From the NCBI GenBank assembly GCA_023473595.1, contig JAMCYV010000022.1:1-48748 (forward strand): a DNA stretch of 48,748 nt, in the 5' to 3' direction. The stretch is from Patescibacteria group bacterium (GTDB lineage Bacteria; Patescibacteriota; CPR2; UBA1875; JAMCYV01). This document shows positions 1-48,748 of the stretch, in pieces. Both the position numbers and the translations under genes were made by a program. Position 1 is the first letter of the stretch. Every line of letters starts with the position of its first letter. The notes under the pieces are model-generated. The model saw only the letters and a program-made list of their open reading frames with translations, did not search any database and was not told where the DNA came from.

Positions 1-46
1 CTTTTTCAATTTTGTTTTCACTGGGGATTTTAGTTAAAATACTCAT
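1..46 (-). CDS. 5' end of a gene running off the window (MSILTKIPSENKIEK...); possibly an IS1595-like transposase
   Basis: Minus-strand ATG at 46-44, GGAGGA SD at 60-55, open to the window edge. The IS assignment is only a recalled resemblance of the N-terminus plus the adjacent inverted repeat. Confidence 0.4.
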   Translation of the reverse strand, partial: MSILTKIPSENKIEK

Positions 47-98
47 GGAACAGGTCCTCCTTATTTGTTGTGCTTATTTTAGCACGGGATCTGTTCCA
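46..98. repeat. Inverted repeat with inner hairpin overlapping the start of the edge gene
   Basis: TGGAACAGGTCC (46-57) / GGATCTGTTCCA (87-98), 11/12 complementary; inner GTGCT (70-74) / AGCAC (81-85). Confidence 0.7.
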
Positions 99-128
99 AC
101 TGCTTTACTTAGACCAAAGTTTAGCGCC

Positions 129-158
129 TTGACAATAGCTAGTCATAAAAGTTAAGCT
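129..158 (+). promoter_or_regulatory. Probable sigma70 promoter
   Basis: TTGACA 129-134, 18-nt spacer, TAAGCT 153-158; AGGAGG SD before ATG 193. Confidence 0.45.
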
Positions 159-192
159 ATAGATAAGAAAAATAAAAGAAAGGAGGGGAGAA

Positions 193-522
193 ATGTCTTT
201 ACTAAACCTAGTAGCTTTGGCAGAAGAGACTTATGATACAACAAATGCTGATGCCGCGGCGGCAGCCGTCGTTACCGGCATCGGAGCATTCTTTATGATC
301 TTTATGCTAATAGCTGTCGTAATAGGAATCTTTACCTTGTGGATGCTCATTGACTCTATTATCAGGCAGGATGCGGACTTTCCGCAGGGCCAGCCAAAGA
401 TTATGTGGATTCTTCTAATTCTTTTTATTCCATTTGCTTCCATTGCCTACTTCTTTATGGTAAAAAGAGCTGGGAAGAAGGCTCCGGCTGCGGCGCCTGC
501 ACCAGAAGCACCAAAGGAATAA
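193..522 (+). CDS. Small membrane protein, PLDc_N-like hairpin
   Basis: Two hydrophobic segments with W-M-L-I-D...K-I-M-W-I-L-L-I-L...A-Y-F-F pattern; strong SD; Ala/Pro tail. Confidence 0.7.
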   Translation: MSLLNLVALAEETYDTTNADAAAAAVVTGIGAFFMIFMLIAVVIGIFTLWMLIDSIIRQDADFPQGQPKIMWILLILFIPFASIAYFFMVKRAGKKAPAAAPAPEAPKE

Positions 523-532
523 TTTTGTTTTT

Positions 533-562
533 TAAAAGATCCCCCGGCTGGGGGATCTTTTA
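533..562 (+). terminator. Intrinsic terminator
   Basis: TAAAAGATCCCCC-GGCT-GGGGGATCTTTTA perfect stem after stop 522. Confidence 0.85.
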
Positions 563-592
563 GTATTTCTTGTCATTTGTTAGAATACATTT

Positions 593-1333
593 ATGCTTAA
601 AGCTTTCATTTTGGGACTTATTGCTGGTTTAGCTCTTCTTCTAGGGGCAATATTTGGCCTAGTTTTTAAACCATCTAAAAAAATTGCATCCCTTATTATG
701 GCTTTTGGGAGTGGTGTTCTTATTTCAGCCCTGGCTTTTGATCTCATGGAAGATGCATACTTAAAAGGAGGAATAATTCCCATTTCTCTCGGTTTTCTTT
801 TAGGGGCTGGAGTTTTTGTTTTCGGTGATTATCTTTTAGGGAAAAGAGGCGGTCACTATAGAAAACATTTAAAGATTGAAAGGAGCGGTTACAGCGGTGA
901 AGCCAATAGTATGGCAATCGCCTTGGGAGCGCTTTTAGACGGCATCCCTGAATCAGCGATGATCGGGATCGGTCTTCTTACCGGTGGCAGTACTGGGATA
1001 TTAATGTTTTCGGCTGTTTTCTTATCAAATATTCCGGAAGGAATTTCCGGAGTTTTTGGGATTTCTCATGCCAAGAAAACCCGAAGATTCATTTTTACCC
1101 TATGGATTTTAATAGCACTTGTCTGCGGCCTTGCTGCTCTTATAGGCTTTAAGTTTTTAGCCAGCTCTTCCGGGGCAACCTTGGCTCTGGTCTCGGCTGT
1201 CGCCGCCGGATCCATCTTGGCTATGATTTCTGATACTATGATTCCGGAAGCCTTTGAAGAGGGTGGGGTCTTTGTCGCCCTTTCTACCGTCTGCGGCTTT
1301 CTCTCGGCATTTATTATTTCAAGATTAAGTTAG
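593..1333 (+). CDS. ZIP family metal transporter (ZupT/GufA-like)
   Basis: Multi-TM; LDGIPES and SNIPEG metal-site motifs; MIPEA near the C-terminus. Confidence 0.9.
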   Translation: MLKAFILGLIAGLALLLGAIFGLVFKPSKKIASLIMAFGSGVLISALAFDLMEDAYLKGGIIPISLGFLLGAGVFVFGDYLLGKRGGHYRKHLKIERSGYSGEANSMAIALGALLDGIPESAMIGIGLLTGGSTGILMFSAVFLSNIPEGISGVFGISHAKKTRRFIFTLWILIALVCGLAALIGFKFLASSSGATLALVSAVAAGSILAMISDTMIPEAFEEGGVFVALSTVCGFLSAFIISRLS

Positions 1334-1334
1334 A

Positions 1335-1763
1335 ATGGAAAAAGAATTAATATTTGAACTTATTTATCAGATTACCTCTTTAGAATCGTTATCTAAATTA
1401 GACGAAATATGCTCAAAAATATTTAAATTGGGGATTGAACATTTGAATAAAGCTTATAAATTGTTAGAGACTGACAAGGAAGAAGGTAAAAAAGAGTTTT
1501 ATGTAGGAGACACTTATCTTTTAACTCTTGACCAAATTTTTGGAGAAAGACTAGGTCCTGTTATGCTAAATGCAAGGCTGAAAAGGCTAGGGATCAATGA
1601 ACTTGAATTTATCACTAAGATAGACCAGGGAAAAGAAGAAGAAATTGACCCTAAACTAAAGGAACTTGTAGAATATTATAAACTTCTCAAGAAATGGAAA
1701 CAGGCTTGCTGGGAGCCAGGCGAAAAAGTATTAGAAATAAAAAGAAAGTTAGAAAATAAATGA
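1335..1763 (+). CDS. Hypothetical protein
   Basis: 142-aa ORF packed between neighbours; ATGA overlap with the next gene. Confidence 0.65.
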   Translation: MEKELIFELIYQITSLESLSKLDEICSKIFKLGIEHLNKAYKLLETDKEEGKKEFYVGDTYLLTLDQIFGERLGPVMLNARLKRLGINELEFITKIDQGKEEEIDPKLKELVEYYKLLKKWKQACWEPGEKVLEIKRKLENK

Positions 1764-2086
1764 GTTTACTTGAGATTTCAGTCATATTTTTTGGAAGCAT
1801 AATGAACATTGGCTATTTTGTCCAAGCATGGAAAATGTTCCAGACCAAATCAGTAAACGATGTCTCACCCCTCTCTTTCTCAGTCTTTTTAATCGGAAAT
1901 ATCGTCTGGTGGGCCTACGGGATCTCTCTTAAAGATTTTCCTCTAATCCTAAGTGCTGCTATTGGAACTATAGGCGCAGGGCTTGTTGTTCTTCTTTACT
2001 TTGTTCATTGGGAAGAGGAAAGGCATCATGAGATAAAGAGGAAATTGGAAGAAAAAAAGGCAAAGTCTAAGCTAGCTACTCATTAG
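1760..2086 (+). CDS. SemiSWEET/MtN3 family transporter
   Basis: Three TM helices; Q-A-W-K...TKSVNDVS...W-W-A-Y-G...P-L-I pattern. Confidence 0.85.
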   Translation: MSLLEISVIFFGSIMNIGYFVQAWKMFQTKSVNDVSPLSFSVFLIGNIVWWAYGISLKDFPLILSAAIGTIGAGLVVLLYFVHWEEERHHEIKRKLEEKKAKSKLATH

Positions 2087-2101
2087 TTTAATAAAAAAGT
2101 C

Positions 2102-2131
2102 TTGACAGTATAATTCTTTTTGATTTACTAT
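2102..2131 (+). promoter_or_regulatory. Sigma70 promoter of nrtR
   Basis: TTGACA 2102-2107, 18-nt spacer, TACTAT 2126-2131. Confidence 0.6.
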
Positions 2132-2150
2132 GTGTTTGGAGGACGCAAAG
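2128..2150. promoter_or_regulatory. Candidate NrtR operator 1
   Basis: CTATGTGT-ttggagg-ACGCAAAG: GT-N7-AC dyad overlapping the -10 box and the GGAGG SD. Confidence 0.6.
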
Positions 2151-2154
2151 GCTT

Positions 2155-2832
2155 ATGGACATGAAGAATCCTAAATACAAAAATCAAGGAATCCATGTTG
2201 ATATGGTGGTTTTTACGGTCGATGATAAAAAGATCAAGACATTGCTTGTCCAAAGAGGCCGCAAGCCTTTTGTAGGGGAATGGATTCTGCCCGGAGGGGC
2301 CGTTTACAACGATGAATCAGTTGATTTTGCAGCCGAAAGAGAATTAGAAGAAAAAACAGGCTTAAAAGATCTCTATCTAGAGCAGCTTCATACTTTCGGG
2401 AATCCCAAAAGGGATCCTAGAAAAAGGATGGTCTCAGTTGCCTATTTAGCTTTAGTAGATAAGAAAAAGGTCTCTATTTTGCAAAAAACGTCTAAAACCT
2501 TGGATGCCAAATGGTTTGATATCAAAAAGCTTCCAGATCTTGCTTTTGACCATAAAGAAATCGTAAGGCTAGCAGTAAAAAGTCTTAGAAAAATGCTTAT
2601 TTACTCGAATATTGCCTATACATTGCTTCCCTGCCAATTTACACTTCCTGAACTTCAGGGAGTGTATGAGATTATTTTAGGAGAGAAGTTTGATCGCCGG
2701 AATTTCCGCCGAAAATTCTTGAATCTAGGCTTAATAGAAGCAACAGGTAAAAGAGAGGAAGGGATGGCTAATCGTCCAGCAAATCTCTATCGTTTTAAAG
2801 CTAAAAAATATAAGGCGGTAGACATTTTATAA
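2155..2832 (+). CDS. nrtR: NrtR family regulator (Nudix sensor + winged HTH)
   Basis: Degenerate Nudix box RELEEKTGL; EQLHTFGNPKRDPR; LAFDH; wHTH FTLPELQGVYE...DRRNFRRK...RPANLYRF. Confidence 0.93.
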   Translation: MDMKNPKYKNQGIHVDMVVFTVDDKKIKTLLVQRGRKPFVGEWILPGGAVYNDESVDFAAERELEEKTGLKDLYLEQLHTFGNPKRDPRKRMVSVAYLALVDKKKVSILQKTSKTLDAKWFDIKKLPDLAFDHKEIVRLAVKSLRKMLIYSNIAYTLLPCQFTLPELQGVYEIILGEKFDRRNFRRKFLNLGLIEATGKREEGMANRPANLYRFKAKKYKAVDIL

Positions 2833-2853
2833 TTTAACTTTTTTTTAGAAAGG

Positions 2854-2876
2854 GTTTGCGTCAATATGACAGCACT
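2854..2876. promoter_or_regulatory. Candidate NrtR operator 2
   Basis: GTTTGCGT-caatatg-ACAGCACT; its left arm TTTGCGT is the exact reverse complement of the right arm of operator 1; overlaps ATG 2866. Confidence 0.5.
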
Positions 2877-3372
2877 GGTTAATAGCAAGATCTTAAGAAT
2901 TATCGTTGAGGGTCCTGATTGCTCTGGTAAGTCCACATTGGTGGAAAGGTTAAAAAACTCTTTAAGATGGGATTCTAAATATCTAAGACACAAGGAAGGT
3001 TATCAATTTACAAGATATTTAAAGGAATACGCAAGCCAGGAACATACCGTATTTGACCGAGGACATTTTTCTGAAGAGGTTTATTCGAAAATGTGGCGAG
3101 GGGGCTCCCCCTTTCATAAAAAAGAGAAGCAAATTTTAGACAACCTAGTGAATTATAAGAGAATTGTTATCTTTTGCTGCCCTACTTTAAAAGAGATTAA
3201 AAAAAGATACCTTGCTCGAGGATTTGAACAACAAATCAGTTTGGAAGAACTCAAACGTTCAAGAGAACTTTTTATGAGATACTTTAAAAGTATTCCTCAT
3301 ATAACTTATAAATCAGAGAACTATAAGGAGCTTGAGTCTTTGATTAAAAAAATAAAAAAGGAGGTTGAATGA
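2866..3372 (+). CDS. Thymidylate-kinase-like P-loop NMP kinase
   Basis: IIVEGPDCSGKST Walker A; DRGHFSEEVY (dTMP-kinase-type DR motif); lid KKRYLARG. Confidence 0.8.
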   Translation: MTALVNSKILRIIVEGPDCSGKSTLVERLKNSLRWDSKYLRHKEGYQFTRYLKEYASQEHTVFDRGHFSEEVYSKMWRGGSPFHKKEKQILDNLVNYKRIVIFCCPTLKEIKKRYLARGFEQQISLEELKRSRELFMRYFKSIPHITYKSENYKELESLIKKIKKEVE

Positions 3373-4100
3373 AACTTTATGTTATCCCAGTAGGTTACCT
3401 TTGCAATGCTAGTTGCCCCTATTGTATAACAAAGGCAATAAACTCAAGGAAAAAAGAAGGCTTTTTAAAAATTAAGACTTTAAGAGGAATTTTAGACGAA
3501 AAAAAATTTGAAAAGATTGAGATAACTGGCGGAGGCGAGCCGACTTTGCATCCTAAGATCCAAGAAATTATTGATTTATGTACCGAGAATGCCCCAACGC
3601 AGATGTATACCAATGGGACCTTTAAGAAAATTAATAACCTGGGAAAGTTGTATTACCTTTGTATCTCTAGAGCTCACTATAAAGATCTAGAAAACCAAAA
3701 GATAATGGGGATTAGTTATGAGCTAGATAATATTTTAAAGATAAAAGTACCAATCAAATTTTCATTAATCTCGCATAAATCGGGTATCGGCACTTCTAAA
3801 GAAGTTCTAAATTACCTTAATTGGGCTAAAAACAAAGCAAAAAAAGTAGTGATTAGGCAACTCTTTGAAGAACCAAACGAGATTTATGGAGATTATTATG
3901 AAAAAGAATTTATTTCAACTGACGAGATCTTTAAAGAATTAGAAATAAAAGATTTTAAGTTTACTAACCAGGGAAATAGGTTGATTGATTACCATGGATT
4001 AGAAGTTGAATTTGAATGTCGAGATTGCTCTCAAAACGAAGGAGCACCGGTTCTTTATTCAGATGGAAAGTTATATGAGGGGTGGGGAGAGATAGCATGA
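3369..4100 (+). CDS. Radical SAM protein of unknown function
   Basis: CNASCPYC (CX3CX2C); ITGGGEPTLHP; YTNG; C-terminal CRDC...LYSDGKLY; ATGA overlap with the kinase. Confidence 0.88.
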   Translation: MKLYVIPVGYLCNASCPYCITKAINSRKKEGFLKIKTLRGILDEKKFEKIEITGGGEPTLHPKIQEIIDLCTENAPTQMYTNGTFKKINNLGKLYYLCISRAHYKDLENQKIMGISYELDNILKIKVPIKFSLISHKSGIGTSKEVLNYLNWAKNKAKKVVIRQLFEEPNEIYGDYYEKEFISTDEIFKELEIKDFKFTNQGNRLIDYHGLEVEFECRDCSQNEGAPVLYSDGKLYEGWGEIA

Positions 4101-4615
4101 TTTTAACGGGTTCTGAGATTAAGAAGCAAGTAGAAAATCACAGAATTCATATCTATCCTTTCAACGAAGAATTTTTAAACCCAAACAGTTACAACTTTCG
4201 GCTCGGTAAAATCCTTAAGGTATATAAATACCCTATTTTAGATCCCAAAATTGAAAACGAATTTGATGAAATAATCATTCCTGAAGAAGGATATATATTA
4301 AGGCCAAACCAGCTTTATCTAGGTCATACAATTGAAGAAATGGGCTCCAACTTTTATGTACCGATTATGCAGGCCAGAAGCTCGGTTGGGAGATTAGGCC
4401 TATATATTTACCTTAATTCCGGGCTTGGTGATTTGGGATTTAAGAGACAATGGACTTTGGAACTACATGTCATTCATCCTTTAAAGGTTTATCCAGGGAT
4501 GAAAGTCGGTCAAATGCTTTTTTGGAAGACTCTTGGGAAGATTAAATTATACGAAGGGAAATATCAAAATGCAGTTGGACCGGAAACCAGTAAAATCTGG
4601 AAAGATTTCGGATAA
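4097..4615 (+). CDS. dcd: dCTP deaminase (trimeric dUTPase-fold)
   Basis: LNPNSYNFRLG, ARSSVGRLG, GDLGF...WTLEL, YPGMKVGQ, GKYQ; start moved to ATG 4097 (ATGA overlap with radical SAM stop). Confidence 0.9.
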   Translation: MILTGSEIKKQVENHRIHIYPFNEEFLNPNSYNFRLGKILKVYKYPILDPKIENEFDEIIIPEEGYILRPNQLYLGHTIEEMGSNFYVPIMQARSSVGRLGLYIYLNSGLGDLGFKRQWTLELHVIHPLKVYPGMKVGQMLFWKTLGKIKLYEGKYQNAVGPETSKIWKDFG

Positions 4616-4672
4616 TTTCTTTTATCATATTGGCTCTAAATAATTAAAGGATATTGATAATATAATTTACTT

Positions 4673-5395
4673 ATGACAATACAAATCGGGACTTCGGGAT
4701 TTTCATATGAGGATTGGGCTCAAAAGTTTTACCCAGCCGAGCTTCCAAAAACAAAATGGCTAGAATACTATGCCCAAAATTTTAATACGGTTGAATTAAA
4801 CTCTCCTTTCTACCGTTTGCCGAGTGAAAAAAGCTTTCAGAAATGGCATAAAGAGACACCTGCCGGATTTCATTTTGCTGTTAAAGGGAACCGGTATCTT
4901 ACTCATGTAAAAAGGCTTAAAAATTCCGAAGATTCGATTAACCTCTTTTTTAAAAGAGCTTTGAATCTTAAAGAAAAATTAGATGTCGTTCTTTGGCAAT
5001 TGCCGCCGAATTTTAAAGCGAATGCAGAAAGACTAGAAAAATTTTTATTCGAGGCTAAAAGATTTAAAATTTGCCAGGCAATCGAATTCAGAGACCAAAG
5101 CTGGTTTAAGGAACCGATTTACAAGATATTAAAGAAATACAATGTGTCAGCAGTAATTGCTGATTCTCCACTTTTGCCAAAGATAGAAATCTTGACCGCT
5201 GATTTCATTTATATCCGTTTTCATGGTGCAAAGATCCTATATAGTTCCAATTACTCTGATAAGGAGCTCCAAGAGTGGGCTTATAAAATAAAAGCTTGGT
5301 CAAAAAATCGAGACGTCTTCATTTATTTTAACAATGACTACAACGCCTATGCAGTTAAAAACGCCCTTTATCTTAAACAATTATTAGAGAAATAA
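4673..5395 (+). CDS. DUF72 (YecE) family protein
   Basis: IGTSGFSY, VELNSPFY, LWQLPP, EFRDQSW, YIRFHG, YFNND. Confidence 0.93.
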   Translation: MTIQIGTSGFSYEDWAQKFYPAELPKTKWLEYYAQNFNTVELNSPFYRLPSEKSFQKWHKETPAGFHFAVKGNRYLTHVKRLKNSEDSINLFFKRALNLKEKLDVVLWQLPPNFKANAERLEKFLFEAKRFKICQAIEFRDQSWFKEPIYKILKKYNVSAVIADSPLLPKIEILTADFIYIRFHGAKILYSSNYSDKELQEWAYKIKAWSKNRDVFIYFNNDYNAYAVKNALYLKQLLEK

Positions 5396-5419
5396 TAGTG
5401 CTCTTGCTAAAATAATGAT

Positions 5420-6382
5420 ATGAAAGTTGGCAATTTATGGCGGAATACATTTATGAAAGCGCTTTTGGTAATTTGGGGTTTTGTTGGTATTTTAGGCGTT
5501 TATTTTTTCTTTACCACCGCTAATACCCAAAAAACAGCTTCTGAGCCAACCAATAGGATAATTACAAAAGAAGAAATTGCTAACTACCTTAGCCTTTTTT
5601 CTTCAGAAAGATTTTCATTTAGTGAAAAAGAAAAAGTCCGAAAAGAAATAAAAAATCTTTTTCAAGGTTTTGGTTATCAAGTGTCTGAACAAAAGATAGG
5701 AAATTATATAAATATAATCGCAGAAAGAAAAGACAGCGGTGACTATACATTGGTAGCTGCTCATTACGACACAGTGAAAGGAACTCCGGGAGCCGATGAC
5801 AACGGCTCGGCGCTTTCTGTTATGATGGCGGTTGCTAAAAATTATAATGGCAATAATGTAAAATTTGTCGCTTTCGATGGGGAAGAAGATAATTTCGTTG
5901 GAAGCAAGTATTTTGCAGAGAGTGAAAAGCTGCCGAAGCTCATGATTTCTTTGGAAATGAACGGCTATTACTCTGACAAAGAAAATAGCCAAAAAGTTCC
6001 AGATTTTTTCAACATTTATTACCGAGGCCTTTATAATCGTTTAAAAAAAGATAATTTTAAGGGTGATTTTATCTCTTTAATCTGCGATGAAAAGTCTTTA
6101 GAAAGCTGCAGCAGGTATGAAAGATTATCTAGCAACATAAATCTAAAGGTTTATTCGATAAAGTTACCAAGCATTTCTTTTGTAAAAGCCAGATTTTTGG
6201 ATCTTTTTAGAAGTGATCATACTCCATTTGTTGAAAAAAATATTCCTTCTATAATGATTACTGACTCATCTAATTTTCGAAACCCCAATTACCATAAAAC
6301 CACAGATACAAAAGAGACGCTTGATCTCAATTTTATGGAAAAACAAGCTAATGTTTTAATAAACTTTCTTGGGATAAAATAG
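5420..6382 (+). CDS. M28 family peptidase with N-terminal anchor
   Basis: AHYD, PGADDNGS, GEE, RSDH, NPNYH motifs. Confidence 0.88.
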   Translation: MKVGNLWRNTFMKALLVIWGFVGILGVYFFFTTANTQKTASEPTNRIITKEEIANYLSLFSSERFSFSEKEKVRKEIKNLFQGFGYQVSEQKIGNYINIIAERKDSGDYTLVAAHYDTVKGTPGADDNGSALSVMMAVAKNYNGNNVKFVAFDGEEDNFVGSKYFAESEKLPKLMISLEMNGYYSDKENSQKVPDFFNIYYRGLYNRLKKDNFKGDFISLICDEKSLESCSRYERLSSNINLKVYSIKLPSISFVKARFLDLFRSDHTPFVEKNIPSIMITDSSNFRNPNYHKTTDTKETLDLNFMEKQANVLINFLGIK

Positions 6383-6391
6383 AGTTAAGTT

Positions 6392-7699
6392 ATGCAGAAA
6401 ACTTCGATTAAAATTGTTAAAAAATTAAGAGAAGCCGGATATGAGGCCTACTGGGCCGGAGGTTCGGTCAGGGATATTTTAATGGGTCGAGAACCGAAAG
6501 ATTACGACATTGTAACTTCGGCTAGGCCTCATGAAATTGAAAAACTCTTAAAATATACTATTCCTGTTGGTAAAAAGTTCGGTGTTATCTTAGCAGTAGT
6601 TGGCGAACATCATTTCGAGATTGCAACTTTCCGTTCTGATGCCGCTTATACGGATGGCCGCCGGCCGGATGCTGTCTACTTTAAGACTGCCAAAGAAGAT
6701 GCCTTAAGACGGGATTTTACCATAAATGGAATGTTTTATGATCTTTTAAAAAAAGAAGTCTTAGATTATGTTGGCGGTCAGGAAGATCTTAAAAAGAAGA
6801 TTTTAAGATTTATCGGCAATCCGGATGAAAGGATCAAAGAAGATAATTTAAGAATTCTTAGGGCCATTAGATTCAAAAATGCGCTGGAATTTTATTACGC
6901 TCCCAAAACTTTCCAAGCTATTCGAAAAAATGCCAAGCTCATTATCAATGTCTCGGCAGAGCGAATCAAGGAAGAATTGGATAAAATTTTAAAATTAAAG
7001 GGGAGAGAGACGGCTGTAAGGGAGCTGGAGGCAGCCGGAATTTTAAAGATGATTCTCCCAGAACTTTTAGAGCTAAAAGGGGTGAGACAGCCGGAAAAGT
7101 ACCATAAGGAAGGCGACGTTTACGAACATACTTTAGAATCTATTGCCAACCTTCCCGAAAAAGTTTCCGGAGAATTGGCCTGGGCCATCCTTTTGCACGA
7201 CATCGGCAAAGCGGACACCTTTAAAGTAAAAGATAGGATTCGCTTTGACGGCCATGCCGAGGTTGGGGCAGAGATTGCCGATAAAATCATGCGAAGGCTG
7301 AAATTTTCCAATACCGAAAGGCAGCATATCATCTGGCTGATCCATCACCATATGATTTTGGGGAATATCCCCAAGGCTAAGCCCAACCGGCAGGCATTTT
7401 GGTTCCATCAGCCGCTTTTCCCAGAGCTTCTTGAACTTTTGAAAGCCGATGCATTGGGTTCAAAACCTAAGGATTTGAGCCTTTATAACAAACTTAAAGC
7501 ATTGGAAGAGAAAAAACACAAGATTCTTCCAAAGCCGAAAAGACTTCTTACAGGGAATCAAGTGATGAGGATTTTTAAAATTCCCGAAGGGCCAGAAGTT
7601 GGCCGACTTCTCGATGAAATCCATGAAGCCCAGCTCGATCATAAGATAGAGACCAAAGAAGAAGCGATAGAATTTGCAAAAAAATTATTAAAAAAATGA
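6392..7699 (+). CDS. cca: CCA tRNA nucleotidyltransferase with HD domain
   Basis: GGSVRD...DYDI, EDALRRDFTIN, EDNLRILRAIRF, SAERIKEEL, LLHDIGK. Confidence 0.92.
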   Translation: MQKTSIKIVKKLREAGYEAYWAGGSVRDILMGREPKDYDIVTSARPHEIEKLLKYTIPVGKKFGVILAVVGEHHFEIATFRSDAAYTDGRRPDAVYFKTAKEDALRRDFTINGMFYDLLKKEVLDYVGGQEDLKKKILRFIGNPDERIKEDNLRILRAIRFKNALEFYYAPKTFQAIRKNAKLIINVSAERIKEELDKILKLKGRETAVRELEAAGILKMILPELLELKGVRQPEKYHKEGDVYEHTLESIANLPEKVSGELAWAILLHDIGKADTFKVKDRIRFDGHAEVGAEIADKIMRRLKFSNTERQHIIWLIHHHMILGNIPKAKPNRQAFWFHQPLFPELLELLKADALGSKPKDLSLYNKLKALEEKKHKILPKPKRLLTGNQVMRIFKIPEGPEVGRLLDEIHEAQLDHKIETKEEAIEFAKKLLKK

Positions 7700-8094
7700 A
7701 TCACGAGTTTTTAGACCATCCGTCAGACTTAAAAATAAAAGCGGTTGGAAAAAGTAAAGAAGAGGTTTTTCAGAGCTTAGCCGAAGCCGTAGCTGAATAT
7801 CTTTTACAAGAGAAACCGAGTGCAGAAGAAGAAAAGTCGTTTGATATTGAGCTAAAAGCAAACGATCTTCTTGGCCTTTTGATCCAGTATTTAAACGAAA
7901 TTCTTTTCCTAACCGAGACTGAAGGCGCTATTTTTGCGAAAGTAAGATTTGAAGAATTAGAGGATGATTATCTTAAGGCAAAGGCTTATAGTAGCGGGCA
8001 AAGACCGAAAGAGCAGATAAAATCGGCGACATATGAGTCGGAAATTAAAAGGATAAGTAAAGGTTTTCAAGCAGTGGTATTGTTTGATATTTAA
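7696..8094 (+). CDS. Archease (RtcB activator)
   Basis: FLDHPSDLKI, IKSATY, C-terminal LFDI; directly upstream of rtcB. Confidence 0.9.
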   Translation: MNHEFLDHPSDLKIKAVGKSKEEVFQSLAEAVAEYLLQEKPSAEEEKSFDIELKANDLLGLLIQYLNEILFLTETEGAIFAKVRFEELEDDYLKAKAYSSGQRPKEQIKSATYESEIKRISKGFQAVVLFDI

Positions 8095-8096
8095 TT

Positions 8097-8327
8097 CAGT
8101 AGCACAGTAGACAGTAGCCCTCCTTCGCCAAGGCTACGGACGGGCAGGCATGTAGCAAGGTTTCGTTGCTATCCATTCGGCCCTTCCTTGTGTCATTCCC
8201 GCGTAGGCGGGAATCCAGAAAGCAAAAGCTGGATCCCCGGGTCAAGCCCGAGGATGACAATTTAGATTATTCTAACCATATCATGGATGACAAATGGCCA
8301 ATGGCAAATAACTAATGACGAATGGCA
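8097..8327. repeat. Composite intergenic repeat cluster
   Basis: CAGTAG(C/A) short tandem units; element A CCCTCCTTCGCCAAGGCTACGGACGGGCAGG (8118-8148); TGTCATTCCCGCGTAGGCGGGAATCC...GGATCCCCGGGTCAAGCCCGAGGATGACA (8191-8259); AATGGCA-type heptamers 8286-8327. Confidence 0.85.
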
Positions 8328-9746
8328 ATCGAAAGAAAAGACATTAAGAAAATAAATAGCTATCTCTGGGAAATTCCGGCGACTTTTAGGAAAGATATGA
8401 AAGTGCCAGCCAGGTTTTATGCAAATGAAAAATTTTTGGATAAGGTTCTTGAAGAGAGAGCTCTTGAACAATTGATTAATACAGCGACTTTGCCTGGGGT
8501 TCAGAAATACGTTCTTGCGATGCCAGATATTCATGAAGGCTATGGCTTTCCGATAGGCGGGGTGGCGGCTATGGATCAAAAAACGGGTATGATTTCTCCC
8601 GGAGGGGTCGGTTATGACATAAATTGCGGCGTCCGTCTCCTTAAAACAGGAATATCTTTTAAAGATGTCGAGGGCAAAAAACATGACTTCATGGCGAATC
8701 TTATGCGCTCAATACCGGCAGGATTAGGCCGCGGCGGAGCGGTTAGAGTTTCCTTTGATGAATTGGATAAATATTTAGAAAAAGGGGCTTCTTTTGCAGT
8801 TGAAGAGGGGTTCGGTTTTAAAGATGATTTAGAAAAAATTGAAGAAAATGGTTGTCTAAGACAGGCAAGTCCAGCTAAAGTAAGCGATCGAGCTAAGAAA
8901 AGAGGTATTGGTCAGCTGGGGACTTTGGGGTCGGGAAACCACTTCCTAGAGCTCCAAAAAGCAGAAGAAGTTTTTGACCAAGAAATTGCAGAAAAACTAG
9001 ACATTAAAAAAGATGAAATCTTCATTATGATTCATACCGGTTCTAGAGGACTCGGGCATCAAACAGCCTCTGATTATATCGAAGTTATGAGGCAAGCAAT
9101 GCAAAAGTATAAAATCTCAATCCCTGATCCGGAACTTGCATGTACGCCGTTTAATTCCCCAGAAGGTCAGGATTATTTCGAAGGCATGGCAGCTGCTGCT
9201 AACTTTGCTTGGGCAAACCGGCAAATTATTACAGAACTGGTTCGAAGAGATTTCAGCCGAATATTTAAAATTCCGAAAGAACAAATTTCCTTAATTTACG
9301 ACGTTGCTCATAATATTGCTAAGATAGAAGGAGATTTAGTAGTCCATAGGAAAGGGGCGACGAGAGCTTTCGGTCCCAATAATTCTGCAGTGCCGAAAAT
9401 TTATCGGGAAATCGGCCAACCGGTTATTATTCCCGGAAGCATGGGGACAGCATCTTATTTTCTCCTCGGGACAAAAAAAGCTGAAGAAGAGACATTCGGC
9501 TCTAATGCTCATGGGGCTGGCAGGGTGATGAGCCGCCACAAAGCCAAAAGGAAAATCCAAGGTGGGATTTTAAAAAAAGAGCTTGAGGCCGAGGGGATTA
9601 CCATTATGGCCCATTCGAAGCCTGGTCTGGCCGAAGAAGCTCCTTTTGCTTATAAAAATATTGAAGAAGTAACAGATATTATCGCTGAATCAGGGATCTC
9701 CAAAAAGGTTTTAAAGCTTAGGCCGATAGGGGTTTTAAAGGGCTAG
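8322..9746 (+). CDS. rtcB: RNA-splicing ligase RtcB
   Basis: MPDIHEGYG, GYDINCG, GNHFLE, HTGSRG, AHN, HRKGA, HGAGR all present. Confidence 0.97.
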   Translation: MAIERKDIKKINSYLWEIPATFRKDMKVPARFYANEKFLDKVLEERALEQLINTATLPGVQKYVLAMPDIHEGYGFPIGGVAAMDQKTGMISPGGVGYDINCGVRLLKTGISFKDVEGKKHDFMANLMRSIPAGLGRGGAVRVSFDELDKYLEKGASFAVEEGFGFKDDLEKIEENGCLRQASPAKVSDRAKKRGIGQLGTLGSGNHFLELQKAEEVFDQEIAEKLDIKKDEIFIMIHTGSRGLGHQTASDYIEVMRQAMQKYKISIPDPELACTPFNSPEGQDYFEGMAAAANFAWANRQIITELVRRDFSRIFKIPKEQISLIYDVAHNIAKIEGDLVVHRKGATRAFGPNNSAVPKIYREIGQPVIIPGSMGTASYFLLGTKKAEEETFGSNAHGAGRVMSRHKAKRKIQGGILKKELEAEGITIMAHSKPGLAEEAPFAYKNIEEVTDIIAESGISKKVLKLRPIGVLKG

Positions 9747-9767
9747 CTTTTGGCTTAGAATAAACAT

Positions 9768-10235
9768 ATGAAACTAGGTACTAATGTTTATGTCAGAAAA
9801 GACGGCAAGACTTTGATGCTTTTTAGAAATAAAAAGCAAAATGATTTTCATCAAGGGAAATGGGTCCCAATAGGGGGTAAATTGGAAAACCATGAAAGCC
9901 CAGAGGAATGTGCCATTCGTGAGCTTAAAGAAGAAACCGGCTTAATTGCAAAAAATGTTAAATTTAAAGGAATTTTAACTTTTCCGGCTGATATAGAAAG
10001 TATTGATGGCGGTGAATGGATGCTTTTTGTTTTTGTTATAAACGATTTTTCTGGTAGGCTGATTAACACTTATGAGGGGGAACTCAAATGGATCGAAGAA
10101 TCGAAGCTTAAAGAGATTAATATGTGGCCTGGCGATCAGTTGAGTCTCAATTGGCTAGAGCAGCCAAAGTTTTTCTCTGCTAAGTTTATATATAGAAATG
10201 GTGAGTTCAAAGAACACACCGTTAATTTTTATTAG
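9768..10235 (+). CDS. 8-oxo-dGTP diphosphatase-like Nudix (MutX/MTH1 type)
   Basis: Intact Nudix box GGKLENHESPEECAIRELKEETGL; EGELKW; MWPGD. Confidence 0.85.
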   Translation: MKLGTNVYVRKDGKTLMLFRNKKQNDFHQGKWVPIGGKLENHESPEECAIRELKEETGLIAKNVKFKGILTFPADIESIDGGEWMLFVFVINDFSGRLINTYEGELKWIEESKLKEINMWPGDQLSLNWLEQPKFFSAKFIYRNGEFKEHTVNFY

Positions 10236-10238
10236 CCT

Positions 10239-11111
10239 ATGACTTGGTATTTATTAGCTTTGCTTTCGGCAGTTTTTATCGCTCTAACCGAATTTACAGA
10301 GAAAAAAGCGCTAACCAAAGAGCATGCTTCCGCTTTTCTCACAGTTTCTTCGTTTATCATCCTTATTTTTTCTTTGCCGCTTTTACTAACTGGCAAGATC
10401 CAAATAGTCACAGGTCCAATGCTTGGCCTGATATTTTTTAAATCGGTTCTAGCTGTTCTCGCCATCACTTTTACCACTATGGCCTTAAGACATATGGAAG
10501 TCTCGGAATTTTCGCCGCTTCTTAACTTAAGCCCTCTTTTTCTTCTTGTTATCTCTGTCTTTTTTCTTGGCGAAAAAGTCTCTAATTTTCAATCCCTAGG
10601 CATCGTCCTAATTGTTCTAGGAACTTATATTCTAGAATTCAAGCAAACTTTAAAATCACCCTTTGAAAGGATAAAAAGCGATAAATATATTCATTTGCTT
10701 CTTCTGGGGGCTGTTTTTTTAAGCCTTACTGCGGCTTTGGACAGGGTTATTCTTTTGAAATCTATAAATGTTGAGACATTTTATCTTTATCAAAGAGTTT
10801 TTATAACAGCACTCTTCGTTATTATCACTTTTTATTTCTATGAAGGGATGAAAGACATCAAAGAAGTTACCAAGCGTTCCTTTATGATTGTTCTCATCCC
10901 TAGCGTTTTATATGCGGTCGGAGATTATATTTATTTTATGGCAGTGGCAATGCCGGCTGCTCTTATCGCTCTTATTATTCCTATCAAGCGTACTTCAAAC
11001 CTAATTACGACGATGATGGGAGGGGAATTATTAAAAGAAGAAAGGGTTTTACAAAAAAGCTTGGCTTGTATCATTATGCTTTTAGGAGTTGTACTTATCA
11101 TTTTAAAATAA
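10239..11111 (+). CDS. EamA/DMT family transporter
   Basis: About 10 TM in two repeats; FLGEK and LLKEE helix ends. Confidence 0.85.
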   Translation: MTWYLLALLSAVFIALTEFTEKKALTKEHASAFLTVSSFIILIFSLPLLLTGKIQIVTGPMLGLIFFKSVLAVLAITFTTMALRHMEVSEFSPLLNLSPLFLLVISVFFLGEKVSNFQSLGIVLIVLGTYILEFKQTLKSPFERIKSDKYIHLLLLGAVFLSLTAALDRVILLKSINVETFYLYQRVFITALFVIITFYFYEGMKDIKEVTKRSFMIVLIPSVLYAVGDYIYFMAVAMPAALIALIIPIKRTSNLITTMMGGELLKEERVLQKSLACIIMLLGVVLIILK

Positions 11112-11165
11112 ATTACTGAAGAATTTGCTAAATCATTTTTTATTTCAAAAGTTTAAAATCTAACC

Positions 11166-11735
11166 ATGCGACAGCCAATGAGACTTTTTATCGGGGTCAG
11201 TCTTCCGAATCATGTGACTGATGTTATCGACAGCTTCAAAGAAGCATATGTTCAGTATGATTTGGACAAACTTGAGGCTAGATGGGTCCCTAAAAACAAT
11301 TTCCATATTACTTTGCTTTTTCTAGGAGAAGCTGATTCTTATAAACTAGATCAGGTTCTAGAAGTGGTGGAAAAAGTCGCTAAAAATTTAAATTCGTTTC
11401 AAGCGAAAACAGGCGGCTTAACTATTCTTTCTAATTTTAAATATCCCAAAGTTCTGGCTCTAGAAATCAAAGAGAATAAAAATCTTTCGGCTTTGCAAAA
11501 GGCGCTTTTAGATGAATTTAATAAAAAAGATTACGTTTTTGAGAATAAAAAGTTTGTTCCCCATATCACTTTGGGCCGATTTAAAAGAAGAGTCAGAGAT
11601 TTAAAAAGTACCTTAAAAGAACTAAGAGAACCGCCAGAGCAAGAATTTGAAATTTCAAGTTTTGAGGTCCTAGAAACGAGCTACAGCAACGGTGAGATTA
11701 AATATTTGCTTCATAAAAGGATAAAATTTGGGTAA
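11166..11735 (+). CDS. thpR: RNA 2',3'-cyclic phosphodiesterase (2H family)
   Basis: MRLFIG start; two HITL motifs (FHITLLFLGE, PHITLGR). Confidence 0.9.
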   Translation: MRQPMRLFIGVSLPNHVTDVIDSFKEAYVQYDLDKLEARWVPKNNFHITLLFLGEADSYKLDQVLEVVEKVAKNLNSFQAKTGGLTILSNFKYPKVLALEIKENKNLSALQKALLDEFNKKDYVFENKKFVPHITLGRFKRRVRDLKSTLKELREPPEQEFEISSFEVLETSYSNGEIKYLLHKRIKFG

Positions 11736-11796
11736 GCCCTTGATTTTCTAAAAACAAAAGCTTTATAATAAGTTTTAGATAAATAAAGGAGGGAAA

Positions 11797-13428
11797 ATGA
11801 ACTTTAATAAGAGATTAATTATTTTACTTTCAATACTCTTGGTTCTTGTTTTTGGTACTTTAGGCGGCATTTATTTTTATTGGACTAGATACTCGAGGCC
11901 TATTGCTAGAAATGTTTTAACCGAGAAAGAACACTTGAGAGTTGCTGCTCTTATGGAACCAATTGGTATTTATCCAGAACCTTTCGGTGATGTAAGCGAA
12001 ATTATTTCCCATGCGGTAAATTCTCAAGTTTTTGAGCCTTTGGTAACTTTAGACAACGATTTTAAGCTTAAGCCAGTGCTAGCAGAAAGTTGGGATAATC
12101 CCGATAATCTAACATGGCGCATCTATCTAAAAAAGAATGTTAAGTTTCATAACGGCGATTCATTTACTGCTGAAGATGTAAAAGCAACTTTAGAAGCATC
12201 AAAAAAAGATAAATGGGTTCAGGCCCAAGACCTTGATCAAGTATCTGAGATTAAGGTAGTAAATCCTTATACTATTGAGCTAAAGACTAAAAGTCCTTAT
12301 CCGATTTTGATGAACAAATTGAGCTTTTTCTTTATCTTGCCCAAAAGTGTAATAGCGGAAGGCAAAGTGACCGAGAAACATATCGGCACAGGAGCTTTCA
12401 AATTTGTAAAGTATGAACAAGGCAAAGAACTTGTCTTTGAAAGAAATGACAACTGGTGGAGCGAAAAACCTAAAGTCAAAAAAGTTACCTATAAATACCT
12501 TTCAGATCCTGAAGAAGCGGCTAAAATGATAAAGGATGGGGAAGCAGACGCAATGGAATCTGTAAACCCAGCTTTAGCTAAAGAAGCAAATAAAGATAGT
12601 AAGCTCAAAAATAGCATTAAATTTCTTGATTACGGCGTAAAGTACATAGGCTTAAGTGTTTATCAGGAGAAATCCCCTTATATCGAAACCGAGAAAAATC
12701 CTTTTAAGGATAAAAGGGTCAGAGAAGCAATCGCTCTAGGAATTAACTTGGATGAAATGATGCAGGAAGCAATCCTAGGCGATGGAGAGACTGCATCCCA
12801 AATGGTTCCTAAGGACATTTTTGGTTATAATCCGAGTATTCAGCAAACAGCTTATAACCCTGAAAGAGCTAAATCACTTCTTAAAGAAGCTGGGTATCCA
12901 AACGGATTTACGGTAACTATGGATATTCCAGTGCCAAGAGAAGCAGACGGGCAAGCTTTGGTAAAACAACTAAAAAATATAGGGATTACCTTAAAGCTAG
13001 CCTTAATGGATGACCCAGCAACTGGAATGAAAAAGTTAAGCCAGAAAGATACCGGTATGTACTTTATGGGCTTTGGTTGTGATAGCGGAGATGGTTCTGA
13101 ACTTTTTGAACAGCTTGCTTATTCTAAGAGCGACTATAATTATACAGGCTATAACAATAGCGAGGTAGATAGACTAACTGATCTAGCAAAAACAACAGTT
13201 GACCAATCGAAACGAAGAGAATACCTGCAAGAAGCAATGACAGCACTTAAGGAAGATTATGTCTATATTCCGCTCTATGCAAACAAATTCACCTATTTTG
13301 CTTCTCTAAAGATCAACTTGGTTTATGATAAGTCGGGTGAAGTTAAAGCAACTTTAGTGTCAGGAGTTGAGACCGTTTACGAAAAACAAAGCTACAAGCA
13401 GTTCATAGTAAGCCTTTTCTCAAGTTAA
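11797..13428 (+). CDS. Family 5 (OppA/DppA-like) solute-binding protein with TM anchor
   Basis: LAESW, LKKNVKFHNGDSFTAEDV, GTGAFKF, DKRVREAI, AKSLLKEAGY; N-terminal TM without lipobox. Confidence 0.92.
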   Translation: MNFNKRLIILLSILLVLVFGTLGGIYFYWTRYSRPIARNVLTEKEHLRVAALMEPIGIYPEPFGDVSEIISHAVNSQVFEPLVTLDNDFKLKPVLAESWDNPDNLTWRIYLKKNVKFHNGDSFTAEDVKATLEASKKDKWVQAQDLDQVSEIKVVNPYTIELKTKSPYPILMNKLSFFFILPKSVIAEGKVTEKHIGTGAFKFVKYEQGKELVFERNDNWWSEKPKVKKVTYKYLSDPEEAAKMIKDGEADAMESVNPALAKEANKDSKLKNSIKFLDYGVKYIGLSVYQEKSPYIETEKNPFKDKRVREAIALGINLDEMMQEAILGDGETASQMVPKDIFGYNPSIQQTAYNPERAKSLLKEAGYPNGFTVTMDIPVPREADGQALVKQLKNIGITLKLALMDDPATGMKKLSQKDTGMYFMGFGCDSGDGSELFEQLAYSKSDYNYTGYNNSEVDRLTDLAKTTVDQSKRREYLQEAMTALKEDYVYIPLYANKFTYFASLKINLVYDKSGEVKATLVSGVETVYEKQSYKQFIVSLFSS

Positions 13429-13431
13429 AAA

Positions 13432-14781
13432 ATGGAAAATTCGGGGGTATTTTCAAGGATTAGAAACTTAACCAAAAATTCTCTTGTTTATGCAATAGCG
13501 TTAGTCTTTCTAATCTCTGGCTTTATAGGCTGGTTTGTTGTAAACTCGAGCTCCGATAGGGCTATTGCGAGAACAAATGAGGAAATAAAAGCATATACCG
13601 ACCTTTCAACCAAAACTATCGTAGATGCATATACTCTTTATTATTCTTCTGGCTTTTATAAATTTAAGGAAATCATTAATGAGACACTTAAGATTTCGCC
13701 TAACATCTCTAAATTTCAACTTGTAAATCCGGAAGGAAAAGTTCTCTTTGATTCCTCTAATGTGGGTAACACCACCGAAGTCAGTCTAGATGAGACCTTA
13801 GCAGACAGTACGAGAAAAATTAGTACTACCTATGTCTATGATAAAAAAGACTCATCCAGGATAACCCAGGTTATCTCCCCTTATTTAGAGGATTGGAGCC
13901 GTCACCCATACTCTGTAGTCTATTATGTAAACTACGAAAAGGTAGACAGCGATATCTATAGCTTTAAGCTTCAGATTATCCTTTTTGTATTCTTACTCTC
14001 TCTTTCTACTGCCTTAACCCTAATTTCGACTATTACTGCCAAGGATCTAGCTCTTAAAAAAGAGGAGAAACAAGAGTTAGAGGAGCTAAACAAAAGGAAA
14101 GACCAATTCTTGATGATTGCCGCACATAACCTGAGGACACCTCTAACCAGCATTAAGGGATTTTTATCCCTTATCACGGAAAAGAACAAAAAATTTGTTC
14201 AAGAAGAGAAAGAGTATTTCGAGCCGATCGTCGAAGGAACCGACCGTTTATTTTACTTAACAGAAACAATTATTGAAGTAAATTCGATTCTCGCTGAAAA
14301 AGTCACTTTTAATTTTAAGGCAGCCGAAATAGTAGATATTATAGAAAAAGAAGTTAGAAGTTGTCTTAATCTCGCTACCGAAAAAGGGATTATTATAAAG
14401 TTTGAGAAACCAAAGAAAAAACTGCCTTTAGTAAGTGTTGATATTGGAAAGATCAAAGAAGTTTTCCAAAACTTGATTAGCAATGCTATTAAATTTAATA
14501 AACCAAACGGCTGGGTAAAGATTAATATCCAAAGAAATGAAAATGATATAACTATTACAGTCTCTGATAACGGAATCGGTTTTAAAAAGGAAGAACAGGA
14601 ACACATCTTTGAAATGTTCCATCGTGGCACTGATATTTTGACCTACAATTACGAAGGAGTTGGTCTAGGCTTATTTTTGTCTAAGCTTATAATAGATAAG
14701 CATAAAGGAAATATCCTAGTAGAAAGCAAGGAAGGTAAAGGATCAAAGTTCTCTATTGTTTTGCCAATAATGTCCAGTTAA
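13432..14781 (+). CDS. Sensor histidine kinase (2 TM, extracytoplasmic sensor domain)
   Basis: AHNLRTPL H-box, NLISNAIKF, DNGIG, GLGLF, GKGSKF. Confidence 0.93.
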   Translation: MENSGVFSRIRNLTKNSLVYAIALVFLISGFIGWFVVNSSSDRAIARTNEEIKAYTDLSTKTIVDAYTLYYSSGFYKFKEIINETLKISPNISKFQLVNPEGKVLFDSSNVGNTTEVSLDETLADSTRKISTTYVYDKKDSSRITQVISPYLEDWSRHPYSVVYYVNYEKVDSDIYSFKLQIILFVFLLSLSTALTLISTITAKDLALKKEEKQELEELNKRKDQFLMIAAHNLRTPLTSIKGFLSLITEKNKKFVQEEKEYFEPIVEGTDRLFYLTETIIEVNSILAEKVTFNFKAAEIVDIIEKEVRSCLNLATEKGIIIKFEKPKKKLPLVSVDIGKIKEVFQNLISNAIKFNKPNGWVKINIQRNENDITITVSDNGIGFKKEEQEHIFEMFHRGTDILTYNYEGVGLGLFLSKLIIDKHKGNILVESKEGKGSKFSIVLPIMSS

Positions 14782-14814
14782 AATAAACTTAAATAATTTA
14801 TTAGGAATGAGTTT

Positions 14815-15309
14815 ATGAATGAGTTAGATGGAAGTTATTCTCCAAATCAGGACAAAAATCCCGAACAAAAGGAACAAGAAATCAAAGAAGGTTTCAGGGA
14901 ATTTCTAGAATTTCAAACTGAAACGTTAGGTGAACAAAGAGAAACTTTAGAAGAAATTAAAAAAAGAGGACTCGATTTGGGGGATATCGTAACTTCCCCG
15001 ATTCAAATGCTTTCGGATGCTGGCTTTGAATTCGAGGGCGATATTTTCTCTGATTTAGAACCTGTTTATCAAAAAGCGGTTCTTAATGTTTTAAAGGAAG
15101 ATTTAGGATTTGATGAGGCTAATTTGGTTCAAGAGGAAATTCAGAATGAAGGGCAAGAGGATGAAGTTAAAAGTGAATTTTTTATGACCAATAAAGAGGG
15201 TTTTTTTGTAAAAAGAGAAACCGATAAAATAGGCATCAACATTTACTTTGTCGAAGAAAGGTTTATCTCTGAAATAGTTGCAGAATGGCCTATTTCAGAA
15301 GAGGAATAA
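14815..15309 (+). CDS. Hypothetical acidic protein
   Basis: 164-aa Glu-rich ORF; TAATG overlap with the next gene. Confidence 0.6.
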   Translation: MNELDGSYSPNQDKNPEQKEQEIKEGFREFLEFQTETLGEQRETLEEIKKRGLDLGDIVTSPIQMLSDAGFEFEGDIFSDLEPVYQKAVLNVLKEDLGFDEANLVQEEIQNEGQEDEVKSEFFMTNKEGFFVKRETDKIGINIYFVEERFISEIVAEWPISEEE

Positions 15310-16376
15310 TGTTAAGAAAGATTTCTTTAATCCCATTTCTTATTCTCTTTACCCTGCTTTTACTAGCTATTCTTCTTGCCTGGGGTCTTAAGTTTACGGT
15401 TTTAAACCCTAATTTTATTAAAAATGAACTAAAGAGCCAGGATGTTTATAACAAGGTTTATACAAATCTGCCTTTAATTGCCGAACAAATGATGCCTAAA
15501 GAGGGAGAAAGAGAAAACCCTGAAGAGCCGCTTCCTACCGAAGGATTATTTACGTCCCAAAGCACGATAACATTTGCCCAAAATATTATTTCTAAATCTG
15601 ATTTAGAGCGAAAGATCGAAAGCGCAATTGACTCTTTAATACCATGGTTTTTAGGGTCAGATCAAAAACTCGCTCTGGATATCTCTCTTAAGGATATCAA
15701 AATTAATTTGATAAAAGAATTGATGAAAAATCCTAAAATCAAGGAATCGGCTGAGGCAATGCCAGTCTGCGCTGATCTGGCTTATTTTATTTCACTTAAG
15801 GGAAATATTACTTGCCGGCCGCCGGAATTTGATCTTAATAATCTTGATAGTCCCCAAAATGAAGTCGTTCTAGCAGAGGTTTCAAAAATGATAAAAAATA
15901 TTCCCGATACTTTAAACGCTCAAACTCTGAATGAAACTTCCAATTTCTCTGCAGGCTGGCAGAAGGCGCAGGATATTAGATCAAAGGTTGTCTTGGGAGT
16001 AAGGCTTTTTTACCTAGGAACGGCTGTCCTTATTCTTTTAATTTTTACCGTCGCTTGGCTATGGGCAGGAAACTTAAATAAAACACCATTAGTTTTTGGA
16101 ATCTTTTTAGCGATTTATTCAAGCTTATATTTAATAATTATAAATATCGGCTGGATAATCGGATTTCCCCAAATCTTGAGATTATATGACCAAAAAATTA
16201 ACCAGCCACCGTTTGTCAAAAATGAACTAATATTACCGCTAATAAAAGACGTTTTAGGGAAAATTAGATACACCCTAAATCTTGAGTTAGCTCTTGTTAT
16301 TTTATTTTCAACTGTTTTAATTAGCATTTCTCTTATAGTTAAAAAACGTTCGGTAAAAATAGAAACATCAACCTAA
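15309..16376 (+). CDS. Hypothetical membrane protein
   Basis: N-terminal TM, extracellular domain with a Cys pair, three C-terminal TM; start taken at ATG 15309. Confidence 0.7.
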   Translation: MLRKISLIPFLILFTLLLLAILLAWGLKFTVLNPNFIKNELKSQDVYNKVYTNLPLIAEQMMPKEGERENPEEPLPTEGLFTSQSTITFAQNIISKSDLERKIESAIDSLIPWFLGSDQKLALDISLKDIKINLIKELMKNPKIKESAEAMPVCADLAYFISLKGNITCRPPEFDLNNLDSPQNEVVLAEVSKMIKNIPDTLNAQTLNETSNFSAGWQKAQDIRSKVVLGVRLFYLGTAVLILLIFTVAWLWAGNLNKTPLVFGIFLAIYSSLYLIIINIGWIIGFPQILRLYDQKINQPPFVKNELILPLIKDVLGKIRYTLNLELALVILFSTVLISISLIVKKRSVKIETST

Positions 16377-16444
16377 AAATCTTTTTATCTTAAAATTATT
16401 AAGAAAAGCTGAAATTTCTTAGTTTTTATGCTAATTTAGTATAT

Positions 16445-17473
16445 ATGTCTTCAACACAAAAAAGCCTTACCGAAGTTTTTGATGAGGCTATACAACTAGT
16501 AGAACCGGTAATAGATGAACTCCTGGTAAAGGACGTTGACCCTCGTTTCCAGGAACTCCAACGGCATCATATGAAAGCTGGAGGGAAGAGAATCAGGCCT
16601 GTTATTAGCTTGGTAAGTTCGAGGAATCTAGGGGGTGAAGACAGCGAAGTAATCTATCCTGCAGCTGCACTGGAAATTTTGCATAATTATACTCTGATTG
16701 TTGACGATATGATCGACAATAGCCCTATGAGAAGAAATTCACCGACTGTTTGGAAACAGTTCGGGAGGTCTATCGCCGAGTGTGTTGCTTGGGACTATGC
16801 TTCTTCTGCATACCAAGCATTAGGCAGGTCTAGCCAGGCTCAAATCTTATTAGATAAAATCAGTAAAACCCTTAAGATTATTGGTGACGGTGAAATATTA
16901 GACATTCTTTTCGAGAGGTTCGGGAGAGAAGACGACCCCTATGTGGTAGAAAACCGTTTTAAAGACCTGACAATTAAGGATTATTTTGAAATGGCTGGCA
17001 AAAAAACAGCATCTCTTTTCGCAACCTGTTCAGAAATCGGAGGAATCTGTGCTAGGGGAAGCGAAAAAGAGCTGGCTTGTTTAAAAAACTATGGTTACAA
17101 CCTTGGCATTGCCTTTCAAATCCAGGACGATTTTCTAGATACCTTTGGGGATGAAAGTAAGTTCGGCAAAAAGATCGGCAAGGATATAGAAGAGCGCAAA
17201 GCCAGCAATATAGTCGTTCTATTAGCACTAGAGGAATTAAATGATAACGATAAAAAAGATTTAAATAATATTTTCATTAAAAAAGAGATTAAAGATTTAG
17301 ATGTTAAAAGAGCGATTGAACTGATCCAGAAAACCAGTGCCAGAGAACAAGCTCTATCTTTGGCTCAAGAATACAATAAAAAAGCAAAGGTATACTTAAA
17401 GGATTTGCCTCAAAATGAATGGAATAATGTTTTAGAAGAGATCACTGATTTTGTGATAAAGAGGGAGAAATAA
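16445..17473 (+). CDS. Polyprenyl diphosphate synthase, archaeal-type GGPP synthase signature
   Basis: GGKRIRP, HNYTLIVDDMID...RR (short FARM, Tyr at -5), KKTA, FQIQDDFLD. Confidence 0.92.
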   Translation: MSSTQKSLTEVFDEAIQLVEPVIDELLVKDVDPRFQELQRHHMKAGGKRIRPVISLVSSRNLGGEDSEVIYPAAALEILHNYTLIVDDMIDNSPMRRNSPTVWKQFGRSIAECVAWDYASSAYQALGRSSQAQILLDKISKTLKIIGDGEILDILFERFGREDDPYVVENRFKDLTIKDYFEMAGKKTASLFATCSEIGGICARGSEKELACLKNYGYNLGIAFQIQDDFLDTFGDESKFGKKIGKDIEERKASNIVVLLALEELNDNDKKDLNNIFIKKEIKDLDVKRAIELIQKTSAREQALSLAQEYNKKAKVYLKDLPQNEWNNVLEEITDFVIKREK

Positions 17474-18003
17474 TGGAACAAGTCGTCCTCGTCGACAAAG
17501 ATGACAAAGAGATAGGATTAGAAGAAAAAGAAAAAGCGCATTTAGGAGAAGGCAAATTGCACAGGGCCTTTTCGATTTTTATATTTAACCCCAAAAAAGA
17601 ACTTCTAATAACAAAAAGAAGCAGTCAAAAGATGCTTTGGCCTCTCTTTTGGGACAGCGCTTGTGCCAGCCATCCTTTGAAAGGCGAATCTCAAGAAAAA
17701 GCGGGGGAACGAAGACTGAAAGAAGAGCTTGGGTTTACTTGCAAGCTAAAAGAGGTTGATAGATTTGAATATCACGCACTTTATGAAGATATAGGGTCTG
17801 AATACGAAATTTGTTCAGTTTTAATCGGATTTTACGACAGAAATATTAATATAAATCCTGATGAGGTTGCCGAGTATAAATGGGTTGATTTAAAATGGAT
17901 AAACCAAGAAATTTCAAGTAACAAGGATAAATATACTCCTTGGTTGATAATAGCCATTGAAAGATTAAAGAAGAAAAATTATGAGTTTGTTGAAAAAAAT
18001 TAA
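17473..18003 (+). CDS. idi: Isopentenyl-diphosphate delta-isomerase type 1
   Basis: LHRAFS, SHP, RRLKEELG, SEYEIC, NPDEV, TPWL. Confidence 0.9.
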   Translation: MEQVVLVDKDDKEIGLEEKEKAHLGEGKLHRAFSIFIFNPKKELLITKRSSQKMLWPLFWDSACASHPLKGESQEKAGERRLKEELGFTCKLKEVDRFEYHALYEDIGSEYEICSVLIGFYDRNININPDEVAEYKWVDLKWINQEISSNKDKYTPWLIIAIERLKKKNYEFVEKN

Positions 18004-19873
18004 AAGACCAAAAGACTTAAAAAGTTTAAAAATAGAAGAGCTTAGTAAACTTGCGGAAGAAATTCGAGAAGAAATTCTAACTACCGTATCGAAAAGAGGA
18101 GGGCATCTGGCTTCAAATTTAGGAGCCGTCGAGCTTACCCTTGGCCTGCATTTAGCTCTTGATCTTCCTAAAGATAAAATTGTCTGGGATGTCGGGCATC
18201 AGTGTTATACGCATAAACTCTTAACCGGCCGCCAAGAAGAATTTTCAACACTTAGGAGCTACAAAGGGCTATGCGGTTTCCCAAGAAGGGAGGAAAGCAA
18301 GTATGACACTGCAAATACCGGCCATGCCAGTACATCCGTAAGCACTGCTCTGGGGCTTGCAAGGGCAAGAGACTTGAAAGGAGAAGACTTTACCATAGTC
18401 GCTGTTATAGGTGACGGTTCACTTACCGGTGGACTTGCTTATGAAGGATTAAATCAAGCTGGCCAGTCAAATACAAATATTATTATCGTTCTTAAAACAT
18501 TATTCATGTCGATTGGCAAGAATGTTGGCGCTTTAGCTGATTACTTGAATCGTTTGAGAAGCCACTCAAAAGTGAAAAAAGTAAGAAAAGAAGCCGAAGA
18601 GAGATTGTCTAAGATACCAACGCTTGGAGATTTCCTGGTTAACTTAGGGAAATCTGTTAATAAATCAATAAGAAAAATTGTTCTCCCAGGAAGGCTTTTT
18701 GAAGAATTAGGCTTTAGGTATTATGGCCCGATTGACGGCCACGATCCTTTGAGAATCGTGGAAGCAATTAGTTTCGCTCAAGATATGGGCGGCCCGGTCC
18801 TTATTCATGCTTTTACTGTAAAAGGCAAAGGCTATAAGCCGGCAGAAGACGATCCGACTTACTTTCACGGCATCTCCCCTTTTAATTTAACGCCTGAAAA
18901 AGTGGAAACAGTCGAAAAAAACGGCAAAAAAAGGCCCTCTTATACTGAAGTTTTTAGTGATATGATGCTGGAATTAAGCGAAAAAAATAAGGATATAGTG
19001 GCAATCACAGCTGCAATGGCGGATGGTACCGGGCTTAGCGATTTTGCTAAGAAATATCCGAACCGTTTCTTTGATGTAGGGATAGCTGAAGAACATGCGG
19101 TAACTTTTGCTGCCGGGTTAGCTTTAAACGGCTTAAAACCTGTGGTAGCCATTTATTCTACTTTCTTACAAAGGGCATATGATCAAATTATCCATGATGT
19201 TGCTTTAACCGGTCTTCCAGTTATATTTGTTTTAGACAGAGCTGGTCTGGTTGGCGAAGACGGACCAACCCATCATGGGCTTTTTGACCTTACATATTTA
19301 AAAAGCATTCCTGGAATGACTGTAATGGCGCCTTCGAACGAGCAGGAACTTAGGGATATGTTAGAAACGGCGATTACAATTAATGGTCCGGTAGCAATTC
19401 GCTTTCCAAGGGGAAAAGCTCCAGGCGTTCCAATTAAAAAAGCCAGTAAACTAAAGGTGCCGGAAGCGAAAATGCTGAAAAAGGGTAATGATGTACTTGT
19501 GTTGGCGGTTGGCCGAATGGTCGAAAACGCTCTTGAAATAGAATCTCTTTTGAAAGCCAAAAACATTAGTACTACTGTCGTCGACGTGAGATTTACGAAA
19601 CCTTTTGATGAAGAGCTTTTCTTAAAACTAATTCCGAAACATAAATTGGTAGTTACTTTGGAGGAGAATGGGATCGGAGGATTTGCAGACTCAATCTCTA
19701 AATTTATGCTTGAAAATAAGTTAGTTACTCCAACAATTTTTTGCCATATTCCCGATCGATTTATTACTCATGGAGCAGTAAAAGATTTAATGAAAGATGC
19801 CGGGATAGACCCTGAATCAGTAGCAGATAAGGTAATAAAAAAGTTAAAAGAAAATTTAGTTGCTATTAAGTAG
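17981..19873 (+). CDS. dxs: 1-deoxy-D-xylulose-5-phosphate synthase (NDN motif altered)
   Basis: GGHLASNLG, WDVGHQ, GHASTS, GDGSLTGG, GIAEEHAV, DRAG, GPTHHG. Confidence 0.92.
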   Translation: MSLLKKIKRPKDLKSLKIEELSKLAEEIREEILTTVSKRGGHLASNLGAVELTLGLHLALDLPKDKIVWDVGHQCYTHKLLTGRQEEFSTLRSYKGLCGFPRREESKYDTANTGHASTSVSTALGLARARDLKGEDFTIVAVIGDGSLTGGLAYEGLNQAGQSNTNIIIVLKTLFMSIGKNVGALADYLNRLRSHSKVKKVRKEAEERLSKIPTLGDFLVNLGKSVNKSIRKIVLPGRLFEELGFRYYGPIDGHDPLRIVEAISFAQDMGGPVLIHAFTVKGKGYKPAEDDPTYFHGISPFNLTPEKVETVEKNGKKRPSYTEVFSDMMLELSEKNKDIVAITAAMADGTGLSDFAKKYPNRFFDVGIAEEHAVTFAAGLALNGLKPVVAIYSTFLQRAYDQIIHDVALTGLPVIFVLDRAGLVGEDGPTHHGLFDLTYLKSIPGMTVMAPSNEQELRDMLETAITINGPVAIRFPRGKAPGVPIKKASKLKVPEAKMLKKGNDVLVLAVGRMVENALEIESLLKAKNISTTVVDVRFTKPFDEELFLKLIPKHKLVVTLEENGIGGFADSISKFMLENKLVTPTIFCHIPDRFITHGAVKDLMKDAGIDPESVADKVIKKLKENLVAIK

Positions 19874-19950
19874 TATTATCAAGCTAAATAGCTAGTATAG
19901 GCAAGAACCTTCAGCTTTTTTTAATAAAGCACTAATGCTACAATAAAAGT

Positions 19951-20835
19951 ATGAACAAAAGCGAGAGCTTATCAATAAATCGCTTATTTCAAGCTGTCTG
20001 GAATGAGTTTGTCTATGGCGGGCACCTAGTTTCTATCAGTAATTTTTCGATTGTCATCTGTACAATTGTCCTTTTACAAATCTCCTTCGATTTAGACGTC
20101 TTTAAAATTATTAGTCTTTCTTATTTAATTACTTTTTTTGTTTATAACTATAACCATATTTTTGAACTTGATCGAGATGCTATCTCAAATCCCGAAAGAA
20201 CTAAGCACTTATCGAATGCTCTGGAAATTTATAGAACCTTAATAATAATAGCCTTTTTACTTTTTATATATATAAGTGGAGTTACCAGCCTTAAAGCTTT
20301 AATTTATTTACTATTTATTGCGATAGTGGGTGTTTTTTATCCAAAGCATCTTACAAAAAAAATAACTGCTTTTAAAAATATTTATACAGCTTTTTTTTGG
20401 AGTACTATTGTTTTCTTGCCATTACTATTTTTAGATTTAGAATTAGGCCCCAATGTCTTTCTTTTCTTTGTTTTTGTTTTAATACGATCCATATTAAATG
20501 CTGTCTATTACGATATAAAAGATATTGACAGTGATAAACGAGAAGGACTAAAAACTCTCCCAGTTATTATTGGTAAAGAGGCAACAGTGAACTTTCTACA
20601 CATTCTTAACATCTTATCTTTCTGCCCCCTAATTATTGGTTTTTATTTTGGAGTTATTCCTCTCATTTTCTTAGTTGGATTAGTCCCAGTATTATTCTAC
20701 GCTCTTTTCTATCTCACGAGGGTAAATAAAGCAAGTGACTCTATTTTCAGAAACTTATCTTATGTAATGGTAGATGGAGAATATATTTTTTGGGCCCTTA
20801 GCTTGTTATCTATTAAATATCTATTTGGCGTATGA
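19951..20835 (+). CDS. UbiA family prenyltransferase
   Basis: Multi-TM; YNYNHIFELDRD...NPER and YDIKDIDSDKREGLKTLP acidic motifs. Confidence 0.88.
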   Translation: MNKSESLSINRLFQAVWNEFVYGGHLVSISNFSIVICTIVLLQISFDLDVFKIISLSYLITFFVYNYNHIFELDRDAISNPERTKHLSNALEIYRTLIIIAFLLFIYISGVTSLKALIYLLFIAIVGVFYPKHLTKKITAFKNIYTAFFWSTIVFLPLLFLDLELGPNVFLFFVFVLIRSILNAVYYDIKDIDSDKREGLKTLPVIIGKEATVNFLHILNILSFCPLIIGFYFGVIPLIFLVGLVPVLFYALFYLTRVNKASDSIFRNLSYVMVDGEYIFWALSLLSIKYLFGV

Positions 20836-23156
20836 GTTTAGATACTTTACAACTTTTTATATTAATTTTAATTAATATCCTAAGCGTTATTCTAGGGGCT
20901 TGGGTATTAAAAAGCTCAAGGAAAGATAAGCAAAATCAATGGTTTGTTGCGATGGATTTATTAATTATCCTCTGGACAAACTTTTCTTATATTGGATCTA
21001 TCGCTCGGAGTTATGGTATTTCCTTATTATTTTATAGGTTAAATGATTTTGTGGTCTCCCTATTCCTGTTTGTTTTCTATTATTTCTTTGTGAGTAAGTT
21101 TTTAAAAATAAAAAAAAATAGGTTATTGAATAGTATTATTCTCATCGGATCAACCTTCTTTGCTTTATTATCGGTTTTTTCTGATAAAATAATTGCCTCA
21201 GTAAAAATCTCTGACTGGGGTTCAGAAATTATTTTCGGTAAACTTAATGATTTTTTGAATGCCTTTGCAGTCTTTGTGGCAGCAGTGATTTTCTATTTTG
21301 GTATTGCAAGATATTCTAAACTACCAAATAAGGAAAAGCTTAGAGTAAGATATTTCTTTTTAGGTATAGCTTCTTTTATCCTAGCAAATGTGGTTTTTAA
21401 TGTTATATTTCCTGCTCTCTTCAATACCACTCGATATCAGCATTTTGGTGATTTCTCGTTTATCTTCTTTCTTGCCTTTACGGCCTATGCCATTGTGAAG
21501 CACAGGCTTATGGATATTCGTATGGTTGTGGCGAGATCGCTCGCTTATGCTATGCTTCTTGTCACTATTGCAGGAGGTTATGCAACGACTTTAGTTGGGG
21601 TTCAAAACTATTTCTTTGCTCAAAGAGAATTTTCGTGGGAACAAACTATATTTCAAATAATCTTGGCTGTAATTTTTGCATTTACATTTCAGCCACTCCG
21701 TCGTTTTTTCACTAAAATTACCGATAAAATCTTTTTCAAAAACGATTATAACTTCGAAGTGCTGCTTAAGAAATTGACTGATAATGCATTTTCCACTCTT
21801 ATCCTGATAGAACTTTTGTATAAGACCATTGACACTTTAATGAAGGAAATGAAGGTTTCGAGAGGATTTTTTGTTCTTTTGGATGAAGACGGCCAGATCC
21901 ACACTTCCCAGGCTATCGGTTATGCTAAGACCCCTGAATTCGAGCCAAGGGATATCAAGGGCTTTGCAAAGCACGAAATTATTGTTTTTGATGATCTTGA
22001 AGAAAGTTCTCATTTTAAGACTATGTTTAGAAGATATGACGCCAGCATTGCTATAGGGCTCTTGGATGACAATGATAAGCCTGTCGGAGCCCTTTTCCTT
22101 GGTGAAAAAAATTCCGGCGATATGTTCAATACTAAGGATATTCGGCTTTTTGAGATACTAGCACCGGAGATGGTTATCGCTATCCAAAGGGCAAAAGAGC
22201 ATGAAAAAGTACAGAATTTCAATGTTTACTTGCAAGCTGAAGTTAATAGGAAAACGAAAGAATTGCAGCAGGCAAACGAGCACTTAAGAGAGCTTGATAA
22301 AGCGAAAGATGAATTTATTTCTATGGCTTCTCATCAGCTAAGAACGCCTTTAACGGCTATTAAGGGCTATCTTTCGATGCTTCTGGAAGGCGACGCCGGC
22401 GAGATAAAAATGGCCCAATATGACTTTATTAATGAAGCTTTTGACGGCGCTAATAGGATGGTTGCTTTAATAAACGACCTTCTCAATGTTTCTAGGATGG
22501 ATACCGGCCGTTTCTTCCTAGAGCCTACCAAAGTCGACATGGAGAAACTCGTTGATGAAGAGATCAAACAGCTAAAGAATACGGCTGCCGAGAAAAAGCT
22601 CTATCTCAAATTTGAGAAGAAGAAGGCCAAAATTCCGCCGATTACTGCCGACGAGACAAAGATCAGGCAAGTTGTGATGAACTTTATCGACAATGCTATT
22701 TACTATACTCTTTCTGGCGGCATAACCGTGATCCTGGATGCTGATAAAAATAATTTAATCTATAAAGTAGCGGATACTGGAATCGGTGTTCCTGAAGGGG
22801 AGAGAAAAAATCTCTTCTCTAAGTTTTACAGAGCGGATAATGCCAGGAAGACGCGGCCGGATGGCACCGGGCTCGGAATTTATCTGGCCAAAAAAGTCAT
22901 CGAAGACCATGGCGGTGAGGTAATCTTTGAATCCAAGGAAGGCAAAGGTTCTACATTTGGCTTTAAGTTCCCCCTTAAAGCCAAGATTAAGAAAGAGCTG
23001 ACTATCCCGCCTCCCGATTTAGCAGCCAAAGCTAAGGCGGAGGCCGAGCAAGCAACAGCGCCGAGTGGAACTCCGAATGCGAGTGATAAACAAGAAAGCG
23101 CAGAATCATCTCAAAATCAAGAGGCCGAAGGGCAAATTAAAAGCGGAATATTCTAA
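20832..23156 (+). CDS. Membrane sensor histidine kinase (HisKA_7TM-like N-terminus, GAF-like, HisKA, HATPase)
   Basis: About 9 TM, AYAIVKHRLMDI, FQPLR, GEKNSGDMF; SHQLRTPL, NFIDNAIYY, DTGIG, GTGLG. Confidence 0.93.
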   Translation: MSLDTLQLFILILINILSVILGAWVLKSSRKDKQNQWFVAMDLLIILWTNFSYIGSIARSYGISLLFYRLNDFVVSLFLFVFYYFFVSKFLKIKKNRLLNSIILIGSTFFALLSVFSDKIIASVKISDWGSEIIFGKLNDFLNAFAVFVAAVIFYFGIARYSKLPNKEKLRVRYFFLGIASFILANVVFNVIFPALFNTTRYQHFGDFSFIFFLAFTAYAIVKHRLMDIRMVVARSLAYAMLLVTIAGGYATTLVGVQNYFFAQREFSWEQTIFQIILAVIFAFTFQPLRRFFTKITDKIFFKNDYNFEVLLKKLTDNAFSTLILIELLYKTIDTLMKEMKVSRGFFVLLDEDGQIHTSQAIGYAKTPEFEPRDIKGFAKHEIIVFDDLEESSHFKTMFRRYDASIAIGLLDDNDKPVGALFLGEKNSGDMFNTKDIRLFEILAPEMVIAIQRAKEHEKVQNFNVYLQAEVNRKTKELQQANEHLRELDKAKDEFISMASHQLRTPLTAIKGYLSMLLEGDAGEIKMAQYDFINEAFDGANRMVALINDLLNVSRMDTGRFFLEPTKVDMEKLVDEEIKQLKNTAAEKKLYLKFEKKKAKIPPITADETKIRQVVMNFIDNAIYYTLSGGITVILDADKNNLIYKVADTGIGVPEGERKNLFSKFYRADNARKTRPDGTGLGIYLAKKVIEDHGGEVIFESKEGKGSTFGFKFPLKAKIKKELTIPPPDLAAKAKAEAEQATAPSGTPNASDKQESAESSQNQEAEGQIKSGIF

Positions 23157-23208
23157 TTACGTTATCAATTTGTTATACTAAAAGCATAAGAGGGTAGGAA
23201 GGAGAAAA

Positions 23209-23766
23209 ATGGCAAAATTATATAATGAATCGGAGGGAGGATACAGACCTGAAAGGTTTAAAGATACAACGTTAAGACCGGGTGAATTTAAAGATGCGGT
23301 TGATTTTTTTCCAGGAGGAAAACCAGAAAAACCGACAACTAAAACCCAATTTGAGACAGGTGGTGAAAACTTACTTGATCGGGTTTATACAACCGTTCAT
23401 GAATTTTTTACTGTTAAAGGAAGTCCGGATAGAAGGAAGGAAATATACCGCAGGAGAACTCTTGCTGCTTTTTTAGCTGGAGCCGCTATATTGGCAGGAA
23501 CTCAATATTCTTCAAGGGGAGAAAAGCCGGTTGGAGATGGAAACCCTAATCCGGAAGCGCCATCTACTCCAGTCAAACAGCCTGAGAGAGGAACGATTGT
23601 TGACTCCCAGGGGCAGGCTAAAGAAATTGAATTTGACACTACAGCAGCTGAAGAGCAGAAAAAGACAATGATAGAAGCCCAAAAGATTACGCCGGATTTT
23701 GCAGAAGATTTAGACCGCGAACCATTACCCGATGGCCGATATAAAGTGGAGGGAAATCAAAAATGA
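23209..23766 (+). CDS. Hypothetical protein with central hydrophobic segment
   Basis: GGAG SD; RRRTLAAFLAGAAILAG; ATGA overlap with the next gene. Confidence 0.65.
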   Translation: MAKLYNESEGGYRPERFKDTTLRPGEFKDAVDFFPGGKPEKPTTKTQFETGGENLLDRVYTTVHEFFTVKGSPDRRKEIYRRRTLAAFLAGAAILAGTQYSSRGEKPVGDGNPNPEAPSTPVKQPERGTIVDSQGQAKEIEFDTTAAEEQKKTMIEAQKITPDFAEDLDREPLPDGRYKVEGNQK

Positions 23767-23993
23767 CTACAGAAGAAAAAGCTGAAAGAATAGCCGATCT
23801 TCTTCTTAGGGTAGAGATGCCGGAAGAAGAGATGAAAAACTGGCTTCAAGTTATTCCTAAGATGAATAAAGACCAGCTTAATGAGTTTATCGACGTTTTT
23901 GAAACGGAGCTAAGGGAACTTGAACTCTTGAGGGCTGATACAAGAGATAAATTGAAAGGTCAAATCCTAGAACTGATAAAGAATAATGCTTAG
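23763..23993 (+). CDS. Small helical hypothetical protein
   Basis: 76 aa, coupled to the upstream gene, followed by a terminator. Confidence 0.65.
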   Translation: MTTEEKAERIADLLLRVEMPEEEMKNWLQVIPKMNKDQLNEFIDVFETELRELELLRADTRDKLKGQILELIKNNA

Positions 23994-24020
23994 AAAAAGC
24001 GCCTTTTCGGCGCTTTTTCT
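23992..24020. terminator. Bidirectional intrinsic terminator
   Basis: AGAAAAAGCGCC-TTTTC-GGCGCTTTTTCT between convergent genes. Confidence 0.9.
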
Positions 24021-25604
24021 TTAAAGAGTCCCAATAAGTTTCCAGGGGGTTGCTTTTTCTATCTTTATTTCTTGAAAAGTCCCAATTAAACCTTTTTTTC
24101 TCGTTTGAATTTCGACTACTTTATTTTGAAGCGAGCGGCCATAAAATTTACCACCTTTTTGGCCGTCTATAAGGACTTTTACCGTTTTCCTAACAAATTT
24201 TTGGTTATTTTCTAAAGCAGTTTTGCTTAAGATTTTATTTAAAACTTCTTCTCGTTTCTTCTTTTCCTCTTTTGAAACATTATCTTTTAGTTTTGCAGCT
24301 ATAGTCTCTTGCCGAGGAGAATACTGGGAGATATAAGCCATATCAAAGCCAGCTTTTTCAAAAACAGCAACTGTTTCTTCAAAACCCATCTCTGTTTCAC
24401 CTGGAAAGCCTACAATTACATCGGTGGTAATAGCACATTCAGGAATTTCTTTTCTTATCTTTTTGACTAAATTCAGGAATTTAGCCTTGGTATAGTTTCT
24501 ATTCATTGCTTTTAAGATTTTATTGCTTCCCGATTGGAGAGGCAGGTGAATAGCCGGAGTCGCTTTCTTAAGCTTCCCGAGGGTTTTTATTAAATTTTCA
24601 GTCATATCTTTCGGGTGATTCGAGATGAACCTCGCCCAAAAATCGCCCGGAATTTTATCAATCTCTTTTAAGAGTTGCAGGAAAGGTTCTTCTTTCCTTG
24701 TATCGTTATTTTGGCTTGTCCAGAATCTTGAATCGGTATTTGGAACGTTTTGATTCTGGTCTCCCTGGGTCGCCAGAATGACAGTTCTTGTTTGTTTACT
24801 GTTTACTATTTGCTGTTTGCTGTTTGCTTTTCCATAACTATTGACATTTTGCCCTAAGAGAATTATCTCTTTGTAACCTTTGCCCACTAATTCTTTGATT
24901 TCCTCGATTATTTCTTTAAAAGGCCGGGAAACCTCGCGGCCTCTTACGTAGGGGACAGCGCAATAAGAGCAGAAGTTGTTGCAGCCGTTAGAAATCGGGA
25001 CTAAAGCTCGAAAAGTGCTGGAGTGTTTGGGATTAATGGACAAGTAATTAAAGTATTCATTATTTGTCATTCTAGCTTGCCTGTCCGGCCGTATCCCGAT
25101 CTTGTATCGGGAGAAGGAGGGTCCAGAATCTTCTAGTTTGTCATCCTCGGGCTTGATGTCTATTAAAATGTCATCCCTGGCTTGACCAGGGATCTTTAAG
25201 ATTCCTGCCTCCGCAGGAATGACAGGTATGGGGATTTTTACTAATTTCTTATCGCTTATCGCTTTCAAGAGTTCTGGTAAGTTCTGCAAATCTTTTATTT
25301 CAAAAATAAGATCAAAAACACTCATTAACTTAGTCTTGTCTTTGGGAAGAATGCAGCCTGAAATAATTAAAAGCGGTTTCTTTTTTAAACTTTTCCAGAT
25401 TTTTGCTTTGCCATAAATCCGGTCAACCGCCGTTTGGCGGACAGAGCAAGCGAGAGCAATAATAAGGTCAGCTTCTTTTTCGTCATTTGTAAAAGAGTAG
25501 TCGGCATCTTCTAAAACTCTTGCCGCCCTTTCGGCATCGGAGTAATTCTGGGCGCAGCCGATTATGAAAATATAGTATTTTTTAGTTAATAATGATTTTG
25601 CCAT
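24021..25604 (-). CDS. miaB: tRNA methylthiotransferase MiaB with two in-frame repeat insertions
   Basis: GCAQN..D, CSVRQTA, GC, CNNFCSYCAVP, LGQNVNSY, QSGS, DVIVGFPGET, YSPR, TRAM-like C-terminus. Confidence 0.9.
   Translation of the reverse strand: MAKSLLTKKYYIFIIGCAQNYSDAERAARVLEDADYSFTNDEKEADLIIALACSVRQTAVDRIYGKAKIWKSLKKKPLLIISGCILPKDKTKLMSVFDLIFEIKDLQNLPELLKAISDKKLVKIPIPVIPAEAGILKIPGQARDDILIDIKPEDDKLEDSGPSFSRYKIGIRPDRQARMTNNEYFNYLSINPKHSSTFRALVPISNGCNNFCSYCAVPYVRGREVSRPFKEIIEEIKELVGKGYKEIILLGQNVNSYGKANSKQQIVNSKQTRTVILATQGDQNQNVPNTDSRFWTSQNNDTRKEEPFLQLLKEIDKIPGDFWARFISNHPKDMTENLIKTLGKLKKATPAIHLPLQSGSNKILKAMNRNYTKAKFLNLVKKIRKEIPECAITTDVIVGFPGETEMGFEETVAVFEKAGFDMAYISQYSPRQETIAAKLKDNVSKEEKKKREEVLNKILSKTALENNQKFVRKTVKVLIDGQKGGKFYGRSLQNKVVEIQTRKKGLIGTFQEIKIEKATPWKLIGTL
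24704..24827. repeat. Palindromic repeat pair plus 5x heptamer inside miaB
   Basis: CGTTATTTTGGCTTGTCCAGAATC (24704-24727); GATTCTGG...CCAGAATGACA (24752-24783); TGTTTAC/TGTTTGC-type x5 (24793-24827). Confidence 0.8.
25065..25224. repeat. Nested palindromic repeat cluster inside miaB
   Basis: Three TGTCAT-initiated units; 25139-25156 is the exact reverse complement of 8242-8259; translates to VIPAEAGI...IPGQARDD...IKPEDD...QARMT. Confidence 0.9.
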
Positions 25605-25866
25605 TTATCACTTTTACTCCTTCTTTTTCTAGAAGCTCTTTTTGTTTTTTAATCCCTCCTTTGCCGAAGTTTGACGCCAATTTGCCACACTTTGCGACAA
25701 TTCTATGGCAAGGGACGCTAGGCGGAGCATTATGGAGAGCATTGCCAACGGCTCGAAAAGCCTTTGGGCTTCCGGCAAGTTCAGCTACTTCCAGGTAAGA
25801 TAATGTTTTACCAGGAGGAATTTTCCGCACAATGTCGTAAACAACTTGAGAAAACTTTTGAACCAC
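25582..25866 (-). CDS. MGMT family DNA alkyltransferase (C-terminal domain only)
   Basis: IPPGKTLSY, RAVGNAL, PCHRIV, LLEKEG. Confidence 0.9.
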   Translation of the reverse strand: MVQKFSQVVYDIVRKIPPGKTLSYLEVAELAGSPKAFRAVGNALHNAPPSVPCHRIVAKCGKLASNFGKGGIKKQKELLEKEGVKVINGKIIIN

Positions 25867-25899
25867 AAGTTAAAAGTTTAATTTCTTAACTAAAAAATC

Positions 25900-26799
25900 T
25901 TAGCACTTTTTACTTAAACTTTGAAGCATATACGAGGCAGCACCGATTAAAGAGATGTCATCGCTAAACTTCGTAAATGCTATTTCTGGCAAATTTTTAA
26001 TACCGGAAATTTCAGACAAAATTTCTTCTTGATTATTTAAGGCTACCGAGCCGCCAAAAACGATTTTTTCCGGGTGGTATTTCTTTATTATCATTTCAAG
26101 TGCTTTTTTGTTTATGCTCCCAAAACCTTCGCTTAAAAAACGTTTGCATACCATATCGCCCTTTTTTGCTGTTTCAAATATTTCCTTTGCATTTTTAAAA
26201 GGTTTTGATGGCAAATTGCTTGCCCTTGTCCAAACTTTATAAAAATTGACTAAATTTTTTCCTGATGAATAAGCTTCCCAATGATCTCTACCACCGCAAC
26301 CGCAGTTTACACCATAATTAAAATTCAAGGTTATATGGCCGATTTCTTGCTGAACGTTATTAAATGGCACTGGTTTTCCGTCTTTAATAGCCGCGCCTCC
26401 AATTCCACTTGAAATAGTAATATAAACTATGTTTTTAGATTGCTTTTTAAAATTCTCGGCATAAAGAGCAGCCATAGTATCGTTTAGTACTATTATTTGG
26501 GAAGCTAAATCAGCTACATTGCTTGCTCCAAGTTCTGGATTATCCTTAATATTAGTGAATTTAACGCTGTTTTTAATCGCATCAAATGGTCCGGCCAAGC
26601 TAAGGGCTATGCCTAAAATTTGATTTTGACCTATAAAATCTTTCAATTCTTCCCTTATGGTCTGTACAAAATTAGTTCTTGGGGTTAAAACTTTTTTCTT
26701 TTCGATCATTTCTAAATTAAGCGTGAAAAGAGCCATTCGGAAGTTTGTTGCGCCAATATCAGCGGCTAATATTAGATTATTTTGCGCTTTTGACTGCAT
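25900..26799 (-). CDS. ROK family sugar kinase
   Basis: DIGAT, LND, SSGIGG, EIGH, CGCGGRDHWE, FGGSV. Confidence 0.9.
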   Translation of the reverse strand: MQSKAQNNLILAADIGATNFRMALFTLNLEMIEKKKVLTPRTNFVQTIREELKDFIGQNQILGIALSLAGPFDAIKNSVKFTNIKDNPELGASNVADLASQIIVLNDTMAALYAENFKKQSKNIVYITISSGIGGAAIKDGKPVPFNNVQQEIGHITLNFNYGVNCGCGGRDHWEAYSSGKNLVNFYKVWTRASNLPSKPFKNAKEIFETAKKGDMVCKRFLSEGFGSINKKALEMIIKKYHPEKIVFGGSVALNNQEEILSEISGIKNLPEIAFTKFSDDISLIGAASYMLQSLSKKC

Positions 26800-27928
26800 C
26801 AGAAATTATTTTAACTAAATTTTTATCAAAAATAGAAGGGATAAAGTTTTCCGGTGTCGGATTCTTAATCATTCCGGCTATTGATTCGGCGACAGCAATC
26901 TTGATTTCCGGTGTGACTTTTCTAATGCCACTGTCTAAAAGGCCGCGGAAAAGCCCTGGAAAAACCAAAGCATTGTTTACTTGGTTTGGGAAGTCGCTTC
27001 TGCCAGTGGCGATAATCTTGGCGCTGCCTTTTTTAGCCTCTTCTGGCATGATTTCAGGCGCCGGATTAGCTAAAGCGAAGACGACAGCATTTGGATTCAT
27101 TTTCTTAATGTCTTCTTTCATAAATTGATTTGGTTTTGAAACCCCAATCAAGACATCGGTTCCCGGAAGTGCATCAGTACACTTATTTGAGCAGGGGCAG
27201 GAAGCGGCGCTTTTAACCATCATCGTCTTTTTCTGGCCGTTTAGCTCTAAACGGCATTCAGAGATTGTGCCTTTGGAATCGCATAAGCAATAATTATTCA
27301 TCCCATATTCTCCCAGAATTTTGGCAATGGCAATTCCAGCGGCACCGGCCCCAGAAATTAAAATCTTCACATCTTTTCCTTTACCGACTACTTTTAAGGC
27401 ATTTATTAGTCCTGCCAAGACAACAATGGCTGTTCCGTCCTGGTCATCATGAAAGACGGGGATATCCAGCTCTTTGGAAAGGCGTTTTACTATCTCAAAA
27501 CATCCGGGTGCCGCAATATCTTCTAAATTAATTGCCGAAAAAGTAGGAGCAATATTTTTGATCGTCTTTATAATTTCTTCTAGCTCCTGAGTATTTAAAA
27601 GAATGGGATATGCGTCGATGTTCGCAAATCTTTTGAAAATAGCTGCCTTTCCTTCCATTACCGGAAGCCCGGCTTCTGGGCCGATATTGCCAAGCCCCAA
27701 GATGGCAGAGCCATCGGTAATAATAGCGACGGAATTCTTTTTATTCGTATAATCGTTTACAGCTTCTGGTCTTTCAACTATTTTTTTACAAACTTCGGCC
27801 ACTCCGGGAGTATAGTAAAGCGCCAAGTCTTCAGCCGTTTCTAAGCTTACTTTTGGTTTAATCTCAATCTTGCCTCGAGTCTTTTTGTGAAGTTCAAGGG
27901 ATTTTTTGATTATATCTTTGATATTCAT
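26777..27928 (-). CDS. NAD(P)-dependent malic enzyme
   Basis: YTPGVA, TDGSAILGLG, INLEDI, FHDDQDGT, GAGAAG, ALANP, GRSDFPNQVNN. Confidence 0.95.
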   Translation of the reverse strand: MNIKDIIKKSLELHKKTRGKIEIKPKVSLETAEDLALYYTPGVAEVCKKIVERPEAVNDYTNKKNSVAIITDGSAILGLGNIGPEAGLPVMEGKAAIFKRFANIDAYPILLNTQELEEIIKTIKNIAPTFSAINLEDIAAPGCFEIVKRLSKELDIPVFHDDQDGTAIVVLAGLINALKVVGKGKDVKILISGAGAAGIAIAKILGEYGMNNYCLCDSKGTISECRLELNGQKKTMMVKSAASCPCSNKCTDALPGTDVLIGVSKPNQFMKEDIKKMNPNAVVFALANPAPEIMPEEAKKGSAKIIATGRSDFPNQVNNALVFPGLFRGLLDSGIRKVTPEIKIAVAESIAGMIKNPTPENFIPSIFDKNLVKIISDAVKSAK

Positions 27929-27993
27929 AACTAAACAACTAATTTACAAATTTTAAAACGAATCTTACCAATACTACGAATAAATCTCTAATC

Positions 27994-28017
27994 TGTCATT
28001 CTGGCTTGACCAGAATC
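27994..28017. repeat. Uninterrupted copy of the TGTCAT palindromic unit
   Basis: TGTCATTCTGGCTTGACCAGAATC. Confidence 0.75.
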
Positions 28018-28111
28018 ATTCACTTGCTTCGTATGAATCATTACTTCTTTGGATTCCGGATCAACAGTTTATTTTATGAGAATGAAATTGATAATTTTTT
28101 CTTTCGCCAGT

Positions 28112-28639
28112 TTATTTGCTACTTTTTACTGTTTTAGGTACTGGTTCAAATTGAACGTCTTTTTCACCCTTTAGGGCTCTTTCAGTCATCCAAAGTTCCT
28201 CTAAGATTCCATCAAAGAGTTTGTAGTTTTTAGCTTCTTCAAAAGTAACCCATTTGTAATCCTGGGTATCTTCATCTAGTTTTATTTCATCGCCAGCCCA
28301 ATCAGCGACAAAAGAAAGAACGATCGAAGCATATTCTTTGTCAGTATCCCAAGTAAGAGAAGTAAGGTACCAGATATTTTTGATGTCTAAATTAGTCTCT
28401 TCTTTTATTTCTCTTTTTAAGCTTTCTTCCAAGATGTTATACCAATAGTCACCGACATCTTTGGGGAAGGGGAGGAAATCCTCGGTCGTAAAATGCCCGC
28501 CGGGAACATGCCACATTCCGGGAAAAGTCTCCTCATGCTCGGCTCTCTGAGTTATAAGATAGCGAGGTGTTATCCCTTCTTTATAAGGTTCTTTTAAAAT
28601 TATAGCGGTTGAAAGGATCTTAAAATATTTTTCTTGCAT
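28112..28639 (-). CDS. Nudix hydrolase, paralog 1
   Basis: FPGMWHVPGG...DYWYNILEESLKREIKEETNL. Confidence 0.85.
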   Translation of the reverse strand: MQEKYFKILSTAIILKEPYKEGITPRYLITQRAEHEETFPGMWHVPGGHFTTEDFLPFPKDVGDYWYNILEESLKREIKEETNLDIKNIWYLTSLTWDTDKEYASIVLSFVADWAGDEIKLDEDTQDYKWVTFEEAKNYKLFDGILEELWMTERALKGEKDVQFEPVPKTVKSSK

Positions 28640-28659
28640 TTCTCCTCCTATCTAATTTT

Positions 28660-29169
28660 TTATACAGCTCTTTGCCACTCAACATCTTTTTCTCCAACCA
28701 ATTTTCTTTCTGCTAAGTAAATCTCATCTAGTATGCCATCGATTAAATCATATTTTTTTGCTTCCTCATAAGTAACCCAGGCATGGTCGGTCATATCTTC
28801 ATCTAATTTAATTTTCCCGTCTGCATATTCAGCAACGAAAGATAGGGTAAGTGAACCGTGCCCTTCTTCTGTTAATCTGGCAAGTGAAGTGAGATAGAAA
28901 ATATTTTTGATTTCAATTCCTGCTTCTTCCCTAACCTCCCTCCTTAATCCTTTCTCCAAAACATTATACCAGTAATCCTTTGTTTCCTTTTTAGTAAATG
29001 TGTAATCGGATTGATGGAGTTTGCCTCCCGGTACCGTCCACATTCCTGGAAAAGTTCTTTCCTTATTAGATCTCTTTAAAATCAAGTATTTCGATGGGAC
29101 TTCTTTTTGATAAGGTTTTTTCAATACAAAAGCAGAGGCGAGAATATTAAACATTTTATTCTTGCTCAT
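28660..29169 (-). CDS. Nudix hydrolase, paralog 2
   Basis: FPGMWTVPGG...DYWYNVLEKGLRREVREEAGI; ATGA overlap with the thrS stop. Confidence 0.85.
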   Translation of the reverse strand: MSKNKMFNILASAFVLKKPYQKEVPSKYLILKRSNKERTFPGMWTVPGGKLHQSDYTFTKKETKDYWYNVLEKGLRREVREEAGIEIKNIFYLTSLARLTEEGHGSLTLSFVAEYADGKIKLDEDMTDHAWVTYEEAKKYDLIDGILDEIYLAERKLVGEKDVEWQRAV

Positions 29170-30911
29170 TTTTTTTCTCCCACCTCTTTTTGAAGAGATT
29201 TAATAAATGCCTCTAGCTTAATATTTGTTATTTTTTTATCTTTTAATGAACGGATAGCTAAGGATTTGCTAGCGACTTCCTTGTCGCCGATTACAACCAT
29301 GTAGGGGATTTTTTGAAGCTCGGCGTCTCGGATCTTCTTGCCAACAGTTTCGTTTTCATCCTTGAGTTCCGAACGAATCCCAATGTCTATTAAATTTTCA
29401 TTGATTTCTTTAGCGTATTTTTTTGCACTTGCCCCGACAGTAATAATATGAACCTGAATCGGTGCCAGCCAGAGGGGGAATGCGCCTCCAAAGTGTTCGA
29501 TCAAGACGCCGATAAATCTTTCCATGGATCCGAGAAGGGTTCTATGGATCATTACCGGCTGAACTTTGGCTCCTTTCTGATCAATATAAAAGAGGTCAAA
29601 TTTTTCCGGGAAATTAAAATCAATCTGGATGGTCGGTCCCTGCCATTCGCGGCTCAAAGCATCTTCTAACTTGATATCAATCTTCGGTCCGTAAAAGACG
29701 CCTTCCCCCGGATCAACCTCATAGGGAAGTTTATATTTTTTCAACGATCTTTCTAAAGCTTCTGTGGCTAATTTCCAGCTTTTATCACTGCCAATGGCTT
29801 TTTCCGGCTTAGTCGAAAGATAAGCTTTGTATTTGAAACCGAAAGTGTCCATCATCTGATTGATTAATTTAAGGATAGTTAAGATCTCATTCTCCAGCTG
29901 ATCCTGGCGACAGAAAATGTGAGCGTCATCTTGGGTAAATCCGCGGACCCTGGTCAAGCCATGAAGGACGCCACTTCTTTCATAGCGGTAGACCGTTCCG
30001 AGTTCGCAATATCTTATCGGGAGATCTCGGTAGCTTCTCATCTGGCTTTTATAGATCTCAATGTGAAAAGGGCAGTTCATCGGCTTAATCAGGTATTCCT
30101 GGGCATCGATCTTCATTGGAGAATAAAGGTTTTCTCTATAGAAATCCCAGTGGCCGCTCTTTTTCCATAAATTAATATTTCCGATATGAGGCGTATAAAC
30201 ATAATCGTAGCCGTTTCTCTTATGAATCTCTTTCCAGTAGCATTCGATTACCTCTCTTAAAATTGCTCCTTTAGGATGCCAGATAGGGAGGCCGCCGCCA
30301 AGCTCTTCTGGAGTAGAAAAAAGGTCAAGTTCTCTGCCAAGTTTCCGGTGGTCTCTCCTTTCAGCTTCTTCAAGGTTTCGAAGATAATTATCTAGTTCTT
30401 TTTGGGTCTTAAAAGCAGCGCCATAAATTCGCTGGAGCATCGGCCGGGCTTCGTCTCCTTTCCAATAAGCGCCGGAAATTCTGGTAAGTTTGAAAGCCCC
30501 GACTTTTTCAGTAGAAGCTACATGTGGACCTTTGCAAAGGTCCACAAAATTACCGATTTTATAAAAACTGACTTTTTTAGTTTTCTCTGCTTTTAAGTCG
30601 GCAAGAAGCTCTTCTTTGTACGGCTGTTTAGCCTTTTTAGCAGCTTTTATGGCTTCGTCGATCCCAACTTCGGACTTTTCAAACGGAAGATCAGATTTAA
30701 TAATCGAACGCATTTTTTCTTCTATTAGCGGCAAATCTTCAGGAATTAGAGTCCTTGGCAGGTCAAAATCATAATAAAAGCCATTTTCTATCGTCGGTCC
30801 GATAGCAAGCTTCGCTTCCGGAAACATTTCGACAACTGCTGCTGCCATGATATGAGCCAGCGAATGCCGCATGGTCTCAATATCTGCTTCTTTTTTGTTT
30901 TTATTAACCAT
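29166..30911 (-). CDS. thrS: Threonine--tRNA ligase (no TGS domain)
   Basis: RHSLAH, DLCKGPH, DHRKLG, KPMNCP, YRYE, RVRGFTQDDAH, FYGPKID, HRTLLGSMERF. Confidence 0.98.
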   Translation of the reverse strand: MVNKNKKEADIETMRHSLAHIMAAAVVEMFPEAKLAIGPTIENGFYYDFDLPRTLIPEDLPLIEEKMRSIIKSDLPFEKSEVGIDEAIKAAKKAKQPYKEELLADLKAEKTKKVSFYKIGNFVDLCKGPHVASTEKVGAFKLTRISGAYWKGDEARPMLQRIYGAAFKTQKELDNYLRNLEEAERRDHRKLGRELDLFSTPEELGGGLPIWHPKGAILREVIECYWKEIHKRNGYDYVYTPHIGNINLWKKSGHWDFYRENLYSPMKIDAQEYLIKPMNCPFHIEIYKSQMRSYRDLPIRYCELGTVYRYERSGVLHGLTRVRGFTQDDAHIFCRQDQLENEILTILKLINQMMDTFGFKYKAYLSTKPEKAIGSDKSWKLATEALERSLKKYKLPYEVDPGEGVFYGPKIDIKLEDALSREWQGPTIQIDFNFPEKFDLFYIDQKGAKVQPVMIHRTLLGSMERFIGVLIEHFGGAFPLWLAPIQVHIITVGASAKKYAKEINENLIDIGIRSELKDENETVGKKIRDAELQKIPYMVVIGDKEVASKSLAIRSLKDKKITNIKLEAFIKSLQKEVGEKK

Positions 30912-30962
30912 GATACAAGAATTATACTATAGGTTCGGTTTTTTGCCTATTTAAAACCATCT

Positions 30963-31049
30963 TGGTGCCCTCGACTGGACTCGAACCAGCACGGTCTTGC
31001 GACCACTAGCACCTGAAGCTAGTGTGTATACCAATTTCACCACGAGGGC
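30963..31049 (-). tRNA. tRNA-Leu (CAG)
   Basis: GCCCTCG/CGAGGGC acceptor stem, CTAGC-TTCAGGT-GCTAG anticodon arm, long variable arm, GGTTCGAGTCC, encoded CCA. Confidence 0.95.
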
Positions 31050-31088
31050 CCCTTAGTGTTAATTCAGAATTGATAATTGTTAATTATT

Positions 31089-32261
31089 CTACCCTGCCCA
31101 GTAGTAATTTACAAAAGCTAATGTTGTTGTTGCAAAGAGCAAAATTGAAATAAAAATCCATATCTTTCTAGCATCTTCATTCTTCCAAGAAGCGACATAA
31201 AGGTAGATTGGGAAAAGAACCAGAAGGTATCGATTTAGGCTCATCATCGTTCCAGAGGAAAGCGCTACCAAAGCAGTCGCACCCACATAAGCCCCGTAGG
31301 ATTTATTGAATTTTTTGTAAATAAGGTAAGTCATGGCTAGAGCAAGAACGACAAAAAGAATCTGAAGGGTATATTCGATAATAGTCGCATGGGTAATAGT
31401 CATAGTGGCGGCAAAAGCCTTCTTAGTTTCCGAGAATATAAAAAAATCTCGCCCAAAACTCTTCTCAACTTTAAAAAACTTCAAGAAATCGCCATATTTT
31501 AAATAGTGGTAAGTAAAGAATCCTAAAATTCCGGCAGGAATTAAAGCTAAAGGCGCTAGTTTCTGTTTGATTAGCTGCAAGTTTAATTTTTTCTCTTCAA
31601 TTAATTTGCCGATAATGGGAATAAGTAAAAGGGGAGCAGTGATCCGAGTCAGAGCAGCCAGAAGGCCGAAAATCCCGCCCTTCAAGTAATCTTCTTTGTA
31701 TGAATAATAGATTGTTGCCATTGAAAGGAATAAAAAGAGACTTTCGGTGTAGACAGTATTAAAGAAATAAGCCGTAGGGAAAATCAGCATTAGAAAAATC
31801 GGAAGATAAGGGTCCAGTTTCGGATAAAATTCTTTAATAAATTTATAGAAATAGATAAGTCCCAAGATCAAAGAAATAGCGCTAATAAGCCAGCCAGCGA
31901 AAACAAAGTCGCCTAAAGTAAGGGAGGAAACAGCTTTCATAAGAGAAGGATAGAGCGGGAGAAAAACGACATTTGAAAGCTTGGGCAAAACATCACTTGG
32001 TCTACCAACTTCTCTTGTTAAAGAATAACCGTCCTTAGCAATATCGGTGTACCACTCTGAATCCCATTTGTAATGAATATTATTAAAACCCCAGGATTGA
32101 TTGGACTCAAAGCCGCGGATTTTCACAAAGGGATCATAATTGTCGATTGAGAGATTAAAGCGGTTTAAGGCGAAAATGGCGAAGATATTAACAATAAAAA
32201 GCCAGATTAAGCCTATTAAAATTACTTTTTTGTATTTAGAAATAGCTTCTTTTAGTTGCAT
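31089..32261 (-). CDS. GT-C mannosyltransferase-like (PIG-V family) membrane protein
   Basis: KWDSEWYTDIAKDGY, FLPLYP, YTESLFL, ALTR, SLNRY; multi-TM. Confidence 0.85.
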   Translation of the reverse strand: MQLKEAISKYKKVILIGLIWLFIVNIFAIFALNRFNLSIDNYDPFVKIRGFESNQSWGFNNIHYKWDSEWYTDIAKDGYSLTREVGRPSDVLPKLSNVVFLPLYPSLMKAVSSLTLGDFVFAGWLISAISLILGLIYFYKFIKEFYPKLDPYLPIFLMLIFPTAYFFNTVYTESLFLFLSMATIYYSYKEDYLKGGIFGLLAALTRITAPLLLIPIIGKLIEEKKLNLQLIKQKLAPLALIPAGILGFFTYHYLKYGDFLKFFKVEKSFGRDFFIFSETKKAFAATMTITHATIIEYTLQILFVVLALAMTYLIYKKFNKSYGAYVGATALVALSSGTMMSLNRYLLVLFPIYLYVASWKNEDARKIWIFISILLFATTTLAFVNYYWAG

Positions 32262-32291
32262 TTTTTAAATTTAGAGCACTAAGATGATCGG

Positions 32292-33329
32292 TTACCCCTG
32301 CCTAGTTTTTAATTCGTAAAAAATTTTATTAATCTCTTCCTCTGGTAGTTTATGGTTCAATTTTCTTAAAACTTTTTTCCCTACCATATTCCCTAGTACA
32401 ATTTTTCTTTTCTGATTAACAACTTCTGGAGATATCAATTCATATGTCTCTGGGTTTTCCAACACAGCTGATGAATGCAATCCTCCTTTATGGGTAAAAA
32501 CATTTTCACCAATTATTGGTTGTCTGGCTGATACCTTTATTTTTGTATATTGTTCTATTAGTTTAGAAATTTCTGGGAGCAGTGTCAAATCGTATTTTTT
32601 GATGCCATAAAAAACATTCAGAGCAGCACAAATTGTAGAGAGTGAAGCAATACCTGCTCTTTCACCCAAACCATTGATTGTAGTATCTATACATATAACA
32701 CCAGCCTCATAAGCAGTTAATGAATTGGCAACTGCCATACCGAAATCATTATGACAATGTACGTGAAGTTCAGTTTTAATTTCTTGCTTTATTTTTTTAA
32801 TGAATTCAAAAATTCTTAAAGGTGTCATTGCCCCCACAGTGTCAATAACTGAAATTCTGTCGACGCCGATTTCTTCAGCTTTTTTGGCGAAATTAATCCA
32901 ATCATTAAAATTTGTCCGACTCCCATCTTCTAAGGAACACCTAACTTTAAGATTGTTTTCCTTTGCATAGTTCAAAGCGTCTAAAAATCTTTTTTCTGCT
33001 TGTTCTCTAGTAATATGGTACTTGTGTTCTAGACTCAAGTCATTGAGCCCCATAAATATTCCTATCCATTTGCAACCACATTCTAAAACAGCATCAATAT
33101 CCTCTTTGGTTGCTCGAGCGTGACCAATAATATTAGCATTGAGATTCAAGTTAACTATTGTTTTAACATCTTCTTTTATTTTTTGAGAAACTGCTGGATG
33201 ACCAGCTTCAATAAAATCAATACCAAATTGATCTAAAAGTTTAGCAATCTTAATTTTTTGGTTAGTATTAAAAGATACGCTTGTCGTTTGCTCACCCTCT
33301 CGCAAAGTAGTATCTAAGATTTGAATCAT
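32292..33329 (-). CDS. Homocitrate/isopropylmalate synthase family (DRE-TIM), no regulatory domain
   Basis: DTTLREGEQ, DTVG, HCHNDFGMAVAN, GLGERAG, HKGGLH, YE. Confidence 0.88.
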   Translation of the reverse strand: MIQILDTTLREGEQTTSVSFNTNQKIKIAKLLDQFGIDFIEAGHPAVSQKIKEDVKTIVNLNLNANIIGHARATKEDIDAVLECGCKWIGIFMGLNDLSLEHKYHITREQAEKRFLDALNYAKENNLKVRCSLEDGSRTNFNDWINFAKKAEEIGVDRISVIDTVGAMTPLRIFEFIKKIKQEIKTELHVHCHNDFGMAVANSLTAYEAGVICIDTTINGLGERAGIASLSTICAALNVFYGIKKYDLTLLPEISKLIEQYTKIKVSARQPIIGENVFTHKGGLHSSAVLENPETYELISPEVVNQKRKIVLGNMVGKKVLRKLNHKLPEEEINKIFYELKTRQG

Positions 33330-33360
33330 CTTTATGTTTTAACTTGAGGGGCTTTTTTCT

Positions 33361-33437
33361 TGGTGGGCGGTACTGGGCTCGAACCAGTGACCTCTTGCAC
33401 GTCAAGCAAACGCTCTAACCAGCTGAGCTAACCGCCC
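33361..33437 (-). tRNA. tRNA-Val (GAC)
   Basis: GGGCGGT/ACCGCCC acceptor stem, TTGACGT anticodon loop, GGTTCGAGCCC, encoded CCA. Confidence 0.95.
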
Positions 33438-33522
33438 TAGACTAATAATAAATATTATACTCGAAATTAGCTTTTTTTCAATAAAAATTGCCCTCCTGAA
33501 GCAATTTTGCTACGATAAAGGG

Positions 33523-34467
33523 GTGAAAACTACTAAGACAAAAAGTATAGAAGAGAATCTCTTCGAAAAGCCCAAGGAAAAAAGCAATATAGAAAGGGCT
33601 GAAGAGTATTTAAAGGAAAATATTCGGCTTTACCAACTGGATACTTTAAGATGGGCTCTTCTAGATCAAGGCTATTCAAAAAAAGATATTGACGAAGCAG
33701 TCAAAAGGTTGAATCTTCCGGCTCAAGCTTTTGGTAAAAGCGAGCTTGATATCGGATTTTTACTCTCAAATTCTTGGAATTTTTTCTCAAATAACTTTGC
33801 CAAGCTTTTTCTTCTTTATGGTATTTCTATTGTTCCTGGATTAATCCTCGAAAACATAAATTATGCCGATTTTCGTTACTTAGAAACGATTCAAACCGAA
33901 GGGTATTCCATACATCCTGAAGAGATTTTTTCAGCATTCAAATTTCTTTTACTTCCGTATAATATAATCCTTATAATACTTTCAATTTTTGCTGCTATTT
34001 TAGCAATCACTTCGCTTTATAAAGCGATAATAGATACGGACCAGGGTCAAAGTTTACAAATCGGAAGAACTTATAAAGAATCTTTTAAATTTATTCTTCC
34101 CCTTATCTTGATTCAAATTTTAGTCGGACTTAGCATTATAGGAGGTATCTTTCTTCTAATTGTCCCGGCGCTTATTTTCGGAATTTGGTATTCGTTTGCG
34201 CCATTTATCCTTTTTTCGGAAAATTTAAGGGGCAGAGCGGCCTTAAGAAGAAGCCATGACTTGGTCCGCGGCCGATGGTGGGGCGTTTTCGGAAGAATTA
34301 TTCTAGCAAGCCTTTTGGTCGGGGCGATCAGTCTGCCTTTTTCAGCGCTTGCTTTAATCCCTCGAGTCGGGAATATTTTAAATAGTCTGCTCCAAGTAGC
34401 GACTACTATCTTTATAACTACTTATTCTTATTTCTTATACAAAGGATTGAAATCAACCAAACAATAA
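33523..34467 (+). CDS. Hypothetical integral membrane protein
   Basis: About 5-6 TM with ALRRSHDLVRGRWWGVFG motif; GTG start behind a TTGCCC-17-TACGAT promoter. Confidence 0.75.
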   Translation: MKTTKTKSIEENLFEKPKEKSNIERAEEYLKENIRLYQLDTLRWALLDQGYSKKDIDEAVKRLNLPAQAFGKSELDIGFLLSNSWNFFSNNFAKLFLLYGISIVPGLILENINYADFRYLETIQTEGYSIHPEEIFSAFKFLLLPYNIILIILSIFAAILAITSLYKAIIDTDQGQSLQIGRTYKESFKFILPLILIQILVGLSIIGGIFLLIVPALIFGIWYSFAPFILFSENLRGRAALRRSHDLVRGRWWGVFGRIILASLLVGAISLPFSALALIPRVGNILNSLLQVATTIFITTYSYFLYKGLKSTKQ

Positions 34468-34486
34468 TTTTTTAAGATTATTATCT

Positions 34487-36829
34487 TTATTTCTTATCAG
34501 CAAGGGCTTCCTTTAAGACCTCGTCCATACTGCTAACAAAGACAAATTTTAGGGATTTCTTTGTCTGCTCCGGGACTTCTATCATATCTTTCTTATTATT
34601 TTTCGGGAGGATGACAGTTTCTACTCCAGCAGCTTGAGCTGCTAAGACTTTTTCTTTAACGCCGCCGACTTCTAGGACACGGCCTCTTAAAGTAATCTCA
34701 CCAGTCATTCCAACACCTCTCTTAATTGGTCTTTTGATTAAAGATGAAATGATCGAAGTAGCGATGGCAATTCCAGCCGATGGCCCATCTTTTGGGATTG
34801 CTCCTTCGGGGACATGGACATGGATGTCTGTTTGCTTGTAAAATTCCGGATTAATGCCCAATTTTTCTGCTTTTGATCGGGCATAGCTTAAGGCTGCTTG
34901 GGCTGATTCCTTCATAATCTCTCCCAGTTTTCCGGTCAAAATCAAATTCCCTTTTCCTTTCATCGGCGTAGCTTCTATGAAAAGGACTTGGCCGCCGGCG
35001 ACAGTCCAGGCGAGGCCAGTAGCAACACCAACCTCATCTTTCTCTTCAGCAACAGGCAGAGCAAATTTTGCCGGACCTAGATATTCGCTTAAATTTTTTA
35101 CAGTAATATCTACTGTTTCTTTTCTGCCGTTTTCGCTGATTTCTTTTGCTACTTTCCGAAAAATTGTAGCGATTTCTCTTTCTAAGTTTCTTACTCCTGC
35201 CTCACGGGTATATTTACTGATAATGTTGCTTAAGGCCTCTTTTTCAATTTTTACTTCCTTTTCGGAAAGGCCATGGCTTTTTAAAAGTTTTGGAACTAGA
35301 AATTTCTGGGCAATCTGAATTTTTTCGTCTTCTATATAGCCCGGAAATCTTATAATCTCCATTCTGTCTAAAAGGGTAGGGGGAATAGTCTCCAAAATAT
35401 TAGCGGTGGTGATAAAAAGAACATCTGAAAGATCGAAAGGAATCTCCACATAATTGTCAGAGAAGGCGTTGTTTTGCTCTGGATCTAGGATTTCCAAAAG
35501 AGCGGCTGAAGGATCTCCCCTAAAATCCACTCCGACTTTATCTATTTCATCGAGCATGAAAACCGGATTTCTGGTTCCGGCATTCTTTACTCCTTGGATG
35601 ATTCTACCTGGTAAAGCGCCGACATAAGTTCGCCTATGTCCCCGGATTTCGGCTTCATCTCTGATCCCTCCTAGAGACATTCGAACAAATTTTCGATTCA
35701 TTGCCTTGGCAATGGACTTGCCGACTGAAGTTTTTCCTGTCCCCGGAGGACCGACAAAGCAAAGTATCGATCCCCTGATTCTGCCGACTAGCTTAAGGAC
35801 AGCCAAGTATTCCAAAATCCTTTCTTTAACTTTTTCTAGGCCGTAGTGATCTTGATCAAGGATTTTTTTAGCTTCTTTAAGGTTAATTTGATCTTTGGAT
35901 TCCTTGGACCAGGGAAGAGAGACTAAAAGATCGAGATAGCTTCGGATCCAGCTGATTTCCGGTGAGAAAGGCGGCGTTCTTTTAAGTTTATCAAGCTCGC
36001 TCTCTGCGGCTTTTCTGGCATAATCGGGCATCTTTGCTTCTTCAATCTTTCTTCTTAAATTCCTTGTTTCTTCATCCTCTTCAATCCCCAGTTCTTTTTG
36101 GATTGTTTTCATCTCTTCCCTCAAGTAAACTTCTTTTTGCATCTTTTCCAATTCTTTAGCTGTCTTAGTTTGTATTTTTCGAGCTTCTTCAAGGACAGCC
36201 CGCTCTTTGACTAGATATTTATTTAGTTTGATAAGTCTCTCTTTGAAATCAAAAGTTTCTAAAAGGTCTTGCTTTTCCTTAGTCCCAATTTCTGTTGTGA
36301 AGGAAATAATATCGGTCGTTATCACTGGGTCGGAAAGGTCTAAGATGGCGACTAAGACTTCGACTGGGACCGTCTTTCCTAAAGAAACCGACTGCTTGAA
36401 TCCTTCGACTACCGAGTGGAAAAGAGCTTGGATTTCCGGAGTAATCGACGGGTATTCCTTAAATTCTTCGACTAAAGCCTTAAGATAGGGCTTTTTTTGA
36501 GTAAAATCTAAGACCCTAGCTCTCGATTTTCCCTCAATAACAAGCTGAAGTGTCTGGTCCGGCAGTTCTCTCGATTTTGACATCTGGATAACTGTCCCGA
36601 TTTTATAGAGGTCTTCCGTTGTTGGGACTTCAACTTCTTTATTTTTTTGGGTTAGGATTATCGCTTGCTTGTTTTTACTTAAAGCTTCTAAGACTGCATC
36701 TCTAGAAATCCCTTTCTGGACAAAAAGAGAAGTTGTAACATGAGGAAAAAGAACAACATCCTTTATAGTAATAACCGGCAGTTCCTTCTCATTTCTAACT
36801 TTTGTTAGCCTCTCAAAAAATCTTTCCAT
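34487..36829 (-). CDS. lon: ATP-dependent protease La
   Basis: DHYGLEKVKERI, GPPGTGKT, LDEIDK, PKDGPSAG (Ser), GGVKEK (Lys). Confidence 0.98.
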   Translation of the reverse strand: MERFFERLTKVRNEKELPVITIKDVVLFPHVTTSLFVQKGISRDAVLEALSKNKQAIILTQKNKEVEVPTTEDLYKIGTVIQMSKSRELPDQTLQLVIEGKSRARVLDFTQKKPYLKALVEEFKEYPSITPEIQALFHSVVEGFKQSVSLGKTVPVEVLVAILDLSDPVITTDIISFTTEIGTKEKQDLLETFDFKERLIKLNKYLVKERAVLEEARKIQTKTAKELEKMQKEVYLREEMKTIQKELGIEEDEETRNLRRKIEEAKMPDYARKAAESELDKLKRTPPFSPEISWIRSYLDLLVSLPWSKESKDQINLKEAKKILDQDHYGLEKVKERILEYLAVLKLVGRIRGSILCFVGPPGTGKTSVGKSIAKAMNRKFVRMSLGGIRDEAEIRGHRRTYVGALPGRIIQGVKNAGTRNPVFMLDEIDKVGVDFRGDPSAALLEILDPEQNNAFSDNYVEIPFDLSDVLFITTANILETIPPTLLDRMEIIRFPGYIEDEKIQIAQKFLVPKLLKSHGLSEKEVKIEKEALSNIISKYTREAGVRNLEREIATIFRKVAKEISENGRKETVDITVKNLSEYLGPAKFALPVAEEKDEVGVATGLAWTVAGGQVLFIEATPMKGKGNLILTGKLGEIMKESAQAALSYARSKAEKLGINPEFYKQTDIHVHVPEGAIPKDGPSAGIAIATSIISSLIKRPIKRGVGMTGEITLRGRVLEVGGVKEKVLAAQAAGVETVILPKNNKKDMIEVPEQTKKSLKFVFVSSMDEVLKEALADKK

Positions 36830-36910
36830 TATTTAAAAATAATAAAAACAAAGGTTTTCTTCATTGGCGAAAATGGTAAAAAAAGCTATAATGTTTTTGC
36901 TAAAAGAAAA

Positions 36911-37951
36911 ATGAATAAATACCAAGAATTTATTAAAGAAACTTTAAGTTGTTTTCCTAGTTATGATCTTTCTAAAGATGATAAAAAAGCCATTGAAAGA
37001 GAAGGGCTTTCCGTTTGGATAACAAATAAGCTTGTAAGAAGCCAGTTTCGAAGAGCTACTTTAAAGGAAAACACAAAAGCTTTTATTTTGGGCCAGGTAG
37101 AAAAAAGCGTAAAGGAAAATAAGCCCATTTACATTATTGCCTGTTTTGGCGGGTATAAGCATTTTTGGAACTCTTATCACCCGGAAGTGGAATGGGCGGA
37201 ACTTTTTAATTTCCGGTCAATGTCAGAATACCTAGCACCGATAGCAGCTGCTTATGAGCCTGGTGTTATTTTAGAGTACGAATCAGAAGACGTTATTATC
37301 TCTCCAATGGACAATTATCCCGAAGAAGCGATGGAAGATTATGCAAAAAGTTACCGTAAACTTATCGATATTTATGCCAAATGCTTGCCAAAGAACTTTA
37401 TATTAAGGCTTATAAGGGCAACAGAACAATATGACAAAGAGAAGCTTTTTAAAAGGATAGATGATCTTTTGCCAGCGAAAAAGAAAAAATGGGAGAAGCT
37501 TTCTAAAAAAGAGATCGAAGAAAGAACGCATAGGACCGATAAAAACATTATGTGGAAGGGTAAAGAAGACTGGACAAAGTTAAACCTCAAGGAAAAAGAA
37601 GAAAAAATCTTAGAGAGCAAGGTCTTGAATGATACTTTTTACGATGCTGATTTTGAGTTAAGGCCTGATTATTTTGAGGGAGAAAATCATATCCCGATGG
37701 TCTTTACTTTTGGCTTGGGTTATGAAAATGTTGGCGATTGGCTGATTTTAGCCTCTGCCAGTTCTTCTTTTGTAGATTTTTGGGCTGGGAGAGGTATCTT
37801 GGAAGATAGAGGGGAAAAGATCATTCCCAGGATCGTTTCCCAGGGACAATATAATAACATTAAAAACTCTTTAAAGGTTGAAAAAATCGGTATTTTACCG
37901 CTTAGAAACTTTGAGACAATAGAAGTTTATAAAGGAACTCTTAAATTTTAA
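36911..37951 (+). CDS. Hypothetical enzyme, distant PvcA/Dit1-like pattern
   Basis: 346 aa; PIYIIACFGGYK...PEVEWAELF...IAAAYEPGVILEYESED; own terminator. Confidence 0.7.
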   Translation: MNKYQEFIKETLSCFPSYDLSKDDKKAIEREGLSVWITNKLVRSQFRRATLKENTKAFILGQVEKSVKENKPIYIIACFGGYKHFWNSYHPEVEWAELFNFRSMSEYLAPIAAAYEPGVILEYESEDVIISPMDNYPEEAMEDYAKSYRKLIDIYAKCLPKNFILRLIRATEQYDKEKLFKRIDDLLPAKKKKWEKLSKKEIEERTHRTDKNIMWKGKEDWTKLNLKEKEEKILESKVLNDTFYDADFELRPDYFEGENHIPMVFTFGLGYENVGDWLILASASSSFVDFWAGRGILEDRGEKIIPRIVSQGQYNNIKNSLKVEKIGILPLRNFETIEVYKGTLKF

Positions 37952-37953
37952 CC

Positions 37954-37983
37954 ACTAGAAAAGCCCCGAGGGGCTTTTCTAGT
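37954..37983. terminator. Bidirectional intrinsic terminator
   Basis: ACTAGAAAAGCCCC-GA-GGGGCTTTTCTAGT between convergent genes. Confidence 0.88.
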
Positions 37984-38001
37984 AAGACTAGAACCCTGGG
38001 G

Positions 38002-38511
38002 CTAATGAACAGGTATTGGGTCTCTCACTTTCTTTTTCGGGTAAAAACGCGGTTGCTTTTCCCGTGTAAACGGAGGCGGAGATGGCAACTTACTCGGATC
38101 CTTGGAAAGCCTATAATATAAGTTAACCGCTATTTCCCGCGCCTCCATTGCCTTAGTATAAGCCTCTAAGGCTCTTTTATAGGATTCTCCCATAAAGATA
38201 TTTTTCCCGAGGACGATTGTCAGATCTTCGTCTAGTTCGTAGATTAGCTTTCTAGCGGCAATGCGGCTAGCGTCTTCCCGAGGGTTAATCTTCGAAAATT
38301 TTGGGACGATTGGCAGGGCTTTATTCCTCTTTTGTTTGGCTAGGATTTTTAAGATTAGAACTTGAGCCCTGTATTCCCTTAGATATTGGACGAAAGCGAA
38401 GCCAGGTTCCAAGTAAGTAATAATAGGATTCTTCTTGAAACGGCCTATTATATGCTTAATCATTTTTATGGTTTCCCAGGTAGTCGCCTTCTTCTTAGAA
38501 AACGGAGGCAT
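38002..38511 (-). CDS. Hypothetical basic protein
   Basis: 169-aa ORF, AAAGGA SD, ends at the shared terminator. Confidence 0.55.
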   Translation of the reverse strand: MPPFSKKKATTWETIKMIKHIIGRFKKNPIITYLEPGFAFVQYLREYRAQVLILKILAKQKRNKALPIVPKFSKINPREDASRIAARKLIYELDEDLTIVLGKNIFMGESYKRALEAYTKAMEAREIAVNLYYRLSKDPSKLPSPPPFTREKQPRFYPKKKVRDPIPVH

Positions 38512-38652
38512 CCGAATTCCTTTCGACGAGGTTTACATTCATATTTTGCCCGAAAAAGGCATACAGTTGTAAAACAGCTGGATAACGATAAGAATTAAGG
38601 CAATTTTAGTAGAAAAAGAGTTATTTGTAAAGATTTAGCTTAAAAACAAAGA

Positions 38653-38675
38653 AAGGCCCGGCAAAGCCGGGCCTT
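38653..38675 (-). terminator. Intrinsic terminator
   Basis: AAGGCCCGGC-AAA-GCCGGGCCTT with a T-rich tail on the minus strand. Confidence 0.8.
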
Positions 38676-38686
38676 CCCCTGGTTCT

Positions 38687-39112
38687 TTAGTCCTTCGGCG
38701 GGACCTGTTGCAGCGGGATTGTCGTTTGAGTTTGCTGCTGGGTCGGCGCGGCTGAAACTGGCGGTTGCTGAGTCGTCGGAGCAGTTGGAACTGATGTTTT
38801 AGCAGCCGGCACTTGAACCAAGCCTTCCACTTCCACCTGGGTAATAATCCGGTCTTTATTATAGTGAATGACATGCTGTTTTCCGGGGTAAAAGATGAAG
38901 TTGGCTATCCCATTGAAGGCAACATAACCCTGCTGACCGTTCTCATCCTTGATATAAATCAAGGTTGCTGGATTTTCGCCTGTCTGCCAAACTGGCTTTT
39001 CAAGTACTGTCCCCTTTACTGTTAAATCACTTTTGCTATTAGGGGTACAGCCTGTGACCAGTAAAAGCATTATTGTCATCGCCGATAGATAGAGCAGAAC
39101 CTTTTTAGGCAT
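38687..39112 (-). CDS. Putative lipoprotein with Pro/Thr/Gln-rich tail
   Basis: MPKKVLLYLSAMTIMLLLVTGC signal/lipobox; GGGGGTG SD. Confidence 0.75.
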   Translation of the reverse strand: MPKKVLLYLSAMTIMLLLVTGCTPNSKSDLTVKGTVLEKPVWQTGENPATLIYIKDENGQQGYVAFNGIANFIFYPGKQHVIHYNKDRIITQVEVEGLVQVPAAKTSVPTAPTTQQPPVSAAPTQQQTQTTIPLQQVPPKD

Positions 39113-39387
39113 TTCAACACCCCCTTTAGTCTTGCCACTAAAAACCGTTCTGCAAGCTTAAGACCAGGGTAAGCTTACTTAAGATATTAATTTAGTTATG
39201 TTTAAAATTCCTGGTCAAGTTTCCTAAAAAACTTATTTTTAAGCATAGTTTTTTTAGAAAACTTGTTAAATTTTAGTTAAAGGGTTACTAAAGACTCTTA
39301 AAGAAGCGGCTAATTTTTGAATTATTTGACATATAAAAAGAGGCCTTTAGAGCTTAAAATCAAGGGTACTAAAAGAAAGGAGGTCAG

Positions 39388-39576
39388 ATGCAGTTTTATA
39401 ACGTTCGAAAAAGAAAGAGGGTTGAAGTGTCTGATGAAAAAATAAAAAAAACTGTTTATGAAAGCCGGAAGGGACAAAAAAGGTATGCTGCTAGGGCAGT
39501 AGATGATGACGGGACTATGCTTACAAAGTTTATCAGCAAGGAGATGTTCGATGGTCTAGATGTTCCTATGGAGTAA
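39388..39576 (+). CDS. Small basic protein, possibly nucleic-acid binding
   Basis: AAAGGAGGT SD; 62 aa, K/R-rich, beta-strand-like pattern. Confidence 0.8.
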   Translation: MQFYNVRKRKRVEVSDEKIKKTVYESRKGQKRYAARAVDDDGTMLTKFISKEMFDGLDVPME

Positions 39577-39831
39577 AAGCTCTATTTTTTTAAAGCCTAG
39601 ATTGAAAGTATTCTGAACTAGTGAAAATTTATATAAATAAAATATCCAAGCTCGTATTTTAATTTATTCTTTTTCTCTACTTTACAGCTGTCAAGAATGT
39701 TCTTTTTCCAAGGAGTCATAATTTAGCAGTTTTTATAAAAGTTCTCAAAAGATCTTTTATTATCTGTCCCATATTATAATGACTTCTTTTTAGGGTCTCG
39801 GTAAGGTGGACTAAAGATAAAGGAGGAAATT

Positions 39832-40953
39832 ATGTTTAAAAATGCGGTCAAACTCTTTAAAATTTTCGGGATTCAGATAGACATCGATTTTTCCTGGGTA
39901 ATTATTTTTCTTCTTGTAGTCTGGATTCTGGCCTTTCAGTTTTTCCCCCGGTTTTATCCATTTTCAACAACGACTAACATCATTCTCGGTTTTATAACTT
40001 CAATAGTTTTCTTTGCGAGTGTCATTTTTCATGAATTGGCTCATTCTCTAGTTGCTAAAAGGCAGGGGATTAATGTCAAAAAAATCACTCTTTTTATTTT
40101 TGGCGGGGTTTCTCAAATAACCGAAGAGCCAGGCACCGCCAAAGCAGAATTTAAAATGGCGATTGCCGGACCGCTTTCGAGCATATTTTTAGGGATGGTT
40201 TTCTTGGGGATTTATGTCATTGGCCGAAATTTTCTACCCCTTACTTTGAAAGCGCCTATAGGTTTCTTAGCAGATATTAATCTCACTTTGGCAATCTTTA
40301 ATTTAATCCCTGGTTTTCCTTTGGATGGCGGCCGGGTCTTTAGGTCGATTCTCTGGTACTTTAACAAAGATATCTTAAAAAGCACCAAAATCGCCGTCTG
40401 GACAGGAAGAATTTTCGCTTTCTTCTTAATCGGTTTCGGCGTCTTTCGAATAGTATTTGCTGATCTTTCGGGACTTTGGTTTATCTTAATCGGCTTTTTC
40501 CTAGACCAAGCGGCTATCTCAAGCCTTTTTCAGATGGAAGCCAACATAATCTTAAATAAAATAAGCGTTGAAAAGGTGATGGACACAAACCCTAAACTTA
40601 TTTCTGAAAATATTACGGTTAGTGAACTTGCCAGAGAATATTTTAAAGATACCAAGGCCCATAGCTTCCTGGTGAAGGATAATGAAAATATCGGCTATGT
40701 GAGGGTCGATAATGTAAATAAGCTTCCTAAAAATCTCTGGGAAGAAAAGAGAATTTCAGACATTGTTGATCGTTATGAAGGAGAAGATCTTTTAAAGAAA
40801 TCGGACACCGCTCTTAAGGCCCTAGAACATATGCGAGGCCAAGATATCGACCAACTTCCGGTTTTGGAAAATCAAAATTTAGTCGGGGCTGTAAGTATCG
40901 AAAAAGTTATTGAATACTTGAACGAAGAGATGAAAGCTGGTAAGAGTAAATGA
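39832..40953 (+). CDS. Site-2 protease (M50) with CBS domains
   Basis: HELAH, FIFGG, AGP, FNLIPGFPLDGGR; C-terminal CBS pair. Confidence 0.95.
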   Translation: MFKNAVKLFKIFGIQIDIDFSWVIIFLLVVWILAFQFFPRFYPFSTTTNIILGFITSIVFFASVIFHELAHSLVAKRQGINVKKITLFIFGGVSQITEEPGTAKAEFKMAIAGPLSSIFLGMVFLGIYVIGRNFLPLTLKAPIGFLADINLTLAIFNLIPGFPLDGGRVFRSILWYFNKDILKSTKIAVWTGRIFAFFLIGFGVFRIVFADLSGLWFILIGFFLDQAAISSLFQMEANIILNKISVEKVMDTNPKLISENITVSELAREYFKDTKAHSFLVKDNENIGYVRVDNVNKLPKNLWEEKRISDIVDRYEGEDLLKKSDTALKALEHMRGQDIDQLPVLENQNLVGAVSIEKVIEYLNEEMKAGKSK

Positions 40954-41054
40954 TTTTGTTAAAATGACTGATACCTTTTTATCTTCAAAATGTTTAAATT
41001 CTAAAGAACTTATGTATCCCAAGCGCAAGTTGGTTTTTTAAAAGGAGATTTAAA

Positions 41055-41513
41055 ATGAAAAGGATATGGAAGCTGACCTTCTTTAGAAGGCTAACAGCGA
41101 TGGTTTTCCAGCTTGATGAGCGGGATATTGCTGTCCATGGGCTTTGCAAAGCTTTGGGCTGGAAAAAGAGAAGCAATAGAGAGCTTAGGGGCCTTAAGAA
41201 AATCGAAAGGGGCCTTCTAGTTCCATCAGGCATTCTCTGGTTTGTTTTAAGTATTTCCTGCATCGTTCTCTCATTTATTCTTATTAAAACTCAAGCCTTC
41301 CCTTTAAGTGAGCTTCCGTACTACGTAGCGCCACTTCTAGCGGTGGCTGGCCTTTCAGTTGTCTTTCAGTGGTGGGTGAATAGAAGCCACGTTTGGACGG
41401 CTATCATTCTTGTTATCGCTGTTATCCTTTTCGTTCAAGCCTATGACTGGGCAGTGCAAATTCCGGAGTTTGAAGCCTGGGTTAATAATCTCGTTCAATT
41501 CTTCGGTGGATAA
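41055..41513 (+). CDS. Hypothetical membrane protein
   Basis: AAGGAG SD; three TM; followed by a terminator. Confidence 0.65.
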   Translation: MKRIWKLTFFRRLTAMVFQLDERDIAVHGLCKALGWKKRSNRELRGLKKIERGLLVPSGILWFVLSISCIVLSFILIKTQAFPLSELPYYVAPLLAVAGLSVVFQWWVNRSHVWTAIILVIAVILFVQAYDWAVQIPEFEAWVNNLVQFFGG

Positions 41514-41529
41514 ACGTATAGTTCGCTTT

Positions 41530-41554
41530 GTCCCCGACTTTTTTAGTCGGGGAC
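41530..41554 (+). terminator. Intrinsic terminator
   Basis: GTCCCCGACT-TTTTT-AGTCGGGGAC followed by TTTGCTTTT. Confidence 0.8.
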
Positions 41555-41586
41555 TTTGCTTTTGTAAAGCCAAATCATAGGCTTGA

Positions 41587-41615
41587 TTGACAAAGTCCTA
41601 TTTTTGTTGTATAAT
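41587..41615 (+). promoter_or_regulatory. Perfect consensus sigma70 promoter
   Basis: TTGACA 41587-41592, 17-nt spacer ending in TG, TATAAT 41610-41615. Confidence 0.85.
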
Positions 41616-41703
41616 CGCTCGTTAGAATCATTTGTCTCATGCATATTTGAAAATAAGTCTCCCTTCGGGAGATTACATATAAAGAGCGCGGGAAGGAGTA
41701 GAG

Positions 41704-42444
41704 GTGGAAGTGGATTACAAGGAGTATCATACTCCCAAGCTGGTTCAGGATCTGGAAAGTCTGGATCCGTTTTCTTCAATTTCAACAGAGCAGTCTGTCA
41801 GTTCAGCTGGGGAAAGTGGCGAATTTGTCTTTCAGGCTAATGACTTCCTTGAAGTGGCGAAAAGGGTAGCCGAGATAGTTGATATCGCTGCCAAACCGGT
41901 AGAGGCGGTGAATGAAACGATCGCTGTAACGTCTGCCTATCTTAAGGAGTGGGGCGTAGAGCATTGCCTTGGCCCGTACTCTGCTGCCAAGATTATCTCA
42001 AAGGCAGCGTGTGCCACCAAGGACATCGGGCGATGTCCCGGTGCTTTAATGATTCTTGCCATGAAGCATACCGTCGAGGCCGCTGGCGGACGTTTCAATG
42101 TCGCGGAGACGATATCTTTACTAATAGAGGAGAATCTTAAAATCGTCTCTGCTTCCGGTTACGACCGCTATCAGACCTTCTCGACCGCTGGGTTCAGGAT
42201 TTGGGCTTTAAAGAAGAACCGGCAAGGTTTTCTAGACCGAGCCTACAAGTGCTACGAATCTGGCAATTTGGAGGAGGCGGATGTTCACTTGAAATCTGCC
42301 GACTACCAGAGCGGTCTCGTTTTGGCAGAAATCAGAAAGCGGGACGAAAGCGTCAAAAGATATACTGATGAAGGAGAACTTGCCGAGAAACGGATTCTAG
42401 CGTATAAGAAGATCCAGAATTTCCTGGAGTTGCTTTCGGCATAA
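41704..42444 (+). CDS. Hypothetical protein
   Basis: AAGGAG SD before GTG; 246 aa; downstream of a consensus promoter. Confidence 0.65.
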   Translation: MEVDYKEYHTPKLVQDLESLDPFSSISTEQSVSSAGESGEFVFQANDFLEVAKRVAEIVDIAAKPVEAVNETIAVTSAYLKEWGVEHCLGPYSAAKIISKAACATKDIGRCPGALMILAMKHTVEAAGGRFNVAETISLLIEENLKIVSASGYDRYQTFSTAGFRIWALKKNRQGFLDRAYKCYESGNLEEADVHLKSADYQSGLVLAEIRKRDESVKRYTDEGELAEKRILAYKKIQNFLELLSA

Positions 42445-42455
42445 GGGAGTGATTT

Positions 42456-42483
42456 GTAGGGCGTAGCCACGTGGCTACGCCCT
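42456..42483. repeat. Perfect 26-bp palindrome with GTAG foot (REP-like or terminator)
   Basis: GT+AGGGCGTAGCCAC|GTGGCTACGCCCT. Confidence 0.65.
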
Positions 42484-42642
42484 TGTTCGTATCTGGACTA
42501 CTTAATTATTACTTTAACTTCTGGTTTTTTCTTTAACGGAGTCTCTAGGCTTGTTTTTATTATTTCTGATTCTACTGGCAAGGGTTTTCTTACTTCTAAC
42601 ATCTTATAGTTTGAATATTAAAATCTCTATTTAATAAGCAAT

Positions 42643-42661
42643 TTGGCAGGGCCAAGGGGAG
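42643..42661 (-). mobile_element. att-like direct repeat of the tRNA-Glu 3' end
   Basis: TTGGCAGGGCCAAGGGGAG identical to 42816-42834. Confidence 0.8.
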
Positions 42662-42780
42662 CTTACCGCATTCACATGCTGATTAACTAGAGACATTCTA
42701 TGAAATCTTCTTCATAATAATCATTTTTACTGTTCTGGATATCTTTTCCAGGCAGGAGTTCGATCTCTTAGTCTAAACAA

Positions 42781-42815
42781 GAAAAGAACCTCAACTTCTA
42801 GCTGAGATTCTTTTC
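42781..42815 (-). terminator. Terminator directly after tRNA-Glu
   Basis: Minus strand GAAAAGAATCTCA-loop-TGAGGTTCTTTTC. Confidence 0.65.
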
Positions 42816-42816
42816 T

Positions 42817-42891
42817 TGGCAGGGCCAAGGGGAGTCGAACCCCTGTTACCAGGATGAAAACCTGGCGTCCTGACCACTAGACGATGGCCCC
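42817..42891 (-). tRNA. tRNA-Glu (TTC)
   Basis: GGGGCCA/TGGCCCT acceptor stem, CCAGG-TTTTCAT-CCTGG anticodon arm, GGTTCGACTCC, encoded CCA. Confidence 0.95.
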
Positions 42892-43041
42892 AAAATACTT
42901 ATAAATTTTACCATAAAATAAGCACGTTTTCAAGAAAACTAAAGAACAATTTATTTTCAAATAAGTTTATGCTATAAATTAAATATGCTTATTAAATCCT
43001 TCTTCACTGAAAAGTTACGAAGGACTAAAGGGAGGAAATAG

Positions 43042-44064
<1,023 letters not shown>

Positions 44065-44089
44065 AAGGAATAAGAAAAAAGCTTATTGT

Positions 44090-44174
44090 TGTCATCCCAG
44101 ACTATACCTATAAAAATATAATCAGTTGATCTGGGATCCATAGTCTCTGGATTCCCGCTTCCGTGAGAATGACA
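44090..44174. repeat. TGTCAT...ATGACA palindromic element
   Basis: TGTCATCCCAGA...TCTGGGATCCA...TGGATTCCCGCTTCCGTGAGAATGACA. Confidence 0.8.
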
Positions 44175-44185
44175 TAAAAGGTGAT

Positions 44186-45358
44186 ATGAAAAGTATTAAA
44201 GGTATTAATGTTAAAAGCAAAAGAGTGCTCTTAAGAGTTGATTTTAATGTGCCTGTTTTAAGCGGGAAGATTTTGGATAATACCAAAATCCAAGCTCATG
44301 TTCCGACGCTTGATTATCTTAAAAAATACGGTGCCAAGACGATTTTAATCTCTCATTTTGGCAAACCCAAAGGCAAAAAAGTAAAAGGGCTTTCTTTAAA
44401 ACCAGTGGCTAAAGAGCTAGAAAAAATTTTGGAAAGGAAAGTTATATTTATACCAGAAGTCTGGGGGAAGAAAGTTGAGGATCAAATTTCAAAATTAAAA
44501 GACGGTGAAATTTGCGTTCTAGAAAACTTAAGATATGATAAGGGCGAAGAGATGAATGATCCAGTTTTTACCGAGAGGCTAGCAAGACTTGGAGATATAT
44601 TTGTCCAAGATGCCTTCGCCGAATGCCACAAGGCAGCTGCTTCTATGGTTGGCATCCCTAAAATTTTACCTGCATATGCCGGTTTTCTTTTGGAAAAAGA
44701 GATTGAAAACCTTACCAAATATCTTCTTAAGCCTAAGAAACCGTTTATCTGCATTATAGGCGGAGCCAAGATTTCTACCAAAATCGATATCTTGAAATCT
44801 CTTATTGGCAAAGCTGATGTCCTAGCAATAGGCGGGGGAATGGCCAATAATTTTTTGGCTGTCGAAGGGTTCGAAGTTGGCAAATCAATGGTAGAAGAGG
44901 ACTACTTTGATGAAGCCGACAGCATCTTAAGCGATGCCCATTATAAGGAAACGGAAATAATTCTACCGGAGGATGTTTATACAGCCAAAAAATTAGATTC
45001 TAGAAACAAACCAGAACTCAAAGAAATAAACCAAGTTAGCACAAATGATATAATCGTTGATATTGGGCCCAAAACAGTCGGCAAGTTTGTCCAGCCGATA
45101 GAATTCGCCGGCACTGTCTTTTGGAACGGGCCCTTAGGAGTCACTGAAGTAGAGAATTTCTCTAAGAGTACAAAAGCAATTGCCGAAATTGTCTTAAAAA
45201 GCAAAGCAGTCAGCATTGTTGGAGGGGGCGATACAATTGCTGTCTTAGAAAAATTTAAACTTACTGGCAAATTCACTTATGTCTCGACAGGTGGAGGTGC
45301 AACAATGGAATTTATTGAAAAAGAAGGAAAGCTTCCGGGAATTATGGCGCTGGGATAA
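44186..45358 (+). CDS. pgk: Phosphoglycerate kinase
   Basis: RVDFNVP, SHFGKP, LENLRY, GGAKISTK, WNGPLG, GGGDT, STGGGA. Confidence 0.97.
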   Translation: MKSIKGINVKSKRVLLRVDFNVPVLSGKILDNTKIQAHVPTLDYLKKYGAKTILISHFGKPKGKKVKGLSLKPVAKELEKILERKVIFIPEVWGKKVEDQISKLKDGEICVLENLRYDKGEEMNDPVFTERLARLGDIFVQDAFAECHKAAASMVGIPKILPAYAGFLLEKEIENLTKYLLKPKKPFICIIGGAKISTKIDILKSLIGKADVLAIGGGMANNFLAVEGFEVGKSMVEEDYFDEADSILSDAHYKETEIILPEDVYTAKKLDSRNKPELKEINQVSTNDIIVDIGPKTVGKFVQPIEFAGTVFWNGPLGVTEVENFSKSTKAIAEIVLKSKAVSIVGGGDTIAVLEKFKLTGKFTYVSTGGGATMEFIEKEGKLPGIMALG

Positions 45359-45363
45359 TCTTT

Positions 45364-45580
45364 TGTCATTTCTGATTTGACCAGGAATCTTACTCTCGTC
45401 AATCTCGCGAAAGCGGGAATCCAGAGCTAAGTAAAAAGACATTCTTTTTCTACTTTTGTCTTGCCAAGCGAAGCTAGTTCAGGACAGGTGCCAGTAGGCA
45501 AAAGTTAGGATAAGCGAATGTTGTCATCCCGACCGAAGTGGAGAGATCTCTCGACTTCACTTCGTTCGCTCGAGATGACA
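45364..45580. repeat. Cluster of palindromic elements
   Basis: TGTCATTTCTGATTTGACCAGGAATC; GTCAATCTCGCGAAAGCGGGAATCCAG; TGTCATCCCGACCGAAGTGGAGAGATCTC...GCTCGAGATGACA (45522-45580). Confidence 0.8.
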
Positions 45581-45767
45581 TTTTTTATTTTCTTAAATGT
45601 TCGTTCGCTTCTTACTCGCTTTGAGAACTGATATGCGGAAAAAAATCATTACTTTATAAAGTTAAATTTTTGTTTAAAGATCCAAAATAACCTTAAGGAA
45701 AGAACTTATATTTGGATAACTAGCAGAATAATTTCTTTTTCTTTCCTTTTTATAATGGACTTACTTT

Positions 45768-45906
45768 AAAAAGCAAATTCCTGCTGTGCGCGTCTATTTT
45801 CGTTCCCTGGAATCCGTATTTTTTTAAGGATTAATTCTTAAAAAAGAGGATACCAAACCTTATGAACGATTAGTTTTGACGGCACTAGCGGAAATTTGCT
45901 TTTTTT
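45768..45906 (+). ncRNA. Compact 6S-like structured RNA
   Basis: End-to-end rod AAAAGCAAATTCCTGCTGTGCGCGTC / GACGGCACTAGCGGAAATTTGCTTTT; TATAAT at 45751-45756; T-run at the 3' end. Confidence 0.6.
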
Positions 45907-46036
45907 ATGCTTATAAATTCATTAAAATGTTCATTTAAAGCCAAAAATAATCTCTTGACTGCCGTAAAAAACTAATGTTTACTTACCTTTAGAGGAGGGA
46001 AACCTCTAGTTTGAAAAAGAAGGGAGGTGAAGTAAG

Positions 46037-46708
46037 GTGCTAGTAGAGTGGAGTAATGCAACCACCACTGCTGTTACAGATTCATTAACAAAAGTTATCG
46101 CTTATATTCCTAACATCATTGCAGCAATAGTTGTCCTACTTATCGGCATTATTGTTGCATGGGCGGTTAAAACCGTTGTCGTTAAAGTCTTAGGCTACGT
46201 CAATTTAAGTTCTGTTAGCGAAACAGTTGGCTTAAACAGAATCTTTACCGGTAAAGTAAACTTGGTTGGTCTTTTGGGCGATTTAGTCCAATGGATTACA
46301 GTCATTGTTTTCTTGATTCCGGCATTTGAGATTTTGAATCTAAATCAAGTCAATGAAGTCTTGCAGAATGTCGTAGCTTATGTACCAAATGTTGTAGCAG
46401 CCGTATTTATTCTTCTAGTCGGCGTGGTTGTAGCTGACTTAGTATCTAAGGTAGTTACCGAGACATCAAAGACCATCGGAGCTAAAACTTCCGATGTTTT
46501 AGCTGATGTTGCCAGGTACTCTATCGTAGTCTTTGTAAGTCTTGCTGCAATTTCGCAGCTTGGCGTCGCCCAAAGGTTGATCGAAAGTCTCTTCACCGGC
46601 CTTGTAGCTATGGTAGCTATCGCCGGCGGTATTGCTTTCGGTTTTGGCGGCCAAGATACTGCTAAAGACTTGGTCAACAGGCTTAGAAAAAATCTTCCTA
46701 AATCTTAA
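46037..46708 (+). CDS. Conserved-TM-helix repeat protein (MscS-related, CmpX-like)
   Basis: Duplicated AY(I/V)PN(I/V)(I/V)AA helix; GIAFGFGGQD; GGAGGTGA SD. Confidence 0.88.
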   Translation: MLVEWSNATTTAVTDSLTKVIAYIPNIIAAIVVLLIGIIVAWAVKTVVVKVLGYVNLSSVSETVGLNRIFTGKVNLVGLLGDLVQWITVIVFLIPAFEILNLNQVNEVLQNVVAYVPNVVAAVFILLVGVVVADLVSKVVTETSKTIGAKTSDVLADVARYSIVVFVSLAAISQLGVAQRLIESLFTGLVAMVAIAGGIAFGFGGQDTAKDLVNRLRKNLPKS

Positions 46709-46730
46709 TTGATTTAGGCAAACAAATATA

Positions 46731-46770
46731 AAAAACAAAAGATGGGGCTTCGGCCCTATCTTTTGTTTTT
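46731..46770 (+). terminator. Intrinsic terminator
   Basis: AAAAACAAAAGATGGGGC-TTCG-GCCCTATCTTTTGTTTTT. Confidence 0.9.
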
Positions 46771-46856
46771 TTTGGTTTTCATCTTTTAATAATGATATTT
46801 TAAAGAAATGGTTCGAAAATTTAATAGGTCTTTTCTTTTTTAGGGTGGTGGCTTAA

Positions 46857-47150
46857 TTGAACAAAAAGAAGAGAGCTCAAGGGATTAAAAAGTATGCCCA
46901 GAAGGGAGGAAAAAGAACCTTTGAAAAATACGGACGAGATCATTTCGTCGAAATGGGTCGAAAGGGCGGAGCCAAAGTTCAAGAATATGTTCGTTTAGGC
47001 AAGAAGCAGCTAGAGGAAGAAGAAACAAGGGTAAAAAAGGAGAGTCCTCTTCCTAAAATCGCTATACATATTGAGAGAAAGAAAATGGACAAAATAAAAG
47101 AAAAGGAAGAAAAAAGGCCCGATACCCACAAAGCGCACAAGTCCCCTTAA
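46857..47150 (+). CDS. KGG-motif general stress protein (GsiB/Em-like)
   Basis: AQKGGKRTFEKYGRDHFVEMGRKGG; TTG start. Confidence 0.7.
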   Translation: MNKKKRAQGIKKYAQKGGKRTFEKYGRDHFVEMGRKGGAKVQEYVRLGKKQLEEEETRVKKESPLPKIAIHIERKKMDKIKEKEEKRPDTHKAHKSP

Positions 47151-47220
47151 GAATAACTTAAGGGGACAAATCTTTGAATAATATTCAATTAATCCATCTA
47201 CCGGTTTACAAATTAACTGA

Positions 47221-48141
47221 TTAGCTATTGTAAAACTTGGCGGAATCTTCAGGGAAGACCGGATTTATAACCATCCCGGTTCCAAGTTCAAGCCCTGCCC
47301 AGATATTTATCCTAGGCTCGACTTTTAATCTGAAATGATGGCTTTCTAGGTCCAAAGAATTATCGAAAAAGTAATTATATGAGATTCCGGCATCGTCCAG
47401 TTTTCCGGTTATTTTTTTAAGAGCCTTGGCTAAAGATTCTAGCTCTTCCCCATGGAAATCATCAATTGTCCTTTGATGCTTCAAGGGCATAATCCAGACG
47501 CCAAAAGCATTCGAAGAAGCGTAAGGGCAGATACCAATGACGTTGTCGTCTAAGTAAGCGACTCTGGGCGAATGCCTTTCCTTTCTTATAATATCGCAAT
47601 GGGGGCAGGTGCCTTTGTTTAGGAAATACTCATCGACGGCATCAGATTCCCTCACAATTTTCGGTGGGATCAAAGGGAGAGCAATGATTTGGGAATGGGC
47701 ATGGGCGACTGTAGCGCCGGCTTTACCGCCGTCATTCTTAAAAACAAGGACATGTCTGACCCCTTTCAGCTTCTTAAGCTCTTTGATCCTTTGGTCATAA
47801 ACCCTAAGGATTCGCATTATGTCTTCCAAAGGCAAATCAGAAAGTTCCTTATTGTGTTCAGGCGTTTCGATTATAACCTCTTGTTTGCCGAAAGCTTTGG
47901 GGTTATCCGGTGTTAGGGCCGGAAACTTATTTTCAATAATAGCGATCCCAGGGTATTTTTTATTGTCGAAATCCTGAATTATCTTCTGATCTTTTAGATT
48001 CTTGGGGCAGAAGTAACATTCGTTTATATCCAATTCCTCCTTTTGGTCCTCGTGAATATTATGAAGCCTCAAATTCCTTTTAGGAGCAAAGATAACATAA
48101 GAGTCTAAAAAATAATGTTTTCTAATTTCCGCTTTTTTCAT
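47221..48141 (-). CDS. galT: Galactose-1-phosphate uridylyltransferase-like (GalT/HIT)
   Basis: CYFCP, NKFPAL, QEVIIETPEH, GATVAHAHSQ, CPHC. Confidence 0.85.
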   Translation of the reverse strand: MKKAEIRKHYFLDSYVIFAPKRNLRLHNIHEDQKEELDINECYFCPKNLKDQKIIQDFDNKKYPGIAIIENKFPALTPDNPKAFGKQEVIIETPEHNKELSDLPLEDIMRILRVYDQRIKELKKLKGVRHVLVFKNDGGKAGATVAHAHSQIIALPLIPPKIVRESDAVDEYFLNKGTCPHCDIIRKERHSPRVAYLDDNVIGICPYASSNAFGVWIMPLKHQRTIDDFHGEELESLAKALKKITGKLDDAGISYNYFFDNSLDLESHHFRLKVEPRINIWAGLELGTGMVINPVFPEDSAKFYNS

Positions 48142-48251
48142 AACCCTATTTTAACTTAAAAATTAAAAAACTGAAAGCTGGTTAATATCATAATGTATGG
48201 AATTGCATAAAGATTTAATATGGAAACATTCATTTTGGCAGGCAACTTTAC

Positions 48252-48665
48252 ATGGGGGATGAGATGGCCACTGAAAGAGGGAACGGGCCGAGGGATCCGG
48301 AAGCTATTTATAGAAGAGCTTTTAGTGAGATTTCGGCAAGATGGAAAAAGGAAACATTCTTAAAAAGAAAGGCTGCAGCGAACTTTGTTGTCTATAAGAT
48401 AACGGGTCTTTCGCCTTATACGCTGGGTCTAGGCGGACCTTCGGTTCGCGAGCATGTAGCGAAATGCGTATCAAAAACGGCAGTAGGTAGAACTTACCGC
48501 GAAGCCATGATCGAAGTGCGAAATTTCGCATGGGTCTTTTTCGGACCGATTACAGATGCCCATGTCGAATGTTTTCTGGCACATGTTTGCCATGATAACG
48601 ATCCAGAAGACATTCATGCTCTCCATACTCTTATTGATCAGAGAAAACGAAGGGAGGCGTCATAA
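48252..48665 (+). CDS. Hypothetical protein
   Basis: 137-aa ORF abutting the next gene; start uncertain. Confidence 0.5.
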   Translation: MGDEMATERGNGPRDPEAIYRRAFSEISARWKKETFLKRKAAANFVVYKITGLSPYTLGLGGPSVREHVAKCVSKTAVGRTYREAMIEVRNFAWVFFGPITDAHVECFLAHVCHDNDPEDIHALHTLIDQRKRREAS

Positions 48666-48748
48666 TTGCCCGAAAGAAAGAAAAAAGGCAAGATGACCGT
48701 TAGAGAGGCTGGAAGTAAAGGAGGGGGAAGGGTTCGGGAGCTTATCGA
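48666..48748 (+). CDS. Partial KGG-motif stress protein (runs off window)
   Basis: GGGAGG SD, TTG start, MPERKKKGKMTVREAGSKGGGRVRELI; not in the ORF track. Confidence 0.7.
   Translation, partial: MPERKKKGKMTVREAGSKGGGRVRELI

Follow-up and report, generated by a model that had tools for sequence, protein, structure and literature searches.

Why should the gene for an intramembrane prenyltransferase be joined to that for a membrane-embedded sensor kinase in a bacterium of a small-genome phylum? We analysed this arrangement in the window, a stretch of 48,748 nucleotides (positions 1 to 48,748 of contig JAMCYV010000022.1, assembly GCA_023473595.1) from a member of the Patescibacteria whose genome assembly is 775 kb and 85% complete. 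A sequence-only reading of the window had proposed that a UbiA enzyme makes a lipophilic prenylated molecule which the neighbouring kinase senses in the membrane; its gene calls and coordinates match the open reading frames identified here (Table 1).

Table 1. Coordinates of the isoprenoid genes, the sensor kinase and its domains, in positions of the window.
Feature	Position	Strand	Evidence
GGPP-synthase-like short-chain trans-polyprenyl diphosphate synthase	16445..17473	+	PF00348, E 8e-57
idi, type-1 isopentenyl-diphosphate (IPP) isomerase	17473..18003	+	NF002995, 155 bits (cut-off 127); TIGR02150, 132 bits (cut-off 105.8)
dxs, 1-deoxy-D-xylulose-5-phosphate synthase	17981..19873	+	TIGR00204, 792 bits (cut-off 466)
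TGCTACAAT, putative extended -10-like motif	19936..19944	+	motif match, 7 nt before ubiA ATG
UbiA-superfamily intramembrane prenyltransferase (ubiA)	19951..20835	+	PF01040, 73.2 bits (cut-off 34.2), residues 46-262
Sensor histidine kinase (7TM + 2 TM + GAF + HisKA + HATPase_c)	20832..23156	+	overlaps ubiA by ATGA
Seven-helix sensor domain, kinase residues 1-233	20832..21530	+	homologous to HisKA_7TM domains
GAF domain, kinase residues 325-452	21804..22187	+	PF13185, E 2e-6, 28.4 bits (cut-off 28.6); PF01590, E 2e-4, 22.4 bits (at cut-off)
HisKA (residues 491-559) and HATPase_c (residues 607-716) core	22302..22979	+	PF00512, E 2e-17; PF02518, E 4e-26

The three genes upstream of ubiA form the overlapping unit that had been described, with synthase and idi sharing 1 nt and idi and dxs sharing 23 nt. 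The highest-scoring NCBIfam rows for the synthase, IdsA (224 bits; cut-off 468) and GGPP synthase (209 bits; cut-off 500), both fall below their cut-offs. Its Asp-rich motif, read from the protein sequence, is DDMID with a tyrosine at -5; an aromatic residue at this place, with a short FARM, would predict a C20 product. In 11 of 20 bacterial loci a homologous synthase is encoded no more than three ORFs from UbiA. The synthase in the window is the likely source of the prenyl donor for UbiA. A search of the whole 85%-complete genome found no dxr, ispG, ispH, GHMP kinase, HMG-CoA reductase or PcrB, extending beyond the window the earlier observation that other MEP, mevalonate and GGGP synthase genes are absent. 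The search revealed no route to IPP in the genome, which leaves the donor supply unexplained and counts against reading UbiA and the kinase as an enzyme and its receptor. The motif TGCTACAAT, previously taken for a promoter of ubiA's own, is present ahead of the gene, but it was not among the sites returned by a promoter scan, whose total of 15 promoter-like sites is no excess over a shuffle mean of 19; the proposed promoter is therefore a motif match only.

The window gene is the sole UbiA gene found in the 85%-complete host genome, and its product belongs to a clade common to small-genome bacteria and methanogens. Alignment of 32 sequences showed that the second motif, DxxDxxxD (D188, D191 and D195), is invariant. 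The first motif is a variant, N66...E70...D76 with R83, in which D76 and R83 are nearly invariant; the [N/D]xxx[E/D]xxxD pattern of this clade departs from the canonical first UbiA Asp-rich motif. An AF2 model of the protein (pLDDT 93.8) matched 7bpu, 6m31, 4od4 and 4tq3 in Foldseek, each at a probability of 1.00 and with TM scores of 0.60-0.74. With its invariant DxxDxxxD and a confidently modelled UbiA fold, the enzyme looks catalytically competent.

The nearest solved structures, archaeal DGGGP synthase and UbiA homologues (MjDGGGPS, E 3e-6; ApUbiA, TM 0.70-0.74 at 14-16% identity), raise the alternative that the enzyme is a plain DGGGP synthase or quinone/haem prenyltransferase with its pathway encoded elsewhere, its place beside the kinase being incidental operon packing. 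Some relatives carry the JGI label '4-hydroxybenzoate polyprenyltransferase', and pathway partners may be missing from a genome that is 85% complete. The enzyme indeed shares its fold (Foldseek E 3e-6 to 4e-5, TM 0.60-0.74) and second Asp-rich motif with archaeal DGGGP synthase (6m31/7bpu) and ApUbiA (4od4/4od5), but identity is only 14-16%, the first motif differs, and neither GGGP synthase nor CDP-archaeol synthase was found in the host genome. The protein reaches no NCBIfam cut-off (best row PRK13591, 45 bits in comparison with 238) and scores far under the equivalog cut-offs for DGGGPS (31 against 296), MenA (27.8 against 316) and UbiA (19.4 against 364); the DGGGPS profiles PRK12882, PRK12872.1-1 and PRK12883 gave 31, 24 and 23 bits for cut-offs of 296, 278 and 353. 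The 85%-complete genome yielded no match to PcrB (GGGP synthase, PF01884), and CarS (CDP-archaeol synthase, PF01864), UbiD and cytochrome bd were found neither there nor in six relatives. Assignment as a DGGGP or quinone enzyme, one of the outcomes that would have spoken against the sequence-only reading, is disfavoured by these family scores and by partner genes not found in the 85%-complete genome, and we consider it very improbable.

The kinase begins within the last codons of ubiA, the two genes sharing ATGA at 20832-20835 when the sequence is read directly. Hydropathy and the AF2 helices agree on about nine hydrophobic helices at the kinase N-terminus, and the largest outside loop is a beta-hairpin of about 20 residues, so the protein has no large extracellular domain; on the ATGA overlap, helix count and missing outside domain alike, the first description was accurate. 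The window kinase gave no PF16927 match at E <= 0.001, and its 7TMR-DISM_7TM score of 20.6 bits is below the cut-off of 29. The sensor domain aligns over its full length with relatives that match PF16927, and UbiA-linked homologues lie on either side of that family's cut-off of 28.6 bits: L011 (29.2), L012 (55.8) and L034 (35.4) pass, and L016, L017 and L018 (25-28) are below it. An HMM built from seven UbiA-linked kinases, that of the window included, retrieves Pfam-positive archaeal kinases. The AF2 model of the sensor domain (pLDDT 85) is a GPCR-like 7TM bundle, with an rmsd of 3.4 over 219 residues and a Z of 15.6 that only slightly exceeds the value of about 13-14 which helical bundles reach through their arrangement alone.

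Pairing of this UbiA with a HisKA_7TM kinase is conserved in two domains of life. A sample of 401 genomes from the phylum contains the UbiA clade in 8, and the kinase follows UbiA on the same strand in 19 of 20 bacterial loci, the lone exception being the additional UbiA copy of a genome that has two. The kinase is immediately downstream in 16 of these 19 (gaps of -68 to +18 nt), and one SAM-methyltransferase gene intervenes in the other three. Among 47 loci of Methanobacteriaceae and Methanocellaceae, a HisKA_7TM kinase is found within two ORFs of UbiA in 33 (upstream on the same strand in 7, divergent in 26); the remaining 14 include entire archaeal sub-clades without one. On metagenome contigs a kinase is present at 53 of 79 UbiA loci, and 28 of the 32 whose flanks both extend for at least 1 kb have a HisKA_7TM kinase no more than two ORFs away. 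The adjacency is thus not peculiar to this genome, and its frequency in bacteria and archaea argues that it is not incidental packing around a DGGGP or quinone enzyme. Since archaeal kinase cores are PAS-HisKA_2 and bacterial ones GAF-HisKA, what the pairs have in common is the 7TM sensor, whereas their kinase cores differ. The UbiA clades of the small-genome bacteria and of the Methanobacteriaceae/Methanocellaceae are mutual nearest relatives, and a common origin of the bacterial and archaeal sensors was not rejected (AU p 0.126). No conserved small ORF was found at the UbiA-kinase loci.

Enzyme and sensor domain also co-vary, as a comparison of their trees, suggested with the original proposal, revealed. 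In a tree of 109 sensor domains (a 'quick' IQ-TREE run with many long branches), a single clade of 20 rows (SH-aLRT 95) takes in all 19 UbiA-linked bacterial sensors; upstream enzyme type changes 12 times on this tree, compared with a mean of 30.1 and a minimum of 25 over 300 shuffles; and in Mantel tests on 17 pairs UbiA distances correlate with those of the 7TM domain (r 0.52, p 0.0005) but show no such correlation with those of the kinase core (r 0.11, p 0.17), although both the clustering and the Mantel statistics overstate independence because related sequences share labels. Kinases without UbiA from the window's own order fall in other sensor clades, and the 20th row is a kinase behind a class-I terpene-synthase-like gene, beside a prenyl synthase and idi. 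Matching sub-clades in the UbiA and sensor trees comprise the window with L019, L036 with L038, and L034, L051, L062 and L067.

That UbiA distances follow the 7TM domain specifically would also suit a physical partnership, in which UbiA binds the membrane domain of the kinase and conveys the state of the prenyl diphosphate pool or the availability of the acceptor, the enzyme itself being read and not a free product. Both proteins are polytopic, and translational coupling through ATGA and similar overlaps at most bacterial loci suits stoichiometric partners. UBIAD1 offers a precedent: it is reported to bind HMG-CoA reductase in a manner dependent on geranylgeranyl diphosphate, its cue, so that there too a UbiA-family enzyme takes part in regulation by way of a polytopic partner in the membrane. 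The UBIAD1 complex 8djk is among the fold matches of the window enzyme, at 12% identity and a TM of 0.55 (Foldseek); that system is eukaryotic and works by protein-protein binding that controls degradation, with no kinase. Against such a partnership, the UbiA and kinase genes of archaea are uncoupled, being either divergent or separated by 120-200 nt, a methyltransferase gene separates the pair in three bacterial loci, a soluble terpene-synthase-like enzyme stands in for UbiA within the same sensor clade, and other cassettes of the kinase family use soluble enzymes. That no fused UbiA-kinase protein was found points the same way, though weakly. We regard a co-sensing UbiA subunit as distinctly unlikely.

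The kinase family extends well beyond UbiA. Its sensor occurs in 127 of the 401 genomes in comparison with 8 for UbiA, making it 16 times commoner and therefore independent of UbiA, and close relatives of the window kinase occur without the enzyme. The proposed UbiA-kinase signalling system is supported in part; most of the kinase family occurs without UbiA. In 40 further kinase loci, chosen by rank order and not by content, a Pfam-recognised enzyme was found among the two upstream ORFs in 31 (80 ORFs in all). ThiF was upstream in 14 of the 40, and others encode FeeM-like GNATs, methyltransferases, a class I/II aminotransferase with an AMP-ligase, and Orn/Arg and His decarboxylases. UbiA is one among many enzyme types that precede this kinase family. 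No response regulator was found among the 80 upstream ORFs or on the contig of the window, and eight receivers are encoded elsewhere in the genome. At UbiA loci, Pfam identifies stand-alone receivers no more than two ORFs away in L011, L019, L020 and L029, and L018 has one by homology to that of L011; an ORF of the same size (123 aa) occupies the same place in L068.

Some of these enzymes could act on lipids, namely CMAS/GPP-methyltransferase-like methyltransferases, FeeM-like N-acyl synthases, an acyltransferase and an LPG-synthase-like gene product, and small-genome bacteria of this kind are presumed to scavenge lipids and to remodel them. UbiA might accordingly make or remodel a structural isoprenoid lipid, with the kinase sensing membrane state, or substrate or product, for homeostatic feedback and no signal passing between cells; the sensor-enzyme co-variation is equally compatible with feedback of this sort. 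Many partners, however, are not lipid enzymes (pyruvoyl histidine decarboxylase, Orn/Arg decarboxylase, AdoMet decarboxylase, and ThiF with a nitroreductase-like protein), and a single membrane-state cue therefore fails to explain the kinase family. A structural lipid would moreover be expected in most relatives, yet UbiA occurs in 8 of 401 genomes only. We regard such a pathway regulator as possible but tentative.

We favour, with a probability of roughly 0.55, the reading that the pair is a portable module in which a synthase of an isoprenoid product is coupled to its cognate intramembrane receptor kinase. Retention of the pair in both tiny symbiotic bacteria and methanogens suggests that what the kinase detects is a lipid-like product of the enzyme. 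The analysis establishes the identity of the genes, their conserved pairing and the co-variation of enzyme and sensor domain; the product and its sensing are inferred. Counting against this reading are the many members of the kinase family without UbiA, the 14 archaeal loci that lack the kinase and the lack of a response regulator on the contig. The short-chain prenyl diphosphate synthase, with idi, would supply a GGPP-type donor, from which the UbiA-fold enzyme would move the prenyl chain to an acceptor within the membrane, giving a lipophilic isoprenoid-derived compound. The GPCR-like seven-helix sensor of the translationally coupled kinase would detect this compound, or its level, in the bilayer, and GAF, HisKA and HATPase_c would relay the signal to a stand-alone receiver encoded elsewhere. 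The putative product may work between cells as an autoinducer or inside the cell.

Known systems share parts of this layout. In CqsA/CqsS and LuxM/LuxN of Vibrio, the synthase gene adjoins that of a polytopic kinase without a large outside domain, whose membrane helices detect the hydrophobic product; the window likewise places a predicted small-molecule synthase beside a polytopic membrane histidine kinase. The kinase family of this phylum is also found behind FeeM/autoinducer-synthase-like GNATs and behind class I/II aminotransferases, which we take to be the Pfam family of CqsA. The window differs in that its synthase is a UbiA-fold intramembrane prenyltransferase and its sensor a HisKA_7TM domain. 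In ComQ/ComX/ComP of Bacillus, the signal arises by isoprenoid chemistry, and its sensor is a polytopic histidine kinase whose gene neighbours that of the modifying enzyme. ComQ folds like a soluble prenyl synthase, and the substrate that it prenylates is a ribosomal peptide whose own gene lies between the two; the window enzyme, by contrast, has a UbiA fold, and its loci hold no conserved small ORF.

A broader and more speculative idea, which we think unlikely, is that HisKA_7TM domains are GPCR-like intramembrane receptors whose ligand is set by the swappable synthase that precedes them, and that the UbiA and terpene-synthase versions make and sense an isoprenoid autoinducer. Such a pair, if real, would be the first in prokaryotes to join an isoprenoid small-molecule signal with its receptor. 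As the bacterial and methanogen UbiA clades are nearest relatives, each with HisKA_7TM kinases whose common sensor origin stands unrejected, the same class of molecule could be read across the boundary between bacteria and archaea, which would then concern anoxic communities.

Five co-directional genes occupy positions 16445-23156 of the window, whose source assembly comprises 775 kb in 33 contigs and is estimated to be 84.6% complete; sampled genomes of the phylum are 0.5-2.1 Mb in size. The synthase and idi genes overlap by 1 nt, idi and dxs by 23 nt, and the UbiA-family gene overlaps the kinase gene by ATGA. The kinase N-terminus contains about nine predicted membrane helices joined by loops that are all short, in agreement with the sequence-only reading of a sensor with no large outside domain. 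That reading also gave ubiA its own extended -10 element. TGCTACAAT is present at the place claimed, but the promoter scan did not list TGCTACAAT and returned no more sites in the window than in shuffled sequences, and in three related loci (L013, L014 and L019) the synthase gene runs directly into ubiA. An independent ubiA promoter is therefore unproven.

Genes of the isoprenoid and kinase block in the window
Feature	Position	Strand	Evidence
trans-Polyprenyl diphosphate synthase	16445-17473	+	PF00348, E 8e-57; nearest NCBIfam models IdsA and GGPP synthase, both below cut-off
Type-1 IPP isomerase (idi)	17473-18003	+	above model cut-off
dxs	17981-19873	+	above model cut-off
UbiA-family protein	19951-20835	+	PF01040, 73 bits
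Histidine kinase, 774 residues	20832-23156	+	GAF, HisKA, HATPase_c

Upstream of the block, a family-5 solute-binding protein gene is followed after a 3-nt gap by a 449-residue histidine kinase gene (11797-14781), and the two may form another sensor pair. This kinase (13432-14781) matches the second kinase of L019 in the catalytic core only. Two ORFs (14815-16376) lie between it and the isoprenoid block; they showed no similarity to the upstream ORFs of locus L082 and had no named neighbour in the ESM Atlas. The ORFs downstream of the block (23209-23993) matched no Pfam family, and in other loci no homologue of theirs follows the kinase. Further upstream is an RNA repair and processing cluster (6392-11735) encoding a CCA-adding enzyme/poly(A) polymerase family protein, archease, RtcB ligase, a NUDIX protein, an EamA transporter and a LigT-like 2'-5' RNA ligase family protein. 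NUDIX genes are unusually numerous for so small a window: besides idi, they occur at 2155-2832, 9768-10235 and 28112-29169, as one NrtR-like regulator, one single gene and two in tandem.

The adjacency of ubiA and the kinase gene proved not to be unique to this genome, recurring in bacteria, archaea and metagenome contigs. In an even sample of the phylum, UbiA is present in 8 of 401 genomes. The seven other than the window's carry eight loci, and a polytopic kinase lies directly downstream in seven of these (one kinase being truncated where its contig ends); in the eighth, a second copy of UbiA stands next to a prenyl synthase. A pattern scan of species-representative genomes with a nine-sequence UbiA alignment identified 58 loci. 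All 11 that are bacterial by title have a kinase downstream on the same strand, immediately in eight and after a SAM methyltransferase gene (294-296 residues) in three. With the window counted, 19 of 20 bacterial loci contain the pair; titles on related loci include Candidatus Saccharimonadales, Saccharibacteria and Paceibacterota among others. The remaining 47 loci belong to Methanobacteriaceae, Methanobacteriota and Methanocellaceae. An iterated sensor-domain profile placed a homologous kinase within two ORFs of UbiA in 33 of them, seven lying upstream in the same orientation and 26 divergently oriented, and in none of the other 14. Such pairing counts exclude incidental adjacency as an explanation. 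On metagenome contigs, some of which probably duplicate genome records, the kinase is within two ORFs in 53 of 79 UbiA loci and in 28 of the 32 with at least 1 kb on both flanks.

Five Methanobacteriaceae kinases scanned with Pfam share the architecture HisKA_7TM-PAS-HisKA_2-HATPase_c. This archaeal core is unlike the GAF-HisKA cores of the bacterial kinases, so what the bacterial and archaeal proteins have in common is the seven-helix sensor. The UbiA tree divides archaeal from bacterial sequences at a single branch with strong support (99), and a free sensor tree likewise sets the archaeal sensors apart from every bacterial one; a constraint that placed all UbiA-linked sensors in a single clade was not rejected (AU p 0.126), a result with which descent of the archaeal and bacterial pairs from one ancestral pair would be compatible. 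Several loci carry additional neighbours. A UPF0047 (PF01894) gene lies beside the prenyl synthase or UbiA genes in L012, L013 and L067, together with a NUDIX gene in L013. On the Saccharibacteria contig L029, the UbiA-kinase pair is flanked by an oppositely oriented heliorhodopsin gene directly after it (5983-6765; PF18761, E 9e-94) and by a stand-alone receiver gene directly upstream of ubiA.

Homologues of the window's sensor domain occur in 127 of the 401 genomes, including all eight with UbiA; the kinase is thus common and UbiA rare. We examined 14 and then 40 further kinase loci, the latter taken in rank order from the hit list and not picked by content. All 40 contain a full kinase. Among the 80 ORFs at their two upstream positions there was no response regulator, and Pfam recognised an enzyme in 31 loci and none in nine. 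ThiF-family enzymes are present in 14 of the 40, three of them with a nitroreductase-like neighbour. Other upstream partners are FeeM/autoinducer-synthase-like GNATs, SAM methyltransferases, class I/II aminotransferases with an AMP-forming ligase, Orn/Arg decarboxylases, pyruvoyl histidine decarboxylases and an AdoMet decarboxylase. Membrane proteins of 321-460 residues that resemble HisKA_7TM and lack a kinase core were also seen, in L087 (G041:C2, 9525-12258), L017 (5983-7365) and L034 (7746-8711); genome G041 has two in tandem, beside a full kinase with FeeM-like and methyltransferase genes.

A sensor-domain tree was built with IQ-TREE in quick mode under LG+C20. Its 109 rows comprise 19 bacterial sensors linked to UbiA, 30 sensors of the archaeal UbiA loci and 60 that belong to further kinases from the phylum. 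All 19 UbiA-linked bacterial sensors fall in one 20-row clade (SH-aLRT 95). Their sources span at least six family codes (f1, f3, f44, f80, f95 and f132) and Saccharimonadales, Saccharibacteria and Paceibacterota titles. UbiA-less kinases of the window's own order are spread over several other clades. The sole non-UbiA row is from L082, a locus of the window's class, in which the operon reads prenyl synthase, idi, a 324-residue ORF and kinase. This ORF resembles terpene synthases, as judged by an ESM Atlas look-up (closest entries 'terpene synthase family' clusters, feature score 0.97; structural TM 0.92 to a Methanobacteriota cluster and 0.73 to a plant myrcene synthase cluster) and by DDxxD and NSE/DTE-like motifs read by eye; no PDB sequence or NCBIfam match was found. 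A diverged UbiA was considered for the ORF and rejected (hhalign probability 0.2). The UbiA-linked sensor clade is therefore tied to isoprenoid-product enzymes of two families, UbiA in 19 rows and a terpene-synthase-like protein in L082. The wider L082 locus (G317:C3, 6129-15178, minus strand) comprises a 390-residue ORF, a 197-residue ORF, a HisKA_7TM kinase, prenyl synthase, idi, the terpene-synthase-like ORF and a second HisKA_7TM kinase, whose sensor is the member of the UbiA-linked clade.

Sensors linked to other enzymes also cluster. Five aminotransferase-linked sensors group together (SH-aLRT 99), as do two linked to histidine decarboxylases (SH-aLRT 90). A seven-row clade (SH-aLRT 97) holds five ThiF-linked sensors, three of the five with a nitroreductase-like neighbour, and a four-row clade (SH-aLRT 95) has ThiF and methyltransferase genes upstream in both Pfam-scanned members and size-matched ORFs in the other two. 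Upstream enzyme family needs 12 changes on the sensor tree, whereas 300 shuffles of the labels averaged 30.1 and never went below 25; with the isoprenoid group left out, 11 changes compare with 16.8 and a minimum of 13. In a comparison of 17 bacterial pairs, distances between UbiA proteins are correlated with those between sensor domains (r 0.52, p 0.0005) but not with those between the catalytic cores of the same kinases (r 0.11, p 0.17), nor do sensor and core distances correlate with each other (r -0.04); related sequences being treated as independent, the significance of both clustering and correlation is overstated, and their direction is nevertheless consistent. Sub-clades of the UbiA and sensor trees agree as well, in support of a coupling between enzyme and sensor. 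The picture is one of a kinase family whose sensor domain diversifies along with a variable small-molecule enzyme encoded in front, UbiA being one rare version. Feedback or substrate-sensing regulation of a lipid pathway would account for sensor-enzyme co-variation equally well, and we regard it as a less probable alternative to sensing of a dedicated product, although sequence does not tell it apart from signalling.

The chemistry of the window's UbiA, the only one in its genome, was approached from several sides. No NCBIfam cut-off was reached: the top row was PRK13591 'prenyltransferase' at 45 bits versus 238, and the DGGGP-synthase, MenA, UbiA and chlorophyll-synthase models scored 19-31 bits. 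Relatives in a collection of 5.8 billion proteins are 31-44% identical and nearly all unnamed, the named ones being a Methanobacterium 'UbiA family prenyltransferase', a Thermoplasmata hypothetical protein and a generic JGI '4-hydroxybenzoate polyprenyltransferase'. In an alignment of 32 members, DxxDxxxD (D188, D191, D195) is invariant, the first Asp motif has the variant form [N/D]xxx[E/D]xxxD, and N- and C-terminal motifs are specific to the clade. The AF2 model (pLDDT 93.8) adopts the UbiA fold, with archaeal DGGGP synthase and ApUbiA as nearest solved structures (14-16% identity); a sequence-profile search of the PDB returned only chlorophyll synthase (E 0.002). PcrB was not found in the 85%-complete genome, and CarS, UbiD and cytochrome bd were found neither there nor in six relatives. 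The unmet cut-offs and the failure to find ether-lipid and quinone partner genes disfavour a plain DGGGP or quinone enzyme. A polyprenyl-phosphate sugar role was also considered, with the gene of about 550 residues that follows UbiA in relatives as a GT-C glycosyltransferase, and was rejected when Pfam identified these genes as kinases. A search for UbiA fusions, a type of search weak as evidence, gave no longer homologous protein at E <= 0.001.

No route that forms IPP was found in the 85%-complete assembly: dxs and idi are present, as is UppS on contig C13, but searches for dxr, ispG, ispH, any GHMP kinase and HMG-CoA reductase gave nothing. These genes could sit in the missing 15%. IspH, GHMP kinases and dxs are patchy in five other genomes, four with UbiA and the fifth, G317, with the terpene-synthase-like version.

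We propose that the prenyl synthase, with idi, would supply a C20-type diphosphate, that UbiA would transfer the prenyl chain onto an acceptor in the membrane, and that the seven-helix bundle of the kinase would bind the product laterally. The sensor model (pLDDT 85) superimposes on class C GPCR transmembrane domains (Z 14-15.6, rmsd 3.4-4.0 over 204-220 residues), which weakly supports a ligand-binding bundle, since these Z values are just above the range helical bundles reach by arrangement alone. A complex prediction of the kinase membrane domain with UbiA scored 0.00 and, run without controls, is evidence neither way. Translational coupling would suit a UBIAD1-like role in which the UbiA protein itself acts as co-sensor. 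This appears improbable given the uncoupled archaeal layout, the methyltransferase inserted between UbiA and kinase, and the soluble terpene-synthase-like enzyme in place of UbiA. The inserted methyltransferases (L034, L051 and L062, at about 6800-7700) best match, far below cut-offs, cyclopropane-fatty-acid synthases, geranyl-diphosphate 2-C-methyltransferase and sarcosine/dimethylglycine N-methyltransferase. Metagenome locus L178 has a size-matched ORF of 296 residues at the same position. On a Methanocella sp. chromosome (L073, 1268-8061), the kinase-UbiA pair is duplicated in tandem, in the order membrane PAS kinase, UbiA, a CruF-like carotenoid hydratase homologue, membrane PAS kinase, UbiA; neither Pfam nor the sensor profile recognised HisKA_7TM in these kinase N-termini. 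The methyltransferase and the CruF-like homologue are weak hints of possible further chemistry. As to output, no receiver was found on the window's contig, and in several relatives the pair has a stand-alone receiver as its neighbour.

Prenylated-product sensing by the UbiA-kinase pair would share the synthase-plus-receptor layout of CqsA/CqsS and LuxM/LuxN, and with ComQXP both that layout and isoprenoid chemistry. Synthase genes next to those of membrane receptor kinases are already known; the version described here differs from them in enzyme class, in sensor family, in its conservation across domains and in its swappable-cassette pattern. The accessible portions of the literature searched, PMC5847659, PMC6944256 and PMC8204110 included, contained no link between UbiA and HisKA_7TM kinases and no ligand for HisKA_7TM, and those on quorum sensing or oxazolone in Patescibacteria held nothing relevant.

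HisKA_7TM is widespread in bacteria and archaea with no reported ligand found, and the UbiA pairing provides a concrete, testable candidate and a proposed role for an orphan UbiA clade. Because some strains of Methanobacterium can be grown, the archaeal pair is open to experiment in a way that the bacterial one, from uncultured organisms, is not. Ultra-small symbiotic bacteria are usually called metabolically poor; UbiA and the other enzymes in front of these kinases suggest that they carry exchangeable modules for making and sensing small molecules.
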